This document shows, piece by piece, positions 1 to 64,000 of a DNA stretch of 64,000 bases. How positions within the stretch are numbered: the stretch's first letter is position 1; every line of letters begins with the position of its first letter. This DNA comes from Amphiscolops sp. MND2022 (lineage: Eukaryota): assembly GCA_964187785.1 (NCBI GenBank), contig OZ076421.1:11718001-11782000 (forward strand). The letters are read 5' to 3'. A program made the position numbers and the translations under genes. The notes beneath the pieces were generated by a model. The model had not been told where the DNA came from. It did no database searches and was given only the letters and a program-made list of their open reading frames with translations.

Positions 1-480
1 GCCTTTCTTGTAGACACGACTTCAATGGGTAGACTTTAAGCTCACAAAGACGAGTTGTTAAATGGATAACTTTCGATGATGATCATCGCAGGGTCCTTAT
101 CTCAACAAATCTCCCGCCCATATCACTGTGCTTACAATTACTGGACCTCATGATGCTTTCATAAACTATGGTGGTTGTGATATTAACTGCTCTCTTTTCG
201 TCACTGTTACTAATGAGACAAACAGCATATACCATACGTGCCTATGGTCACGAACTCGGTTCATTATCGAGAAACCCCTAACCAGAAAAGAACAGTGCTT
301 TTGGTGCAGGGCACCAGTTACTGCAAATTGGATTGCAACTGCGGTAGACATCTTTAAAGCTGTTCTTAAATACGTGTGGCTTTGTTTCTCAATTCAATAC
401 CAAGAATGTAATGTGACTTCGACTTTTGGAGAATATGACTCCTCACGCTCTCGCAATTACCCTTGTATATATCTCTAAGT
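1..480 (+). mobile_element. 3' end of a decayed CR1/L2-like LINE (C-terminal part of ORF2)
   Basis: Reads RVVKWITFDDDHRRVLISTNLPPISLCLQLLDLMMLS, then ...RTRFIIEKPLTRKEQCFWCR...LKYVW. This parallels the post-RT tails of the LINEs at 7850-8280 and 58996-59480. Confidence 0.65.
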
Positions 481-618
481 CAAGTGCGCGATGTTTCTGA
501 ACTGGCTCCTCTTGCGCTCCACTACGATGGGACATTAAAATTAATATATTCCTACAGAATACTCCCTGTATTAATTGTTACTGAATTCATAATAACAAAA
601 ATTTGGTAACAATTTTCG

Positions 619-3600
619 TTTGTTGTGTTGTTTTTGTTGTTGTTGTTGATGTGGATTTTCAGCATTCGCTGATGGGATGGCCCCCAAATTGTTTCTAACG
701 TCTTCGTCCCATGTTTCTACATTGTCCGCAGTCGCACACCTTTAACCATGTACAAAAGTTGTCTTCGTCGAACTGGTTATTGTAGTGTCTCCACATATCG
801 CAGAGAAGTCTGTCTTTGAGACCCGTTCCGTTGCCAATGTCAAAGCAATTATTAACCTTGTTCACGATCTGACATGTCCTAAAGAAAAATTCGCTTCGGC
901 TTCTCTCAGTTGGGGGATTTTCATTTGATTGTTCATGGGTCTGCGTGCGCTGCAAGTCTTTTTGGTATGTATGTTCAGAATGTTCGCCAGGTTTCTTCAA
1001 GTAAGCGATGAAAAAAAGAAGATCGTTCATCTGCACAATATTGGTAGCGGCAAAATAGTCAGTAGCCTCAAACTGCTAGCATAACAAGTCTGTTTGTTGC
1101 CCATTACCCATTTCACAGCTTTCTTTTGAAGACTCTCTAGAGCGTTCATGGTGGCTTTTGATTGTTTGGCACAAAAAAGTCTATCGGTGACAATCGGTAA
1201 TACCAGCGATTTGTACAGGCTCAGCTTAGTTAGGTTTAACATTGTACGCGATGCTCATCCTGAGAGAGAACGAAACAGTGTAGGCTTTTTTGCAACCTTC
1301 TGCTATCATGTGCTGACCAGTTGAGACCTTTTTTTACAAAGATGCCTAAGTCTTTGACTTCTTCTCTGTCCTCAAAACTGATGTTACCAACTTCATATTG
1401 ATAATATGTACCTCTAAATTCAAGTTTGTAGCATTTGTCCGGAGCCAAGTTCATTCCATTGGGTTCAACCCAGTTCGAAATAGCTTCCAAGTCGGTTTTT
1501 ATTTGCTCTTGTGTCTTCGCAACAGCTAATATTTTTAGATCATCTGCAAATATGTCGGCATCACTAAATTTCAGTGACTCGGGGAGGTCGTTTATGAAAA
1601 TACAGATTAACAAGGGACCCACGAGAGAACTTTGGGGCACTCTACTTGGAATTTTTACCCGGTGAGAAATAGTGTTCCCAACTTTAACGTGCTGGGTTTG
1701 TCGTTCGAAGTAGCACAAAGAATATCGAGAATGCAGCCTCCAACGCCAATTGCACTCACTTTCTAAAGCAGCTCATAATGTCGTACTCGGTCGGTCAAAC
1801 GCTTTCGTAAAGTCGGTGTAGAAAGCGACTACTATATCACTAGAATTTCTTTCCAAGGATTCATGTATGTCTTTCAAGAATATGTATTATTGAATTGATC
1901 TTCCACGGACAAATCCGTGGTAGTTTTTGGAGAGAAAGAAAGAGAAATGAAGATAGAAAGGATCACACAAGCACTTTACGAAGCGACACTGGTCTGTAGT
2001 TCTTTACTAATTGTTTTTCGCCTTTCTTGTAGACAGACACGATTGTAGCATCTTTCCAATATCTAGGAAGTTTTCGTAGCCTTTTAACATTCTTGAATAG
2101 TTTGTTCAGGATAGTACTCATTTTAACAGCTGTAATTTTGAAAAGTACTGGCGGAAATTTGATAGGTCCTCTGGACTTGGTGATGTCTAGGTCTTTTCAA
2201 ATACTTCGAAATTTGTACCTTGAAATGTCAAAGTTTGTCACAATCGATCTTTCGTTCCGAATGTCTTGCTGTGTGTATGGTATTTTCGGAGAGTAACCCG
2301 AATGAAAGAACTCGTTGAAGGAAAGGGCTGTTTCGTTTTCTGAACGACTGACCTCATCGCCTTTGAACATCACTTTAGGAATGCAATTCGCTTTGTTTTG
2401 TTGAGATAGTTAAGTGCTTGAAAAGTTTTTTGGATTTGCGGGAGCTGAGAAGTTTTTCTTGGTAATCCAAACGATCGATTTCACAAGTCTCTAATACCAT
2501 GTTTTCTAATTTAGAAACTTTATTTCTTTGGTATGCAGTAGGTTTTTCTAGAAGAACTTTCTTCTGAGTTTTCAGCTTGTTTATGAGATTCGATGTAATT
2601 GGAGTTATACAAGGAGGCAATTCTTGTCGATGTCTCGTTCTCAGCGGAACACACAAAACACTCCTGTGATAAATTTTCAGTGTATTGACACAATTCAGAA
2701 TGAATGTTGTCAATATTTGTGTGACAAACTGGCCTGAAAGGACGTGTGCTCATAACATCAATCATATTTTGATAGTCAGCTCTCCCGTAACTTCGATACT
2801 TCTCAAAGATGGGCTTATATTGGCGGTGCGAGCATTCGAGACTCGTTTTCGATGCAAGATGATTAGTGTTGTTGTACACCTTCGTGAAATCGTCATCCTT
2901 TTCAGCCGAGATATTACATTTCTTCTGAAAGACCAAGTTTATGGTGTTGTTTGCGCAAGTGAGAAAGTCAACCACTTGCCGAAGCTTGTGGTGATCAAAC
3001 AAATCAACGACTCTCTGTTCGTAGTCATCAGAGCTGCTTAACGTGTTCCAGTCAACTGTAGACAGGGGCATGTCCCCACAAACAATTACTGGAGTTGTTT
3101 TTGGTGAAAAGTCGTCTTTTTGTTTAAAGTCTGCAATTTCATATTGGTATTTGCTGTCATCCGGTGGGTTGTACAGAGTACAGAAAACACAGTTGTCAAG
3201 AGTTATTGAGCAGGCTACACAGCACTCAGGTAATACGATGTCTATTTGTTTGGAAATCAGAATGCTTTTCACGGCAATTAAAGAACCTCCATGAGTAGAG
3301 TAGTCTTTAGTAGACGGTCTGTCTTCTCGGTAAAGTTTATACACATTCAGTTGTAGTTCAGAGTCTGACACACTCTCATCCAGCCACGTCTCACACAAAC
3401 AAATGACATTATACTCGCTCAAAACAATTGCATTTAAGAATATTTCTCTTTTTTATGCATTCCAAAAGCTTTGAGTATTCAGTAACAGCTTGTTCATGTA
3501 GAACAGTCAGTCAATTTTTTTCAGTTTCATCAATCAGTAGGACTTTCTTTCCGTCGTTAAATAGTTCGAAGTTCCGTATTTTCAGTTTGTCAAGTGGTAT

Positions 3601-4403
3601 ACCGTTGTTGATCAGTTCTCTCCGCTTCTTCAAACAAAAATTCTCATCTTCTCTTGACAACATAGGCACCAGAAAAGTGTTCTCATCTTTGAGTTCAGTA
3701 CGTTTCTCATAGCTTTTTGCTAGCACCAAGCGTGCTTCGTGTTCCGTGTTGAATGTTTGAAGGTAACAGGGACAGTCCTGAATTTCTTTCTATTTTTGTC
3801 AAACTTTCCAAGACTTCTCAATTCTTCGACTTTTGTGTCAAAGCCAAATTTTTGAAAATGTTTCGTTAACCTTATCGGTGGTTGGGGCAAGATTTTCATA
3901 TTTCTTTTTATCGAGATCCTCGGGGATCCTATGTATTCCCTGGTTGATGAGATGTTGTGGTTCAGGATTTGTTTTTGATGTGCTTCCGGCAAGGGTCTCC
4001 TCGTAGAAACTATTTCAACATTTTTTGCCGCTATTTTGCTATAGCTGTTTTGGATTACTTTACAGGAGACTTTCAAGACTTCTTCTACTTTTTTGACAAT
4101 CAGGAAAGTTAGTTTCACCTCAAGCGATTCCAGTTTCTTTTCAATTTTGAGGGCTTCGACTTGTTCGTTCACGTTGTGTTTTGTCCAACTTTTTTGATGT
4201 TATTTCGTTCAATATTCTCAAACCAGTGAAATATTGCACAAAAACAAGCAACTGAGCCCGAGTTCCTTCATTCCTTTTAAGGCTACATTCGAGAGGCCAG
4301 TACACGAATGTTCAAGATGCATGAAACAGTTGTATCCAATGTTTTGATAGGTTTTCTCGTTTTCATTGATCTTGCGTTCGCAAGTTTTTCAGTTCTTGTT
4401 CAT
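619..4403 (-). mobile_element. Near full-length decayed CR1/L2-like LINE (PHD-type ORF1, AP endonuclease, RT, (CAA)n tail)
   Basis: ORF1 remnants include a degenerate Cys/His finger (CERK...CFMHLEHSCTGL...FLCN), LGKF and LKIRNFELF. Endonuclease: ICLCETWL, HGGSLIAV, IVCGDM. RT: VPQSSLVGPLL, FINDLP, FADD. C-terminal CTW..CDCGQCR. TTG repeats at ~619-648 form the tail. Many stops and frameshifts. Confidence 0.9.
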
Positions 4404-4597
4404 TTTTGTAATCCCTTTAGTTTAGGCATACCGAACTGAATCAAGTACCCAAAAACAGTAAAAAATCAATAGATTGAAAAATTGGACTCACTGGTTATCT
4501 GGTTTAATCTGCCTGGTTCTCCGTTTTTAGATGGAGAACCTAAGCCTAATTGTTGTGATAAACTTATTAAATAGTTTCCGGTTATACGAAAACTTGA

Positions 4598-5449
4598 TGA
4601 TGGTTCTCACAAGAAGTGCACTGGTCTCCTCTTCCAACAGTGATGGGACAACTCAACTGGGTGGAACATGTGCTGTGGATCATGGACTCTGTTCTGTATG
4701 TCATGGATCGCAACAAACGAGGGACTGGATTCAATGTGAAAAATGTTCTCACTGGCTTCACTCTCAGTGTCTGAAAATACCAAAGGAAGTATTCGTTTAC
4801 TTATCCTCGTCTGAAAATTTCTCCTATTTTTGTGATTCGTGTGTTAGCAAAAAATCAGCCTTTGATGACTCAACTGAAAATGCTAAACTAGATGAACTTA
4901 AAAAAGATATCAAAACAATCGTCGAAAACGTCATTGAAGAAAAGTTGCCGAACAAAATTCCTATATCTACGAAAGAACCTAAAACACGAGATCGGCATGT
5001 ACCTGAAACGACCATAACTGAGGACAATAATTATCATTACAAAATCAGAATATCCGGAATTGAGGAAATGTATTCCAAGTTTTTCATAGATAGACAACTG
5101 CATGATAAGTCCGAAGTCGAAAAGGTTCTTGATGATTTAAATTGCTCCGGAAATGTTATTGAATCTCAACGACTTGGGAAATTTGATACAAATAGAACTC
5201 GGAACCTACTTGTAACATTTGGATCTGTATGGGATGCTCGCAAAGTCATCGCAAAGGCCATCGAGAAAAAATATTTCCTAAACAAAAGGGTTTTGATCAC
5301 CCCTGAACTGTCCCCAAAGGACCTTTTACTGGAAAGACAACTGTTAGCCAAACGTTACGAATTGATCAGGAGTGGCATAGATCGTGGCCGTTTGAAAATA
5401 AAAAAAATTGAGACTCTACAAAGACAACGAACTGGTAGAGGTGAACTGA
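4598..5449 (+). CDS. LINE ORF1 with PHD finger; +1 frameshift in the A-run at ~5399-5407
   Basis: CSVC...WIQCEKCSHWLHSQC...YFCDSC is a PHD finger. Removing one A gives LKIKKLRLYKDNELVEVN-stop (TGA 5447-5449), matching the C-terminus of the neighbouring LINE ORF1. Confidence 0.85.
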
Positions 5450-5459
5450 CTAGAAAATT

Positions 5460-8285
5460 ACGAAAATGTCCACCGCATCTTTCTTTTAAACTGCCGCAGT
5501 ATCTTATCCCTAGAAAAAAGACTTCACTTATCGTGTATTCTCCAATCAAGATTACCTGATATTCTCTGCCTTACTGAAACCTGGTGGGATGAATCTTCTT
5601 CAGACAATGCTTTTCTCACAGCTGCCTACTCAGTCATAGCAAAAGCCGTGCGTGAAACAAATCAGCATGGAGGTGTGGCTATTATGGCAAAAAAAGAACT
5701 GGTTGCATCAAAAATAGAATGCTTGGACAATACATTTTGTTGTGTTATATCAATTGATACCTATGGAATTATTGTTTTATACAATCCTCCAAACCCTAGT
5801 GAGTATCGTGTTCCTGATGATGTAATCTCAAATTGCTTAATTGCTTATCCTCGGCCTATAATTTTCTCAGTAACGCTTCCATTGATAAAGTATTAATTAT
5901 GGGCGATTTCAACTTACCAAACGAGGATTGGGCACAGTTCCCAGCGATCAGTACAGAATATTTCTGTGAAACCGAAAAATTCCTTACTGCTAAAAATTTC
6001 ACCCAGCTTGTAAAGGAACCAACCCACAAAGATGGTAATGTCCTTGACCTGGTATTTACAAACTATGACGAGCCTGAAGTTCTTGATATTGAAAAACATC
6101 CAATTTTTTCTGATCATTTCAGCATATCTGTGGGTATCCCTAAAAACTCTGAAACAATGTACACACAAACTGACCTCAAACAATACAGTCTCGCAGCAAC
6201 CGACTTAAATTCGATTGACCTAACACTAGCTCAGTCACTATTCTCGTTCGAACTAGACCAAAATTCTGTCGACTTCATTGCGGACTGGCTGATTTCATTT
6301 CAAAACATTCTCAAACAGTTCTTAGTTAGCAAACGGCAAAAGCGAAAAATGTTGCCGGATTACTTGAGCTCTCACAGTATTCATCTCTTCAACTGCCTCC
6401 AAACAGAATTAAAGCAACTAAATGGCCTCAACTTGAAAAATTATATGAAATACAATACTATCTGTAAAGAACTTGAAAATTCTATTGAGTTGGACACAAA
6501 TGTATTCCTCGACAAGTTTTGTGCCGTAAATAGTGATGTAAATGATTGTTACAAACTGATTAGAAAACTCAAAAGTTCCGACATTCCGAAGACAATGATT
6601 GATCCCAAAAAGAAAAAAATTACTGGAAGTTCCAAAATTGGAAACGCCTTCAATCAGTATTTTGGATCAGTATTCAATGCTTCTGACGATACATTCACCG
6701 ATTTTACTGATATTGTACTGAATGATGTAGAACTATCTACCGAAATCGCAAAAGAGGCTATAGATTTATCAACTGATGGCATTGGCCCTGATGGTATTCA
6801 TGGTCAAATTTTACGAAAGTGTTCAAACAGTCTCTCAATACATTTCTACAACCTATCAAAGGTTATCGTAGAAACTGGAGTGTATCCTACATCCTGGAAA
6901 AAAACCATTATCACACCCATATTCAAAGAGGGATTGAAAAATGAGATAGCCAACTACCGTCCAATTGCTTCTTTGAGCAAACTTTCACTCGCATTTGAAA
7001 GAATTCTTTTCAGGAGCATTTCCAAGCATCTACAGGACAAACTATCCTCCCATCAATTTGGTTTTCGAAAATCCCGATCATGTATCATCCATTTACTGTC
7101 GTTCTTTGATAAAATCTTTGAGTGGATCGATTCCAAAGAAAAAGCCTTTGCAATCTATTTGGATTATTCTAAAGCATTTGATCGAGTCCCTCATTCTATA
7201 CTACTGAAAAAACTACGATCTCTGGGTCTGGGTGGATCTCTACTCAAACTAATAGCTTCATATTTGCAAAACCGAGTGCAACAAGTTAAAATTGAAAACT
7301 GTCAATCAGAAGAGTGTCCTATTGCAAGTGGTGTGCCCCAAGGCTCAGTGGTCGCCCCGCTTTTCTTCATTGCGTATATAAATGACCTGCCCGAGAATTG
7401 TGAGTGTGTTCCATTTCTATTCGCTGACGACCTTAAACTGGCAAGTTCATCTCTGTTCGAGCTTCAGAACGATTTGTTATCACTAATGAAGTGGAGTGAA
7501 GAAAACAAACTCGACTTTAACTTGCAGAAGACGAAATTATTACACTTCAGTAAATCAAAGATGCAATGTGATAACCCTGTCCTACACATGGGAGAAAATG
7601 ATATCTATCCTACAACAAAGAGTATTCGTGATCTTGGTGTCTGGGTCTCTCCAAATTTGACATGGACCAATCACATAAATATTAAAATAGCAAATTGTTA
7701 TAAACGCCTAGCCATGTTACGTCGGAACCTTCCTAAAATGCTTAACCCTGACATGAAATTTAAATTGTACCGCATCTACATTTTACCCGCACTTGCTTAT
7801 GCTTCAAGTGTTTGGCATCCGAACAGAGGAGACTTTAAAAAATACAAAGGCTGCAGCGGATCTGTTTCAAGTGGATTGACTATAGGAGCTCATTTCATCA
7901 ACTTCTTGACAAATATCACCATTTACCGATCTCTTTACATCTTCAAATGCAGGATCTGCTACTGTTCAACAAGCTCACAATGGGCCTTTATGACTTCACC
8001 ATATGGGATTATGTGTGTTCAAATCAACACAACAATAATTATGAGCTCAGAAGTAACACCAAAAATATTTTCATGTCTGACTACACACGTTTAAAGTGTA
8101 CACGGGAATTTTTCTTCAATCGAATCATCAAACTTAGCAATTTTGTACAACAAGAATACAACATTAAACTGCCAAACCACCCTGCCGCATTTGAATCCGA
8201 TCTAAAGAGAATTTACTGGAATCACTACAAAACTAAATATGAAGATAGTGGCTGTAAAATGTTCCTGAAGTGTAGCTGTTGTTAA
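5460..8285 (+). pseudogene. LINE ORF2 (AP endonuclease + reverse transcriptase) with two frameshifts
   Basis: LLNCRSI, ILCLTETW, HGGVAI, MGDFN, SDHF, YRPIASL, QFGFR, LDYSKAFDRV, GVPQGS, YINDLP, FADD; ends CSCC. Frameshifts at an 8-bp duplication (aattgctt x2, ~5830-5845) and an A-run (~7837-7843). No in-frame stops once these are corrected. Confidence 0.92.
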
Positions 8286-8329
8286 AAAAATCTGTACATG
8301 TTATCATCAAGTTGTTCTTTTGTGTTGAC

Positions 8330-9200
8330 NNNNNNNNNNNNNNNNNNNNNNNNNNNNNNNNNNNNNNNNNNNNNNNNNNNNNNNNNNNNNNNNNNNNNNN
8401 NNNNNNNNNNNNNNNNNNNNNNNNNNNNNNNNNNNNNNNNNNNNNNNNNNNNNNNNNNNNNNNNNNNNNNNNNNNNNNNNNNNNNNNNNNNNNNNNNNNN
8501 NNNNNNNNNNNNNNNNNNNNNNNNNNNNNNNNNNNNNNNNNNNNNNNNNNNNNNNNNNNNNNNNNNNNNNNNNNNNNNNNNNNNNNNNNNNNNNNNNNNN
8601 NNNNNNNNNNNNNNNNNNNNNNNNNNNNNNNNNNNNNNNNNNNNNNNNNNNNNNNNNNNNNNNNNNNNNNNNNNNNNNNNNNNNNNNNNNNNNNNNNNNN
8701 NNNNNNNNNNNNNNNNNNNNNNNNNNNNNNNNNNNNNNNNNNNNNNNNNNNNNNNNNNNNNNNNNNNNNNNNNNNNNNNNNNNNNNNNNNNNNNNNNNNN
8801 NNNNNNNNNNNNNNNNNNNNNNNNNNNNNNNNNNNNNNNNNNNNNNNNNNNNNNNNNNNNNNNNNNNNNNNNNNNNNNNNNNNNNNNNNNNNNNNNNNNN
8901 NNNNNNNNNNNNNNNNNNNNNNNNNNNNNNNNNNNNNNNNNNNNNNNNNNNNNNNNNNNNNNNNNNNNNNNNNNNNNNNNNNNNNNNNNNNNNNNNNNNN
9001 NNNNNNNNNNNNNNNNNNNNNNNNNNNNNNNNNNNNNNNNNNNNNNNNNNNNNNNNNNNNNNNNNNNNNNNNNNNNNNNNNNNNNNNNNNNNNNNNNNNN
9101 NNNNNNNNNNNNNNNNNNNNNNNNNNNNNNNNNNNNNNNNNNNNNNNNNNNNNNNNNNNNNNNNNNNNNNNNNNNNNNNNNNNNNNNNNNNNNNNNNNNN
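8330..9200. other. Assembly gap (N run)
   Basis: Continuous N bases. Confidence 1.
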
Positions 9201-9218
9201 GAAAAGAGAGGAGTGAGA

Positions 9219-9430
9219 CCCCTTTTTCAGACCATGGCCAAAACACTTTTATTACCTAAATCCGACTACCTTTTTCAGACCACATCTGCTAGGACCCTTT
9301 TCCAGACCATATCTTCCTTGATTCAGACTAACATTTAGAGTGTGGAAAAGGTATTTCCCCTTTTTCAGACCAGCTGTTTTACTCTCAGGCTGACCATAAG
9401 AGTGAGAAAAAGGTGCTTCCCTTTTTCAGA
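9219..9430 (+). repeat. Cluster of CCTTTTTCAGACCA-like motifs (possible subterminal repeats of a DNA element)
   Basis: About five variants of (c)tttttcagac(ca) within ~210 bp next to the gap. The 16-mer cctttttcagaccatg recurs at ~22584-22599. Confidence 0.55.
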
Positions 9431-10367
9431 ACAAATATGAGTTGAATTCTTTTGTTGAATTATGAAATAAAAATGGTAATTATACGCTAGTAATTGTTCT
9501 AAGTGTTGGCAATGCTTGTTTGTTACACTACGCTGTCTGTATGGAAGGAAAAAAATGGCATTTAACATTTTCAATTTTGAGCTTCAATCTACTACTGTAA
9601 TTATATCAAATTATATCAATGCTAAATTATATCAAATAGGAAAATTCAAATTCACTGTTTCTGAAACAAGGACGTTCCGAAATTCAAGGCAATTTTTTGA
9701 AATATCATCAACAATTTACAATATTTGGGCATCAATCAATCATTCAACAGTGAGTGGCAATTAATTTCATAAAAACGGTAGGGTAGCAAACTTTTCAAAC
9801 CAGCAGAGAAAATCTTCGAAGCTGAAGTTGAAAAATATAGCAAAGCAAAGTCACGATAGAATCAATTTCTTAAAGGGACTGTTGCATCAGGGAGCAATAT
9901 TCTATGGATAAAATGATTTACTTATTCGTGTAAAAATTTAGAAGCAAATTTCGATATCGAATTAGGAAAATAACTAGTGACAAAGTGATTGAAACTCCAA
10001 AAGTTTCTTCAGTGGAAATAATATCATCTACAAAATTTGGGATCTTCTTCCTCCCGCCCCTGGTAGAAATTTTCTGCTATTGTCATCAGGAACCATAATT
10101 ATTTCAATAAATTTCAATTGATGTCATAATTTTTGACCGACTGTTGGAAAAACAAATTTAAAGGTGGGGTGAAGAAGATCCAACTTTTGCAACCCTAATT
10201 GGAAGCACTGATTTAGTACTACTCAATTTTGTCCCCAAAAGGAAAATCCATTGGCCAGACGAATGCAAAATAATCAAATAAAACTAGACATTCAAGAGAT
10301 TCAGCAGCAAAACAAAATACAAGAAACATAGCAATGACTTATGTTATACAAGAAACATAGCAATGAG

Positions 10368-11737
10368 TTATAACTTCCGAGTGAACTTCCGCTTCCTCTT
10401 CCCTCGGAATCCAGACTTATATCCCTTCCTTTTCAGTCCACCTTCTTGTTGCCCGGTGGGAACAAGCCAATCCCTCTCCTGTGTCCTGCAAGTGGCAGGT
10501 GTGTCGATCATGATATATGATGACAGAAGGTTGGAACCACAATCAGCCACAGAAATGACCGCATGAACTACCCGCGCCGGGAGGTAAACGGTGTCGCCCA
10601 CGTTCTGGTGAATTATCCAATATTCTTCAATATTGTTCTTCACTTTGGCGATGAATTCGTGAAGGGTCCAATTTCGCCTGATTCTGAACCTTGCTTCCTT
10701 CTGGTTGCCTTTGAAAATGAACCAGTATTTTTCTCCTCGTAATAGCGTCGCTATTACAGGGTAACCTGGCGCAGGATCTTCATCAATGTGAAAGGATCGG
10801 AAACCTGAAACAAATACTTCTCAGAAGAACTGCATATAAAAATTGGCTATCTAGAGCTCGTTTTTCAAAATACCATAAGCTCTGAGCCCTTTTAATCGGA
10901 ATTAAATTTCTACTGATCGTTAATGATATTGCTATTTTCAATACTTTGCATTATAGTTTTATTTTCAATAAATTCAAAACTTAGGGGGTGGGATACTAAA
11001 TAAGAACAAATTATTGCATAAGACAATTAACATGTATCTTGCTGATTGTTAATGTTGCTAATTATAATCCCCTAAACCTCCGCTAAAAATTATGACAAAA
11101 TTCAATTGTCAAAATTTTTAAAAATAAAAACTTAGGGGCGGACAGACCTTCGAAACAGCCAGAGACTTTTTTTATAAAAACGTCAGTAGCGGCTTTTGGA
11201 GCAATAATTAATAATAACAACAATGTAATAACCTTTCTCAGAAATGCAAAGTAGGTTCAAATCAACAACTTCATCCGGTTGTAGCGGGGGTAAAATATTG
11301 AAGAAGGCAGGATCAGCGGATAGATTGCCTTCACTATCCAAGGGGTACACGGCTTCTGTTATTATGCTACCTTGGAACACTGGATCATTTCGGGTGACCG
11401 CCTCACTCTGTAACTCTGGACCAAGGCTCTCAATTGTTGAAGCGTCTTCTCCTTTCCTCTGTAACCTGGCGTCTTTGTAGCCAACAAGTGGTTCTCTCAC
11501 TACAGCAGGTTGAGTTTCAGTGTGGGGATCTAGATCTTCTGTTGTAAAAACCTGTCCAAAACAAACGGCAGGATTGTAATTTAGCCACTGAATAAATTCA
11601 GCCACTAATTCATTAGGGGTTTTCCGGCTAGCACCACTTCTAGTCGAGTCTCTGGTGATTTTTGGAGAAAATTCACTGTCCGAAGGTGAAGAAGAATCAC
11701 CATTTGCGCTGAATGTTTTAGCACTGGTGGCGTTCAT
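10368..11737 (-). CDS. Two-exon JmjC-domain protein (Fe(II)/2-oxoglutarate dioxygenase, putative lysine demethylase), 313 aa
   Basis: Exons 11737-11233 and 10804-10368 joined by a phase-1 GT-AG intron (11232-10805). The join reads LNLLCISEK-G-FRSFHIDED...LLRGEKYWFIF...IHQNVGDTVYLPARVVHAVIS, giving the HxD, GxKxW and distal His JmjC motifs. The start codon is inferred. Confidence 0.82.
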
Positions 11738-11868
11738 TGAGAGTCTGAAAAAAGTCAATGTTGATAAAGACGCGTATTTGCTTTTTATTCAATGCCTAAA
11801 AATAAATATTATATTTGTAATAATAAACAAAATTATTTTAAAATAACGCAAAATGTATTACATATACA

Positions 11869-12136
11869 CAGTGAGTTCCGGATATAATTGATCCGGATAT
11901 AATAGAAGTCTGGGTATTAAAAAGTAATTCCCTGTTCCCGATAATCATAGTACTGAATAGTTCAGCTAGCTTATAATAGGGATCCGGAATCCACTTTACT
12001 TATTCCAGTCTGTTGCAACTGGATTCTGGCAGTCAAACAAATCAAAACCAGCCAAAAATGGAAAAAGTTGATGCGTCTGTAAGGCTCTTGACCTTTGCTC
12101 TGGTCCCATGGCATTCACTATTGCCGGAACTCACTA
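11869..12136. mobile_element. MITE with short TIRs (Tc1/mariner-pogo-like)
   Basis: agtgagttccgg at 11870-11881 and its reverse complement ccggaactcact at 12124-12135; non-coding interior. Confidence 0.65.
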
Positions 12137-12591
12137 TAATAATAAACATGAAAAAGACATAATTTTGAGTGATAAAATCTTGTGCGTTTACTCAGTTATA
12201 CGAGAAGCGCGGAAGATTGTAAAACGTGTGAATTTTTTTAAAACACATATTATTTCTTGAATGCATATAACGTGTCATGACATATTTTGTTGATCGATTA
12301 TGGCCGTGACTTGGTTACTTTCACGCCGTCATACGAAAAGCACGCTAGTTCTACGAATATAAAACACTTGACCCCCTTGCGCAGCTAAGTAATACAGAAT
12401 CAAAACTTTTCTTCTCGGTAACTTTATTCAGAGAACATATACGTAATGATTGGAGAATAAATACAGCCAAAAAGTAATACAAAATCAACAAAACAAATTA
12501 CAACGGAGTTGCAAACAGGGAATTCAATTCTGCCTATACGTTCAGAAACTACTTTAATCGAATATTAAATATATAAAAAAAGTCAATATTC

Positions 12592-13070
12592 GTGATGTTG
12601 TCCTCCCTCTGAGGGAACTCATTCCTCAGGAGTCGAACAACCATCACGTTAATCAAATATTCCTTAAAAATACCTAATCTTGATGTTGCCCTCCCCCTGA
12701 GGGAACTAATTCCTCAGGAGTTGAACAACCACCACTTAAATCAAATAATAACAAAATGTAATTATTCGTGATGTTGGCCTCCCTCTGAGGGAACTCATTC
12801 CTCAGGAGTCGAACAACCATCACGTTAATCAAATATTAAATAGAAATTATTCGGTATGTTGCCCTCCCCCTGAGGGAACTAATTCCTCAGGAGTTGAACA
12901 ACCACCACTTAAATCAAATATTAAAAAGAAATTATTCGGTATGTTGGCCTCCCCCTGAGGGAACTCATTCCTCAGGAGTTGAACAACAACCCCTTAAATC
13001 AAATATTCATAGAAATTTATTCGTGATGTGTGCCTCCCGCCAAGGGATCTGATTCCTTGGAAGTTGACCT
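12592..13070. repeat. Array of six ~86-bp repeats, each with an imperfect hairpin
   Basis: Units start at ~12592, 12682, 12768, 12855, 12940 and 13023. Core ctgagggaact(c/a)attcctcag; unit 6 has ccaagggatctgattccttgg. Units 1/3 and 2/4 alternate as subtypes. Confidence 0.95.
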
Positions 13071-13133
13071 ACCTCAAAAACGAGTGTCGAATTGAATACC
13101 CTGGACATAAACATCAAAAAATTCTTTTTTAGT

Positions 13134-16100
13134 TCACCATGAACTTGGATATCCTGCGTTCTTCCATTCATAAATGGTTTTTAGAACAAACTGCACAGTT
13201 CCGTACTTCATTAACTGATTTTTGTTAACTTCTTTTGTTAACTGGGCAATGGTCTTTTTTCCCAATCCCTTTTCGCGCCTCACGAACTCAGTCGCTATCA
13301 CAGCGTACGTTTCTTTTTTGAATTCCTGGCGCTGTGGGCGACTTCTCAAAAAAGTACAAACTGCACTCTCGGTGGGAATACCATCTTTTATGCCCAATGA
13401 GCTCCCCAGGGGGAGGTTAACTTTCAAGGGCGCCTTTTTTTTCTTCTTTGCCGGAGGTTTCTTATAATCTTCACCACTTGAGTAATCCGAACAGGAGTCA
13501 TTCTCGGAGCTGATCTGGTTCTCTTCGTCAGAACTCTCACTTAAATCATCATCTTCATTGATCTCTTCTGCTTGAGCAGCTACAATTTTAATTTGATCCT
13601 CGGTTTCCTCTGAGACGTTGATGATTCGATCTACAGCATTTGAAGTTTCGCATGCGTCCATTTCTTTTTGGATCATCTCATAATGTTTTTGCGCCACATT
13701 CCTAGAATGACCGATATGCCGGTCGAGGGAGCGCTCAATTTGTACATCTTCGAGTTTTTGGGCAAAAATGGTGCACATTGATTTTCTCCAAGCGTTTGTA
13801 TTAATCGGAACCTCGAGATTGAGGTGTCGCTCCAAATATTTAGACCATTTCCCCATGATGTTTCTTTTCACAGGATCATTCCCACTTTGATCAAGTTGTT
13901 GAAATAGATAACTCTGATGAGCTGCATTCAAAAGTTTTTTTATCCGGAAGAACCGGACGAAAGTGAAAAGTTCGTTCTCAGAAAGAATAATTCGTCTGAC
14001 TCCCTCACTCTTGAAATTTTTGTTGGTATTGCGCAGTTCGTTTGTCATTTCGTCGATGATAGTTCTGATGCCAGCGTTTTCTTTCAGTCTGCTTTTCAAC
14101 ATTTTCTCATTGATGAGTTTAATGACGTACAAATTCTGTTTGACATGCTTGACATTGGCGAAAAATTCTTTTCTGATGTACAAAGCGCTCGAAATTCGAC
14201 ATACATTTCGTGCACAGATTACAAAGATCAGACAAAACTGTAGATGTCTGTATTCACGTTCTTTATTCGAGTACGTCTCTGTCTCAAAACGATCGAGAAG
14301 TTCATACAAATAATTGACAACAGCTTGATAAACACCAATAATTTGCTCTTGACTAGCGACTTGAGTTGAACTAATTTCTTTGGCAGTTGCCTTTCGGAAC
14401 GGGAGCTCAGAGTTGACATGCTGTTGGTATCGATTCAGACCACGCTCTATCTGGTCACACAATTGAGCAAAGGTATTCATTGCTGAAGGCTCAGAGAGAC
14501 GACAAAATGTGACGAAGTCTTTTAATTCACGACATAATTGACTCCTTGTTTGGCCAGCCTTCACTTTCTGTTCAGTTTTCAATTTGGAAAAATAAACGCT
14601 GATAGTATGGGCACTAGTAAATCCCTCCGTTACAACAATGAACAGTTTAATCTTTTTAACAAGGTTGGACAATCTCTCCATGGCATATCGTCGTGCACCT
14701 TTACCCTCGTCGAAGTCGACTTGCTTTTCTTTACACCAAGCATCGATCTTTTCCATGAAATTAAAGTTTTTGCTGAATTTCTTGACTTCCCTTTCCAGTT
14801 CACTCAATTCAGAATTATCTGTTTCGCCTGGGGTGAGAAAACTCTCGGGGAGATCTTTAACTTTGGCTACATTTCTTATATATGCTTTATGCTCAGGGAA
14901 AGGGTGTTTGTCTTTGCGATGGAAAACTCGGTTACAGTTATCTTTAGTACAGATGTACATGCTTTTTTTCGTCTTCTTGTTTTTGGTCTCAAAATAGTGG
15001 AGTTTAACGACTGCATTCAAATGTTGACCTTCGGAATAATTGTGGGCGCGCTTCAAATGTTTAGGGAGACACATATGTGTTTTCAGTTCCAGCTTACAAA
15101 AGTGGCACATAACCATGTAAGGAGCTTTGCGAGGATCTGGTTTGTCGACTCTATCTTGTGAACTCTGTGACGCTTCAAGAGTTCGGATTGCAGATCGAAT
15201 GGCTCCGTAATCAAAGGCAACACTTTGATAATTGCCACTTCTCTGTCCCATTTCTAGGTGTGGCTTCTCGTAGTGCGCATTTTTGAGATGCATCCGAATG
15301 TCCTTTGGGTTGCTGCCCAGAATTATTGTTTTGCATCTGAAACACGACAGTACTTTTGAGTCATTGAATTGAAAAGCGCTACTGTTTGATTATCAAGTGA
15401 GATATTGTGATTCCGGTTTCGAAAACAACAAAGAAATATTCAGGTCCTGACATATTTATTTAACTTATAGAAGTCTATAGTAGGTGAAATCATTCACCAA
15501 CAACCAATAAAGCAATCACTTGCTCCATAAATCATTTCTTATTTTCTTAGACATGCAAGCATACGATTTGTTGCCGATATAGTTAGATAGATAAGATTAA
15601 TTCTCTTTGACAAACAAACACAACATAGTGCCAAGCAGGAATGATATGTGAAGAAATTACAGGTTCATTAGCCCTTAACGTTGAAAGTATAGTAAAAAGA
15701 ATATAACACACCTGAGGCAAATGGTTGCATTGATATCCTTCTTATCCAGTATTTCAAATCGTCGGCAGCATTGCTGGCCGAGATAGTGGTTAATTACACC
15801 TGACTCTTCGGAAAACTGCTTCTCACAATAGTAGCAGCTGTACCGCTCTTCTTTTCTGTCTTCTTTTTCATCATATAATTCATCAGAGATTTCGCGATCA
15901 AATTGCCCTTCATCATTGCTTCGGTTTTCGTAGTTCATTTCTACGTCGAAAGTTTCCACTGAAACTGATACTTCTCTTTTCCAGGTATCTTCTTTACTAA
16001 CTTCACAATCACACAAGATTCGGAACTCGTTTCCATCTGGTTTTGTGCTCAGGTCACTTTGAATTTTTTTTGATGCAGACTCGAAAGTATACGTCTGTAT

Positions 16101-16808
16101 ACATACTGATCGCTTGCCATAGGAATTATTTTCGCTCGCTATCACACTGCCAACGTTGAAACAACCCGAAAAACTCGTCGTACTTGAACTCGGATCACCG
16201 ATTTGAGAAAATTTTGAATTCAAATCTACAGCACGGACTTGAGTCATGACATTCCTTTGAAACTGTTTTCTGGAACTGAAAGTTGTGTCGTTTCCCCCAA
16301 GCTGAACGTCCCAATAATAACTGTCTAGGTTGCATTGAATATCTTTCTCTGCAACATTTACTACTTTTTTTGAGCGCCAAGGAAACGATGCACTATCTCC
16401 GTACCCACAAAGGTAATCATACCGAATTTCTTGGCCTCTCTCGATATCACGCTTGGCTTTCAAACCAATGTATTTCACGCCGGAAATGAGAACTTCATAA
16501 GGACGGGCGTTGGGATTTTCATGATCGTCATTGATGTACCTAGCTAGTCCTGAATTAACGTCGAATGCATCAATGTACTCACTGGAACTAGGTATAACAA
16601 AAACGTAATCGTTTTCTTGCGTGGGAACCCCTTGAAAGCGTTTTCCCCTGTAAAAAAGTAGAAAATCGCCTCCCTTGAAGTCCTTGTCTGCAAAAAGACC
16701 AAATCCGACAGAGTTGCTGATGTGCTTCACGACAAAGCTGTCTTCTGGATCTTTTGCAATGAAGTCTTCAGGTCGTATTGATTTTCTCGTGGAGGATCTG
16801 CGTGTCAT
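13134..16808 (-). CDS. Two-exon SET domain + C2H2 zinc fingers + tyrosine recombinase fusion protein, 1099 aa
   Basis: Exons 16808-15712 and 15336-13134 joined by a phase-2 GT-AG intron (15711-15337) that completes a C2H2 finger (CLR|CKTIILGSNPKDIRMHLKNAH). SET motifs: GFGLFA, FLLFYRG, LARYINDDH..PNA, EIRYDY, FPWR. Recombinase motifs: VCRISS, KNFK, NAWRK, IGHS..VAQKHY. Confidence 0.88.
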
Positions 16809-17204
16809 GCTTCACTGAAAAATATGCAGAAATCAAGTTCCTGAAAATTTGATGTAAGTCAGAAAAAGGGAAGTAATGGTCGGAAAACGGTGAGTAGGAG
16901 AGTAATTAGTATATTTAGTATTTAATCAGTATTCCAAACTAGATTAACGACGTATTTGAAACAAAAACGTATTGTAATGGGTTATCACTAGGGCCGGTAA
17001 AAAGTCACGGAAAATTGTGGCAAAATCACGCGGAAAAATCACGAAAAATTACGAGTATTAAACATATATAATTACACTCCACTCAATCAAGACCAAGATA
17101 TTTAATTGAATGCAAGGAAGGTGAATAAAAAATGATATTGATTGTTATATTTGATTTGTCAGCAATCGTAGTCACATTTCTGTTTCATCTATATACAAAA
17201 TCAA

Positions 17205-20200
17205 AAAAAGGCTCAGCACCAACAACAGAAAAATTTCCAACAGAATGGTGGAAGTGGCGGTGATTACCAGGATTACTACCAAGAGTCCTACCAAGATGTG
17301 TCACCACATATGTCGGCACCAGGTAGTTATAGGGGTGGCGGTTCTTTCTATGGTAGACGAACTTTTATTCGTGGCTCCGGGAGAAGACAACATATGTTAC
17401 ATACAACACAATGAACCTTTTTCTTCTGAAAGTGCAATCGCAGATGATGGTGCTCCTGCAAGCAATCATTACAACCGAGCTCCCGTGTCTTTTCCTCATC
17501 AGAAGTTTTCACACAGAGGCGCTGCGAATTCTAGTTGTCGACCGAGAGGCGCTATGGGACGGGGTAAACCCACAGATATGGATTCCAACAACAACACCGC
17601 TTTTTCTCCTTCCATGAGATCGCGACTTGGTCCCAAGTACTCTCCCAAGCAACAATCTTTAACTGAAACTACTTCCATTATTTCTGATGTTCCGAAACCG
17701 TGCGGAACTTATACAAAGAAGGAAAAGAAGTCGGACGTCTTTTGGATCAGCGATTTGAGATTCGTTGAATTTAAGCCGATTTCAAAGCCAAATGTATAAA
17801 GGTGGAGTCTTCCAAAAATATAACGTTACGAGTAACAAGCGGCCAAACGAAAGAACAACCTACAGACCTCGATTCAATGTTGCAGAGCGTCGGCTCGTCT
17901 CTGAAAAACATCTCGGATCCAGAACCGGGGAGACTTTGTGTGGCCAGAATCCATATAGCGTAACTTTCATAACGTACCTTTAGTGTACTTTTAATTCCAA
18001 TAAGTGTATTTCTTTTCATATCTATTGAATTGCCGAGAGACGCGTTCGAAGAAATGATCATGGAAAAAAGTTCTCCAATACCTTTTTCAGTCATCAACGT
18101 CTTGGCTTGCAATAATTTCTTTTCGCTGACAATCCATTTTGAAACAAACAGTTCTCTTGTGTGCAAAATGCTTTGCCGCTAGATCCTTCATAATGTTGAT
18201 TCCCTGTCATGATATGGGCAATTCTGGTTTGCAATCCGAAATGTTTCAGGCTTTCGCAATGAGTGGCGGTGATTACCAGGATTACTACCAAGAGTCCTAC
18301 CAAGATGTGTCACCACATATGTCGGCACCAGGTAGTTATAGGGGTGGCGGTTCTTTCTATGGTAGACGAACTTTTATTCGTGCCTCGGGAGAAGACAACA
18401 TATATTACATACAACACAATGAACCTTTTTCTTCTGAAAGTGCATTCGCAGATGATGGTGCTCCTGCAAGCAATCATTACAACCGAGCTCCCGTGTCTTT
18501 TCCTCATCAGAAGTTTTCACACAGAGGCGCTGCGAATTCTAGTTGTCGACCGAGAGGCGCTATGGGACGGGGTAAACCCACAGATATGGATTCCAACAAC
18601 AACACCGCTTTTTCTCCTTCCATGAGATCGCGACTTGGTCCCAAGTACTCTCCCAAGCAACAATCTTTAACTGAAACTACTTCCATTATTTCTGATGTTC
18701 CGAAACCGTGCGGAACTTATACAAAGAAGGAAAAGAAGTCGGACGTCTTTTGGATCAGCGATTTGAGATTCGTTGAATTTAAGCCGATTTCAAAGCCAAA
18801 TGTATAAAGGTGGAGTCTTCCAAAAATATAACGTTACGAGTAACAAGCGGCCAAACGAAAGAACAACCTACAGACCTCGATTCAATGTTGCAGAGCGTCG
18901 GCTCGTCTCTGAAAAACATCTCGGATCCAGAACCGGGGAGACTTTGTGTGGCCAGAATCCATATAGCGTAACTTTCATAACGTACCTTTAGTGTACTTTT
19001 AATTCCAATAATTGTATTTCTTTTCATATCTATTGAATTGCCGAGAGACGCGTTCGAAGAAATGATCATGGAAAAAAGTTCTCCAATACCTTTTTCAGTC
19101 ATCAACGTCTTGGCTTGCAATAATTTCTTTTCGCTGACAATCCATTTTGAAACAAACAGTTCTCTTGTGTGCAAAATGCCTTGCCGCTAGATCCTTCATA
19201 AAGTTGATTCCCTGTCATGATATGGGCAATTCTGGTTTGCAATCCGAAATGTTTCAGGCTTTCGCAATGAGTGGCGGTGATTACCAGGATTACTACCAAG
19301 AGTCCTACCAAGATGTGTCACCACATATGTCGGCACCAGGTAGTTATAGGGGTGGCGGTTCTTTCTATGGTAGACGAACTTTTATTCGTGCCTCGGGAGA
19401 AGACAACATATATTACATACAACACAATGAACCTTTTTCTTCTGAAAGTGCATTCGCAGATGATGGTGCTCCTGCAAGCAATCATTACAACCGAGCTCCC
19501 GTGTCTTTTCCTCATCAGAAGTTTTCACACAGAGGCGCTGCGAATTCTAGTTGTCGACCGAGAGGTGCTATGGGACGGGGTAAACCCACAGATATGGATT
19601 CCAACAACAACACCGCTTTTCCTCCTTCCATGAGATCGCGACTTGGTCCCAAGTACTCTCCCAAGCAACAATCTTTAACTGAAACTACTTCCATTATTTC
19701 TGATGTTCCGAAACCGTGCGGAACTTATACAAAGAAGGAAAAGAAGTCGGACGTCTTTTGGATCAGCGATTTGAGATTCGTTGAATTTAAGCCGATTTCA
19801 AAGCCAAATGTATAAAGGTGGAGTCTTCCAAAAATATAACGTTACGAGTAACAAGCGGCCAAACGAAAGAACAACCTACAGACCTCGATTCAATGTTGCA
19901 GAGCGTCGGCTCGTCTCTGAAAAACATCTCGGATCCAGAACCGGGGAGACTTTGTGTGGCCAGAATCGAGTTGGACCAGATTTTTCCAATTTGCGGTCTA
20001 TTGAGAAACAGGACTTCGATTACAGTAATTTCGAATTGGACAAACTTCTTTTACAGCATATTGAAAAAAGTACATATCATATCTTTCTTCTCAGCTAGAG
20101 CGCGTACTTAATATTTGGAAGTTTTCAGATGATTGTTGAAAATGCTCTATGGATGCGGGGCTCCGCGGTTTGACTTGCTCCTTGAAGTTCTCACCAAAAC

Positions 20201-20815
20201 TGGTTAGTGCAGAATACGTTTTATTTCTCTCTCTCTCTCTCTTGCTCTCAATATTTCAAATGTGTTTTTCTCTTATATACTGTCATATCTGTTTGAATTC
20301 TTCCCTTCATTCACTTATCAGTAGTAATCAATAAAAAATGACATCGGTTAGCGCCATTAGACTTTAGGATAAGTTTTAAAGTTTACAGTTCAATAAAGGA
20401 ATGTGGGGTCGTTAAATGATTGAGGGGTGATTAGGAGATTAAGAGACTAATTTACACACGCTATCTCACTTGGACTTTGTTTTTAGCATTCCGATCGTGA
20501 CATGGAATGTTACAGTACAACTGAGGAAGAATTTGCCAAATTTATTCATGAGAATTGTAGTGTTGACGCCGTGTTCACCAATTTCATTCATCGAGAAGGT
20601 ATCGATTGGTGGTATTGTTTCCAAAAGTTTAGCTCAACCGAAGATGCCAAAATTGCTCTGGAGTTTTTGAAAGCCAGAGATTTCAAGGGAAAAAGAATCA
20701 GAGCCATGTATGCTCGCAAGAAAGAAACAATGCCTTCTTAACAAAAGGCTCAGCACCAACAACAGAAAAGTTTCCAGAATGGTGGAAGTGGCGGTGATTA
20801 CCAGGATTACTACCA
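17205..20815 (+). pseudogene. Rearranged fragments of an RRM-containing RNA-binding gene (possible Tudor-like segment)
   Basis: 20486-20741 gives WNV.YSTTEEEF...WYCFQKFSSTEDAKIALEFLKARDFKGKRIRAMYARKK (RRM with a frameshift). It continues into QKAQHQQQK..QNGGSGGDYQDYYQ, which is duplicated at 17205-17281. EPGRLCVARIELD near 19940 resembles a Tudor start. Confidence 0.55.
17253..19967 (+). repeat. Tandem amplification A-B-A-B-A, period 1008-1009 bp
   Basis: A is ~698 bp (17253-17951, 18262-18959, 19270-19967) and B is ~310 bp. The copies differ by only a few substitutions and one 1-bp indel, and the ORF track repeats every 1008 bp. Confidence 0.97.
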
Positions 20816-21059
20816 AAATTACTACTACTACTACTGCAGAAGCTTTTTGGGAGGAACTTCATTGGCCTACAGAAACGACTAAGAGCACAACAACTGAGTG
20901 ATGATGGCGTACATTACTTACCGGAAGGCTATAAACGGATCAGGAACGCAATAATTAAATTTCTTGCGAGTCGAAGAGTAATTCCACAATACAATTAATG
21001 AACATCGTTCCACAGCATCTTTTAACTGCTTGTTGTCAATTATTATGCTGTTATTTCTA

Positions 21060-21922
21060 AGAAGTAGTGGACAGCTCTGAGCGGATATTTGTTGAAAAGT
21101 GTCCTGTGGATGTTTTGGAGAAGTTGATGGCGTCTGACAATTTACAGGTCCAATATAAAACTCAGGTTTATAGACTGATGATGAAATGGGGTGAAAATGA
21201 TGTTCAGAATCGGACAACGAAAGATTGTCTAACTGAGCTGTTCAAATTCATACGTATAGGCTGTTTGCCCAACCAGTTTTTGATGGATGTAGTCACGGAT
21301 AATAAACTCATGTTGTCCCAAAAAGTTGCATTTCGCCCACAAAAAGTGCCATTCGGTTCCATCTGGGATATCATGGTGGAAGTAGCAGTGAGAGCGGTAC
21401 AGATTGTTCTGGATGCGGAATTGGAAGATTCCAAAAAAAGGGATTAAGAAAAGTGGTTTGGAACCCTATCATCTGATACCACGAAACTCATTTCATGCCT
21501 TTGTTGTTTTCAGTAATGATGATAATTTCGAGCGTTTTCCGACGTAGACCAACAAATGGCAACTTTTGCAAATCAAAATTTTGTTGGACGGATTTAGTCT
21601 GCTTTATCTTGATGGCAAAACATATCTTTTCCTTGTAGTTAGATCAGATGACGACTATGAAGCGAAACAAGAAATGTACGACCCAATCTCGTCAAAGTGG
21701 GAATCTTTGAAGCCCATGCCGACTTGTCGTGTTTGGTTCGCTTTGTGTTTGATGGATTCCAGATATGTATACACGTTTGGAGGATACAACGCTGATGGTT
21801 TGTATGTAAATACAGTTGAAATGTTGGAATACACGTTTGAGCAAAAGAAGTGGTCTGATTTCTGGACGATGCAGCCAGTGAAATGCACCAGTGAAATCTA
21901 CCAGTTGCAGGGGTTGAATTGA
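21060..21922 (+). pseudogene. BACK + Kelch-repeat (KLHL-like) gene fragment
   Basis: DVLEKLMASDNLQV...VYRLMMKW...LFKFIRIGCL (BACK). EMYDPISSKWESLKPMPTCR and YVYTFGGYN...NTVE (Kelch). No BTB domain; frames are broken. Confidence 0.8.
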
Positions 21923-22026
21923 ATTAATACGTCAATCAATGACAATTTTTATCTGAAAGACAACAGACATGATAGGTATAACCTTCTTATTTACCACGTC
22001 TTATTCCGTTCCCTCGATTTACGAAA

Positions 22027-22568
22027 GGACCGCAACTAAGGTCTAAGGAATAAAATCTAAAGAAATTTCGTCACTAAGATCTAAAGAACTAAGATCTAAA
22101 AAGCATGCACCGTAACTAAGGTCTAAATTGAAATAGAATAACGTCTAAGGAAACATGTGGTGTCATGTACGATGTATGCACGTTCGCCCTCACCGTCGCA
22201 AAGACCAGCTCCCACTACGATCGCTTCGCAATCTCCGTTCCCGCTAGGCCTTTGCTCCTGTTCGACCTCGCTTAACAAGATGGGAACATAGGCGGCCCCA
22301 AGGGGCCGCGGGGCACTAGAGGAGTTGGGGACATATCCAAGTCACGTTTTATGCATCAAGTCATTTCCAAATTGGGAATATCATCCGAAAACGGGAATAA
22401 TGTCTGAAAAAACCGGAATAACATCAGAAAATTTAGACTTTAGTTACAATTCAGGATCTGGCATTCTCTAGATCTTAGTTACGAAAAATGACATTTAGAT
22501 CTTAGTTCTTTAGATCTTGATTACAGAAGTGCGTTTCGATCTTATTCCTTAGATCGTAGTTTGTGCCC
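22027..22568 (+). mobile_element. Foldback/MULE-like MITE with CTAAGATCTA subrepeats (copy 1)
   Basis: Imperfect long TIRs built from ctaagatcta units; an inverted copy lies at 25833-26285. Confidence 0.8.
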
Positions 22569-24416
22569 ACCTTTTCGTGAACACCTTTTTCAGACCATGA
22601 CTGCCAATTCGAAATTTTCATATATAAAAAAAACATGAAAATGAAAATATATATCTCAAATTATGTATCTGCGCAGATTCAAAGAGTCCCTCAAAAACAG
22701 CCCCAGACATTGGCAAACAGCTAACATCCTGAAAACTTATAGATCAACTCTGGAAACCGATAAAACTCTTCTGCATCACTTTGATATATGTTTTTACTTT
22801 GTAATCCTAACGACTCCATTTTATACTTTTTCAAATATCAATTTGTAAATCATGGCCAGCAATTAATGGCTTCTTCGATCAAATTGTATTTTTTATTGGC
22901 TTAGAGAAATATATTAATATATAACCGATAAAATGTCTATTTTGGAAGCGAAAGCATTTGTAAGAACAATATGAATTTATGATGATCTGTTGATTTTTTT
23001 TATCTGAAAGTATGTATGATCCAATCAAAATAATCGAACTCAGCGATACATCCTATTACCTCATATTCAACCAAGAGGAGCTCCGGTTGTAGTTTGAAGA
23101 CATTTTCCGGCGTTATTTGCGGCACACAACTTAGTGCGGTGTAAATGTAAAAGGCATGAAACATTGTAAGTCCAAACTGCCTGCATGAGATACTTCCAAA
23201 GTGTGGCTGTTCACCATTTGACCGTATATTAAAAAAATTGATAACCATAAAAGAATTGGAAGATGTAGAGCACCGAATTTGAAATTCAGTAAGTTGATTA
23301 TGACAGGAAGAAAACATTGCAGCGCAAACTTATCTACGATTTCGAACTTAGCAGATTATTGATTATTCTGCTGAAAGATGCTGTTTACCACTGATTCAGC
23401 TTACTATTGTGCCACTGCCGCTAGCAATTATTACGGTTCACGCAGACACCGATATTGTTTTGATCTCACACAAATGTATAACGAAATTTATATCGAAATG
23501 TATGTCAAATACATAACAAAAAATTTATATAAATATATCCCTGGTTTTCATTCCAAAGTCATTAATTGTTGTTTTAAACTGTATCCGGTTTTTGATTCAC
23601 TTTTCTTTTTCTGAAGTACGCCTCATGAGACTACTTTCTGCAGTGAGAACAAAGTTTGTTAACGTTGACTGCTTGTTTTGTAGGTGAATTAGGATAGACC
23701 ATTGTCTTTGAAGGAGATCTATATCGACATTCAGTAGTACGTGAAGAAGGAAAAATTATTGAAAAAGCTTTCTTTTCATAGCTCTGCACATGTTTTCAAG
23801 CGAGGATACGAAATATACTTGATAACAAAGGTTTTGTCAAAAACGCTTTTTTCGTCTTCCAGCTGGATCGTAAACTCACCTGTTTCGAACCAAGGATTAT
23901 GGACGAAGTAATCAGTATTCTACTCATGGCGACACTTCAACAAACCCATTTGGGTATGCAGTCCCTATCGAACGGAGAGTTACTGTGTGCAATACGAGAG
24001 CTGTAACTTCTTCCTACTGAGAGATATGGTTATCACATTTTTGGTGGTTTTGGCCAACTTTTGAATGTCTACTCGTAGAAAAATTTAAGTCTTCATGGTG
24101 AACTGTTAAATCGGTTCTGAAGTTAGTTCATAGTATGAACGTTCATCTCTGCTCAAGATCTTGCAATTAGGCCGTGGAAATTGGTTGTTTTTGGATTTTT
24201 AGAGGATGGCCTGGCATTTAACCAGAAGCTTTCACCACATGAGGTTACTTCAGTGTTTCATTATCGTAGGAGTTGGTGAAAGAAGATAGCGATGGCAAGT
24301 ACCTATCTTATCAACTGCAACTGGATATTGTTCATTCACAAAAGGCCCGAAAGTCCTAATTGTTGACTAAAAAAAATGCGGCTCCTTTTAGTTCATTTCC
24401 GCAAGTGCTTACCTTT

Positions 24417-24793
24417 NNNNNNNNNNNNNNNNNNNNNNNNNNNNNNNNNNNNNNNNNNNNNNNNNNNNNNNNNNNNNNNNNNNNNNNNNNNNNNNNNNNN
24501 NNNNNNNNNNNNNNNNNNNNNNNNNNNNNNNNNNNNNNNNNNNNNNNNNNNNNNNNNNNNNNNNNNNNNNNNNNNNNNNNNNNNNNNNNNNNNNNNNNNN
24601 NNNNNNNNNNNNNNNNNNNNNNNNNNNNNNNNNNNNNNNNNNNNNNNNNNNNNNNNNNNNNNNNNNNNNNNNNNNNNNNNNNNNNNNNNNNNNNNNNNNN
24701 NNNNNNNNNNNNNNNNNNNNNNNNNNNNNNNNNNNNNNNNNNNNNNNNNNNNNNNNNNNNNNNNNNNNNNNNNNNNNNNNNNNNNNNNNNNNN
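24417..24793. other. Assembly gap (N run)
   Basis: Continuous N bases. Confidence 1.
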
Positions 24794-25612
24794 TAGTAAG
24801 TAGTAGTAAGTAGTAGTAAGTAGTAGTAAGTAGTAGTAAGTAGTAGTAAGTAGTAGTAAGTAGTAGTAAGTAGTAGTAAGTAGTAGTAAGTAGTAGTAAG
24901 TAGTAGTAAGTAGTAGTAAGTAGTAGTAAGTAGTAGTAAGTAGTAGTAAGTAGTAGTAAGTAGTAGTAAGTAGTAGTAAGTAGTAGTAAGTAGTAGTAAG
25001 TAGTAGTAAGTAGTAGTAAGTAGTAGTAAGTAGTAGTAAGTAGTAGTAAGTAGTAGTAAGTAGTAGTAAGTAGTAGTAAGTAGTAGTAAGTAGTAGTAAG
25101 TAGTAGTAAGTAGTAGTAAGTAGTAGTAAGTAGTAGTAAGTAGTAGTAAGTAGTAGTAAGTAGTAGTAAGTAGTAGTAAGTAGTAGTAAGTAGTAGTAAG
25201 TAGTAGTAAGTAGTAGTAAGTAGTAGTAAGTAGTAGTAAGTAGTAGTAAGTAGTAGTAAGTAGTAGTAAGTAGTAGTAAGTAGTAGTAAGTAGTAGTAAG
25301 TAGTAGTAAGTAGTAGTAAGTAGTAGTAAGTAGTAGTAAGTAGTAGTAAGTAGTAGTAAGTAGTAGTAAGTAGTAGTAAGTAGTAGTAAGTAGTAGTAAG
25401 TAGTAGTAAGTAGTAGTAAGTAGTAGTAAGTAGTAGTAAGTAGTAGTAAGTAGTAGTAAGTAGTAGTAAGTAGTAGTAAGTAGTAGTAAGTAGTAGTAAG
25501 TAGTAGTAAGTAGTAGTAAGTAGTAGTAAGTAGTAGTAAGTAGTAGTAAGTAGTAGTAAGTAGTAGTAAGTAGTAGTAAGTAGTAGTAAGTAGTAGTAGT
25601 AGTAGTAGTAGT
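24794..25612. repeat. Perfect 10-bp satellite (TAGTAGTAAG)n, ~80 copies, grading into (TAG)n
   Basis: Uninterrupted 10-mers to 25590, then pure (TAG)n to 25612; the left end is lost in the gap. Confidence 0.99.
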
Positions 25613-26625
25613 CGATGATGGTTTCTTTTTCTTTTTGATGAGCTGCCTCAGTTGCCAATTATGTTTTCTGATGATGCTCAACGTTTTTATTTCAAAAGCT
25701 GGTTCTTGATGAAGACCCCCGTATTTCGCTAAAAGTTTTCTGTCCTGTCGCTTCCTTTGTAACAAAAGTTCACGTTTGACGTGATGCACAGGTATTTTCA
25801 ATTTTTCCAGCAGGGCGTAGATTTTTGGGGAATGGGCACAAACTACGATCTAAGGAATAAGGTCGAAAAGCAGTTCTGGAACTAAGATCTGGAGAGCTAA
25901 GATCTAAATGTCATTTTTCGTAACTAAGACCTACAGAATGCCACCTCCTAAATCGTAACTAAAAGCGACGTGATAAAAAGTATAAAACGTGCCTCAGATT
26001 TGTCCCATCTCCTCTAGTGTCCCGCGGCCTCTTGGGGCCGCTTATGTTCCCATCTTGCTAAGCGAGGTCGAACAGGATACACAGCATATGCCCCGCATCG
26101 ATATTTTCGCTTTCAAAGAGTCAATATGGATTGAATTTCCCTTTTTGTTTGTTTTGATGGTCCAGTAAATATGTTTTCGCTTTTCGACCTAAGCTACGGT
26201 GCATGCTTTTCAGATCTTAGTCCTTTAGATCTTAGTTACGAAAATACTTTAGATCTTATTTCTTAGACCTTAGTTTCGGTCCCCATTTGGGGAACCTTCC
26301 CGGGAACAGTATACCACACCTTGACAGTTTTCTAATTTGTGATATGTTACGTCAGTTCAGTTCCACTTAGTGGGCAGTGATAGTTTGATTTGTGGGTTGA
26401 GATGGAGTTGTTCAGAACGTCGTGCCACAATAGAAACTTTTCGTTGTATGGAAAAATAAATTTTCTAACGAGAAATTGAACAGTTTTTCTGCGGTTTGCT
26501 GCACCAGGGTTCAGACTAAACCCAGGGACTGCAATCACTTCTGAGTCTTTTCTTTGTTTTTCCCCTTCTCCAAAGAAAGATGCAACGAGCTTGCAGCAAT
26601 GACCAGCACCACGGCTGTCCCTCAA
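25613..26625 (-). pseudogene. Decayed ORF of unknown identity (weak SGNH-like resemblance), split by a MITE
   Basis: Removing 25833-26285 plus one TSD copy restores LENCQGVVYCSREGSPKIYALLEKLKIPVHHVKRE. An upstream frame reads FLLWHDVLNNSISTHKSN..PLS. The ORF ends in KKKKKP directly at the satellite. Confidence 0.4.
25833..26285 (-). mobile_element. Foldback/MULE-like MITE (copy 2) with 9-bp target site duplication
   Basis: Reverse complement of 22027-22568, flanked by tttggggaa at 25824-25832 and 26286-26294. Confidence 0.85.
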
Positions 26626-27332
26626 ATTTCAAACTCAATTTGAACCTATTTAGCTATTTTAATAAATTCGATTTTTTAAATAGATTCGATTGCGTGGGAA
26701 AAAAACAATATCGTTGAAACTAATGTTTTGATTAGTTGCTCCTATGCCAGTTGTGAATTCACTCTTTCCATTCAATTATTATCGTGGAGAGTGGAAATTT
26801 ACGAGCCTTTTCAAATATCAGAGCTCTGGTGTTAATTGAAATTCGAAAGGATGGGATCGACTTACTTTCCGATCTTTTATCAAAAGGAATGTATTAGACG
26901 AAGGCTCGACGTGCTGACAACCCGGTGGGTGCATGACGTCACTTGACATATCATCTAGAACATTTCGTTAAACATTTCGTTAAACATTTCGTTAAAAATG
27001 CAATTCAGTTTGGGAACAAGACGTTTCGGCGACAATATGGCGGCGGACGTTTCGGTGACAAACCTGTAGGCAAAACGTCTTTGTCGCCGAAACGTCCTCT
27101 AAAAAGCTAAATACCTCTTCATAGATACCTTTGTTTCTGATGAATCGCGACAGGATAAACTAAAAGTCCTGTACTTATCGATTCTTGATTCGAGAGATGA
27201 AAAAAGTAAAAACAATTTAGTGAAAAGTTTTTCGTACAAATTGTACATCATCAGTCATCAAATCCCGAAAATGAAAACATTTCAAAGTAGAAAAGTTTGA
27301 TTTTTTTTGTCTGTCGCCCGGGCTGGGAGCAC

Positions 27333-27386
27333 ATGATGAATAAAGAAGCGTTTTTTAAATGCTGATTTATGATGATCCAATTCTGA
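27333..27386 (+). ncRNA. Candidate box C/D snoRNA
   Basis: ATGATGA (27333), CTGA (27362), ATGATGA (27369) and CTGA (27383) lie in C-D'-C'-D order, ~70 nt upstream of a putative acceptor at 27457-27458. It is short, with no clear terminal stem and no identified target. Confidence 0.3.
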
Positions 27387-27468
27387 TCAGAGAAAAAAAT
27401 TTCAAAGTAGTCAAAAACGAAAGTTGATTCGTTAAAAACAGAGTTGAACCGGTTATAGAAGCTGAAAC

Positions 27469-27656
27469 ATGGTTTTGCAATGCCCCTCAACTTCAGTTGA
27501 GGCTGAGGGTTCAGAAGTAGTGAGGAGTGTGGGTCAATATACTTTCAGTGGGCACAACAAACTGAGTGTGAAGAGCTACCAACACAACCTCCAATATGTG
27601 CACATCTACACTGCCAGACTCAATGCTCTCCGACCCCGAGTGAAACAGGCCATGCA
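27469..27656 (+). CDS. POLD2: DNA polymerase delta subunit 2, coding exon 1
   Basis: QYVHIYTARLNALRP matches the POLD2 N-terminal QYAHIY..RL..MRP motif; donor CA|GTGAGT. The start codon is inferred. Confidence 0.85.
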
Positions 27657-28540
27657 GTGAGTATATAATCATATTTCTTCAATGAGATTTCGCTTTTTGC
27701 CAATATGAATCATCTTGAAAAGTTTTCTCTAATATAAGCGCAAATTCTATTGGAAATGAACTTATACGATGCGGTTTGTATTCAAAGAAATACGGTATGT
27801 ATGTACTGATTTACTCCCTATTATTTTCTGAAATAGGTGTTTTGCTATTGATGACTTCTGAAAAATTTATTCTTTCAAGAGGTGTGGATATTTTTCCTTG
27901 AATTGTTCAGTGCTGGTTTTCATTTGCTAGTCGTGACGGGCCTACGAAATAACAAATGTATGAATTGTGTATAAATTGTAAAAACAGAGGCGATCACTCG
28001 AGTGAGGTTTGTCGAATTACTAAATTGTCGTAAATTTTGAGGATAACCATGAAAAAGTTGAGGTCAGATGGAAGTTTGGCATCGCATTGGAGCAAAGTTT
28101 TGCCGTTGATAGCTTTTGATTAGCAGTTACTCCATTTGGGCAGATGGATGCTGTTTTTATTCGAGGGTTGTAATTTTTTGATTCAAAACGGCATAGCTTC
28201 TATATACTCCATTTAGAAGTGTTTAGCACTGGTTTAGGTATTAGTTTTAGAGTGTAGCAGTTTGAAGTGTTCAAGTTCAATTGGTATCAGAAAGTGATCT
28301 GAAAGCAAAGGTTTTCTCTGCCCCCATTAATAGCGGTCAGGTGATTCTGATTAAACGTGTAACCGAAAGCAGATAATAGCTCCAAGAACTTTCTCCAATA
28401 CTTTTCCAACAAAGATGAACATCCTAACGAACGAAACAATGTAATTTTTTATTTGATGTTTTTCTTTCTAGAGACAGCATCTGCGAAGACTTATTGAACG
28501 TATCAGGCAGAAGTTCTCCTCGAAAACCCGCCTCTCCCAG

Positions 28541-28664
28541 TAAGGGAGGCGGTAAGGGGGCATCTTTGGTGTCTATCAGTGGGATCAGACCCGACAAAGA
28601 CTCCAAATTCGCTGTGATTGGGACTCTGCAGAAACGACAGTCGCTGAAACCCAGCATCCTCAAG
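28541..28664 (+). CDS. POLD2: POLD2 coding exon 2
   Basis: AVIGTLQKRQSLKPSILK matches VVGTLFK.M.L.PSIL; phase-consistent AG/GT boundaries. Confidence 0.88.
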
Positions 28665-29031
28665 GTAGCTCTATAGCTTCATGCTCATTGAGTCCACAGT
28701 TTTGACATCGCTAATTTTTTTTTCGCTAAACTGTTAGTTTCAAAATCGCTATTTCGCTTAAAAACGTTTTTCAAACAAGAATATTTCAAATAGAAGCGAT
28801 AACTTTAATTCAATTTTTGCAAGAAAAAAAAACTTGAAATACCTAGAATTTTTAATACCGTGTGGGTTTTACACATGAAGAAGTGGAATTGCTCGAAATT
28901 CATTTTGAAGCTCTATGTATTTTCTGAGGAAATTTTTTGAATTTGGACATTCAATTAGTTGCCGCTAATTTGAATCGCTAATAAAATCGCTGAAAAAATT
29001 TTGCGCGGCTGCTGATTCGCTAAATCGCTGA

Positions 29032-29967
29032 TTAGCGGTGTCAAAACTCTGATTGAGTCTAATGTGAGTTGAAATGAAACATTGCCAAGATTTTTAAAAG
29101 GCACAATTGGTAAGGCACAGTGTGCACTGAAACCCTGTTTGTTTTTAAAAATGTGTTGCTTTTAAAAGCCCCGTGTTGCTTCGAATCCATGTCAAAGAAT
29201 GCTAGAATGTCATATACGCTGCGAGGTGTCGAGCCTCTTAAAATATCGGGTGTTTGGATGGTAGTATTTTAATTTTAATTTATCTGGTATTTTTTTTATC
29301 TGGTATCTACAGTGAAGAAATAGGCATCACACTGTACCAGAAAAGACTTTCAAAGGATCATTGCCCGATCAACGGAAGCCTTGAACAAATAAGGTTTCAG
29401 AAGGAGGACTTCCAAAAATTTTAAATTTACTATTTGGATAAGTGTCACGTTGTTTTGTGACATGCGTCGGAACACACGACGCTCATACCCTAAAGGCCTG
29501 TCATAACTCATGACTTGAGCGGCGTAAGGCGAAGATTTATCTCAAAGACTGAATTACAGTGCATCCCGGTTATAGTGAACCTCTGAGGACCGCTCACCGC
29601 TGTTCACTATATCCGGGATTCACTGTAACCGGGCTAAGCTCAATACTAGTAAGCAAATAATCGGGACCGCGCTATGCGTTCACTACAAGCAGGATCCTAC
29701 TATAACCGAGTTCACTATAACCGGGATCCACTGATATGATTTGATGTTTTGCACCCGATGTTGATGGGTGGACTTGATCAAGTGAATTATTCAGAAACTA
29801 ATTATCTAGACAACAATTCGATCAAATAAAGGTGTGAAACACAATTATCAAACTTAGTTACGTAAAAGAAAGTTAGTTGTAAAATGGAAAGTTCCTCAGA
29901 TTCGCTCAGAAAACGTCAATGACAATACTAGGCCCAATGAGATCTTTTTGTATCTGCTGGAATTACC
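29032..29967 (-). repeat. Direct repeat copy 1 (~935 bp) of the 5' part of the Helitron-like element
   Basis: Near-identical to 37958-38886, including the same internal MITE. Confidence 0.95.
29557..29733. mobile_element. Pogo/Tigger-like MITE (second copy at 38481-38642)
   Basis: TIRs cagtg.atcccggttatagtgaac / gttcactataaccgggatccactg, with TA on the left. Confidence 0.85.
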
Positions 29968-31549
29968 TAGACTCGTGTCCGTCCATTGCAATTAGAATAG
30001 CGAGTTGGATTTTATTTGGTAATGAAATGTATTTGTAGAAGGCAAAAGTAACGTACCGAAAAGTTATGACCTTAAATACGCCATAATAATTTAAAAGAGT
30101 AACTTGAAATTAACAATGATGGATAAACATCAGGAGATATCCACCGACTTTAATACACACCGAAGGAATCTTGAATTGGAAATTATAAAAGTTGAAAGGC
30201 TATCGTGGCCGGCTGGCGATGCGGAATGATATTTTTAGAAAGAAGAATTAAATGCCAAGACTTCAGATTGTCAAGTTACCTGACTTCACAACATGTCACC
30301 CAATAATGACACTGTGAACGAATTAGTCTGTGAAAAATTAGTTCACAGTGGTTTAGTTAGCAAACATGTAAAGACAACAGATTGTGAAGGGGACAAAAAA
30401 GATTTCAGTCTAATTTATGTTTCATTAATGGCAGAAACAAGAGCACAAAAGAAAAAGTAATGTCATGTTCTATAGAGAAAGTGTATTGACAACTTAGATT
30501 TTTGCTGAATTCCAACGAAAATGGTTGGTTTTTGCCTGCAAAATTGTCATGCATTACACTTTTACTTTAAACAGTCAGCAAAACAGTTTATTTAAAATAT
30601 CGCGTGGATGGATATCACTTGTCGACTCTAAGACATGTGACAGAATACTTACAACACAATAACCATGAAGCCATTTCAACAGAAGCTTCAGTATTTAACA
30701 CCGATACCTACCGGTAATGCGGCAACCTAAGAATGAAGAACAACAATTCATTAAAACAGTAAATTGAGTTTCAGCATAAATGTAACCAGGACACTCTTCA
30801 GAAACATTGAACAATGACAACCAAAAAGGCATTAGTTTATAAAGAAGGGAACGATGTATAACAGCAACCTGAAGTTCTCTGGAACGCAATTGTTTGTTAC
30901 AGTACTGTTTTGTAGGATAGCGGATAACGTTTGGTCTTGATGGCGACTGACAGACGTGAACATAGAGAATGGGGAGTTGGCATTACAGCATCATTTCCAC
31001 AGTAATGATACAAGTTTCAGAAACTTCAGCATTGAGTTTTCATAATAAATGAATTAGTGGAAAAAATGACTTGAAAGCCACGCATCTTTGGACAACTAAA
31101 AAGATCGTTACGCTAAAGCGTTGACGAATAAAGCAAACATTACGCAGGCATGGACGTTTGATTACACAAACTTAATTGTTTATCCATCTCATTACATAGT
31201 CCAACCAAAAATTGTAGAAAAGTGCACAATATGAATGGCACGAACGATGATGTTGAAGCACATCAAGGAACAAGAAATCAGTCAAATATGAGTGATCCCA
31301 ATATATTTCTGTAAACTGCATTTTCAATTTCGATATTTGTAGCGATTAAACAAACACGATTTTAAAAACAGGCAAACACATTTCAGTGGACACAGTTGCA
31401 GCATAATGTATTAGTACTGTTATTTCTAACATGGTTTCTATTATAAGCGACCACAGTAACGTAAGGGGTAATGAAAGTGAAACAAAAATGTAACGATTGT
31501 AAGTCTGACAGCGCTACAACGAATGGACCATGAAATAGGCACGAGGTTG

Positions 31550-32524
31550 TTACTCATACTTCAAAACTTCCATGTCTTCTGTCAATGCGTTCACATGAGA
31601 CACGCTGCAGAAGTGGATTCTACGCAAATCTTGTGCGACTCCGTCATCACTCATAGATGGTTTGTACCATCCTTTCACTCGCCAACCGTCTGCCTGGTTG
31701 ATCTCTCAAGTCAAATTAATGACGGCCTCGTCCAGTTGAAATGGATCAAACTCAGTAGCAGTTGGCGACAACTGTCGCTTGTTATTGACCACGAAAATGT
31801 CAGTAAGAGTAGTGAATGTGAACTCAACAAAGGTGACTTCCTCCATTGGCGCCAGCTCGTTACATCTAATGCGCACAGTCAAAGCCCATGTTTTCCGTGA
31901 TGTCACGGCGATTCAGCCGGAAGAATCCAGAACGGTTTGAGCATCACAAAAATACCCGGGGCACATGGCCTCAGTTGGTGTGGCAGATGTCATGTAAATG
32001 GTGGTCGTTATGAATTCAAAGTATTTGAAAGAAGCAACGTCGACTGAATGTGGAAGAGTTAAATTTCTCATTGGGGGAGCATTTTCGAGAGGTACTAATG
32101 GTTCCACAGTTGATAACAGGCATGTGTTGGTTAATTTCAGGAATCCTGTTTGAGGATTCAGGATGTGAATATTCACATCGGGACGAATTGAGCTGAAATA
32201 TCGTAGAAGATTGTGGCTTTCGCTTGCCGTCGAAGTAAAAAGGGCAAAGACATCTTCGGTGTCCCTGTTTCCCAACAACAAGAATCGGTGGTATTTTTCC
32301 ACCTCCACGTATCGATTCTTTCGGATGTCATTTTTTTGTCCCTTCACCATGTTCAACTTCTTCCCTGATGGCAACGAGGCGTACAAGAAGACCATGCTGA
32401 TTTTGTAGAAACGTGGCTGTTCATCATCGGAGGACAGAATGGAACGATCTCGCTCATGGAACCTCCTTTCGGATATTTCTTGTGCTTGCGCTAGGGTGAG
32501 TGATGCTTTTAAATAACCAGGCAT
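31550..32524 (-). pseudogene. Accessory gene of unknown function inside the Helitron-like element (~324 codons, two in-frame TGA)
   Basis: ORFs 31913-32623 and 31706-31906 and the downstream frame are collinear in one frame: MPGYLK...CPGYFCDAQT...WALTVRIRCNEL...GWRVKGWYKP. Confidence 0.6.
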
Positions 32525-33929
32525 TGCAACAGTTTGGAATAAGCAAGGATAACGTCTAAAAAAGTAAATGTTAATCGCAACCAAATCATCCATTCTTGTT
32601 ACATTTTGCAAATGCATAAACAACTACAATATTGAAAAGTAAAAACCTGACACTTTACAAAAACGTTCGAAAAAGCAAAAAAATCTATGCAAGTACCATT
32701 TTCCCCATTGATTAATTTTCCCAAGTAAATTTCAGAGATATAAATTCTATGGTTTAGGATTCGCCAGAAAATACGCAAGAAATATTTCGTTGTGAACCAA
32801 CAACAATATTGAGTCAAAATCAAAAATGAGCAAACGGTGGGAATTAGGAAAATCGGTGGAACATTCCACAAATTATTGTGTGGGTAATGTACCCATTGGA
32901 TCCTTGATGTTGTTGAAAAATAATTTCGCTTGGTTACTTGAAACATAACGAAAACTTTAGATGAAAAGCGGTATATATATTGCATTATTGAATAAAAATT
33001 TTTTCGTTCAAACACAGAGAATTTAACGTCACATATTAGGGGAAGTTTAGGTTAAAACCGTAGACTGCTCGGTGTTTCTCCGGCAGGTGCCTCCAACACC
33101 TTGCAGGGGTGTGTTCAAGGTCAGTCAAAACTTGTGTAAAATAAGTATTAAATTTATCAAGGTAATTTTGGAAATGTAACTAATTGGAACACAATCTATG
33201 TTTAAAAGTAATGTCATATAAAGCAAATTTCCTTCTTGTTTCGTAACGGGGATTTACTTTTTGTAGCCAGGTTTCTTTAGGTTGAAAACGTTGGTCACAG
33301 TGAGCAAGATGGTGTGGCTTGAAGAAGAAAATGTTTTTGGTAACCAAGTAAGAATTTGAGCACCCAAATGGGTTACGCTAAAGCGTGAACCCTGTCATTT
33401 TCCAGAATTTGTGTATTTGAGTGCAAATTGTCGAAAGTCGGGTTTGTTGGACGACGAAGTGACGACTTTGAGTTCCGAGTATTTGGAAACGGTAAAATGA
33501 AGAATTTTTACTGTATTGTAATACTGGAATTGACATTGTGTAAAATCACAAGAGCTAAAGGTACCACGCTGAGGCGCAGACGCCCATGAATCTGTGGGTT
33601 AAATGTGGGTATCTGAATGGATAGGTTAAATGGGAAACTCCAAAGTCGAGTAGTTAAGTACATGGAACAAATCAGGATGATCGGTGGTCTGTTGTTGAAA
33701 ACTTCATGTTAGGGTAGGATGCCGTTTTGTCTCAAGAATATATTTTTCTCAAACATTCGATGACCATCAGACTGTGAAGTACAGAAGGAAGCAATGTTTA
33801 CTCTAATTATATAACCCTTCAAACTTCAAGCCACGCTACTGCGTAGACTTGACAAAGCCACGGTAGAGCGTGGACGTGCATGGAGAAAATTGAGATTGGA
33901 ATTTATAGACAATGAACGAGTGAGCATTT

Positions 33930-36900
33930 TCAACGTGTGGAGACTTTTCCACAGATTGTCAGAATTATGCCTTTGTGGGAAGTACTATTTACAACAACTT
34001 TTAAAATGGATAGAGCGTCTATTAAAGTGTTTGGTTTTTGTTGGTTAAATTTGCGCTGCACAAAACTTTCCGTACGCAGACGCTGAGAATCGGATGGAAA
34101 ATTGTGCATGAATGCGGCAATTGCCCAACGCTGTCGATGAACAGGAGATTTGAATGAAGAGCCCTGTCTCGTCAGAAGCTTTCTTGACGTTTGTCCAACG
34201 TAGAAAGTATTTAGGTGTGGACTGCTGAGGCTAATTAAAAGATACACAAAACCATGCTGCGTAGATGGAATGTCCAAGTTGAATGGAATATATGAGTAGT
34301 TGTTCAAATGCAAAATGGAAGGTTGTTTCTTGTCAGTCAGTATCTTCAGCAGATTAAAAACATGTTGTTCCTGAAGATTGGGTTTGGAAAATAACTGCTC
34401 CACGCACAGAAGAATAGTTCTTTTAGAGCCTACGAAAACCAAATTCCTCAAGAATTTAACTCTGCTGTTTATCACAAACAACTGTTATGTCAACCAAATT
34501 GAGTAAGGTCCATCTGACAAAGAAATAGACGGGGCAAGGCACTCAAAAGTGTCGCCCATCAATTTGTGGACCGTCGAAGATACATAATTGGAAACAGTGT
34601 ACTGTGTCCTTCGGACCGTGTCGCCGCAGAAAGAGTGTGCGTAGCCAACTCGTCTTTGAATAATAACGGATCTCCAAGTGTCGAAAACAGAAGGGTCAAA
34701 GCCATTGGATGATACGTCGAAGTTAGGAGGCACCAATTTTGCCACAAAAGAAGTTGCATTTTCGGTTTGAATGTCAAGGAGCAGGCACAAGTGACCTTGG
34801 GAAATGTTTTGATCCGGCAAGTTTTCTGTTACCTTTAAAACTGCGTGTTTGTGGAGAATTAGTGTTTTAGGCTCGCGGCCCTCTTTGTTCAAGAAATTAG
34901 TCATTTTACTGGTAGCAGCAGTCCAACCAGTACATTTGCGTCGCGCAACTTCATCGGTAGCTTCCATTGTCACAAAAGGATCCCCAGAATTTTTGACTCG
35001 CTCGAAATATTCCGCAACTGCCTGATGTGCTGCAGCTCGACGACCGAAAACACGCATTAAAGTAGGATCCGTAAGATCAGTCCAACTTTCCAAAAAGATA
35101 CAGTTGTCGGAAATAGCCCTGACGATGAATGCAACGTCTTCAGGAGTAACTGGTTTCTCCCACAATCGTCTGAGAACAGCCTGTCCAACGGGGTCCCTCA
35201 TTCTGACAAAATGTTGCAGTAGTTGTAAGTTGAACGTTGTCATGATCATTGGGCTCATGAACAAATTGGTTCCAGAAACTGATGGTAACTGACAACGATC
35301 ACCAGTTGCGATAATGAAAACGCCTCCGAAAGGAACGTTAGAATGCTTCAACTGTTGTAAAATCAAATCCATCGCTGCCCATTGTTGAGCATTTATTAGG
35401 GTTATCTCTTCAACTAACAAAACTTGCAATCGCATCAGCAATGACTTGCGTTCAATTTGGTGATTGAATTTTCTCAATGCAAACTCTGCTTGTTGGAATG
35501 GTGTTAAATTGTTGTTGACAGGAAGGCCAAAATACCGGTGAATGTGTTCACCTCCAAACGAGTAGGCACGTTTTCCAGCTAAACTGGTCACGTAAACGAA
35601 TAGGCCTTTGCTCAACGCATAAGCTACTCCTAAGGTGGCAAGGAAAGTTTTACCTGATCCCGGCGGTCCAACAATCATTTCGTGTTTTAGTAAGCGTGAA
35701 CTGTTCAAGATAAGGCATTGATCAATGGAATCTTCCAATTTTTGTAGAATGTAACTTTGTTCTGCATGTTAAGCAACTGATTGCTCTGCCGACTGTTGTA
35801 ATGTCATAGGGAAATAAACTGGATTCTCAATTGTAGCTGCGGCCAAGACAGTATGATTAGGCAAATTCGGAACTGTGTTGGCGGAAAGAGCTTGAATGAT
35901 CATTAGTTTTTTTCCAGTCATAAATTCCAGAACAGCAGCCTCTGTTTCTTGAGTTAACGTGGTCATCAGACAGGAAGGCAGTTTGTCGATAAGTAAATCA
36001 CCACTTTGTAACTGATTGAATGCTTCGTTAGCTGCAACTATCAAACGGTCAAATGATTTTGTTCCACCCGGCGTGGTCGACAAAATGTGGCGAACATATT
36101 TTTGCATTAATTCTTTTAATGCTGGCGGCCCCTGAACACAGTCTGATAAAAGATTAGCTTCAATGAATGCATGTTTCAACGTTGGGACACAATAAAGGTC
36201 TATCTCGGTATCAAATTCTCCCAATGTTAAAAGTACAGAAATTAGAAATTGCACTGGATACATGGGCAAAACGTTGTGAAAAACCACTTCGGCAGGAAAC
36301 TTGGACAATGCCGGGTCTGAACTGACGTAATTGTTGTGGACAGTAGAATTGTTGAGGTTATCCAAAATCATCAATGCATCATTAATGTTGGAATCAACTG
36401 TTCCAAGCGAGCCTTTGCTGATGATAAATTCACGGAATAAGGTAACAGCACACGGGCGCAACTTAATAAGGTCACTGGCAGCGTCTATCCAATGAGAGGA
36501 AAGCACATCTTGACGTAGATATTTGATGAATACATTTCCCTTTTTTTCTCTGAAAGGGATCACTTCCCTGACGAACCACGAGAAATATTGTTTCAGTGTA
36601 CGAACGAAAAGTAGTTCAGGGGGTCTGAGAGAAAACATTGTCACTCTGTCGATAGTGAAGTCACTTTGTAAAACATCGTTTTCAACAACTGTTTGAGATG
36701 ACGTTGATTGTCGAGATGAAGGGAAATGCAATGTGTCACGCCTTGTGACAGACGAAGTCTCATGGGATACGTCACATTGGGGTTTTTGGCGCTTATGTTT
36801 TAGGTGACGTCCACCACGGTACTCCAGCGGAACAGAGGGGACGGAAACGAAATCAATATTAGTAAAAACGTACGGTAACTCCAACAGAAAAAATGCACAC

Positions 36901-38030
36901 TCAGTCTGAGCTATTCTGTAGCAGCTAACACCTGGTATCTCTTTGCATTGTAGCTACACACCGGTTACTTTCATGTTTATAATACCTTCATCCACTGCTT
37001 CAATTTGATTAAAAGATTGATTGGGCTGCAGTTTGACGAGAGCGTGCTCTTCTTTGCCTGCAGCATACTTTCGAAGATAACGTTCAGCCATTTTTTTGTC
37101 AATTCTCAAAACGTTGGAGCTAGACCTGGTGAGAGCAAAAAGTTTAGCAGAAGTGGGGCTGTAATGTTCTCCTCTGGATGCGGCATATTCGTGTTTCCCA
37201 GACTGCATTTCCTCCTTTACTTTCTTTCCAAACTTGAAATTGTTGTCATCTGTAGCTAAACCAATTTCTTGCATAACTTTGAACGCAACATCGGAATGGT
37301 CACTTTGAAAAGTCTCATACCAGTTGCAATGACTTTGAGGTTGAGGAGGAAACCTACAGTTTTCATTCCCATTTCGAACTCTAATGCAATGGTTTTTACC
37401 TTTTTGGCAACTATGTGTTAAAATTTTTTCACAGTGTGTCATTATTTCAAAAACTTCCTGTAAGCTGTTAATCAATCCGAAGGAGCATTGGAATATGTTG
37501 TAAAACTCTTGAGCAAAAACTTTTTCAGAACATTGAATTATTTGCTCCAAGTCATCAACATTGTCAATCCTTAGAAGAATTTGATAGTGTGGATAATTTC
37601 CTTCAGAAGTCTGAAACTCGGCACGGCCCCAAATTTTGAGGATGCGATCCAAAATGTTTTCGTAGCTTTTTTGCAAATAATTCAGAAAAAGTTCCATGAA
37701 GTGTTCCCAAATTCGAAGACCAATTACCATGCAAGATTGAACAGCTGCTTTTTTGATTTCATCTTCTGCACACGCAAATGTTGTTTCCACAGCACAGTAC
37801 AATTGAGACAAACCAGGTGTTTGTTTGAAATTCGCGGTTATTGTGACAAAGGCATGCGGCGTTTCAGTGGCCATTGCAGCGGCAAGTTGATTGACATTCA
37901 CACGAGTGTCCGCTTTGTCGAACTTCATGTTCGATATTTCATTAGCGAACTGCGTTGTTAGCGGTGTCAAAACTCTGATTGAGTCTAATGTGAGTTGAAA
38001 TGAAACATTGCCACGATTTTTAAAAGGCAC
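33930..38030 (-). pseudogene. Helitron-like transposase: HUH Rep + linker + PIF1 helicase + C-terminal GIY-YIG-like nuclease, three in-frame stops
   Basis: Rep motifs FVTITAN, RAEFQ..GNYPHYQILL, YLRKY. Helicase motifs GPPGSGKT, LLVEEI, GDRCQLPSV. GIY-YIG-like GFVYLLIS..FYVGQT..R. The four ORFs share one frame, separated by single stops at 36954, 35769 and 34485. Confidence 0.88.
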
Positions 38031-38886
38031 AATTGGTAAGGCACAGTGTGCACTGGAACCCTGTTTGTTTTTAAAAATGTGTTGCTTTTAAAAGCCCCGT
38101 GTTGCTTCGAAGCCATGTCAAAGAATGCTAGAATGTCATATACGCTGCGAGGTGTCGAGCCTCTTAAAATATCGGGTGTTTGGATGGTAATATTTTAATT
38201 TTAATTTATCTGGTATTTTTTATCTGGTATCTACAGTGAAGAAATAGGCATCACACTGTACCAGAAAAGACTTTCAAAGCAGCATTGCCCGATCAACGGA
38301 AGCCTTGAACAAATAAGGTTTCAGAAGGTGGTCTTCCAAAAATTTTTAATTTACTATTTGGATAAGTGTCACGTTGTTTTGTGACATGCGTCGGAACAAA
38401 CGACGCTCATACCCTAAAGGCCTGCCATAACTCATGAATTGAGCGGCGTAAGGCGAAGATTTATCTCAAAGACTGAATTACAGTGGATCCCGGTTATAGT
38501 GAACCTCTGAGGACCGCTCACCGCTGTTCACTATATCCGGGATTCACTGTATGCGGGCTGAGCTCAATACTAGCAAGCAAATAATCGGGACCGCGCTATG
38601 CGTTCACTACAAGCAGGATCCTACTATAACCGGGATCCACTGATATGATTTGATGTTTTGCACCCGATGTTGATGGGTGAACTTGATCAAGTGAATTATT
38701 CAGAAACAAATTATTTAGACAACGATTCGATCAAATAAAGGTGTGAAACACAATTATCAAACATAGTTACATAAGAGAAAGTTTCCAAAGTTTGTTGTAT
38801 AATGGAAAGTTCCTCAGATTCGCTGTTGAAAATGTCAATGACATTACTAGGCCCAATGAGATCTTTTTGTATCGGCTGGAATTACC
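37958..38886 (-). repeat. Direct repeat copy 2 (5' end of the Helitron-like element)
   Basis: Near-identical to 29032-29967; overlaps the start of the Rep ORF. Confidence 0.95.
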
Positions 38887-39556
38887 CAGTTCAACCTCGG
38901 ACCCACTAAGGTAATCTCAGCAGACGCTAAAATCTTTCTCCATGAGTGGCTTAAATCATTACGCTGAATGTTCAGAATCGTAGGACATCCCTGTGCAAAC
39001 AATTCATAACTTAGTATAGTAGTAATGGGGAGTTTTTCGAAGCGCCCGAAATTACCAAAACGTATGAACGAGATTGAGTCTCGTTTTTGAATGCCGCATT
39101 CTCAGGGGTTGAAAAACAGTAATAGGACAGGATTGTTGAAATATTTAACATGCTGTTAACACAAGCTGTTTCAACGCTATTATAATATTTTGATGGTGTT
39201 TTCAGTTTTCACCGTCTGAGTTTTCTCGTATTGTAAAAGTTCAGACTGTTGTACGAACTCGGCAAATGAGGTTTTTACTTCTATTCAAGCTGATAGAACC
39301 TTTTGGTGATAAGTTCAGGGGGTGCCAACATCACCATAATAGCTCTTGAAAGATAAAGTTGCAAAGATACTGTAAGCTAAAACAAGAACTTCAATAACGA
39401 ATTTATTCAAAATTTCATTCTCGTCTACTTTGAATAGTTTAGTCCGAGAAAGTTGGCATGTAATTACATCTTTTGTACATTCCCAAACGATAGTACTGTT
39501 AGAATAAATTACTAGAATAAATTGTAATTTACGCTTCTACAATTATTTTTTTGCAG

Positions 39557-39683
39557 GAAGTTAGTGAAGAACATAATTTGGAGCCAACTGAACTGAGAAG
39601 CAGCTTCGTCCATGAATCAGATCAACTCTACATTGAAGACGAGACACAATCTCTGGCTCTATGTGGAAAGATCGACACACAAA
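39557..39683 (+). CDS. POLD2: POLD2 coding exon 3
   Basis: EVSEEHNLEP...DQLYIEDETQ matches EVSEEHNL.P...DEL.LEDE.Q. It is absent from the ORF track. The donor A|GTTGGA is weak but phase-consistent. Confidence 0.85.
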
Positions 39684-40357
39684 GTTGGATAGCCAAACAC
39701 CTAAGAGCCAAACACAAACAATTATGAGTAGTAATGAAAAATACATTTCCAATGCTTACCTAATTATGAGCTAAACTGGAATTGAATTCACTGGTTCTGG
39801 AAAACTACAACTGGAATGGAGAACTAATTTTTTTTCTAGTTTTTAGATTTGACTCATGAAACAAAGTGTCAAATTTTTCGACAGTTCAACGCATGTTGAG
39901 TCCAATTTTTCTAGCTTTTGGCCTCAATTTAACAGCAAAAGAATAGACTTTATAGCATTTTATAGCACCTAAAACGGAAAGTGCCGAATGAGCAAAAAAT
40001 CACATTTGCTAGTTTCGAACGTTTTTTCTCAAGTTAAGAACGTTGTTCGCATATGTTCAGTGGCTACACTCGAACTTTTTTGAAGTTTGTTATTGCTAAA
40101 GTAAAAGAAGCAAGACGCTTTTTATTAATTAAAATGTGGGGTAAAGCGGAACTAAATGATTTTGCTTTAGTCAACTGCTAAACTTCATTGCCATATGCAT
40201 GAACGAAATCGTGACAACGGTTGAACAAGCGAAACATGTGAAAACTTTCCTTTGAAGCACGGATTAATGTTACTGCGTGCATCAATGAAATTAGGGGTGC
40301 AACTTCAATTCGTCGAACATTCAAATCGTCGAAAAATGCCAAGCTATTCAATGCGTC

Positions 40358-40707
40358 GAAAGAATTCCCTACCAGCGATTATTTTCATTTGGTTATATTT
40401 TGTGACGAATAACATATTTGTTGCATGGCTCGGTCGCTTCGCTCCCTTCGCATGTAGTTCAAAACAGCAGAATTCAAAATACTAACTTTTAGTGCCGTTA
40501 CAGGCAATATGTATGATACTTGATTTGAATAGGTTAGCATATTTGTTGTATAGTTCGGTCGCTTCGCTCCCTTCGCCAAGTAGCAACATTGAGGCATGGC
40601 CATATGGCACGTCGCTCCGCTTCGCTTCGCTCCTGCATTTAGGGGTATGTAAACATATATGACTACGTTATCGTAATTTTGAATGCTCGAATTTGATTGG
40701 CCGAAAT
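40358..40707. repeat. Interspersed non-autonomous repeat with CGCTTCGCT motifs (other copies at 41684-41908 and 47811-48033)
   Basis: Three clearly homologous copies in the window; a Helentron/DINE-like identity is only an inference. Confidence 0.8.
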
Positions 40708-41163
40708 GAGTTCATTCCATTACGTCATACCAGGGTCGCTAAATTAATACGTGTTCGACGAATTGAACAGTCCCCGAATTTAGGAAAACATAGAAATTTC
40801 AGAATCAGCTAGCATGGAATAATCTTGAATTGACCTTGTTCAAAGGTGAAAACGTTCAAACAACGGAAGTGGTAACGCGGTGAAAAAGAATTCACGTTGA
40901 CTAAATCAGTTCTTGGATAAGTTTTTCAAGCCCTATTGAATTATGTTCACGTTTTGGTGCCATTCGGCACTCCAAAGTGAAATAGTTCACTCATGCTTCC
41001 AAGACTAATTCAAGAATTACTACTTAAGTGAACGCGTGAATAGAACGTGTCGGGCAATGTGAAAAGTGTAACTGGGAAGTTCTAGCATTGAATTGAACAT
41101 TGCTCATTTGTGTTTGGCTCAAGATTTGTGCAACGGTAAGTCATTTCACTTCTTTGAATAATA

Positions 41164-42025
41164 CACTGGTGAGCATAAATATGCGCTTGAAGCAAAATTT
41201 TGAAAAGGCTAAAACAGGAAGCTGAAAAACTAAACTTTTCACGCCACCACGAAGATTTTGAATTCAATTCAAAGACTTTATCACGTTTTAAAGTTGCAGT
41301 CACGAAAAATCGTCAGTTTTTCGTGTGGAAAAAGAAGCGAAATGATCGGTGCAATTAAGTTTGGTGCAACTTTTGACCAAGTTTCTGCCAAATACGGATG
41401 TCAAAAACGAACAGTTAAGCTTATTAATTCCATGCCAAGGCGAATTATGCAGTGTATCCGAAAAAGAGGTGGACCGACCAGCTATAAGACTCAGTTTGTC
41501 GACATTATTGTGTTTTATTATACTTAAATCTGTTATTTGATATTTAAGCGCATATTTTTGGTGCCGTTGTAAGTTCGCCATATTTAAGTTCGCCACGTAT
41601 AAGTTAGCCCGTAAAACTTAGCCACGTTTAAGTTAGCCACCATATAAGATCGCCACGTTTATTTTCGCCACATTTCAGCTAATGAAAGAATTCCATATCA
41701 GCGATTATTTTCATTTGGTTATATTTAGTGGCGATTAGCATACTTGTTGTATGGCTCGGTCGCTTCGCGCTCCCTTCGCCAAGTAGCAACATTGAGGCAT
41801 GGCCATATGGCACGTCGCTTCGCTCCTGCATTTAGGGCACTAGGGTATGTGAACATATCTGACTACGTTATCGTAATTTTGAATGCTCGAGTTTGATTGG
41901 CCGAAAATGTGGCGAACTTGTATGTGGCGAACATATATGGTGGCTAAATTAAATATGGCTAAGATTTACGGGCTAACTTATATGTGGCGAACTTAAACGG
42001 ACACGCATATTTTTGCTCAGCAGTA
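41164..42025 (+). mobile_element. Internally deleted Tc1/mariner element containing nested insertions
   Basis: TIR cactggtgagcataaatatgcgctt matches the right end aagcgcatatttttg/ctcagcagta; TA flanks. Transposase remnants: HTH-like N-terminus and KLINSMPRRIMQCIRKRGGPTSY. Confidence 0.8.
41561..42004. mobile_element. MULE/foldback MITE with AAGTTCGCCAC subrepeats and 11-bp TSD
   Basis: Inverted arms gtgccgtt / aacggacac; gcatatttttg duplicated at 41550-41560 and 42005-42015. Confidence 0.85.
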
Positions 42026-42169
42026 TAATCATTTTTGATGAGTTTCATTTCATTCTTCGGATAATCATGTCAACAAGTGAATTTTTCCTGGAGTCCTGAT
42101 GAGCTCCCGAAAGTAGAATGTTGGATCCATGGATTTTATTTCCATTTTTGTGGGCGCTTTTTTAATGAA

Positions 42170-42624
42170 AAGAGTCGACTATAGTCATGGTTTTTCGTCA
42201 GTGTTTTTTTGATACAACTGAAGTGACCAAAATAGTTCTACCAAAAGTTCGACAAAATTTTAAGAAGACCCCAAATTGTACCTGTTGGCCAAAGGAACTG
42301 AAGCGAAAAGAAAAGGTTTTTCCTTTTTTTCCCGCGTAACATACAATTCCGGACGAGACTAAAGGGCTCCCTCTTTCAGTTTTTTTTGGCATTGGGAGAC
42401 TTTTTCCAAAAAATCTCCCTAAGGGTCCCCCTTCAATTTTTTTTGAGTTTGGCCACAGAATGGATGTTGAAAAATCCCAAAGGGTCCCCTTTCAGTTTTT
42501 TTCGGCACTGTGAGACTTCAAAAAATTTTGGGTACTGTAGAAGAGAATACTTTGACACTTTTAATTCCTGTTGCTATTTTTGACCCTTAGATATGGCGGC
42601 GACTTCGGCCGGTCCCGGCTTGTT
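42170..42624 (-). repeat. Interspersed repeat (inverted copy at 63364-63690; partial relatives near 49000-49290 and 62060-62230)
   Basis: Shared ends aacaagccgggaccggcc and catgactatagtcg, with recognisable internal homology. Confidence 0.8.
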
Positions 42625-45339
42625 CACCCTGCCATGTCTTGTTGGCACTCGGTGCTTTCGGCGGGAAAGCGACCTACCAACTGCTACAGTAACAACTTTT
42701 TCTCGCCATCGATCGCATACCCTCTAAGACTATTAGCATCATCTAAAAACATACAAAGCTTCCATTCGAGGACATTACATTTTCTACTTGAATTACAAAC
42801 TACGTTAGACTTAGGTTTCCCTTCCATTCAGGTTTTTTTCGACACCCTGAAGTGAAAACATCGACGCTGGCATCCAGCTGTTGTTAAAATGGAAAGTTCA
42901 GAAGAGCATGTATTCGTTTTAACTTTACTGAAGGTGAAAGCTGACTCTCGATAAAGAGCATGACGTGCAACGGGCTCAATTGTCAACAAACTATCAAACT
43001 CAAGTAGTTTGCTGAAAAAGTATTCAAGCATTTAGAAATAGCAAATGAGCCATACTATTATTTAACTTTTTCACATGAGTCAATTAAAATAGAAACGAAA
43101 CAATCACGATAACTTCCAGCATGATGCGGAGCTGACTAGATATGATTATGGCAGGTAGTGACAAAGTATCAAATGCAAAAATCACTGAACTTTCGTTTTA
43201 TCGGCTAACAGCGTAATCGCCCATTCAAATACTCTGGTTGCTGGCTAGAGTGTTGTTGATAGTCACGGCAGAATTTGCGCAGTTCCTTTTCAAGTCTCCA
43301 CCCATTCGAATAACAATATTTTTTCAAAATATCCCAGGTGCGAAGGTTAAGTGCTATTTCTTTTTCTCTGTAATCCCAGAGCACTGCATCTGTATCGACA
43401 AAATTTGCAATTTCCTTTCCTGCACATGGCAAGAACTTTTTCGCAGTCATTAGAATCTTTCAGTGTCTCAACTTTCAAGGCATCTGAATTTCTGGTCGGG
43501 TGACGTGAAAAGTGCGGATCGACCATTGCATCGATGTTTTCGCATTCACCTCTGTCGCCAAACAATACTGGCGATATGTCCGAAATGCGTTGGGTTGGGG
43601 TCAAGGCTTACTTTCGACATGTCCCTGCTGTTAAACATGAAAGGAGGCTTCACAAACTCGTCATTGAGTTCTCGGTCAACTGCAGCAACTCGGGTGTCTT
43701 CGACTAGTTTTAGACCAACAGACCCACGTATAGATTTAAGCTTTTAGAGAAAGCGACCCTGAAAACGTTTCGAAAAAGTGCTACTCCTAGCAAAATTGAA
43801 ACCAGCTTTGGCATTTCGTGAATATTAGGTACCTTGCGCTTTGATGAACAATTAAGTCAGGTTAAAAAAGCCATAACAAACGAAGCAACTCAAATTTTTA
43901 TACTCAAGGCAACGCATAACAACAGCTCAATAAACGATTGTAATAATGAAAGTAATCAGAAAGAAGTCTGTCACATAATTGTCTGCACCGGAAAATGATC
44001 TTAATTTCTGAATCAAAAAGTTGACAAACGACGCAGTAAACGCATTGTGAAGGTAAAATAAACCTATTGTGTATTATATCAGTTAAAACATACCCAGAGT
44101 TTCGTAGTTCTTGTTGCGTGAGAATGAGAACTTCAGAAATGAACCAGAATAGACGACAAACCTCATCGAAGCAACAGGAACGGCAAGGAAAGGGAGAGCG
44201 ATTCGGGAAGGCTAGATCTAAAGAAGAGGAGACAATTCGTTCGATTATATGTATTTTTAATCAGACTACTTCAATCAAACGATAGACAACTCTGAAAGTA
44301 TCAATATCAGACATGTAAGTTGAATGATCAGCTGTCGATAATCACTCTAAAATTGGTCGAAGACCATAACCTATATGACGGATCCACAATCTGAAATGAA
44401 TGAAACAGTAGCGAAACCAATATAAATTCAGTCGTTGACTTTTCCAACACTTTGATGTTTTCAGACATCACGTTTGGCAATCAGCTGTGAGAACGCTCAA
44501 TGTAAACATGATAGAGGCACGAAGCTGTCAATTGTAATTATATTGATATTCGACACCAACATGGTTGTCCCAATTAAGCGGAGCAAGCTCTAGCAAATGT
44601 TCAACAAATCGATTGGGCATAAAAAGCAGGGAAGAATAGTCTAACAACGGAACTATATTGCATCCGAAATGAAATACAAGACGAAATCAAAACTAACCAC
44701 AATATCAACTTACAAGCAGCATCCATGCGCACCCAATACGTGATGAGCATGGCCATTCGAGCAGTGACTAATTTATGAGATTCAATTGAAACTAATTTCT
44801 GAGTGTCAATGCCAATTGCCAATAGAGGTTATCTGAAAATTTCAATAAGGTATCTGAAAAATATTGCTATTAGATCAGTTTCAAAGGACATTTTTGGCAA
44901 TCTTAACGGGCACTGGAAAACTAATTAGGAGTCGGAAAAAATTTCGACTACTTATGCAATCGTGTTTTTTTTCTCCCGACCTTTCATGAAATTTTCAAAT
45001 TTCTCAAAAACTGTCCATACGATTTTTATGAAACCATTGCATCCAATTGCCAGAAGTGTTCTCGTTTTTCTTCACCCGAATCTCTGTCTACAAAATCTGT
45101 TTATCGTTGAAATATCTTTCAGCAAATAGATTTAAATGGTTCATGGAACCAGTAAACCTTGAGGTGAGCGCGTTATGGACAGACTCGAAAACAAAGCCAT
45201 GAGGGCCCTAGATTCCGCACTTGCCAAGTCAAGTGTCCCAGACAATGCAAATTAAACGTATGTTGGTTGCCATTGCATTCTGCCTTGGAAACAACAAAGT
45301 TCAATAATTGATCACACTCTTCCAAATGAGTGTCTGTTT

Positions 45340-45500
45340 CGAGTAGGGAGTGAATAGCGAACGATAAGCTTATGCGAATTGCGTCCGTCTGGCAGACAGG
45401 AGGTGGTGGGTTCGAACCCGGGCAAGAACCTACAATTTTTGTGGCGGAAAATATCCCGGCGTTTAGCGGGCGTCTTGTCTGAAAAACAGTAGTCTTCAGG
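45340..45500 (+). mobile_element. tRNA-derived SINE-like element
   Basis: B-box ggttcgaaccc with a degenerate tRNA-like head; no complete cloverleaf. Confidence 0.5.
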
Positions 45501-45516
45501 GTGTTTGTTTTCACAG

Positions 45517-45693
45517 GAATGGTTGTTGGACTCATTGGCAGCGAGAATGCACAGGGAGAGTTCGAAGTGGACCAGGTGTTTTACCCCCACGTTGAGGAAC
45601 CCCAACCCCCCGTCGCCTCGCCCTCTTCAAATGACGACCAGTTCGTCATGTTTGTGTCGGGTCTCAATGTGGGTGCATCTTACGAATACCAGG
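45517..45693 (+). CDS. POLD2: POLD2 coding exon 4
   Basis: MVVGLIGSENAQGEFEVDQVFYP...FVMFVSGL matches V.A..G.....GKF.V.D...A...FV..VSGL. Confidence 0.88.
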
Positions 45694-46257
45694 GTAAATA
45701 CATTTTCATTATAAATTTCAAATTCATACCTTTCAAGTCCAGTTTGAATGTGATGCAAAAAAGCGAAGACAAATATTTTTTAGTTCAATGAGTATCACTG
45801 TTTTGAAAAGATTGAGACGGATTGAAAAAAGTAGCATTCAAGTGAACAGTGGCGATCGATGAGATCTTTTAGTTAGTCTTCTTTAACATCTGCTGGTCAT
45901 TTAAAAAAATTATTCAGTGAAGAGTTGGATCTCACTTCCTATGAATCTGAGAACGAAAGAATACAAATGGAAACATGACATCAAACAATATTTTCTTCAA
46001 CTTTATTAAGGATGTCCTATATTTAATTAGAAAAAACTTTCTGGCGTGATTTCTAACTCCGATGAAAACAAAATTATAATCGTATTTTAGGCATTATTTG
46101 CGTGTGCTATTTTGTTCTTATAATCTAAATTACGCTTACTCCACAAGTAAGCTCCACAAGTTCGTTTTGAGTGTAATAATTTAGCGTCATTTCTTCTCTT
46201 AAATCGGGTTTTTTCTACTTGCTTTCAAAAGGGACCCCCTTTCTTCAAAACTCATTT

Positions 46258-47160
46258 TCGTCACATATTCAAAATGTATCATACTCAAACAGGGTTCGCA
46301 TGTTTAAAACATGCCGTGTTTTAAACGCGTTTTAAACATGTTTTAAACAAAGTTTTAAACTGACGAAAACCTTCATTTTGTTCAATTGTTTTTATTTCAG
46401 TAATGGATCTTTTCAAGTTCCTAAAATCGCAAGTAATCTTGGGTAATTTGGCGGAAAACATCAAGAAAATTGCCGATACGATTCTGGTTTTCATTAGAAG
46501 TTCGACAGGCTGGTAACCAGTTTTCAGCACCCTGGGCTTCGTCCACAATTAAACACGGAATCGACTCAATTGAGAAAGCCAACGAACTTGCGTTCTGTCT
46601 TCTGCAGCATGCGTGAACAATTTTTAGGTCGTTTAGTGTTAGACATTTTTTTCCGAACCCTGCTGCATTTACAGTTTGGTTAAGTCAGATGGCATTCTGA
46701 AGAATTTTTCAAACTTTATTACGCACTATCTCAAAAACCAATGGTCAGAAGACAAATTTCCCATAATCAAATTTGTACCTTGACACTGTTCTTCAACTTT
46801 CATTTTCATCTCTTTCTTTCATTTCAACTCTGAAGATGCTTCGTTGAAAAAAGAACGGCCAAAAATATCTGCAATTCCGCTGAAACAATATTTTACGAAG
46901 TTTTTATTTTTTACGTCACATATTCAAAATGTATCATACTCAAACAGGGTTCGCATGTTTAAAACATGCCGTGTTTTAAACGCGTTTTAAACATGTTTTA
47001 AACAAAGTTTTAAACTGACGAAAACCTACATTTTGTTCAATTGTTTTTATTTCAGTAATGGATATTTTGAAATTCCTAAAATTCGGCATGCTTGGAACCA
47101 TTTTTTCATCAGCCCACGACGAAACGCGAAATCGACTATCAATTGAGAAAACCAACAAAC
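46258..47160. repeat. Local duplication (~250-300 bp at 46258 and 46914) rich in GTTTAAAC/GTTTTAAAC palindromes
   Basis: Near-identical ~120-bp starts 656 bp apart, diverging afterwards. Confidence 0.85.
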
Positions 47161-47403
47161 TTGCTTTCTCTATTCGCTTATGGTAGTAAACTCAGTCCTT
47201 AGGTAGTTTAGTGTTAGAAGTATTTGTGATACATCTAGAGTTCTGAACACGTTTTTAACAAAAATTCAATGTTTTAAGCAATTTTTCAAAATTTCAAGAT
47301 TTTTTCCCGAACCCTGTACTCAAACCTACCATAAGATAAAAAGTTCTTGTCTTCCATTCTTTTCTTTCGTGTCTCAGTCTTGGATGTCTTGTTTCTGTTC
47401 CAG

Positions 47404-47479
47404 TGTATCTGGATCTACTGGCTGCTTTCGTATCCGGAGACTGTGGACCCTTGGAAGATTTAGCCAGCAAAATTACCAG
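47404..47479 (+). CDS. POLD2: POLD2 coding exon 5
   Basis: LDLLAAFVSGDCG...ITR matches LL.D...G.LG...V.R; phase 1 in, phase 2 out. Confidence 0.8.
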
Positions 47480-47697
47480 GTTACTCCTACTCCTACGTTT
47501 TTGTTTGATTTTGTCTTTGTGTTTGAAGCATCAATGTTTTGGGATGATCAATGATTTCATCTATTTTTTGGGAAATTCATTCGCAGACATCTCGGAAAAA
47601 AGACTTTTCGTTTCCGAACTTTCAATTTTATTCAACCTTTGGTACAAAATCTATTTAAGGTCCTAGCTTTTTCGCTGTGGACCGCAAATGGTTAATT

Positions 47698-48564
47698 CGG
47701 TACTCCTGACTAAGTGTGGTCCCTACGAAATTTTTGCAGCCGGCCTGAAAACACCTGACTTCGTGTGGTCCCTAGCAAATTTAGAAGAGCCAACGTAAAG
47801 CAAACATTACATGTAGTTCAAAACAGCAGAATTCAAAATACTAACTTTTAGTGCCGTTACAGGCAATATGTATGATACTTGATTTGAATAGGTTAGCATA
47901 TTTGTTGTATAGTTCGGTCGCTTCGCTCCCTTCGCCAAGTAGCAACATTGAGGAATGACCATATGGCACGTCGCTCCGCTTCGCTCCTGCATTTAGGGCA
48001 CTAGGGGTATGTGAACATAGCTGACTACGTTATTGTTTCTGCGATAGCAGGAATATTATTAACACCTCAATATGTCAACTTTTTTCAGTAAAATTCTTGG
48101 TATGATACTGAATAATTAAGATTATTTGTTCGGCAGTGACGATAAGCTTGAGAATTAAATTTCTCAAGCTGCCGACGACAATTCAATTCATTGAGATGAA
48201 GCAAGGAATGTTCGTAATTATGCTTTCGCACGCCGAGTTATTGAGATGAAGCGAACGAGCGTTAATTATTCGTTTGCCGAGAGCTTCGCCTGCATTCAAA
48301 TGCGAATGCGAAACTTCGTCTACGCCTAATAGTTATATTTGCTTTAGTCCGAGATTTAAAGGCGGTATAAACTGGTACAGTGATTACTTGTGCGCTAAAT
48401 AATGATTAAACAGGAGAGTATTGGTATTCCAGATATGATTCGAATATTAATGATAGATTAAAGCAGAAATAGTGTGCCCCGGAGGGGCCTATTTTAATAA
48501 TTATTCCGACAAAATATGCAGGGACCACACATATTATAGGGACCACACATAGCAAGGAGTACCG
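47698..48564. mobile_element. MITE with TIRs, containing a nested repeat insertion
   Basis: cggtactcct...gtgtggtccct versus agggaccacac...aggagtaccg; ttaatt on both flanks. Confidence 0.75.
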
Positions 48565-48759
48565 TTAATTCAATTTATATCGATGACAAATAAGTACCAA
48601 ATAAATTTCATCATACTACAGGATTGTTATAAGTTGATTAGCGACTAGACAGCATCTATGGATGTTTCATCAGTTTTGGTACTGAATTTTTTTGGGACTG
48701 GAATATCTTATCGATTGAGTATGTTTAATGTGACCTCGAAATGTAATGTTATGTTTCAG

Positions 48760-48820
48760 AGTGGTCGTTTGTGGAAACAGTTTAGATGACAAATGTGTCG
48801 ACAAAGCTCTTCACTCGCAG
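48760..48820 (+). CDS. POLD2: POLD2 coding exon 6 (GC donor)
   Basis: RVVVCGNSL matches RVI.AGN. The donor CAG|GCAAGT is needed for phase 0 into exon 7. Confidence 0.82.
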
Positions 48821-50316
48821 GCAAGTAGCATCGAAAATAATGCAATATTCTTACTTTTCAAACACTGTTTGTAGATACCAAACATGATTATCATTGATAT
48901 AATTTTATTCAACTAATTGAACACAGAAAGTTGTTCAGACTGGAAAGAGTTGAAAATAAGTTGCGAACAGCCCGGCTTAATTGACTTCGAGAAGACCCTT
49001 ACTTCCAACTTATCAGGATCTTTGCGAGCAAACACTTTAAAATATAATATAGGACAATTATTGCGAAACTCATCAACATCATAGTACCAAAGTACTCAAT
49101 AAGGACCCTTTGAGACTCGAAAAGTGTTGTTCTTAACGGAAAACAAAATTTTCCAGACCTTTTTTTGGAAAATATATTCAAAAATGTTGCATAGTGCCGA
49201 AAAACCCAGAGCGGACCCTCCAGGCTCGCAAAATGACGCTTTTTCTTGTTGAAAACATCAAAAAATCTAAAGGAACTGTTTGAACTCAAATAGTTCCGAG
49301 GATACTGTAATTACCATGAAGCACCCTACCGGAGTACCCCATAGCATTCTTGGGTACCTTTAGAACTTAGACGTGAAGTCTGAAAAAAGTGGACTATTTA
49401 GTCTCAGGTCTGTTGTCTAACAAAAAACCTGCCTCTGTAAGGGTCGTCTGGCACTTTTTGTTACAAGAAGCGCCGACTAAATGAACCTGTTTGGGTATAA
49501 AAAACTAAGCTTTTTCAATCGAGGACACCTCTTCAAATAGCACCCTGTCAGTGTGATTTTTTCGTCGTTAATATTGAATCGGTGAATAATTGAATGGCGC
49601 AAGGTCGATGTTAACTGCCATTTTTGAGAGTCGGAAACATTTTCGACTACGTATGCAATCGTACCTTTTTTCTCCCGACCTTTCAATGAAAATTTCAAAT
49701 ATCTCAAACTTTTCATACATTTTTTAAAATAAAATTTTGCACAATACAATCATTCTACACCCAAAAGTGCCCCTGCGTGCGCGATGACATCAAAATCGTA
49801 TTACTGGAATCTGAGAGACAGCCAAAATTAGCCCAAAAATGACCAAATGCCAAAGTACGTAATTTGTTTTTCAATATTTCAATCCGTTTCCGACTCCTTT
49901 ACCGTACATGCCGCTCTAGTCATTATTTTCGTCGACATCATAATCGTCATGAAATGTGAAGTCTGTGGTTATAGCGAGTCAAACAAAGGGGCCGGGCAAC
50001 TAATGGGAAATTAGTGAACAGGGTTATGTTTTAAAACAAGGACTGTTTTAAACGTTTTAAAACAGACTCAGTATTTAAATAAAACATTGTGTTTCTTCTT
50101 AGCCAATGAGATTCGAGCACATACGAAGAAAAACCTCTGAAATCGCCTCAATCCAGAGATAGTGTCAAAACTTGCTATCGCTTACTGAATAGTAGCGATG
50201 ATTCTCTCAATGATTCTTCGTAAAATTTTCCGATATTTTTTGATATTTATTATCTTTTTATTGGAAATTCAAGGAATTTGAAACGTTTTAACAACCCTGT
50301 TTGTGGATTTGTTTAG

Positions 50317-50541
50317 GCGCGCTACTTGTCCAAGAAGTCCAGTGTGGGCTCCGTGCTGCCACTGCGGAGTCTGGACTGTGTGCTGGAGCAGATGGCTGCC
50401 TCGTGTGACCTTGACCTCATGCCCGGGGAGAATGACCCCTCGACCGCGTTCCTGCCCCAGCAGCCCCTCCACCGCTGCATGTTCCCCAAAACACGCCGCT
50501 TCTCGTCCTTCCACACTGTCACCAACCCGTACGAGTTCCAG
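50317..50541 (+). CDS. POLD2: POLD2 coding exon 7
   Basis: ARYLSKK...DLMPGENDPS..FLPQQPLHRCMFP...VTNPY is highly diagnostic of POLD2. Confidence 0.95.
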
Positions 50542-50809
50542 GTACCGCCTCTAGTTAGACTGATTTTACCAGAAAAGTCTAGGCAAATGGCAGCAGATAC
50601 TACGTCACTTTCGCTTTGTGCGATTTCATTTACAAGCGACCTTAGTTTACTGCCCAGAGTCATGCAAAATGCAATAAATTGGCAAGCTTTGTCTAGAAAA
50701 AGTAATTTGAAAAAAAAGATATGCCGAACAAATTTATTAGTGTTGGTTATCAATTTCCAGTTGTCACATTGTTATCATAAGGTTTTTTGAACGTTTTCTG
50801 ACGTTCAAC

Positions 50810-51092
50810 GGGGAGCATGGTATAGTGATTAGTGCATTCGGCCTGTACCGGGGCGGTATCAGGTTCGAATCTCTCTCAACGCACCATTGTTGGGCTTTAA
50901 GAAAGTCCTTCATCCCTAGTTTAGTTGTATGGTCAAAGATAAAAATTAGGCATTTGGCGAAGAAAAGCAAAAACAAAAAGAGCAACGGTGAGCAGTCAGA
51001 CCTTTGTGACCTTGAGCAAGTCTCTTTGAAACCACAGCTTCAAGTTCACCACTGCTTGACCACTTGGATGCAAATATGGTACCATAGCTTGC
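50810..51092 (+). mobile_element. tRNA-derived SINE, interrupted at its 3' end by the LTR element
   Basis: A-box-like tggtatagtgattag, B-box ggttcgaatc and core gtgaccttgagcaagtc; (TAT)n resumes after the TSD at 58866. Confidence 0.65.
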
Positions 51093-51380
51093 TGTTGACG
51101 CAGCAGACACTGAAAAACGTTTTGTATTCAAAAATTCTAATATTGAGTTCATTGATTAAGATATCGCACCAATTAAAGACACGTGCTTCTCATTGATGTT
51201 GTAAATTTATTCACTCTTGTAATCTGAATCATTCCCTTCTTCTTTCTTCACACTGTTCAGTTGCTGTAACTCTACTAAAAATAAGTCATCAGACTAATCA
51301 TTTTGCTCTTCCAAAAACAAAGTCAATCACGACATTAATTGGTGCCATAGCACCCCGGGAAGAACCAAATCAGCATCAAA

Positions 51381-54300
51381 ATGACTTCCTATGAAAGGAA
51401 AACGCTTCAGCAACTCAAGCGCTCTCGTTCAGCGATCACAGGAGTGATAACCAAGACGCTGACAAAGACGCAACCAATTCTTGCCAAGGACAAAAACGAC
51501 GTGACACCAGATGAGATTGCTGATTTGGAAGTCAGGCAAGCACTCTTCGAGCAGAAACTAAGCGAAGCTGAGCTTCTCAACGCCGCAATTTTGGAGCAAA
51601 CCCCAGACGCAGACGACGAGGTACAGGAAGAACTCATCAATGCCAGTGAGTTTCATTGTAAAATATCTTTTGAGCTTAAAAGGATAGTAAAATTTCTCGA
51701 GCAATTCGTTGAACCTGGTCCCAGTCTTGAAAATGCTCCTGCTCCGGCAAGTGCGTCACCCAATTGTGCAAGTCTCAAAATGCCAAAATTCAGTTTGCCA
51801 AATTTTGACGGACAATATCAAAACTGGACGCCATTCTATGAACGATTCATGGCCTCGGTGGATAGTTCCAAAACTCTGCCAGACATTCAAAAATTCAACT
51901 ACCTCAAATCTTCTCTTGTGGGCGAAGCTTCACAACTCATTTCATACCTACCTTTGTCAAATACAAATTACAAGATAGCGCTGAAAATTTTGATTGACCA
52001 CTACGATAATCAGCGACTCATCATGAACACCCATTTGGCAGCCATTTTCAATTTGAAACCTCTGCAAAGCGAATCAGCATCAAAATTACGAAAGCTCATA
52101 GTCGCATTCGAAGAAAATTTGATGACCATTCAGGCTTTGAAAGTGGACGTTACTTCAAGTGATTTTGTTTGGGTTCACGTTTTGGCCAAAAAGCTAGATC
52201 CAGAATCGAGGCGGCAATTTGAACTGGGTCATCCAGGAAAGGAACTCCAGACGCTACAGCAACTAACGGAATTCATAAATAGGCGAGTTCAAGCTTTAGA
52301 AGCTTCAGATACACGCAATTATCGAGTGAAAAATGATAAAACCAGTGCTATAACAGAACGCACTTCAAAGCAGAACTTCCAGAATTCAATCACACAGAAT
52401 TATAAAGCCACGTTTGAAAAATGCTGCGTATGTTCGGCAGATCACAAAATTTTCAATTGCGAAAAATTCAAAACGTTGGATTTCAAGGCAAAGAAAGCTC
52501 TTTTTTTCAATTCCAAATTGTGCTTCAATTGTCTCCAAGAAGGTCATCTTACAAAGGATTGTAAATCCAAAAGCACTTGCAAGGTTTGCAATGGTAAACA
52601 TAATTCCTTGCTTCACAATGAAAATGCTGGTACACGCATTGAAAGTACTAGTACACTTGTCTCCGGACAAGCATTGCTTCCATCTAATATTGGCATCTTA
52701 CCAACAGCTATGGTTTCTATAGAAGATGACTCAAGCAATATCATCGATTGTCGTGCTCTTCTAGACAGTGGCTCTCAAATGAGTCTCATATCGGAAGAAG
52801 CAGTGCAACGAATGAAGTTGAAGCGTCAAAAGCAATCACTCACTGTCAATGGGATTGGCAATGTTCACGGGACATACAACTCTGGAAAGGTTCAGTTGAA
52901 AATGAAATCTAAAACAGGAAAACCGTTAGAAGTCCAGGCTTTCATTCTTCCAAATTTGACTCAGCATTTACCAAATAGGTCTTTCAAAACCACAGGCTGG
53001 CTGCAAATGAGAACAGTTGAGCTAGCAGATCCTCATTTCAATGAGAGGAAACCAATTGATTTAACTCTCGGAGCAGACGTATTCAAGGAAATTATTTTGG
53101 ATCATTCTTTCAAAGAGGAAAATGGACTTCACTTCCGTATTTCCATTTTTGGTTGGATCGCATCGGGCAACCAGCCCATTCAAGAATCGTCTAGTCTTAC
53201 AACTTCACTTTGCATAAATGAAATTTTCGATTTAAAAAAGTTTTGATAAATAGAAGAAATTCCGAAAGCAAATCAATGGACAAATGAAGAACTTGCCTGT
53301 GAAAAACATTTCCAGGAAACAACTCAAATTGTTGAAAATCGATTTCAAGTATCAATGCCTTTCAAACCAGACGCTAGACCTTTAGGAGATACATATGTCC
53401 ACGCCAAACGCCGTTTTCTCAGTTTGGAAAAAAGGTTAGAAGGTAGCTCTAGCCTGAAACAAGGTTATACAGACTTCATCAACGAGTTCATTTCTCTACA
53501 ACATCTGGAACCTGTTCCAGATGCCGAAATTGACGAGACAGACCGTCAACTGAACTTTCTACCGTATCACTGTGTTCGCAAGGAGGATTCAACAACAACG
53601 AAACTGAGAGTTGTCTTTGATGGATCTGCAAAATCAACATCTGGTAATTCTCTCAACAGTTCCTTGATGATCGGGCCGACGGTCCAAGAAGACATTTTCT
53701 CGATTCTCATAAGATTCAGATTCCATAAAATTGCTCTTTCTGCGGATATTGCAAAAATGTATAGGCAAGTCTCATTGGATAGGACCGGGAAAGATTTCCA
53801 TCGAATACTTTGACGCGATTCCGCAACAAAACCGATCCAGCAGGACCGTATGACACGATGTACCTATGGAATAGCATCTTCGGCCTTTCATTGTACTCGT
53901 GCAGTGAAGGAAATTGGAGATTCATGTGCTGACAAAGAACTCGGACACTCCATCAAGACCGATTTCTACGTTGATGCCTACCTGTCTGGAGCCAATTCCA
54001 TCACAGAAGCTAAAACGAAGATAACAAATGTTTGTGATGAACTCCAGAAGTATGGAATGCAGCTTCGTAAATGGGCCTCAAGTCATCACGAACTAACCAC
54101 AGAACTGCCTGTGGAGCTCCGCGAAAACGTGGACATTGCAAAAGTAATGCATGAAGACTACAAAATCAAAACGTTGGTAATTTCGTGGAAACCCAACACA
54201 GATGAATTCTACTTCAAGCTGACAAAGCGGGAGCTCCTCTCGATAACGGCGAGACTCTTCGATCCAATTGGTTGGTTTGGACCCATTGTAATTAGATTCA

Positions 54301-56496
54301 AGATACTACTGCAGAAAATTTGGGTTCTTGGGATCAGTTGGGATGAAACGTTGCCATCTGAGATCCAAGAGCAATGGAATCAGATGAAAACGGACTTGAA
54401 ATGTTTGAGAGATTTCTCGTTGAATCGATGCATAGTTCCCCCAACGAAAATTCAAACCGTACAACTGCATATGTTCTCAGATGCATCGGAGCAGGCATAC
54501 TCAGCTGTAATCTATGCGAGGATGGAGGACACTTCGTCACTCTGAACCTCATGACAGGAAAGAATAGAGTGGCACCCATCAAAACAGTATCTCTTCCGCG
54601 TTTGGAATTGTGTGGTGCTCATTTGGGAGTCAAACTTTTGTCCAGGGTTGAAGAAATTCTTAAACTGACAAGTCTACCACACCAAGAAGTCTTTGGTTGG
54701 ACCGATTCCACGATTGTGCTTCAATGGCTGGCACAACTTCCACGAAATTGGACAACATTCGTAGCTAATCGAGTGTCTGAAGTGCAACAAATATTGCCGA
54801 AACGAATTGGAATCACGTTTCTTCATCAAGCAACCCCGCTGATTGTTCATCACGAGGAGCAAGGCTGGAAGTTCTTCAATCCTCCAGTCTGTGGTGGAAT
54901 GGACCCGAATGGCTACAAAAATCGCAAGATTCTTGGCCAAAATCCAAATTACAATTAGCAGAACCAATTGAAGTTACTCAAAAATGCAAAAATCACTGCA
55001 GCATCAATTTCACTCGCAGTCACACAATCGACATTGCTTTTCCGACATGATCGATACTCGAGTTTTACCAAACTTATTTGGGTAGTCGCAACAGTTTTCA
55101 TCGCCATGGAGAAGCTCAAGAGAGTCAACCGTTCATCTGATGTAACTGCGGCAGACATAACATCTGCAAAACGGAAAATACTAAAGGAGCATCAGATCGA
55201 CTACTATGCAACTGAGTATCACACACTGGAAGCAGGAAAAGAGCTGTCAAAACAAAGTAAAATTCTCAATCTGAATCCATTCTTTGATGACGAAAGCAAG
55301 ATCATCAGAGTGGGTGGACGCTTGTCTCAAGACCAATTCAGAGAGCTGAAGAAATTTCCACTGTTAGTCAGTCAAGATTCAAATCTTGCAGTTCTCATTC
55401 TTCAACATTTTCATGAAGCTACGCTTCATGGTGGGGCGGAGCTGACTGTGAACTCCAGTCGAGAAGAATTTTGGATTCCAAATTCCAAGGTCCTGGTGAA
55501 AAGTGATCAGAGAATGCGTACAGTGCATTCGTTTCGAAAACAAAATACCTTATCAACTCATGGCCGACTTGCCGGCTGAAAGGATAACACCGGCAAAAAC
55601 CTTCGAAATATGTGGTTTGGATTTGGCAGGCCCAATATACACTAAACTAGGAGTAAAATCGTACATAGCTATTTTTGTTTGCTTCGTTATCAAAGCAGTT
55701 CACATTGAGTTAGTAACATCTAACGAAGGATTCATGTGTTTTGGCTATTCGGAGATTCATTTCCAGACGCGGCATACCTAGAAAAATTATCAGTGACAAT
55801 GGAAAGAATTTTGTTGGAGCTAGGAATGATATCATGAAAATACAAGAAATTCTCGCAGTGGAGAACAACAAAAAATCAGTTGGAAGTTTCATGGCGCAAG
55901 AAACAATTGAATGAGAAATGATTCCGCCCAGGTCACCGCATTTCGGAGGATTATGGGAAGCTTCAGTGAAAAGTATGAAGCGTCACCTCCGCAGAGTTTT
56001 AGGTCTTCAAGTCCTTTCATTTGAAGAGCTGAACACATTGGTAATTGAAATAGAAGGAATTCTAAATTCCCGACCTTTGTCTGCAATGTCCAGTGACCCA
56101 AACGACCTTCAACCGATTACCCCAGCACATTTTCTTCTAGGTAAATCGGCAAAAGATATACCTACAATTCCTGAATGTAATGCGAAAGTCAATTTTGGAC
56201 ACAGATTCAAGTTACTCGAAGCGTCTAAGCGGTCATTTTGGAAGTCATGGTATCGAGATTACCTGGTAACCCTTCAGATACGCAAAAGATGGCTTCAATC
56301 GGGCCCTAGCTTCCGACAAGGTGATCTTGTCTTAGTGGCAGAAGACAACATGCCCCCCTTGCGATGGAAAATGGCAAGAATTGAGCAGTTGTACTCGGGC
56401 AATGATGATATAAACAGAGTTGCGAAACTCAAAACTGCAGTTTTTCAAATCATTAGAACTGTAGTCAAGCTCAGGAAGCTTCCTATTGAGCCCTGA
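51381..56496 (+). pseudogene. BEL/Pao gag-protease-RT-RNase H-integrase polyprotein, broken by stops and frameshifts
   Basis: Gag F.NFDGQYQNW..F; three Cys/His knuckles; protease LLDSGSQ; RT LPYHCV..TTKLRVVFDGS and YVDA; RNase H FSDASEQAYSAV; integrase GLDLAGP, FGGLWEASVKS, PITPAHFL, WKMARI. Confidence 0.95.
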
Positions 56497-56559
56497 TATG
56501 GTTTCTTGAAGCAAATCGTACCTTGAAACACTTTAATAATTGCATTTATTGGTATTTGT

Positions 56560-56775
56560 CGTTCTACCGACGAAAAGTTGACCGGAGTTTTTCGAATCCC
56601 CTTTTTGCACATGACGAAGTCAATGTGCATTGCAGTCCAGCTAAGAAAGTTTTTTTTCCACAATAGCCAACTTCAGAATAAGCGCCTTTTAGAGAAAAGC
56701 CAAAACCCCAGAGAGATTCGAACCTGCAGCCTCCCGATTGCGCGGCATAAGTGTTAACCACTGTGCCATAAGGAC
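56560..56775 (-). mobile_element. tRNA-derived SINE inserted in the LTR element
   Basis: A-box tggcacagtggttaa and B-box ggttcgaatc on the minus strand. Confidence 0.7.
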
Positions 56776-57451
56776 GTTATTGAATAAAGTTGAACTGTTG
56801 AATATACACGCATGCGATTAAAATAATATATATACGCATATTAAAATAATCGTTGTCTTCGTCATGTGTTGCGAAGCACCGCTTCGCCTCTGTGTGAGAT
56901 TATCCATAGCAGCGCTCTAGGACTTACTTTAAATTGTACAGGAGACTCTCTGCTACAACTTCTTGGAAACCGAATTTTTAATTTCGGATTTTATCTCATT
57001 TTCTGAACCCTCAAAGTTATCACCTATTACCCTATTTTCAGTACTATTCAGCAGCTACAAAATTATTTTCATGTTTAAAGTCATTGAAGAGGTCATATAA
57101 AGAAACAAACGTAACAAATCAACCTGAAACAGAATGGAGCGTGGCTAACACTGTGAATGACTCGGCAGCAGAAAGATTGGATCAATTGATAAACCGCTAC
57201 GTACTTGTACGAATGAATCAGGTAGTTCATGCGTCGACAACGTACTATTCCATTAACATTTTGTCCAATGTGTGAATACCTTACTGCAATTCACTCAGTC
57301 ATTCGATTTATTCACGTGAGCTGGCACACTGTTGATTGCTATGGTCATCAAAAAATCAAACGTTATTCAATGAACGAATGTAATTTCTGAAGATCAAATT
57401 TTGTTTTGTCATAACAAAAAAAAGTTCCACTGAAATGAAATTATCATTTGG

Positions 57452-58565
57452 TTACTCGCTGGTGGCATTCCAATTTTCTACCCAAGCAGCAATAGGGAGT
57501 TCTTCATCATCAGAATCGAGATCAGTCAACGTTGGACAATCTTTACGTCCCCTTTCTGATACTGATAGACCAAAATTAGCCAACCGTCGATTCTTCAAGG
57601 ACTTTCTTTTCAAGACTTTCTTTTGATCGAACTGAAACTCTCTTTTAAGTTCTATTCAAAGCGATGGAAGGCTTCAAGGTGCTCCACCATCTCTTTTCTA
57701 ACAAGGAATGCCCTGACAGTCTTGGATTCCGAACAGACTGCAGACGTTTCAGACGATTTTTCCTGCACATATTTCTTCCAATCAGACAACGCTTTTCTCC
57801 AGTACTCTATTCTGAGAAGCTTAATCAGACGACCCAAGGACATCTGCTCAAGCCACTGCAGAATAAAGCCCCGTTTGACGCCGCTACAAAACCGATCTAT
57901 TACCAAACTTCCACGAAGATGGTCAGATACGTTCAAACCCTCCCAACCGTGCACAAGAGACCAGCTAGTGCTTCCATCGGCAGCCGATGTGCGACCAGTC
58001 AGAACACAATGTGCAAAACAAGGAGGTTGAATCAGAAGGTCACCAGGTTTCGCCAAATGATAACTGAGACCACGACAGCCCCTGCGCTTTCTATATGGCC
58101 ACTGGTGAACCAAGGACCCTTTATTGCTAGAAGAGCCTTCGAATCAACTGAAATGTATGGAGGCACGTCGACGCGTACACAGTCATCGCTAAGTTCGAAC
58201 GAGACTGTTCGACTACCTTCAAAACCTTTGTTATCCAAACCTGAACTGGTAGCGTGGACAACAGCATCATATCTATTTTTGAATGATTCGAACAAAGCAT
58301 GGCCATGATTCCAGAAAGCTTTAACTTGAGGACTCAAGTCGCACAGAGTGTCAGCAAGAGGTCCACGGATGACAGTTGGGATGCTTGGAAAATTACTCGC
58401 CCAATTCAGAGCATTGAAAAGCACCAAAACAGGAAGTTTTCCCCGAGCTTTCCAATTGCTGCCATCATTTTCCTCAGCCTCAAAGAAAATATCTTCTATA
58501 TCATTTTCAGCTGCAACAAATTGCGACGCAGACTCACCGTCAACACTTTCCCCAGCAAGATTCAT
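57452..58565 (-). pseudogene. Antisense JmjC-domain ORF carried by the BEL/Pao element (internal deletion and frameshifts)
   Basis: PTVIRGP...ALLAIKGPWFTSGHIESAG (HxE), then in the next frame LAKPGDLLIQPPCFAHCVLT (distal His). A basic/acidic tail follows after another frameshift. The ATG lies 51 nt inside the 3' LTR boundary. Confidence 0.72.
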
Positions 58566-58865
58566 GGCAGTTTCTGAAAAATTTTTTGAAGCCACTTGCT
58601 TCAAGGGGAGCGGAATGTTGACGCAGCAGACACTGAAAAACGTTTTGTATTCAAAAATTCTCATATTGAGTTCATTGATTAAGATATCGCACCAATTAAA
58701 GACACGTGCTTCTCATTGATGTTGTAAATTTATTCACTCATGTAATCTGAATCATTCCTTTCTTCTTTCTTCACACTGTTTAGTTGCTGTAACTCTACTA
58801 AAAATAAAAGTCATCAGACTAATCACTTTTGCTCTCCCAAAAACAAAGTCAATCACGGCACTTGC

Positions 58866-58946
<81 letters not shown>
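58866..58946. repeat. (TAT)n microsatellite
   Basis: About 27 copies; it can be read as the tail of the SINE (+) or of the LINE (-). Confidence 0.98.
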
Positions 58947-60265
58947 GGATTTAGCATCAATGCAAGGGATGGGTATTTGTCCCTAGGTATAAAAGTTAAA
59001 ATGAGATATAAGTTAACTTATTTCTACAGTTATTCAGTGTACAGTCACAGAAGAGTTTCCAAGTACATGGCGATTCAGAGTTGAAGTACTGTTGAAAGTA
59101 ATTCCAGCTGTATTTCAACAATCTTTGCTTCAGGCCGTCTGTCTTCAGGAACTGTATTTCGGGTGGCATAAGATTGACAAGACGAGCTGTTCGAAACCAA
59201 AAATTTTGCCGGCATTGCTCGAGTCTTAGTATATGTAACCTGAAAATATTACTGGTATTCCGTGCCATTGACAGGTTGGGATTGATTGTGTAGTGCTCTG
59301 ATAAGTCACAGTCGTAATACCCAATAACGATTTTGTGTAATAGGAGAATGTCTGTAATTTGCATATATAGATGAAGTGGTAAAATATTGAGCATTATGAG
59401 TGCTGAGCGGTAGTTTTCTTCAGGAAGAATCCATTTGACAACTGATGTCTGGAAATGCTCAAGTTTTCGTGCTTGGGTGACATTGGCGGCCAAACAATGG
59501 GACCCATAGAGTAAAATAGGCAACATCATACTTTTGTATAAATTAAGCTTCGCTATGGTGGTGAGCATTGGCGAGTTTCGTCGAACCATTTGGTATACTT
59601 TCCGAGCCTTTCCAATTGCGGTAGTTATGTGCCCATTCCAATTTAAATTCTCCGTGATAAGTATTCCAAGGTCCTTTTGTTGGTTTGCTGTTGGAATTGT
59701 ATCACCATTAAACATGAGATTATGATTGTACGTGCTTCTCCCAAATGTTATTGCTGCACATTTCTTGACATTAAAAGGCTGACAGTTTACCTCACTCCAA
59801 TTGTATATATTGTTCATATCTGCTTGAAAATCGTTGCTGTTCAATTCCATTCCTATGAATTTGGAATCGTCGGCTGCCAATAGAGGGATGCTGAATCTGC
59901 ATTCATCTGGCAAATCATTGATGTATATCAAAAATAATATAGACGCCAAGATTGCTCCTTGGGGCACGCCACTAGATGCTTTGATGGGTTTAGATAGGCT
60001 GTCATTTACCCTGACTTGTTGTTGTCGACCAAGGATATACGACTTCATTAATTTGAAGAGTTTTCCTCTTATCCCAGTGCAGTAAAGCTTTTTCAATAGT
60101 ATTCCATGGTCGACCCTGTCGAAGGCCTTTTCAAAATCTGTGTAGACGACTGTTACTTCTTTGTTCTCATCTAGCGATTGGTATACGATGTTCAAGTATT
60201 TCAGCAGTTGCACTGTCATGGATCTTTGTTTCCGGAATCCATATTGGAGAGATAGTATCCGAAAG
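58947..60265 (-). mobile_element. 5'-truncated CR1/L2-like LINE with uninterrupted RT frame
   Basis: QYGFRK, YTDFEKAFDRVDH, SGVPQGAIL, YINDLP, AADD, QKDLGI; short 3' UTR followed by (TAA)n. Confidence 0.93.
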
Positions 60266-60896
60266 GGCGCCGACATAGAAAAGCAGAACTGCTTATTCGG
60301 CGTCCACCCCGCGGAATTGGGGAAATGAACTTTCTTCTTCCTTCAGTATTTCAGTATGTCTCAGATTGAGACGTTCCCGTCATTTTAATCGGCTATAAGT
60401 TAAGTTTGATTCGGAAGATAAAACTTCGAGTTGGCTAAAACAACAGAAGCATGAAAGAATAACTTTGGGCGCCAATATTTTTTATCCTACTATCCAAGAG
60501 CCAAAACGCGTCATGTTACTTTTGATTTGTCATCATAACGCAGGAGTTTCAAGTCATCTATCAGATGTCTGAAAACAAAACAAAACCACTGAATCAACTC
60601 AAAACCTGGAGCAACCATTAACAATCCTGTTGAGACAGAAATTGAACGCATGGCAAAAACAAATTCCCCCATTGAAAGTAAAGTTTTTTCTTTTTCTTAA
60701 AAACCACAAACTATGAAAAATGAGCCCCTTTGTAGATTTTTTGCAAGTAATGAATGTGTTCTGCAATAAGCTACGAACTCGGCAATAAGTACTTCAAATT
60801 GTCGGTTTTTGGCCACAATCGATTTGGACCTGATCTGTCTTTTGTCTTTTTAAAACTCTCGGGAAGAACTTCACCTATCGTGTTGTTTTTTCCCAG

Positions 60897-61130
60897 CTGA
60901 ATGGACATGACATCATCGGATGTTCTGGACAAAATTTGAAAGACATTGGTCGATACAGCACAGAGACTGACGAACTTAGAGCCTTGGAAATGACCCTGAG
61001 GTGTCAGATAACTTGTCCCACTGCCCCCGATACCCTTCCTTGCTACCCCCTCAGCAAACGCGAAGACCCCTTCGTCATCAACTCCCAGCCCAGAGTTTAT
61101 TTCGCTGGAAATTGTTCCACTCTACAATCA
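60897..61130 (+). CDS. POLD2: POLD2 coding exon 8
   Basis: GCSGQNLKDI...CPTAPDTLPCYP...DPFVI...PRVYFAGN is diagnostic of POLD2. Confidence 0.95.
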
Positions 61131-61575
61131 GTGTTGTACAATTGCGTTTTCTAATATATTCAAGAAATACCAAAAATACCAGAAACATTATAACCGATGT
61201 ATCGTTTAAATAACGAGTATATATTTTTTTACCATATTAGTGACACTGTCGGGTCGTACTGCCGCTCATTTGCTCTTAATAAACGAATATCTTGAAAGGA
61301 TATCTTGTCAAACCAAGTATAGATGTTTTAAGATTGAATGCGTCATGCCGGATTTCTTCGGAAATGTTTTTTGTCGCAAAAAAGCTACGCCAAAATGTAT
61401 AGTCAAGATGAATCATACTTTTCTGAGATGCTAAAGAATTGTCTCGCTAAAACAGTAGTTGGTTCTTCTGTTCGGAATTTTTCTTTCCCTTTACAATAGA
61501 ATTTTGAACTCCCAAATTTTGTTCTCGGTTTAGTTTTTGAGAAAAATTCTGCAACACTGATTTCTGTGCTATCAG

Positions 61576-61707
61576 AAAGTTATCCAGGAGAACCAGTTGC
61601 TGTTATGTGTGCCAGTGTTTGCCGAGACCAAACAGGCGGTGTTGGTGAACTTGAATAGCTTGCAGGTCGTGCCAGTCTGCTTCAGTGACCAGCTTCTGTT
61701 GACTTAG
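61576..61707 (+). CDS. POLD2: POLD2 final coding exon 9
   Basis: LLLCVPVFAETKQAVLVNLNSL...F-stop matches L..VP.F..T....LVNL.SL. The nine exons sum to 1344 nt, or 447 aa plus stop. Confidence 0.9.
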   Translation, partial: KVIQENQLLLCVPVFAETKQAVLVNLNSLQVVPVCFSDQLLLT

Positions 61708-64000
61708 CTTTTCTTCAATGCAGAATGGGGATGGAAAAATCGGGAAACAGGTCAGCAAAAATCACACGCCACCAATTATGGAACTTCGAGGAAATTTAAT
61801 GTTCATGCTACGCGATATTACTTTTGCCGTGGAACTAGTGAAAAAAGTGAATTCTCTGTTTGTTGGATACGCTAGAAAAGTACGACTACAAAAAGTACGA
61901 AATACAAAAAGTGATCGACTCTTTGCAGAGGCAAGTTTTTTAGTTTTCTTTTTGTTAGCGGCCACACTGAAAAGTCCACTTTTTTGTTCAATTTGGCCAG
62001 TCTAAAATGTATCGAGGACCATATTATATCTAAAACCATTAACTAAAAACATCAGCAAGGCTAGAAAGTAGCAGAGGGTCCCCCATGAAGATTTTTCGGC
62101 ACTGTACAACTTTTTTTTTGGAAAAAAATTATTTCACCAAAGTGTCTGCTTCTTTTTTCAGACTGTTTTAGCTTCAGAAAAAGTTGTTAAACGAGCCTAA
62201 ATATTCCCCTTTTTGAGTTTTTGTTAGATGTAATTGAGTGTGTGCTGTGCTCCTATCTCATGGAAACGGTTTTGCTGAATTTCTTATCAATTAGAGGCAC
62301 AGTGACATTGCGATAGTTCACAATCGAAGATTACAAAATGTACAGCATTGATAATCAAAAGCATCCGAATTCAGAGCGAAAATGATTTTTTAATTAATTT
62401 TGTTTTGAATACATTTCTTGGCAATCAAAAAATGAATAATGAGTTTTTCAAAGGAGAATTTTTTATTGCGGGTCCCAGCGATTTTGTGATATCACTGAAA
62501 AATATTTTTTTCAGGTTTTTCTGTAGGTAAAAACTACGTCAGTTTTTTGGCATTTGCGGCAATTTTGTATTTTCTGGCATGGTTAAAAATTGTACCCAAT
62601 GAGCGAAACAGAATTTTTAACGGTTTTTTAGAACTTTTTTGGTCATTTCGTGTGGATTGAAAAATAATTTGAAAAACCGACGAAAAGCCACTGTAATAAT
62701 CGCAGAATTCTTCCTTGGAAGTTTGGTTCTCGAAATCTGAAATCACGGCAATTCATCTCTTATTTTGAAGTGTGTGAAATTTTGCAGTATCCTCATGTGC
62801 AACATCCACAGGCGGAAAGAAATTGTGCAGCCGTTGTTACACCATGGATTGATGGAGAACACGGTTTGCTATGCGCTTTAGCTGTGATGCTTTAAACTGA
62901 ATTCATGCAGAAATTATCTCCAATCTGAGCTACCTTTCAACATCTTAGTCCAATTTCGAGAGGTTGTACGAATCATCTAAAACTGTAGCTATTTGAAGCC
63001 GTTTTGTTGAATATCTTGAATGATGAGTTTGTGTTTTTGATTTGTATTTTGTTTTATAAATTTTAATGTTTTTTTCGATTCTTTTCCTTGTCTGGCAGAA
63101 TTCTCTGATAGCGATCTGAGATTGAATAGGGCTCACGGCCAATATGAAACTTCGATAAAAAACATCTGAAATTTATTGAACTTCTCAGTTTTATATATAG
63201 ACACTTGCCTGAAAATCTGGATTTTGTATCAAAACTGAATTGTTGTATGTTCGGTTGGGATTTCTCTTTTTCAGCAATAGCATGAATAATACAGAATCTG
63301 AAAGGAGGAGTTTTTTCAGCCGAAAATCAGACGACTTTGTTCGTTGACCGCGTACCTACTGAAAACAAGCCGGGACCGGCCCAAGTAGGCACCATATCTA
63401 AGGCTCAAAAATAGCAAACAGACTTCCAAGTGTCAAAAATTTTTCTTATACAGCACCCGAAAAAAGTTTTTGAAAAAAAGTCTCGCAATGCCGAACAAAA
63501 CTGGAAGGGGGCCCGTTGGTCTCGTCCGGTTTTGTATGTTACGTGGGAAACCTTTTTGGTTCAGTTCCCTGGGCCAACAGAGGCCATTTAAAATTTTGTC
63601 AAACTTTTGGTAGAACTATTTTGGTCACTTCAGGTGTATCGAAAAAAATAATAAACACTGACGAGAAGCCATGACTATAGTCGGCTCGTTTCAAGAAAAG
63701 TGCCGACTAGAAAGTCAGATATTTTATTCGGTAATGGGTATAAATGTTAGATTCAAATGTCTCAAGCTGCCGACTACAGTTGGTTTATTAAAATCTAGTC
63801 CGATGAAGCAAAATCGTCAGGCAACGTGCGACAAAAAATACTTGATGATATTCACCTGTACAGTTTTTTTAAACAACATATTTAAAGGCTGTATAAACTG
63901 GTACAGTGATTAATTGTGCGCTATATAATGATTAAACAGGAGTGTATAATTACTCCAGATATGCTTCTATTATTGAACATGTAAGCCTAGAGCAGAAGAA

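Follow-up and report, generated by a model that had tools for sequence, protein, structure and literature searches.

The window analysed here, 64 000 nucleotides of the Amphiscolops sp. MND2022 genome (GCA_964187785.1 OZ076421.1:11718001-11782000), contains a copy of a young, multi-copy Crypton-like DNA transposon of ∼15.2 kb, intact as far as it is readable. Its predicted transposase is a putative tyrosine recombinase fused to a SET domain (a domain of histone-methylating type); the element sits in ACT-repeat microsatellites and carries a second gene, for a JmjC (demethylase-type) protein. We found no published description of such an element.

A sequence-only reading of the window had reported two co-oriented, spliced, stop-free genes, SET-C2H2-tyrosine recombinase and JmjC, separated only by a hairpin array and a MITE; this observation was confirmed, and both gene models held exactly as stated. 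Its interpretation, a mobile DNA element that remodels chromatin at its own locus to escape silencing or to prepare targets, was supported in part: the mobile unit was supported, while the chromatin role remains an inference. Also, three points had to be corrected. The element is much larger than the proposed span 10368-16808; JmjC is not a defining part of the family; and the family has a feature that had not been seen, insertion in (ACT)n microsatellites in a fixed orientation.

Gene models and domain content

The SET-recombinase gene codes for 1099 aa without a stop. Its exon junction (ATICLR/CKTIILG, the slash marking the junction) aligns without a gap to an intronless homolog of 1121 aa (P0001). 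The N-terminus matches Pfam SET with 42 bits against a cut-off of 22. The domain is closest to KMT5A/SETD8 and KMT2; it is followed by a variable linker, three or four Cys/His zinc fingers, the predicted tyrosine-recombinase domain and a conserved C-terminal tail. In the SET domain the GxG motif (GFGLFA), the NPN motif and the E-I/V-R-Y-D/N-Y motif with the catalytic Tyr (here EIRYDY) are conserved across lineages with 31-72% identity; however, the NH of the cofactor motif, usual in active SET enzymes, is replaced by ND[DE] in all lineages.

The JmjC gene codes for 313 aa in two exons separated by a GT-AG intron of 428 nt. Exon 2 carries FHIDED, GEK and VVHAV, that is HxD, a Lys and the distal His, in register with the Pfam profile and with homolog P0012. 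As to the choice between demethylase and hydroxylase, the best solved relatives, PHF8/KDM7, were not significant (E 1.3), the Atlas (language-model) neighbours mixed JMJD4-like hydroxylases with JHDM1-like demethylases, and there is no reader domain. One JmjC relative, in another species (locus L011), lies inside an LTR retroelement.

One flank of the element is a LINE, and the flank was characterised as far as the (TAGTAAGTAG)n tract. A LINE lies tail-to-tail with the 3′-end of the element both in the window and in L003, a copy of a related lineage (see below).

Table 1. Features of the element and its flank (window coordinates)
Position	Strand	Feature	Observations
9201..24416	-	Whole transposon copy as far as readable, ∼15.2 kb; both tips run into N runs (8330-9200 and 24417-24793), left unfilled	L009 matches 24416..9201 in one gapless block at 99.98%; L010 and L007 match the same span at 97-99.9% but have unrelated flanks
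23608..24416	-	Conserved non-coding 5′ terminal block, starting with a GAAAAAGGTA-type motif	73% identical over 815 nt to L001 47-850, which directly follows that element's 5′ (ACT)n; no reading frame is favoured
21067..21922	+	Antisense BACK + Kelch gene fragments (captured host-gene pieces)	Pfam BACK E 1e-9, Kelch_1 E 3e-7; also present in L007, L009 and L010
17203..20825	.	Unit of ∼1008 nt repeated in tandem about 3.5 times, with plus-strand ORFs that match no family	Repeat search; three units in the window and L009, one in L010; no Pfam hit
15712..16808	-	Predicted transposase exon 1: SET domain (aa 1-150), variable linker, first Cys/His finger	Pfam SET E 1e-10; solved KMT2A/KMT5A SET domains E 4e-7; pN 0.25 against pS 0.89 versus the L001 lineage
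15337..15711	-	GT-AG intron of the transposase gene, 375 nt	Kept in all four copies; 97.9% identical in L007
13134..15336	-	Predicted transposase exon 2: C2H2 fingers, putative tyrosine-recombinase domain (R366, K425, N500, R503, H529, Y538 of the 719-aa ORF), acidic stretch, conserved C-terminal tail	Homologs at 31-72% identity; pattern invariant in six lineages; spacing like XerD, Cre and lambda Int; Atlas neighbours carry PF00589
12571..13073	-	Tandem array of 85-88-nt units (5.5 units) just downstream of the transposase stop codon, each unit with an imperfect hairpin	Present in L007, L009 and L010; other lineages have unrelated tandem arrays at the same place
11870..12135	.	MITE of 266 nt with 12-nt inverted ends AGTGAGTTCCGG / CCGGAACTCACT	Alignments to L007, L009 and L010 run unbroken across it
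11233..11737	-	JmjC gene exon 1 (aa 1-168)	Identical in L009 and L010, frameshifted in L007
10368..10804	-	JmjC gene exon 2 (aa 169-313): HxD, Lys, distal His, basic C-terminal tail	Pfam JmjC 25.4 bits against a cut-off of 24; Atlas neighbours are JmjC/Cupin_8 clusters; 11 relatives among 1.84e9 representative proteins
9201..9440	-	3′ subterminal array: five GGTCTGAAAAAGG repeats, then the start of a terminal palindrome	6 matches against 0.19 expected by chance; ∼80% identical to the 3′-ends of L001 and L002a, similar array in L003 and L002b
4531-5559		LINE ORF in one flank	
5833-8094		LINE ORF in one flank	

Copies, ends and flanks

Three more copies of the element (L007, L009 and L010) were found in ENA assembly ERZ25074608. 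That this assembly is of the same species is inferred from identity only. L009 is 99.98% identical to the window copy over 15 216 nt, L010 is 99.9% and L007 97-99% identical; L009 and L010 encode identical intact proteins. All four copies share ends and internal order, JmjC included, while their flanks are mutually unrelated. Co-occurrence of the genes and the array at several loci with shared ends and different flanks had been set beforehand as a test of mobility; the SET-recombinase gene, the hairpin array, the MITE and the JmjC gene do travel together. The window copy and L009 differ by only about 3 nt, so one could be a mis-scaffolded image of the other, although L009, L010 and L007 would still be distinct loci. 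Fragments at least 90% identical to the recombinase lie on five contigs of the same assembly, and a sister lineage has 14 cluster members on about 12 contigs. No circle, excision footprint or empty site was seen, and an exact look-up of a flanking ORF returned no record.

Considering related lineages, we saw that five copies (L001, from a Logan run; L002a; L002b; L003; and L008, from ERZ25071359) have the SET-recombinase fusion at 31-72% amino acid identity but no JmjC, indicating that JmjC is lineage-specific cargo. Overall the fusion is conserved in seven further proteins at 31-72% identity, several of them intronless. Most of the five copies also keep GGTCTGAAAAAGG-type 3′ repeats and flanking (ACT)n in one orientation. 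In related lineages the 3′ array is followed by a short palindrome and 8-nt imperfect inverted tips (GTGTAGCC...GGCTACAC); no long terminal repeats were found.

In nearly every copy examined the element is flanked by (ACT)n, always reading ACT on the coding strand of the element: at both ends in L001, L003, L009 and L010, at the 3′-end in L002b, upstream in L008 and on the 5′ side in the window, where both tips of the copy are hidden in N runs and its own junctions cannot be read. No (ACT)n of six or more units was found in the L007 stretch, which begins inside the element and so lacks its 5′ flank.

Comparison of lineages showed purifying selection; pN/pS was 0.25/0.89 for the SET domain, 0.11/0.60 for the recombinase and 0.42/0.77 for the linker.

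Evidence on the putative recombinase

The tyrosine-recombinase assignment rests on motif-level evidence and on language-model neighbours. The R-K-N-R-H-Y pattern is invariant in six lineages; the spacings K-R 78, R-H 26 and H-Y 9 compare with 75-91, 22-23 and 9 in XerD, Cre and lambda Int. However, the first His of HxxR is Asn, and the R-to-K spacing is about 30 residues longer than in the bacterial enzymes. All named Atlas neighbours are tyrosine-recombinase families, and the model of the nearest cluster matches XerC at TM 0.62-0.75. On the other hand, no profile method recognised the domain: searches of Pfam (with no DUF3504 or known Crypton recombinase profile at E up to 10), of PHROGs and of PDB profiles gave no match, hhalign against XerD/Cre/Int gave a probability of 0.2, and tblastn against phages gave nothing. 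Two AlphaFold models, with pLDDT 38 and 44, were unusable.

No reverse transcriptase or rve hit lies inside any copy; the complete 8-kb L001 element has a single long ORF, and both introns are kept in all four copies of the JmjC-bearing lineage, as expected of an element that has no reverse transcriptase or DDE transposase and moves as DNA.

Proposed mechanism

We consider it well supported that the minus-strand unit is one intact copy of a recently multiplied DNA transposon of the Crypton kind (a eukaryotic element moved by a tyrosine recombinase with no reverse transcriptase), with a single spliced transposase, conserved ends, (ACT)n flanks and, in this lineage, an acquired JmjC gene copied with the element; this much was established by the analysis, subject to the motif-level assignment of the recombinase. 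The mode of movement and the activities of the SET and JmjC proteins, including any writing or erasing of histone methylation or action on the element's own chromatin, are inferred. In this view, the recombinase would make or use a circular form whose junction carries a short ACT-repeat core between the inverted tips, and would recombine that core with genomic (ACT)n by conservative site-specific recombination (the Goodwin model for Cryptons), leaving ACT repeats on both sides and no target-site duplication. The zinc fingers and the subterminal repeats would probably supply site recognition, and (TAG)n tails of a LINE family would supply some of the targets. As the SET domain is kept under purifying selection in all lineages, it would be part of the transposition machinery, most likely acting on nucleosomes at the donor or target site, either by methylating them or by tethering to them. 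JmjC would most likely act in trans as an Fe(II)/2-oxoglutarate oxygenase that helps the element stay unsilenced. The chromatin role is tentative, in contrast to the structural part, of which we are confident.

One could speculate further, though we regard it as doubtful, that the element encodes a two-enzyme chromatin counter-defence: a histone methyltransferase tethered to the recombinase would write a mark in cis at the element or its (ACT)n target, and a JmjC demethylase would remove silencing marks. JmjC genes of this small family would then have been acquired repeatedly by unrelated transposon classes (tyrosine-recombinase elements and LTR retroelements) in this animal lineage because they protect elements from heterochromatin.

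Alternative explanations

A tentative alternative is that JmjC is neutral baggage, picked up once by this lineage from the host or from another transposon and doing nothing for the element. JmjC is absent from the five related copies; the element demonstrably accumulates foreign DNA (the BACK/Kelch fragments, the MITE, the tandem repeats); and the copies are too young (0-3% divergence, uniform across exons and introns) to show selection on JmjC. On the other hand, the gene is intact, with splice sites and the HxD/K/H residues, in all three young copies, and its few relatives include the one inside an LTR retroelement.

An equally tentative alternative is that the SET domain is a non-catalytic chromatin tether, used for histone-tail or nucleosome binding to choose sites, as chromodomains are in chromoviral integrases, rather than a writer. 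The ND[DE] replacement and the fusion of the domain to the recombinase, instead of separate encoding, are in favour of this possibility; conservation of the other motifs, including the catalytic Tyr, and the low pN/pS are against it.

A segmentally duplicated region that happens to contain a recombinase-like host gene and a JmjC host gene is very unlikely. Although no excision product was seen and microsatellites can promote ectopic recombination, homology among L007, L009, L010 and the window stops at the same two points, which coincide with the ends defined independently from lineages of other assemblies (L001, L008); also, one older copy has decayed beside young intact ones, and the sister lineage is spread over about 12 contigs. 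Finally, a DIRS/Ngaro-type retrotransposon that has lost its reverse transcriptase is least likely of all: DIRS-like elements also use a tyrosine recombinase and often carry a methyltransferase domain (PMC13465315), but there is no RT or RNase H in any of nine copies, the retained spliceosomal introns argue against an RNA intermediate, and no inverted or split terminal repeats of the DIRS/Ngaro type were found.

Comparison with known systems

Crypton DNA transposons (CryptonF/S/A/I; Goodwin 2003; Kojima & Jurka 2011, PMC3212892; PMC13465315) are, like the present element with its putative recombinase, eukaryotic DNA elements whose only mobility enzyme is a tyrosine recombinase, with no RT and no long terminal repeats, with short direct repeats at both ends that match the target, with an optional second gene and with a gene that can hold introns. 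Here, the putative recombinase is not detected by the Phage_integrase or DUF3504 profiles and is fused to a SET domain and C2H2 fingers, while the accessory proteins listed for Cryptons are a GCR1_C/HTH domain, a C48 peptidase and a DDE transposase; the target is a microsatellite rather than a 4-6-bp site; there is a subterminal repeat array and a JmjC cargo gene; and the size is 8-15 kb. CryptonF-1_cRei of Chlamydomonas (PMC9977147) is an active Crypton whose terminal motif matches its short target, which supports the site-specific recombination model used here; it has a 5-bp target (CAYCG) and no SET or JmjC, and its host is an alga rather than an animal.

Telomere-repeat- and rDNA-specific tyrosine recombinases occur in endogenous nimaviruses (PMC10871703); those are giant viral genomes that insert in (TAACC)n or 28S rDNA, with no SET fusion. 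Starship/Enterprise elements are tyrosine-recombinase elements that carry cargo genes; they have a Captain (DUF3435) recombinase, for which there was no hit here, a size of tens to hundreds of kb, and are confined to fungi.

SETMAR also has a SET domain and a transposase in one polypeptide; however, it is a single-copy primate host gene made by exon capture of a DDE transposase, whereas here the fusion is the predicted working transposase of a multi-copy element and the enzyme is a putative tyrosine recombinase. Transposon-borne modifiers of epigenetic marks, the TET/JBP genes in Kyakuja-Dileera-Zisupton/Plavaka elements and VANC of VANDAL21, are cases of mobile elements carrying an enzyme or factor that acts on the marks used to silence them; those act on DNA methylation, in fungi and plants, on DDE transposons, while here the candidates are histone-lysine enzymes on a putative tyrosine-recombinase element of an animal.

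Gene models and domain content

The window is eukaryotic DNA with about 39% G+C and two N runs. On the minus strand, two ORFs join through a GT-AG intron into a 1099-aa protein, and two further ORF pieces join through a second GT-AG intron into a 313-aa protein (coordinates of all features are collected in the table). The sequence-only reading had described two co-oriented, spliced genes of exactly these lengths, and this observation held. The first splice junction is not a guess, as the joined sequence ..ATICLR|CKTIILGSNPKDIRMHLKNAH.. aligns without a gap to an intronless 1121-aa homolog, P0001.

The N-terminus of the 1099-aa protein is a SET domain by Pfam (E 1e-10); its nearest solved relatives are KMT2A and KMT5A/SETD8 (E 4e-7). 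Exon 2 of the second gene passes the Pfam JmjC threshold (25.4 against 24 bits) and has the HxD, Lys and distal His residues. Between the two genes we saw a tandem array of 85-88-nt hairpin-containing units and a 266-nt MITE. Every lineage of the family has tandem arrays downstream of the transposase stop codon; however, their sequences are unrelated between lineages.

Coordinates of features in the window and in related contigs (L001, L002 and L003, contigs with SET-recombinase elements of other lineages; L006 and L011, contigs with relatives of the JmjC gene)
Sequence	Coordinates	Strand	Feature
Window	4531-8094	+	LINE with PHD-finger ORF1 and EN-RT ORF2, running into the N run at 8330
Window	8330-9200		N run
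Window	~9201-24416		Whole element, about 15.2 kb
Window	9440-9201		3' subterminal stretch with five GGTCTGAAAAAGG repeats
Window	11737..11233 and 10804..10368	-	ORF pieces of the JmjC gene
Window	11870-12135		MITE
Window	12571-13073		Tandem array of hairpin-containing units
Window	16808..15675 and 15293..13134	-	ORFs of the SET-recombinase gene
Window	15711..15337	-	GT-AG intron of the SET-recombinase gene
Window	~16862-16874		CCTTTTTCAGAC-like motif upstream of the transposase ATG
Window	17203-20825		~1008-nt unit repeated about 3.5 times
Window	21067-21922	+	BACK and Kelch-repeat ORF fragments
Window	22034-22573 and 25833-26295		MITE-like repeat of 42-nt period
Window	24416-23608		5' block of the element
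Window	24417-24793		N run
Window	24794-25612		819 nt of (TAGTAAGTAG)n, ending in (ACT)7
L001	47-850		Block directly following the 5' microsatellite
L001	2251-2263		CCTTTTTCAGAC-like motif
L001	5731-5856 and 7092-7538		Tandem arrays downstream of the stop codon
L002	2579-2591		CCTTTTTCAGAC-like motif
L002	2579-17307		Two elements head to tail
L002	17130-17307		(CTA)n at the end of the second element
L003	6323-6413		(ACT)n on one side of the element
L003	9477-9587		Stretch related to the 42-nt-period repeat
L003	15272-15568		(CTA)n on the other side of the element
L003	15651-19346	-	LINE
L006	9807-14242		Three tandem paralogs of the JmjC gene
L011	5107-19719		LTR-type retroelement with a JmjC relative

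A family of SET fusions

A search of 5.8 billion proteins with the 719-aa ORF, which holds the recombinase region, found few relatives, with identities of 72%, 58%, 43-44% and 40%, and later 37%; the full-length ones carry SET at the N-terminus. Their alignment shows four conserved parts: the SET motifs, the Cys/His fingers, a ~400-aa block that ends in ..NTNAWRK..LDRHIGHSRNVAQKHYE.., and a C-terminal tail, which in some lineages is encoded by a separate downstream exon. Between the window lineage and the 72% lineage, synonymous sites are saturated while non-synonymous change is low; pN/pS is 0.25/0.89 for SET, 0.11/0.60 for the recombinase block and 0.42/0.77 for the linker. Both SET and the recombinase block are therefore under purifying selection.

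Assignment of the putative tyrosine recombinase domain

No profile method recognized the recombinase. Pfam at E up to 10 on the recombinase region gave nothing; PHROGs on six members gave only unnamed weak hits; a profile search of PDB sequences gave 0 hits; comparison of the family profile by hhalign with XerD, Cre and lambda Int gave a probability of 0.2, both profiles being too shallow; tblastn against 50,697 phage records found no match. Two AlphaFold2 models, of 401 aa from seven sequences and of 266 aa from six sequences, had mean pLDDT of 38 and 44; they were unusable and were left out of fold searches.

The positive evidence is of three kinds. First, the residues R366, K425, N500-x-x-R503, H529 and Y538 (numbering of the 719-aa ORF) are invariant across six lineages down to 39% identity and occur in the canonical order. 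The spacings K-R 78, R-H 26 and H-Y 9 compare with 75-91, 22-23 and 9 in XerD, Cre and lambda Int, as read from their records; local contexts also look alike, CRISSAL against LRVSEL and IGHS.......Y against LGHS.......Y. Second, the ESM Atlas, a language-model resource, places the domain next to unnamed eukaryotic clusters (Mollusca, Chordata), and every named neighbour is a tyrosine-recombinase family: Phage_integrase, ResT/TelK, or ALOG + Phage_integrase. The model of the nearest cluster matches XerC at TM 0.62-0.75. The third kind is the anatomy of the element, described below. The His-to-Asn change and a ~30-residue insertion between Arg I and the Lys are real departures, and we consider the assignment likely but not proven.

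Ends, target and size of the element

The complete 8031-nt Logan contig L001 begins with (ACT)n and ends with (CTA)n, and other copies show the same pattern. In L003 the element lies between (ACT)n and (CTA)n. L002 holds two elements of different lineages (58% and 43% identity to the window protein) head to tail; the second ends in (CTA)n and starts only six bases (ACTACT) after the end of the first, which is what integration into the microsatellite beside a resident copy would produce. L008, a copy from another assembly at 31-36% identity, has 1.6 kb of (ACT)n upstream. All these tracts read ACT/CTA/TAC on the coding strand of the element.

The 5' ends read (ACT)n-AGTGTAGCCA..GAAAAAGGTA.., while the 3' ends carry several GGTCTGAAAAAGG-type repeats and a 13+12+13-nt palindrome; the tip is GGCTACAG, or close variants of it, which is the imperfect inverse of the 5' tip. 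The window has the same parts. Its 5' block is 73% identical to the block of L001 that directly follows the 5' microsatellite. Its 3' stretch, with five GGTCTGAAAAAGG repeats (six matches in the window against 0.19 expected by chance), is ~80% identical to the 3' ends of L001 and L002a (one of the two L002 lineages). Both blocks abut N runs; directly beyond the 5' N run lies (CTACTTACTA)n/(ACT)7 on the element strand, where the (TAGTAAGTAG)n tract is a 10-mer variant of the ACT repeat. The element therefore extends from one N run to the other, and the JmjC gene lies inside it.

We first read the CCTTTTTCAGAC motif, present about 45-95 nt upstream of the transposase ATG in three lineages, as an inverted end; this reading was dropped once the true 5' end was found 1.7-7.6 kb upstream. 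The motif is the reverse complement of the 3' subterminal repeat and looks like a splice acceptor; it may mark a 5'-UTR intron or a further recombinase site. A search of the whole element against Rfam gave nothing.

Copies with shared ends and different flanks

Co-occurrence of the two genes and the array at several loci, with shared ends and different flanks, had been set beforehand as the test. The 719-aa ORF is 100% identical to the protein P0020, which is encoded on two contigs of ENA assembly ERZ25074608. The copy L009 matches the whole element in the window in one block at 99.98%; the copy L010 matches at 96.8-100%, but has one unit of the internal 1-kb tandem repeat instead of the three in the window and L009. 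A copy on a third contig, L007, is 97-99% identical from the 5' block to the 3' array, with both genes frameshifted. L009 and L010 encode SET-recombinase and JmjC proteins identical to those of the window. In both, the homology stops in (TAC)n/(CTA)n tracts, and the sequences outside are unrelated to each other, to L007 and to the window.

Thus, the 13-15-kb unit, JmjC included, exists at three or four loci with the same ends and different flanks, the count depending on whether the window copy is a separate locus from L009, and it spread very recently. Fragments at least 90% identical to the recombinase lie on five contigs of the same assembly; the sister 58% lineage has 14 cluster members on about 12 contigs. 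Both spliceosomal introns are retained in all copies, which argues for a DNA intermediate. An exact look-up of a flanking ORF, made to find the window's own locus or an empty site in the ENA assembly, returned no record.

The JmjC gene as lineage-specific cargo

We found no trace of JmjC by tblastn at E 1e-2 in L001, L002a, L002b (the second L002 lineage), L003 or L008; it is therefore cargo of this lineage and not a family character. We also considered that JmjC sits on a nested solo LTR or other insertion; this was rejected as the explanation of the linkage, because the alignments to L007, L009 and L010 are unbroken through the whole 3' part. The same lineage carries other evident pick-ups in addition to the MITE. 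BACK and Kelch-repeat fragments, antisense inside the 5' part and present in all four copies, look like captured pieces of a KLHL-type host gene. The ~1008-nt tandem unit has 184-222-aa plus-strand ORFs that match no Pfam family. The MITE-like repeat of 42-nt period occurs inside and outside the element and is 97% identical to a stretch upstream of a different SET-recombinase lineage in L003; it is an abundant small repeat of this genome.

An exhaustive HMMER scan of 1.84 billion representatives with JmjC exon 2 found only 11 relatives, all short metagenome-type calls, three of which give some context. Three tandem paralogs at 38% identity lie on another contig of the same assembly (L006), with no SET-recombinase within 10 kb, next to a Copia-like element with 173-nt direct repeats. 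One at 31% identity (P0012), with the same FH.D...H residues, lies antisense between pol and further ORFs, inside LTR-like repeats of a ~13-kb retroelement of a third assembly (L011), with RVT_1, RNase H and integrase on the other strand. As to the subfamily, PHF8/KDM7 are the best solved matches, but only at E 1.3, and Atlas neighbours mix JMJD4-like hydroxylases with JHDM1-like demethylases; the role of 'eraser' is therefore a hypothesis.

Proposed mechanism and significance

The sequence-only reading had proposed a DNA element pairing a tyrosine recombinase with a lysine-methylation writer and an eraser, which remodels chromatin at its own locus; this interpretation is partly supported, since the two genes do move as one unit, while JmjC belongs to one lineage only and the writer and eraser activities remain hypothetical. 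The anatomy described in the preceding sections is what the analysis established directly; what follows in this paragraph is inference from it. Integration would proceed by conservative site-specific recombination between an ACT-repeat core at the joined ends of the element and genomic (ACT)n. This is the Goodwin model for Cryptons, supported by recent observations of an active Chlamydomonas Crypton (PMC9977147), and it would explain the ACT repeats on both sides, the fixed orientation and the head-to-tail pair in L002. The subterminal repeats and the zinc fingers are the likely recognition parts. In the window and in L003 a homologous LINE (34% identical) points its 3' end at the 3' end of the element; in L003 the microsatellite lies between them, in the window the N run. 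This suggests that (TAG)n LINE tails supply part of the targets, and such LINEs may be a main source of target sites. SET is conserved in every lineage and fused to the recombinase, so in this view it belongs to the transposition machinery; given the ND-for-NH substitution, it may methylate nucleosomes or may only bind them.

Tyrosine-recombinase DNA transposons are the least understood class of eukaryotic mobile DNA, and for animals no active, well-bounded model is known. The present family offers young, intact copies with exactly defined ends, a simple, testable target, (ACT)n, and a transposase physically fused to a domain of the histone-methyltransferase type. Two open questions thus become directly testable: how such recombinases choose sites, and whether transposons edit chromatin to their own advantage. 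A recombinase that integrates 8-15 kb into a defined microsatellite could also interest genome engineers.

Comparison with known systems

The element fails the DUF3504/Phage_integrase profile tests, and its SET fusion, microsatellite target, subterminal array and JmjC cargo are not among the features listed for Cryptons (PMC3212892, PMC13465315). Literature searches on SET fused to a tyrosine recombinase, on Cryptons and microsatellites, and on JmjC as transposon cargo found no description, although they did not extend to Repbase reports and subscription journals. An Atlas cluster of 197 chordate 'SET domain-containing' proteins has a fold like that of the window protein's nearest Atlas neighbour, which hints that the fusion is widespread. 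The JmjC cargo, with relatives in LTR retroelements, points to putative histone-mark enzymes as a recurrent transposon accessory in animals; parallels are TET/JBP and VANC in fungi and plants. For repeat-specific integration, the nearest functional parallel is the nimaviral telomere-repeat recombinases with C2H2 domains (PMC10871703).

Follow-up and report, generated by a model that had tools for sequence, protein, structure and literature searches.

A probable mobile-element-borne JmjC gene with a KDM7-like catalytic core in Amphiscolops sp. MND2022

The window analysed here, a stretch of 64,000 nucleotides from Amphiscolops sp. MND2022, carries on its minus strand a two-exon gene with a predicted JmjC core. 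Its gene model comprises the following parts, all given in window coordinates.

11737-11233 + 10804-10368, minus strand: JmjC gene, two exons, 313-aa joined frame
11233..11737, minus strand: exon 1, codons 1-168 in full and the first base of the Gly169 codon, ending in ..GAGAAAG
10805..11232, minus strand: intron, 428 nt, phase 1, GT..AG, with donor AAG/GTTATT and acceptor TTGTTTCAG/G
10368..10804, minus strand: exon 2, residues Gly169-Leu313 and the TAA stop, encoding the catalytic portion of the JmjC core

The frame opens with an ATG at 11737-11735 and closes with the TAA stop at 10370-10368. Once joined, the exons amount to 942 nt and encode 313 aa with a single, terminal stop, the phase 1 intron splitting the Gly169 codon as G/GT. 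The splice dinucleotides, GT at 11232-11231 and AG at 10806-10805, are canonical and support the gene model, whereas positions +3 and +5 of the donor GTTATT do not fit the usual consensus, which counts against it. A splice from 11233 to 10804 had been proposed in the original prediction, along with the remark that the open reading frame track displays the gene only as pieces of 91 and 191 aa. The coordinates of this junction turned out to be exact, with a GT-AG pair, a 313-aa frame and homologs that continue over the join, and the two pieces were located at 10368-10643 and 11183-11758, with nothing else beside them. An acceptor-like site (TTTTTTCAG, around 11752-11744) is also present just 5′ of the ATG.

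Because the public runs that contain this stretch consist of DNA contigs only, the splice model rests on comparative evidence. Four such runs were found, all from one study; they contain the intron and have no joint there, which for DNA has no bearing on splicing, and the contig of run X1 reproduces window positions 10001-12358 without any difference, intron included. In-frame homologs of each exon occur at other loci of the genome as well as in public data. Class-2 paralogs align in one frame to spliced residues 96-224, a range that spans the junction. The database homologs P0004 and P0002 likewise run through it without a break, the join having the same length with no residue gained or lost. 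In the older copies on C10, an intron occupies the identical position, and similarity to the window gene ends and resumes exactly at both junctions. These comparisons suggest that the 428-nt intron would be removed by splicing, thereby joining exons 1 and 2. An origin of the intron as a transposon insertion was considered and rejected, the 428 nt being confined to the four copies of the surrounding block and the intron position being common to the older C10 copies. That the locus represents a real gene of the JmjC superfamily is considered highly likely.

Within the protein encoded by the spliced frame, the following motifs are recognized.

10782..10790, minus strand: HxD motif (FHID) with the predicted Fe(II) ligands His174 (10790-10788) and Asp176 (10784-10782), aligning with FHID of PHF2
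10728..10730, minus strand: Lys194 of the GEKYW motif, predicted 2-oxoglutarate-binding lysine, aligning with GEK of PHF2 (alignment-level evidence)
10563..10565, minus strand: His249 of the VVHAV motif (QNVGDTVYLP...HAV), predicted third Fe(II) ligand, 75 residues past His174
10371..10433, minus strand: basic C-terminal tail KRKGYK...KRKRKFTRKL, NLS-like and predicted to be disordered (pLDDT below 50)

Exon 1 encodes a Ser-rich, poorly conserved region (residues 1 to ~90) followed by the N-terminal part of the JmjC core (residues ~95-168); taken alone, it retrieved no Pfam family at E values up to 10 and no usable Atlas match. All three paralog classes retain the HxD motif, the GxKxW motif and the second His. 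No intact family member examined lacks GxKxW, and one decayed copy has Gln at the position of His249. Downstream of His249, the remaining 64 residues are basic and predicted to be disordered with pLDDT below 50, and the window gene, the class-2 paralogs and P0003 share the KRKRKFTR motif there and terminate at the same position. No reader or targeting domain (PHD, CXXC, F-box/LRR) was detectable with Pfam or Atlas, and no helical JHD domain follows the JmjC core, PF17811 being unmatched. The earlier description of a compact protein lacking a PHD/CXXC reader, equipped with an Fe(II)-binding triad and ending in a basic NLS-like tail, is thereby borne out: His174, Asp176 and His249 occur in order and are conserved across the paralog classes, as is the tail in paralogs.

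Relative to the C10 copy, dN/dS is 0.78 for residues 8-92, falling to 0.17 for residues 85-168 and to 0.11 across the first 55 codons of exon 2. Since ratios of 0.11-0.17 are obtained between subfamilies, the JmjC gene was evidently functional while the lineage spread.

By sequence, the nearest relatives of the catalytic core are found in the KDM7/PHF8/PHF2 branch of the JmjC superfamily. Exon 2 matches the Pfam JmjC family PF02373 with 25.4 bits (E 2.1e-5), passing the cutoff of 24 by only 1.4 bits, and the same family is matched by nine of 15 family members at E values up to 0.1. With the single sequence of exon 2, a PDB search reached PHF8 and KDM7 only at an E value of about 1.3, and a profile search was needed. 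The family profile retrieved PHF2 at 4e-5, PHF8 at 5e-4 and KDM7A at 7.5e-4, with ceKDM7A also among the top matches, whereas JMJD6 followed at 0.04, a hundredfold weaker than the KDM7-branch matches. The profile alignment begins about 50 residues before HxD, inside the part encoded by exon 1.

Structural comparison points in the direction of a cupin fold, the double-stranded beta-helix, for the modelled core. In an AlphaFold2 model of exon 2, the core reached pLDDT values of 71-92. A Foldseek search of the PDB with this model was dominated by JMJD5, JMJD6, TYW5, KDM7 and FIH, although no match attained an E value of 0.001 or better and the best was 0.03. A VIA second look at the same model gave Z scores of at most 5.1 with unrelated small non-cupin beta proteins on top. 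In Atlas, the best eight sets of the shape search were JmjC or Cupin_8 (TM 0.39-0.48), and all matches of the feature search were JmjC or cupin. For the model of homolog P0002, cupin-fold proteins made up most of the best 50 rows, with Z up to 9.3. A two-chain prediction combining the C-terminal part of exon 1 with exon 2 reached 0.24, short of the mark of 0.34, and is given no weight in either direction. Structure prediction had been named beforehand as a check in which a non-cupin fold would count against the gene; JmjC and cupin structures dominated what it retrieved, the VIA second look excepted.

These searches leave room for a reading in which gene and fold are right and the protein is something other than a histone demethylase, namely a JMJD6/FIH/TYW5-type hydroxylase acting on proteins or nucleic acids, or a non-catalytic chromatin binder built on a cupin scaffold. 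JMJD6, JMJD5, TYW5 and FIH rank beside KDM7 in the fold searches, JMJD6 is likewise reached by the profile, and the minimal core is devoid of the substrate-binding helical domain of KDM2/KDM7. An Arg three positions before His174, where Thr is usual and is found in PHF2 and the class-3 paralogs, also counts against a demethylase. However, the only significant sequence matches are the lysine demethylases PHF2, PHF8 and KDM7A, and a role without catalysis is disfavoured by the purifying selection acting on metal and cosubstrate ligands, so that this reading is considered unlikely. A stand-alone, active Fe(II)/2-oxoglutarate oxygenase of the JmjC type, 313 aa in length, is somewhat favoured.

The closest known counterparts are PHF2, PHF8 and KDM7A (PDB 3ptr, 3k3n, 3kv9). 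The order of motifs is shared with them, from FHID through GEK to a second metal ligand in a strand resembling ...IP....HAV, and the spacing between the two His residues is similar. In contrast, identity in the fold-search alignments is 13-18%, and the window protein has neither a PHD finger nor a post-core helical domain, its 313 aa including a core of about 170 aa. It also differs by having Arg rather than Thr three residues before the first His, and in being encoded by a multi-copy gene of a mobile element. The assignment to the KDM2/KDM7 type in the original prediction can thus be retained for the core, which is closest to that branch in the profile search, and not for the architecture, as PHD, CXXC, F-box and helical JHD are all missing.

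On the same strand, the JmjC gene is flanked by further components of a putative mobile element, arranged in the order SET domain ORF, putative tyrosine recombinase, 85-bp repeats, JmjC gene and conserved terminal segment.

15675..16808, minus strand: 377-aa ORF with a SET domain (Pfam SET, E 1e-10), upstream of the recombinase ORF
13134..15293, minus strand: 719-aa ORF, putative Crypton-like tyrosine recombinase, upstream of the JmjC gene in the same orientation
12587..13057, no strand assigned: 85-bp tandem repeat, 5.5 copies, between the recombinase and JmjC genes
9201..9307, minus strand: conserved 3′-terminal element segment, continuing into the masked stretch 8330-9200

The 719-aa ORF has 66 matches in the genome, among them intact copies at 61% identity. 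As it found no match in Pfam or the PDB, its identification as a recombinase rests on leads: by Atlas features it falls with cnidarian and chordate hypothetical clusters (0.96) and with DUF3435 (0.90), followed at lower values by ALOG/Phage_integrase and SET clusters. The linkage of SET and recombinase is present in every subfamily found. Segment 9201-9307 is matched at 79-80%, in the same orientation, in nine sister elements. In these nine, the segment is located 1250-1362 nt (~1300) past the recombinase stop, versus 3827 nt here, where the JmjC gene lies in between. Similarity between copies runs into masked stretches at both ends (8330-9200 and 24417-24793), within which the element ends.

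The JmjC gene is embedded in a block of at least 15 kb (9201-24416) that has three occurrences and one rearranged copy, matched at 99.9% by C8, at 95-98% by C1120 and partially by C12. The block also contains BACK/Kelch gene fragments, found solely in its copies. Both the presence of these fragments and the small number of block copies, just three to four, would suit a host gene, belonging to a JmjC family specific to the lineage, that simply adjoins the element and was copied along with it by segmental duplication. Such an origin is nevertheless highly improbable, since the gene sits between the recombinase and a terminal segment common to nine sister elements, decayed JmjC copies of the same subfamily adjoin and alternate with SET fragments at the independent C10 locus, and related JmjC genes occur in other dispersed repeats. 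Elsewhere in the genome, related JmjC-only genes adjoin a Gypsy-type pol or reside in a 2.2-kb dispersed unit. The JmjC gene is consequently regarded, with good confidence, as cargo of the element.

At least 141 JmjC-related loci were counted in the genome. The copy-number check suggested at the outset thus places the gene in a large family associated with mobile elements and speaks against a hidden lone host gene. Two copies of the window gene are intact, those of the window and C8, which are identical; the further ones are decayed. Between the window and C1120, which carries a 2-bp deletion in exon 1, the exons have diverged by 0.9-2.6% and the intron and flanks by 1.8-2.1%, with no signal of selection. 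Exons thus diverge as fast as their surroundings, implying that individual copies decay neutrally.

This decay lends some weight to the idea of a silent passenger, a recent copy in which the junction is unused and the intact frame merely reflects a young duplication. At 99.9% identity between the window and C8 copies there was no time for decay, while the copies on C1120, C12 and C10 all show damage, be it a frameshift, a stop, a deletion or a donor changed from GT to GA. The weak donor site points the same way, and no RNA run is among the four public runs containing the stretch. Against this stand the low dN/dS between subfamilies, indicative of function during spread, the conservation of catalytic residues, stop position and tail, and the full integrity of two copies; a silent passenger is hence judged improbable. 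The preferred reading, a real JmjC gene that is carried as element cargo and probably catalytic, is considered moderately likely as a whole.

Representation of the family in protein databases is sparse. A search of 1.84 billion representative proteins returned 11 short family matches, and a word-indexed search returned one short relative. Its near-absence there probably arises because gene callers miss or mask it, and the phenomenon may for this reason be under-reported in animal genomes.

A mechanism can be outlined on the basis of the residues and their conservation. Briefly, the JmjC gene would be transcribed and its 428-nt phase 1 intron spliced out, after which the conserved basic tail may direct the protein to the nucleus or chromatin. 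Fe(II) would be held there by His174, Asp176 and His249 and 2-oxoglutarate by Lys194, enabling the oxidation of methyl-lysine. The proximity of the core to PHF2, PHF8 and KDM7A would make repressive marks such as H3K9me1/2, H3K27me2 or H4K20me1 the most plausible targets. Silencing of the element could thereby be loosened or tuned, possibly together with the SET writer of the element. A histone demethylase that serves the element is a tentative assignment. With JmjC cargo, SET and recombinase in one element, the latter may edit the silencing chromatin marks of its host.

Host silencing of mobile elements proceeds largely through histone methyl-lysine marks, and mobile elements are known to carry readers of such marks and, rarely, writers. 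A KDM7-type eraser beside a SET writer, both encoded by the element, would, if true, constitute a direct counter-measure or a self-targeting device. An extended version, in which the JmjC gene is an eraser module swapped among the mobile elements of this animal, the enzyme strips repressive histone methylation from its own element and anciently diverged JmjC cassettes in near-identical backbones record an arms race with host silencing, is more doubtful still. A compact enzyme of 313 aa would be amenable to expression and assay.

Iyer et al. are said to have described in 2014 an association of TET/JBP dioxygenases with KDZ transposons in basidiomycete fungi. That case reportedly resembles the present one in that a dioxygenase dependent on 2-oxoglutarate and Fe(II), and acting on an epigenetic substrate, expands alongside a DNA transposon family, and differs in that the enzyme is a DNA-base oxidase rather than a JmjC protein and in transposon class and host kingdom. 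Our literature search retrieved no paper on transposon-carried JmjC genes in animals. A parallel is provided by endogenised giant viruses of Amoebidium, which encode JmjC-only, KDM4-like genes (PMC11244446). Those likewise are parasite-borne, stand-alone JmjC genes without readers, present in many copies, retaining introns and with a proposed interaction with host chromatin; however, they are KDM4-like and belong to giant-virus insertions in a protist, whereas the gene described here is KDM7-like and is carried by a transposon of the recombinase type, in a genome whose content is animal-like. A survey of transposon proteins fused to Chromo, PHD, SNF2 and SET domains (bioRxiv 10.1101/2021.11.30.470311) documents the same general phenomenon, the capture of chromatin domains by transposable elements. 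It covers fused readers, remodellers and SET writers, the word JmjC being absent from its text; the eraser-type enzyme described here, in contrast, is encoded by a separate gene within the element. The proposed anti-silencing role is reminiscent, by functional analogy, of Epe1 from fission yeast, a JmjC protein counteracting H3K9-methyl heterochromatin (PMC6576747), although Epe1 is the large product of a host gene and is recruited by HP1.

The 85-bp repeats between the recombinase and JmjC genes are possibly a regulatory region. Variants in repeat copy number were observed in the DNA runs, with joints from 12746 or 12919 to 13083.

The two-exon model of the original prediction proved exact in all its coordinates when the minus strand was read over 10000-12200, and the JmjC motifs it quoted are present in the translations of both exons. 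The gene is delimited as follows.

11737-11735, minus strand: start codon ATG, from sequence reading
11233, minus strand: end of exon 1, which ends ..GAGAAAG and is followed by GT
10805, minus strand: end of the intron (TTGTTTCAG), with exon 2 from 10804
10370-10368, minus strand: stop codon TAA, from sequence reading

The joined frame of 942 nt encodes 313 aa through a phase-1 junction, at which the split codon G|GT gives Gly169; as predicted, a mechanical ORF list reports just 191-aa and 91-aa pieces. A DNA contig of the public sequencing run X1, which represents independent DNA, spans 10001-12358 with zero differences. Right after the stop codon (10329-10363), contigs from runs X2 and X3 have small deletions in a short duplicated motif (CATTGCTATGTTTCTTGTAT); these deletions in the 3′ untranslated region are variation between copies or individuals.

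Because all four public runs holding the JmjC stretch consist of DNA contigs that retain the intron and show no joint at it, we infer the splice junction 11233|10804 from five comparative observations at the sequence level. The dispersed class-2 JmjC paralogs (loci L010-L020, 44-50% identical) align over residues 96-224 of the spliced protein as a single unbroken frame across the intron position; their own intron falls farther downstream, around residue 224. The database homologs P0004 and P0002 are contiguous at the junction, where the join ..LLCISEK-G-FRSFHID.. is exactly as long as their ..LLAISGRRLRGFHVD.. segment. An intron also occupies this position in three older tandem copies, decayed and 65-72% identical, that lie on contig C10 of the same genome; exon similarity ends at the donor and restarts at the acceptor, the introns are unalignable and of unequal lengths, and the donor of these dead copies is mutated from GT to GA. 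Comparison with a C10 copy revealed purifying selection on the core, with dN/dS values of 0.17 over residues 85-168 and 0.11 over the initial 55 codons of exon 2; over the Ser-rich N-terminal 90 residues the value is 0.78. The main sequence-level caveat on the junction is its donor, GTTATT, which is weak by the usual consensus. An origin of the intron as a repeat inserted into an exon was ruled out, the 428 nt being found only in the four copies of the repeated block that contains the gene.

Exon 2 alone scores 25.4 bits with Pfam JmjC, for which the cutoff is 24 (E 2.1e-5), and falls just short of the separate JmjC_2 cutoff; exon 1 has no Pfam match, which bears out the predicted lack of a reader domain. 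A single-sequence PDB search reached PHF8 and KDM7 at E ~1.3 only. A family profile built from a 15-member alignment (A1) gave significant matches to PHF2 (4.1e-5), PHF8 (5e-4), and KDM7A (7.5e-4), and weaker ones to ceKDM7A (1.5e-3) and JMJD6 (0.04). The profile alignment starts ~50 residues ahead of the HxD motif, inside the part encoded by exon 1, and the FHID and GEK of PHF2 pair with those of the gene, the latter containing the 2-oxoglutarate lysine. All three paralog classes read retain the predicted ligand motifs (HxD, GxKxW, and the second His), apart from one decayed copy in which Gln replaces this His. The basic tail is conserved too. PHF2 and the class-3 paralogs carry Thr three positions before the first His, whereas the window's protein has Arg. 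The proposed KDM2/KDM7-type affiliation stands in part: the profile matches to PHF2, PHF8, and KDM7A favor it, but the protein has no reader domain and no helical domain of the kind found after the core of KDM2/KDM7 enzymes. The protein is a predicted minimal KDM7-type core and, by architecture, not a KDM2/KDM7 family member.

The mean pLDDT of the AlphaFold model for exon 2 is 67.8, with blocks over residues 11-90 averaging 71-92 and a disordered tail. Foldseek against the PDB returned no match for this model at E 0.001; its list was dominated by JMJD5, TYW5, JMJD6, ceKDM7A, FIH, PHF8, PHF2, and JHDM1A (probabilities at most 0.97), and a VIA second look gave Z values of at most 5.1. The eight best sets in an ESM Atlas shape search were JmjC, Cupin_8, or JmjC_2 clusters (TM 0.39-0.48 over 75-96 residues). 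When the model of P0002, the closest contiguous homolog (pLDDT 56.6), was compared with 48,161 chains in an unbiased search, the best 50 rows were mostly cupin-fold proteins, with Z reaching 9.3. Language-model features of exon 2, taken as a lead only, fell exclusively in JmjC or cupin clusters (0.86-0.88). A non-cupin fold, which would have counted against the original prediction, was not found. That this is a real gene of JmjC type is highly probable, and catalytic activity of the predicted enzyme is somewhat favored. A hydroxylase, or an enzyme acting on some other substrate, is an unlikely alternative to the KDM7-type reading.

The copy-number check of the 1.07 Gb genome shows that this is no lone host gene: exon 2 recurs on contigs C8 (100% identical), C1120 (unplaced, 99%), and C12 (98%, broken), besides dozens of paralogs. 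With the homolog P0006 as query, at least 141 matches were obtained among 388 candidates in the genome, many with intact frames of ~270-300 aa. A tree of 20 members has three clades, in which the window's gene clusters with class-2 paralogs, a C3 copy, and P0002, from another organism (support 99/97). Outside the Amphiscolops genome the family is nearly invisible in public databases, with 11 short unnamed matches among 1.84 billion representatives and one in a word-indexed search of 5.8 billion.

The repeated block (9201-24416) recurs on C8 (99.9% over 8.7 kb), on C1120 (95-98%), and, in part, on C12, its similarity entering masked stretches at both ends (8330-9200 and 24417-24793). The JmjC gene is intact in the window and C8 copies; in the C1120 copy, exon 1 has lost 2 bp and the exons diverge at the same pace as the intron and the flanks, and the C12 copy is frameshifted and deleted. 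Individual copies therefore decay neutrally, like mobile-element copies. Against this background the window's gene might itself be a silent passenger copy, a reading judged improbable for a gene with an intact frame and a core under purifying selection. Two further ORFs accompany it.

Upstream of the JmjC gene, same strand: SET ORF, 377 aa (Pfam E 1e-10)
Upstream of the JmjC gene, same strand: 719-aa ORF (66 genome matches)

The matches of the 719-aa ORF include seven intact copies (60-61% identity) and fused SET-plus-recombinase frames of ~1,100 aa. Unrecognised by Pfam and PDB, it shares Atlas features with cnidarian and chordate hypothetical clusters (0.96), DUF3435 (0.90), and SET-containing clusters, and is likely a tyrosine recombinase. 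A 168-aa open frame, 41% identical to residues 1-98 of the SET ORF, occurs at more than 60 near-identical loci genome-wide as part of another dispersed repeat (e.g., C2:98765541, C3:93742656, and C351:64591).

A 107-nt stretch (9201-9307) matches a terminal segment in all nine sister-family copies at 79-80% and in the same orientation. This segment follows the recombinase stop by 1250-1362 nt (~1300) in the sister copies versus 3827 nt in the window, the extra ~2.5 kb being the JmjC gene and its flanks, and a JmjC search of the genome gave no match adjoining the sister copies. The subfamily therefore acquired the gene inside the element, between recombinase and terminal segment. Contig C10 supports this independently, with SET fragments in alternation with decayed JmjC copies that belong to the same subfamily. 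The gene is thus quite probably cargo of the element; a host gene carried along by segmental duplication, for which the shared block would also account, is very improbable beside the sister-copy spacing.

As cargo, the gene would be transcribed and its intron spliced out, and the basic tail may serve nuclear import or chromatin binding. The enzyme would then oxidize methyl-lysine in an Fe(II)/2-oxoglutarate-dependent manner, a KDM7-type repressive mark being the most plausible substrate, and the element might gain by relief or tuning of silencing, perhaps jointly with the recombinase gene's SET domain. Such a demethylase/anti-silencing role is tentative.

Other family members reside in different mobile settings. 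The class-2 gene has three exons and is contained in a unit of ~2.2 kb that recurs at 96-98% identity on at least seven chromosomes (L013-L020; C5:4421133-4425671). One end of this unit is sharp (..GCAAACGTTCTGACA), and the opposite end leads into either of two flanks; C5 carries a tandem array of three copies, repeated every ~2026 bp. Class-3 genes lie inside repeats of more than 3.8 kb.

C4:73665390-73669199: class-3 JmjC-like ORF locus L033
C1:34807086-34810886: class-3 JmjC-like ORF locus L037
C2:38408522-38412328: class-3 JmjC-like ORF locus L042

Flanks of these three repeats are 90-96% identical between sub-classes, and the central cassette of ~1.3-1.4 kb including the ORF has diverged beyond blastn reach (pS ~0.81, saturated; pN 0.20-0.24); apparently, old gene cassettes were exchanged into near-identical backbones. 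On a public contig, P0006 is convergent to a Gypsy-type pol gene with RVT_1, RNase H, and rve domains. Many JmjC-like ORFs of ~293 aa also form same-strand pairs ~7 kb apart, a pattern expected of a gene that sits in both long terminal repeats of a retroelement; examples are listed here.

C3:25072196/25079256: paired ORFs
C2:45186316/45193208: paired ORFs
C1:66517273/66524477: paired ORFs
C2:81755346/81762421: paired ORFs

Transposon capture of Chromo, PHD, SNF2, and SET chromatin domains is established, in a survey whose text does not use the word JmjC (bioRxiv 10.1101/2021.11.30.470311), and endogenised giant viruses of Amoebidium hold JmjC-only KDM4-like genes (PMC11244446). Our literature search found no paper on JmjC genes carried by animal transposons. 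The present gene is of interest mainly as one case of a pattern seen across the genome: the same small eraser-type enzyme is carried by several unrelated classes of element.

Several further repeats were noted in the window. An 85-bp tandem repeat of 5.5 copies (12587-13057) is located in the interval from the recombinase stop to the JmjC gene; DNA-run contigs skip 163 or 336 nt of it, so its copy number varies. A tandem repeat of ~1008 bp (17253-19967), with ORFs of 184-222 aa that have no Pfam match, is ~2.3 kb longer in the window than in the C8 block copy. BACK- and Kelch-domain ORF fragments (21067-21922), found at the DNA level only in the three block copies, may be either captured host DNA or co-duplicated flank. 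A ~274-nt repeat (22027-22300), 94-95% identical at very many genome sites (1375 first-look candidates), is probably a SINE or MITE inserted into the block. Immediately past the masked stretch 24417-24793, where block-copy similarity stops, begins a satellite (TAGTAAGTAG; 24794-25612) of 82 copies at 99% identity. On the plus strand, a non-LTR retrotransposon (4531-8285) extends to the masked stretch starting at 8330; its first ORF encodes 342 aa, and a further ORF, of 753 aa, is endonuclease/reverse-transcriptase-like.

Follow-up and report, generated by a model that had tools for sequence, protein, structure and literature searches.

An antisense gene of BEL/Pao retrotransposons suggests that elements may fight their own silencing with a Jumonji-type enzyme encoded on the reverse strand

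Animal retrotransposons are mostly repressed by small-RNA-guided histone methylation. To our knowledge, the counter-silencing factors described for transposons come mostly from DNA transposons, or from plants, fungi and large DNA viruses, and the counter-measures that retroelements oppose to silencing are poorly known. Among the closest described systems, a Ty3/Gypsy lineage of orchids (Phalaenopsis) contains an ORF encoding an active AlkB m6A demethylase (PMC9289625). In the BEL/Pao group, few elements possess an env gene (PMC3118150). The words 'JmjC' and 'antisense' are absent from the available text of this BEL/Pao survey, as are 'jumonji', 'jmj' and 'demethylase' from a review (PMC6431247), and the section in which the orchid study screens 25,565 plant consensus sequences does not name the JmjC domain (PMC9289625). 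A search of the literature, outside Repbase Reports, most subscription journals and supplements, retrieved no published case of an LTR retrotransposon with a JmjC gene. The first-pass annotation of the locus presented here had considered that extra ORFs are usually env-like and that a chromatin enzyme would be unusual, a view that holds only in part, since enzymatic extra ORFs have precedents in the LTR elements of rotifers (PMC5408684) and in the orchid AlkB lineage (PMC9289625). The present analysis shows that a BEL/Pao clade carries an intronless, stand-alone gene for a JmjC Fe(II)/2-oxoglutarate (2OG) oxygenase, located in antisense between the integrase and the 3' LTR, and that selection on the catalytic core has accompanied the diversification of this gene. 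As a 2OG oxygenase borne by a transposon, and a candidate factor against silencing, it is new with respect to its enzyme class, its element class and its host.

The window, i.e., the whole stretch of 64 kb that was analysed, consists of animal-type genomic DNA (approximately 38% GC) containing many mobile elements. One of these is flanked by two consecutive exons of POLD2 on the plus strand, corresponding to residues 261-336 and 335-412 of human POLD2. Its LTRs, primer-binding site (PBS), polypurine tract, target-site duplication (TSD) and gag-PR-RT-RH-IN domain order identify it as a BEL/Pao element, in accordance with the class first assigned to it and with the Pfam domains matched in order along its length, DUF1759 (E 6e-34), Peptidase_A17 (E 9e-34) and DUF5641 (E 2e-26). 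The LTRs (51093-51334 and 58616-58860) are 97.5% alike, with 6 mismatches over 242 aligned columns and 3 additional gap columns, and CTTGC occurs on both sides of 51093-58860, so that the antisense ORF does lie, as claimed, inside an LTR pair bordered by a 5-bp TSD. The features of the element are listed below, P0001 being an intact sibling of the JmjC protein described further on.

51093-58860: BEL/Pao LTR retrotransposon, inside a POLD2 intron
51088..51092, plus strand: 5' target-site duplication CTTGC
51093..51334, plus strand: 5' LTR of 242 nt, TG...CA, direct repeat
51340..51357, plus strand: PBS-like sequence starting with TGGTGCC, 5 nt past the 5' LTR
51381..53246, plus strand: gag-protease ORF with DUF1759, zinc knuckle and aspartyl protease, stop at 53244
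53250..56496, plus strand: pol, with RT, Peptidase_A17/RNase H region, integrase H2C2 and DUF5641
56497..57451: spacer of 955 nt between the converging pol and JmjC ORFs
57452..57619, minus strand: C-terminal JmjC piece (P0001 residues 366-420), with a basic NLS-like stretch and an acidic tail
57619..58077, minus strand: middle JmjC piece (P0001 residues 215-367), with the PGD strand and C-terminal helices
58011-58009, minus strand: codon of the distal iron-binding His, in the middle piece
58077..58565, minus strand: N-terminal JmjC piece (P0001 residues 1-164), with the H-x-E codons at 58097-58095 and 58091-58089
58603..58615, plus strand: polypurine tract, directly before the 3' LTR
58616..58860, plus strand: 3' LTR of 245 nt, putative antisense promoter for the JmjC gene
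58861..58865, plus strand: 3' target-site duplication CTTGC

The pol region is degenerate: it is interrupted by stops, and its frame changes at least three times (near 54500, 55495 and 55720). In the same POLD2 intron, the segment 58866-60342 contains a LINE-type RT ORF (58996-60342, minus strand), and its (TAA)n tail abuts the 3' TSD of the BEL element.

The antisense ORF (58565-57452) occurs between the integrase and the 3' LTR and its reading spans three frames. It begins with a minus-strand ATG at 58565, which is 50 nt inward from the boundary of the 3' LTR, in agreement with the antisense start near the 3' LTR previously indicated. The motifs PTVIRG, GHIE and KPGDLLIQPPCFAHCVLT, initially noticed as PxVIRG, GHIE and a PGD strand, are indeed present, distributed over two frames. 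Among 664 candidates, a search of longer proteins yielded P0001 as its sole match, an intact sibling of 420 residues which is 92% identical to the window copy (95% over residues 1-164, 95% over residues 215-367 and 84% over residues 366-420). The alignment confirms the suspected internal deletion of about 50 residues with a frame shift, exactly 50 residues of P0001 (165-214) being missing from the window copy. The lost segment includes Lys175 and a predicted GRKLW strand, by which P0001 provides the full-length JmjC with a GxKxW strand that had been sought in sibling elements. The 50-codon deletion and the associated frame change occur at about 58077, and are accompanied by a premature stop at approximately 57652 and a second frame change at approximately 57619. 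Owing to these lesions, the window copy is unable to make an active enzyme; it is a dead pseudogene inside a dead element. An intron in place of a deletion is ruled out because the sibling P0001 possesses 50 more residues, not fewer. The plus-strand ORFs 57569-58030 and 57649-58308 were rejected as shadows, being Pfam-negative and overlapping a conservation pattern that tracks the catalytic residues of the minus strand. An env-like ORF3 was similarly discarded, the ORF being antisense and devoid of any transmembrane segment (the highest 19-residue hydropathy is 1.1-1.7 in 4 intact members, with 1.13 for P0001). A minus-strand AATAAA occurs at 57312, 140 nt past the JmjC stop, as a weak signal among the 89 such hexamers of the two strands of the window. 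The sequence TTTTTCAG, resembling a splice or trans-splice acceptor, is found 7 nt before the JmjC ATG (58566-58585, minus strand) and again in the antisense LTR (58635-58642, minus strand); this was a post hoc observation, and the window contains 33 occurrences of the 8-mer over its two strands.

A search with P0001 recovered 11 JmjC clusters among 5,910 candidates. These close clusters represent about seven lineages at 42-56% identity, all with the catalytic core kept, and together with two further rows they form a single clade with a support of 96 (FastTree, 83 rows). The Pfam JmjC profile (PF02373, gathering cut-off of 24 bits) matches none of the 11 close relatives including P0001, so that the expected HMM match fails at face value, and P0001 is recognised by neither Pfam, PHROGs nor NCBIfam. 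Among 63 selected members of the family, 6 match Pfam JmjC below the cut-off (best 21.7 bits, E 2.8e-4). The JmjC call relies instead on structure, on a language-model search and on more distant family members; the identity proposed by the first-pass annotation is thus borne out by the structure searches, by the ESM Atlas, where the best match for P0001 is a JmjC cluster (0.97), and by the H-(E/D)-H signature of distant members.

These distant members come from a profile search of 1.84 billion representatives, which retrieved 161 proteins at E<=0.001 (representatives at 50% identity, 150 of them listed). Conservation was assessed on 160 family proteins, of which 79 cover the catalytic core. 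The iron triad H-(E/D)-H, corresponding to H158, E160 and H237 of P0001, is found in 70 of these 79 homologues, with Thr155 kept in 65 and Lys175 in 73. The Thr, His, Glu/Asp, Lys and His positions align without gaps to the T, H, D, K and H of PHF8, whose Thr and Lys we take to be 2OG ligands. Other features set the family apart: it uses HxE where KDM7 enzymes have HxD, the Tyr of the SVWYH strand of PHF8 is replaced by Ala, Ser or Thr in 77/79 core-covering homologues, and Glu260 is kept in 49 of the 55 core rows having a residue at this position. Compared to PDB sequences, the 113-row family profile gives PHF8, PHF2 and C. elegans KDM7 as its seven best matches (E 0.01-0.04); PDB sequence searches with the window pieces and with P0001 gave chance matches only, and the 11-row profile gave none. 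No PHD, CXXC or other reader domain was matched by Pfam in the 11 close or the 63 selected members.

As modelled by AlphaFold2 from a 113-row alignment (pLDDT 90.2, pTM 0.89), P0001 is predicted to be a JmjC-type double-stranded beta-helix fold; this model supersedes an earlier one built from 11 rows (pLDDT 52), whose JmjC matches were sub-threshold. Foldseek returned 399 matches at E<=0.001 for the model, the listed rows all being JmjC proteins, led by TYW5 (E 3e-8), FIH and C. elegans KDM7A. In an independent structure search of 48,161 chains, the first 14 were likewise all JmjC proteins (Z 14.6-11.1), including JMJD5 (Z 14.6, rmsd 3.4, 193 aligned residues), PHF2 (Z 14.1, rmsd 5.3, 249 aligned) and TYW5 (Z 14.0, rmsd 4.0, 212 aligned), with FIH, JMJD6, KDM2A and CeKDM7A also in leading positions. 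JMJD5, PHF2/PHF8, KDM2A and TYW5 thus occupy the range of Z 13-15, and AlkB-type folds that of Z 8-9. The KDM2/7 chains align over approximately 235-260 residues including the C-terminal helices, versus approximately 190 for JMJD5. Intact copies are probably catalytically active, as JmjC oxygenases that may have a KDM7-like mode of action; the absence of a reader domain, the HxE motif and the replaced Tyr of the SVWYH strand led us to file the protein as a JmjC oxygenase rather than as a KDM7.

The scores at the head of the structure search, where the hydroxylases JMJD5, TYW5, FIH and JMJD6 tie with PHF2/PHF8/KDM2A, also agree with a protein hydroxylase or arginine demethylase of the JMJD5/JMJD6/FIH/JMJD7 type, whose target would be either Gag of the element itself or a host protein other than a histone, for instance a factor of the piRNA pathway, of translation or of splicing. 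The JmjC-only architecture, shared with JMJD5/JMJD6/FIH-type hydroxylases, the small residue that replaces the active-site Tyr and the conserved Glu260 point in the same direction. However, among JmjC proteins the sequence profile ranks only chains of the KDM7 type, the C-terminal helices align with those of KDM2/7, and the tail is basic; a substrate of this kind seems unlikely on the whole, without being negligible. Even with a non-histone substrate, the protein would constitute a novel oxygenase whose active site is altered and which a selfish element has retained. The rank of TYW5, first in Foldseek and with a Z of 14.0, would rather suit an RNA substrate, such as a nucleobase of the primer tRNA or of the element transcript, modified in a TYW5-like manner or like that of the orchid Gypsy AlkB, as an aid to reverse transcription or an escape from RNA-level surveillance. 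An LTR-borne AlkB does demethylate m6A RNA in vitro (PMC9289625) and the basic tail could bind nucleic acid, but AlkB-type folds score far lower and TYW5 gave no sequence match with the 113-row family profile among PDB sequences, which makes an RNA substrate improbable. A JmjC oxygenase acting on chromatin is the tentative reading developed below.

With respect to its inheritance, the JmjC gene was followed in related elements. Among five lineage representatives, the catalytic blocks are 73% and 67% identical, versus 35-47% for the other blocks, a core-biased conservation that appears as expected under selection on catalysis. P0053, a copy with 89% identity, begins in the antisense LTR and continues in frame into the ORF, with 18 of 20 upstream residues matching the antisense reading of the 5' LTR; it is therefore a second copy with the same LTR-JmjC junction. 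Using the C-terminal piece of the window integrase, 2,977 proteins were retrieved, of which 120 were listed. The source contigs of the 28 closest ENA pol rows were compared with those of the 11 JmjC clusters; none of the other listed rows matched by eye. Two pairs emerged from this comparison, JmjC P0007 with pol P0171 (1,452 aa), both from contigs of 8,759 nt, and JmjC P0011 with pol P0164, both from contigs of 527,870 nt. The probability of sharing a size by chance is 0.02-0.08% for 8,759 nt and 1.5-5% for 527,870 nt, with 0.08-0.25 pairs expected overall, figures which assume assemblies of 0.3-1 Gb, and an equal contig size says nothing on position or strand. Only 2 of the 11 close JmjC clusters were paired with a pol, the other 9, including that of P0001, being partnerless, and for the 7,503-nt contig of P0001 no pol more than 77% identical appeared among the matches listed (proteins of 339-2000 aa only). 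P0007 is truncated and has Asn for the first His, and no element with both JmjC and pol intact was seen. A JmjC-pol fusion was rejected, the family profile finding nothing below E 0.18 in the 120 pol proteins. Together, the P0053 junction and the two contig pairs, P0007/P0171 and P0011/P0164, place the JmjC ORF in sibling elements and point to an inherited accessory gene instead of the one-off insertion against which the annotation had cautioned; inheritance of the gene by the BEL clade is very probable.

The three linked integrases (window, P0164 and P0171) fall in one 10-row clade with a support of 96/95 in a tree of the search matches. Their identities (74% for window-P0164, higher than the 68% for P0164-P0171) conflict with the grouping of the JmjC proteins, where P0007 and P0011 share 69% and P0001 shares 42-49% with either, and the conflict is therefore ascribed either to an exchange of modules between families or to a chance pairing of the long contigs.

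The JmjC family is far larger than its BEL-linked clade, the 161 representatives being distributed over several deep branches. Another JmjC gene of the window (10371-10820, minus strand) matches Pfam JmjC above the cut-off (25.4 bits), and is a distant relative of the family by profile (E 4.5e-6 among 1,195 ORF pieces) and by HHalign (92.7%). It appears to be spliced, with a probable upstream exon within 11183-11788, in a cluster (10368-16811, minus strand) that also comprises a SET-domain ORF (15675-16811, E 1e-10), an ORF of 751 aa (13134-15389) with tyrosine-recombinase-like motifs recognised by eye only and no library match, and a tandem array of 85-88-nt units (12571-13073). This cluster is possibly a recombinase-type mobile element equipped with both a histone writer and an eraser. 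Just past the SET ORF, three tandem copies of 1,008 nt, 98-99% alike and containing short ORFs, extend over 17241-20825. There are hints, from this cluster, of chromatin-type enzymes on mobile elements of several kinds in this genome. Elsewhere in the window, a PHD finger (E 2e-8) occurs in a LINE ORF1-like protein (4531-5559, plus strand) upstream of an endonuclease-RT ORF, as another chromatin-type domain on a retroelement. A Helitron-like locus at 29015-38889 exhibits a Rep (Helitron_like_N, below cut-off), a PIF1 helicase (E 2e-12) and a weak GIY-YIG ORF (minus strand); it is enclosed by direct repeats of approximately 1 kb (29015-29970 and 37941-38889, 94-97% alike), which is unusual for a Helitron.

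As for the possible sources of the family, two scans of bacterial and archaeal genomes gave 23 and 15 pattern matches, none of which was confirmed as a relative, so that a prokaryotic source is not indicated. Viral structures gave weak, generic cupin/JmjC matches only (best E 5e-6, at most 15% identity among the top rows), and a viral donor was accordingly not identified. Four distant members, P0060, P0117, P0120 and P0150, show a GARP/FYMINK ratio of 1.6-3.1, versus approximately 1 for most, i.e., a GC-rich-type composition, and basidiomycete and haptophyte clusters are among the Atlas neighbours of P0120, which are no more than leads; an extension of the family beyond animals is possible.

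The breadth of the family far beyond the BEL-linked clade, the distant relative in the SET-bearing gene cluster of the window and the incongruence between the JmjC and integrase trees could also be accounted for by a passenger, i.e., a JmjC gene of another mobile-element family that BEL elements would have acquired repeatedly or passively, with no benefit to themselves, in the way TET genes are passively transferred between DNA transposons (PMC12730594). A passive passenger would decay, whereas here the catalytic core is preferentially conserved, the about seven lineages hold together in one supported clade despite identities of 42-56%, and the integrase clade is of matching breadth; this explanation is quite improbable.

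The inherited accessory gene would operate as follows. Its mRNA would be transcribed on the minus strand from the 3' LTR region, independently of gag-pol; a separate transcript is inferred because the host POLD2 runs the other way, on the plus strand, and host read-through was rejected as its source for the same reason. The protein would enter the nucleus by means of its basic C-terminal stretch: close to the C-terminus, 20 of the 24 long members have a 12-residue segment with at least 5 K/R, a count made with no shuffled control. In five long close members the C-terminal tail (residues 365-410 of P0001) consists of a K/R-rich stretch followed by a (D/E)-rich segment ending with P-L/V, perhaps an NLS and a short docking motif. 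The basic stretch and the absence of a transmembrane segment suggest a nuclear enzyme. There, it would oxidatively remove repressive histone methyl marks of the H3K9me/H3K27me type, as KDM7 does, or else modify a silencing factor, and the element family would stay transcribable. Having neither a reader nor a DNA-binding domain, the protein would be expected to work in trans and to show little preference for particular sequences, unless recruited through its helical or acidic tail. The CpG observed/expected ratio is 0.8-1.07 in every 8-kb block of the window, with little sign of CpG methylation decay, and silencing in the host may on this account depend less on DNA methylation than on histone marks.

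Histone demethylation for counter-silencing is the preferred but tentative reading, at somewhat less than an even chance. A broader proposal, held more tentatively still, is that an eraser made by BEL elements from an antisense LTR transcript strips H3K9/H3K27 methylation, and belongs to a branch of a large Pfam-invisible family of mobile-element JmjC enzymes (161 representatives) traded between unrelated elements in the course of an arms race of writers and erasers that would oppose transposons to the chromatin of their animal host; the trade is proposed because the distant relative has a SET-domain gene and an ORF resembling a recombinase as its neighbours in the window. Selection for the antisense transcript itself (through dsRNA and self-limiting silencing) or for a non-catalytic scaffold, with the enzyme being secondary, is very improbable because no positions are better conserved than the iron and 2OG ligands, even though dsRNA may mediate regulation by the antisense transcripts of LTR elements (PMC7264820) and catalysis-independent functions of JmjC proteins are known (PMC7192584). 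The counter-silencing reading suggests that elements may fight their own silencing via a Jumonji-type enzyme of the reverse strand, and one small, well-folded protein makes a direct test possible. Standard domain annotation has overlooked this JmjC family.

Compared to known systems, the element resembles first of all the orchid Gypsy lineage, an LTR lineage that has fixed an extra 2OG/Fe(II) oxygenase ORF as a proposed counter to host surveillance (PMC9289625). The orchid case differs in being a plant Gypsy lineage with a recent RNA m6A demethylase of the AlkB class, close to host enzymes (PMC9289625), whereas the present gene belongs to animal BEL/Pao elements and to the JmjC class, and is deeply diversified, no close cellular relative having been found for it. 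By analogy, the KDM4-like genes of the giant viruses endogenised in Amoebidium, for which an evasion of H3K9me has been proposed, are also JmjC-only, reader-free and carried by a genomic parasite (PMC11244446); they are intron-bearing, KDM4-derived genes of a large DNA virus (PMC11244446), in contrast to the intronless gene of a retroelement, nearest to KDM7 by sequence and tied between several JmjC groups by fold. The JmjC proteins ORF11 and ORF13 of LbFV were similarly captured by an inherited parasite of animals (PMC5381508), but they belong to a dsDNA virus, are detectable by Pfam and are traceable to a wasp gene (PMC5381508); towards P0001, the LbFV JmjC shows a weak fold match only (E 1e-3). 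DNA transposons encoding TET/JBP, SET or VANC proteins offer another parallel, with transposon-borne epigenetic enzymes and anti-silencing factors swapped between families (PMC12730594). In rotifer LTR elements, a non-env enzyme also occupies the env position and some ORF types are common to unrelated retroelements, the ORF3 product being an exonuclease or an esterase, not a JmjC oxygenase (PMC5408684). Among cellular enzymes, KDM7/KDM2 (PHF8, PHF2, KDM7A, KDM2A) are the nearest solved sequences and match in fold, C-terminal helices included, with the T, H, D/E, K and H positions aligned; the family differs from them by an identity of 13-16%, no PHD/CXXC, HxE for HxD and the replaced Tyr of SVWYH. 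Finally, the antisense ORFs of plant Gypsy elements share the same position and orientation, and the Grande gene is transcribed antisense from its own promoter into a nuclear protein. The products of these plant ORFs (TRP28 and others) are of unknown function, whereas the BEL/Pao gene presents a predicted enzyme fold with a catalytic triad, and thereby offers a function for the long-unexplained antisense ORFs located between pol and the 3' LTR.
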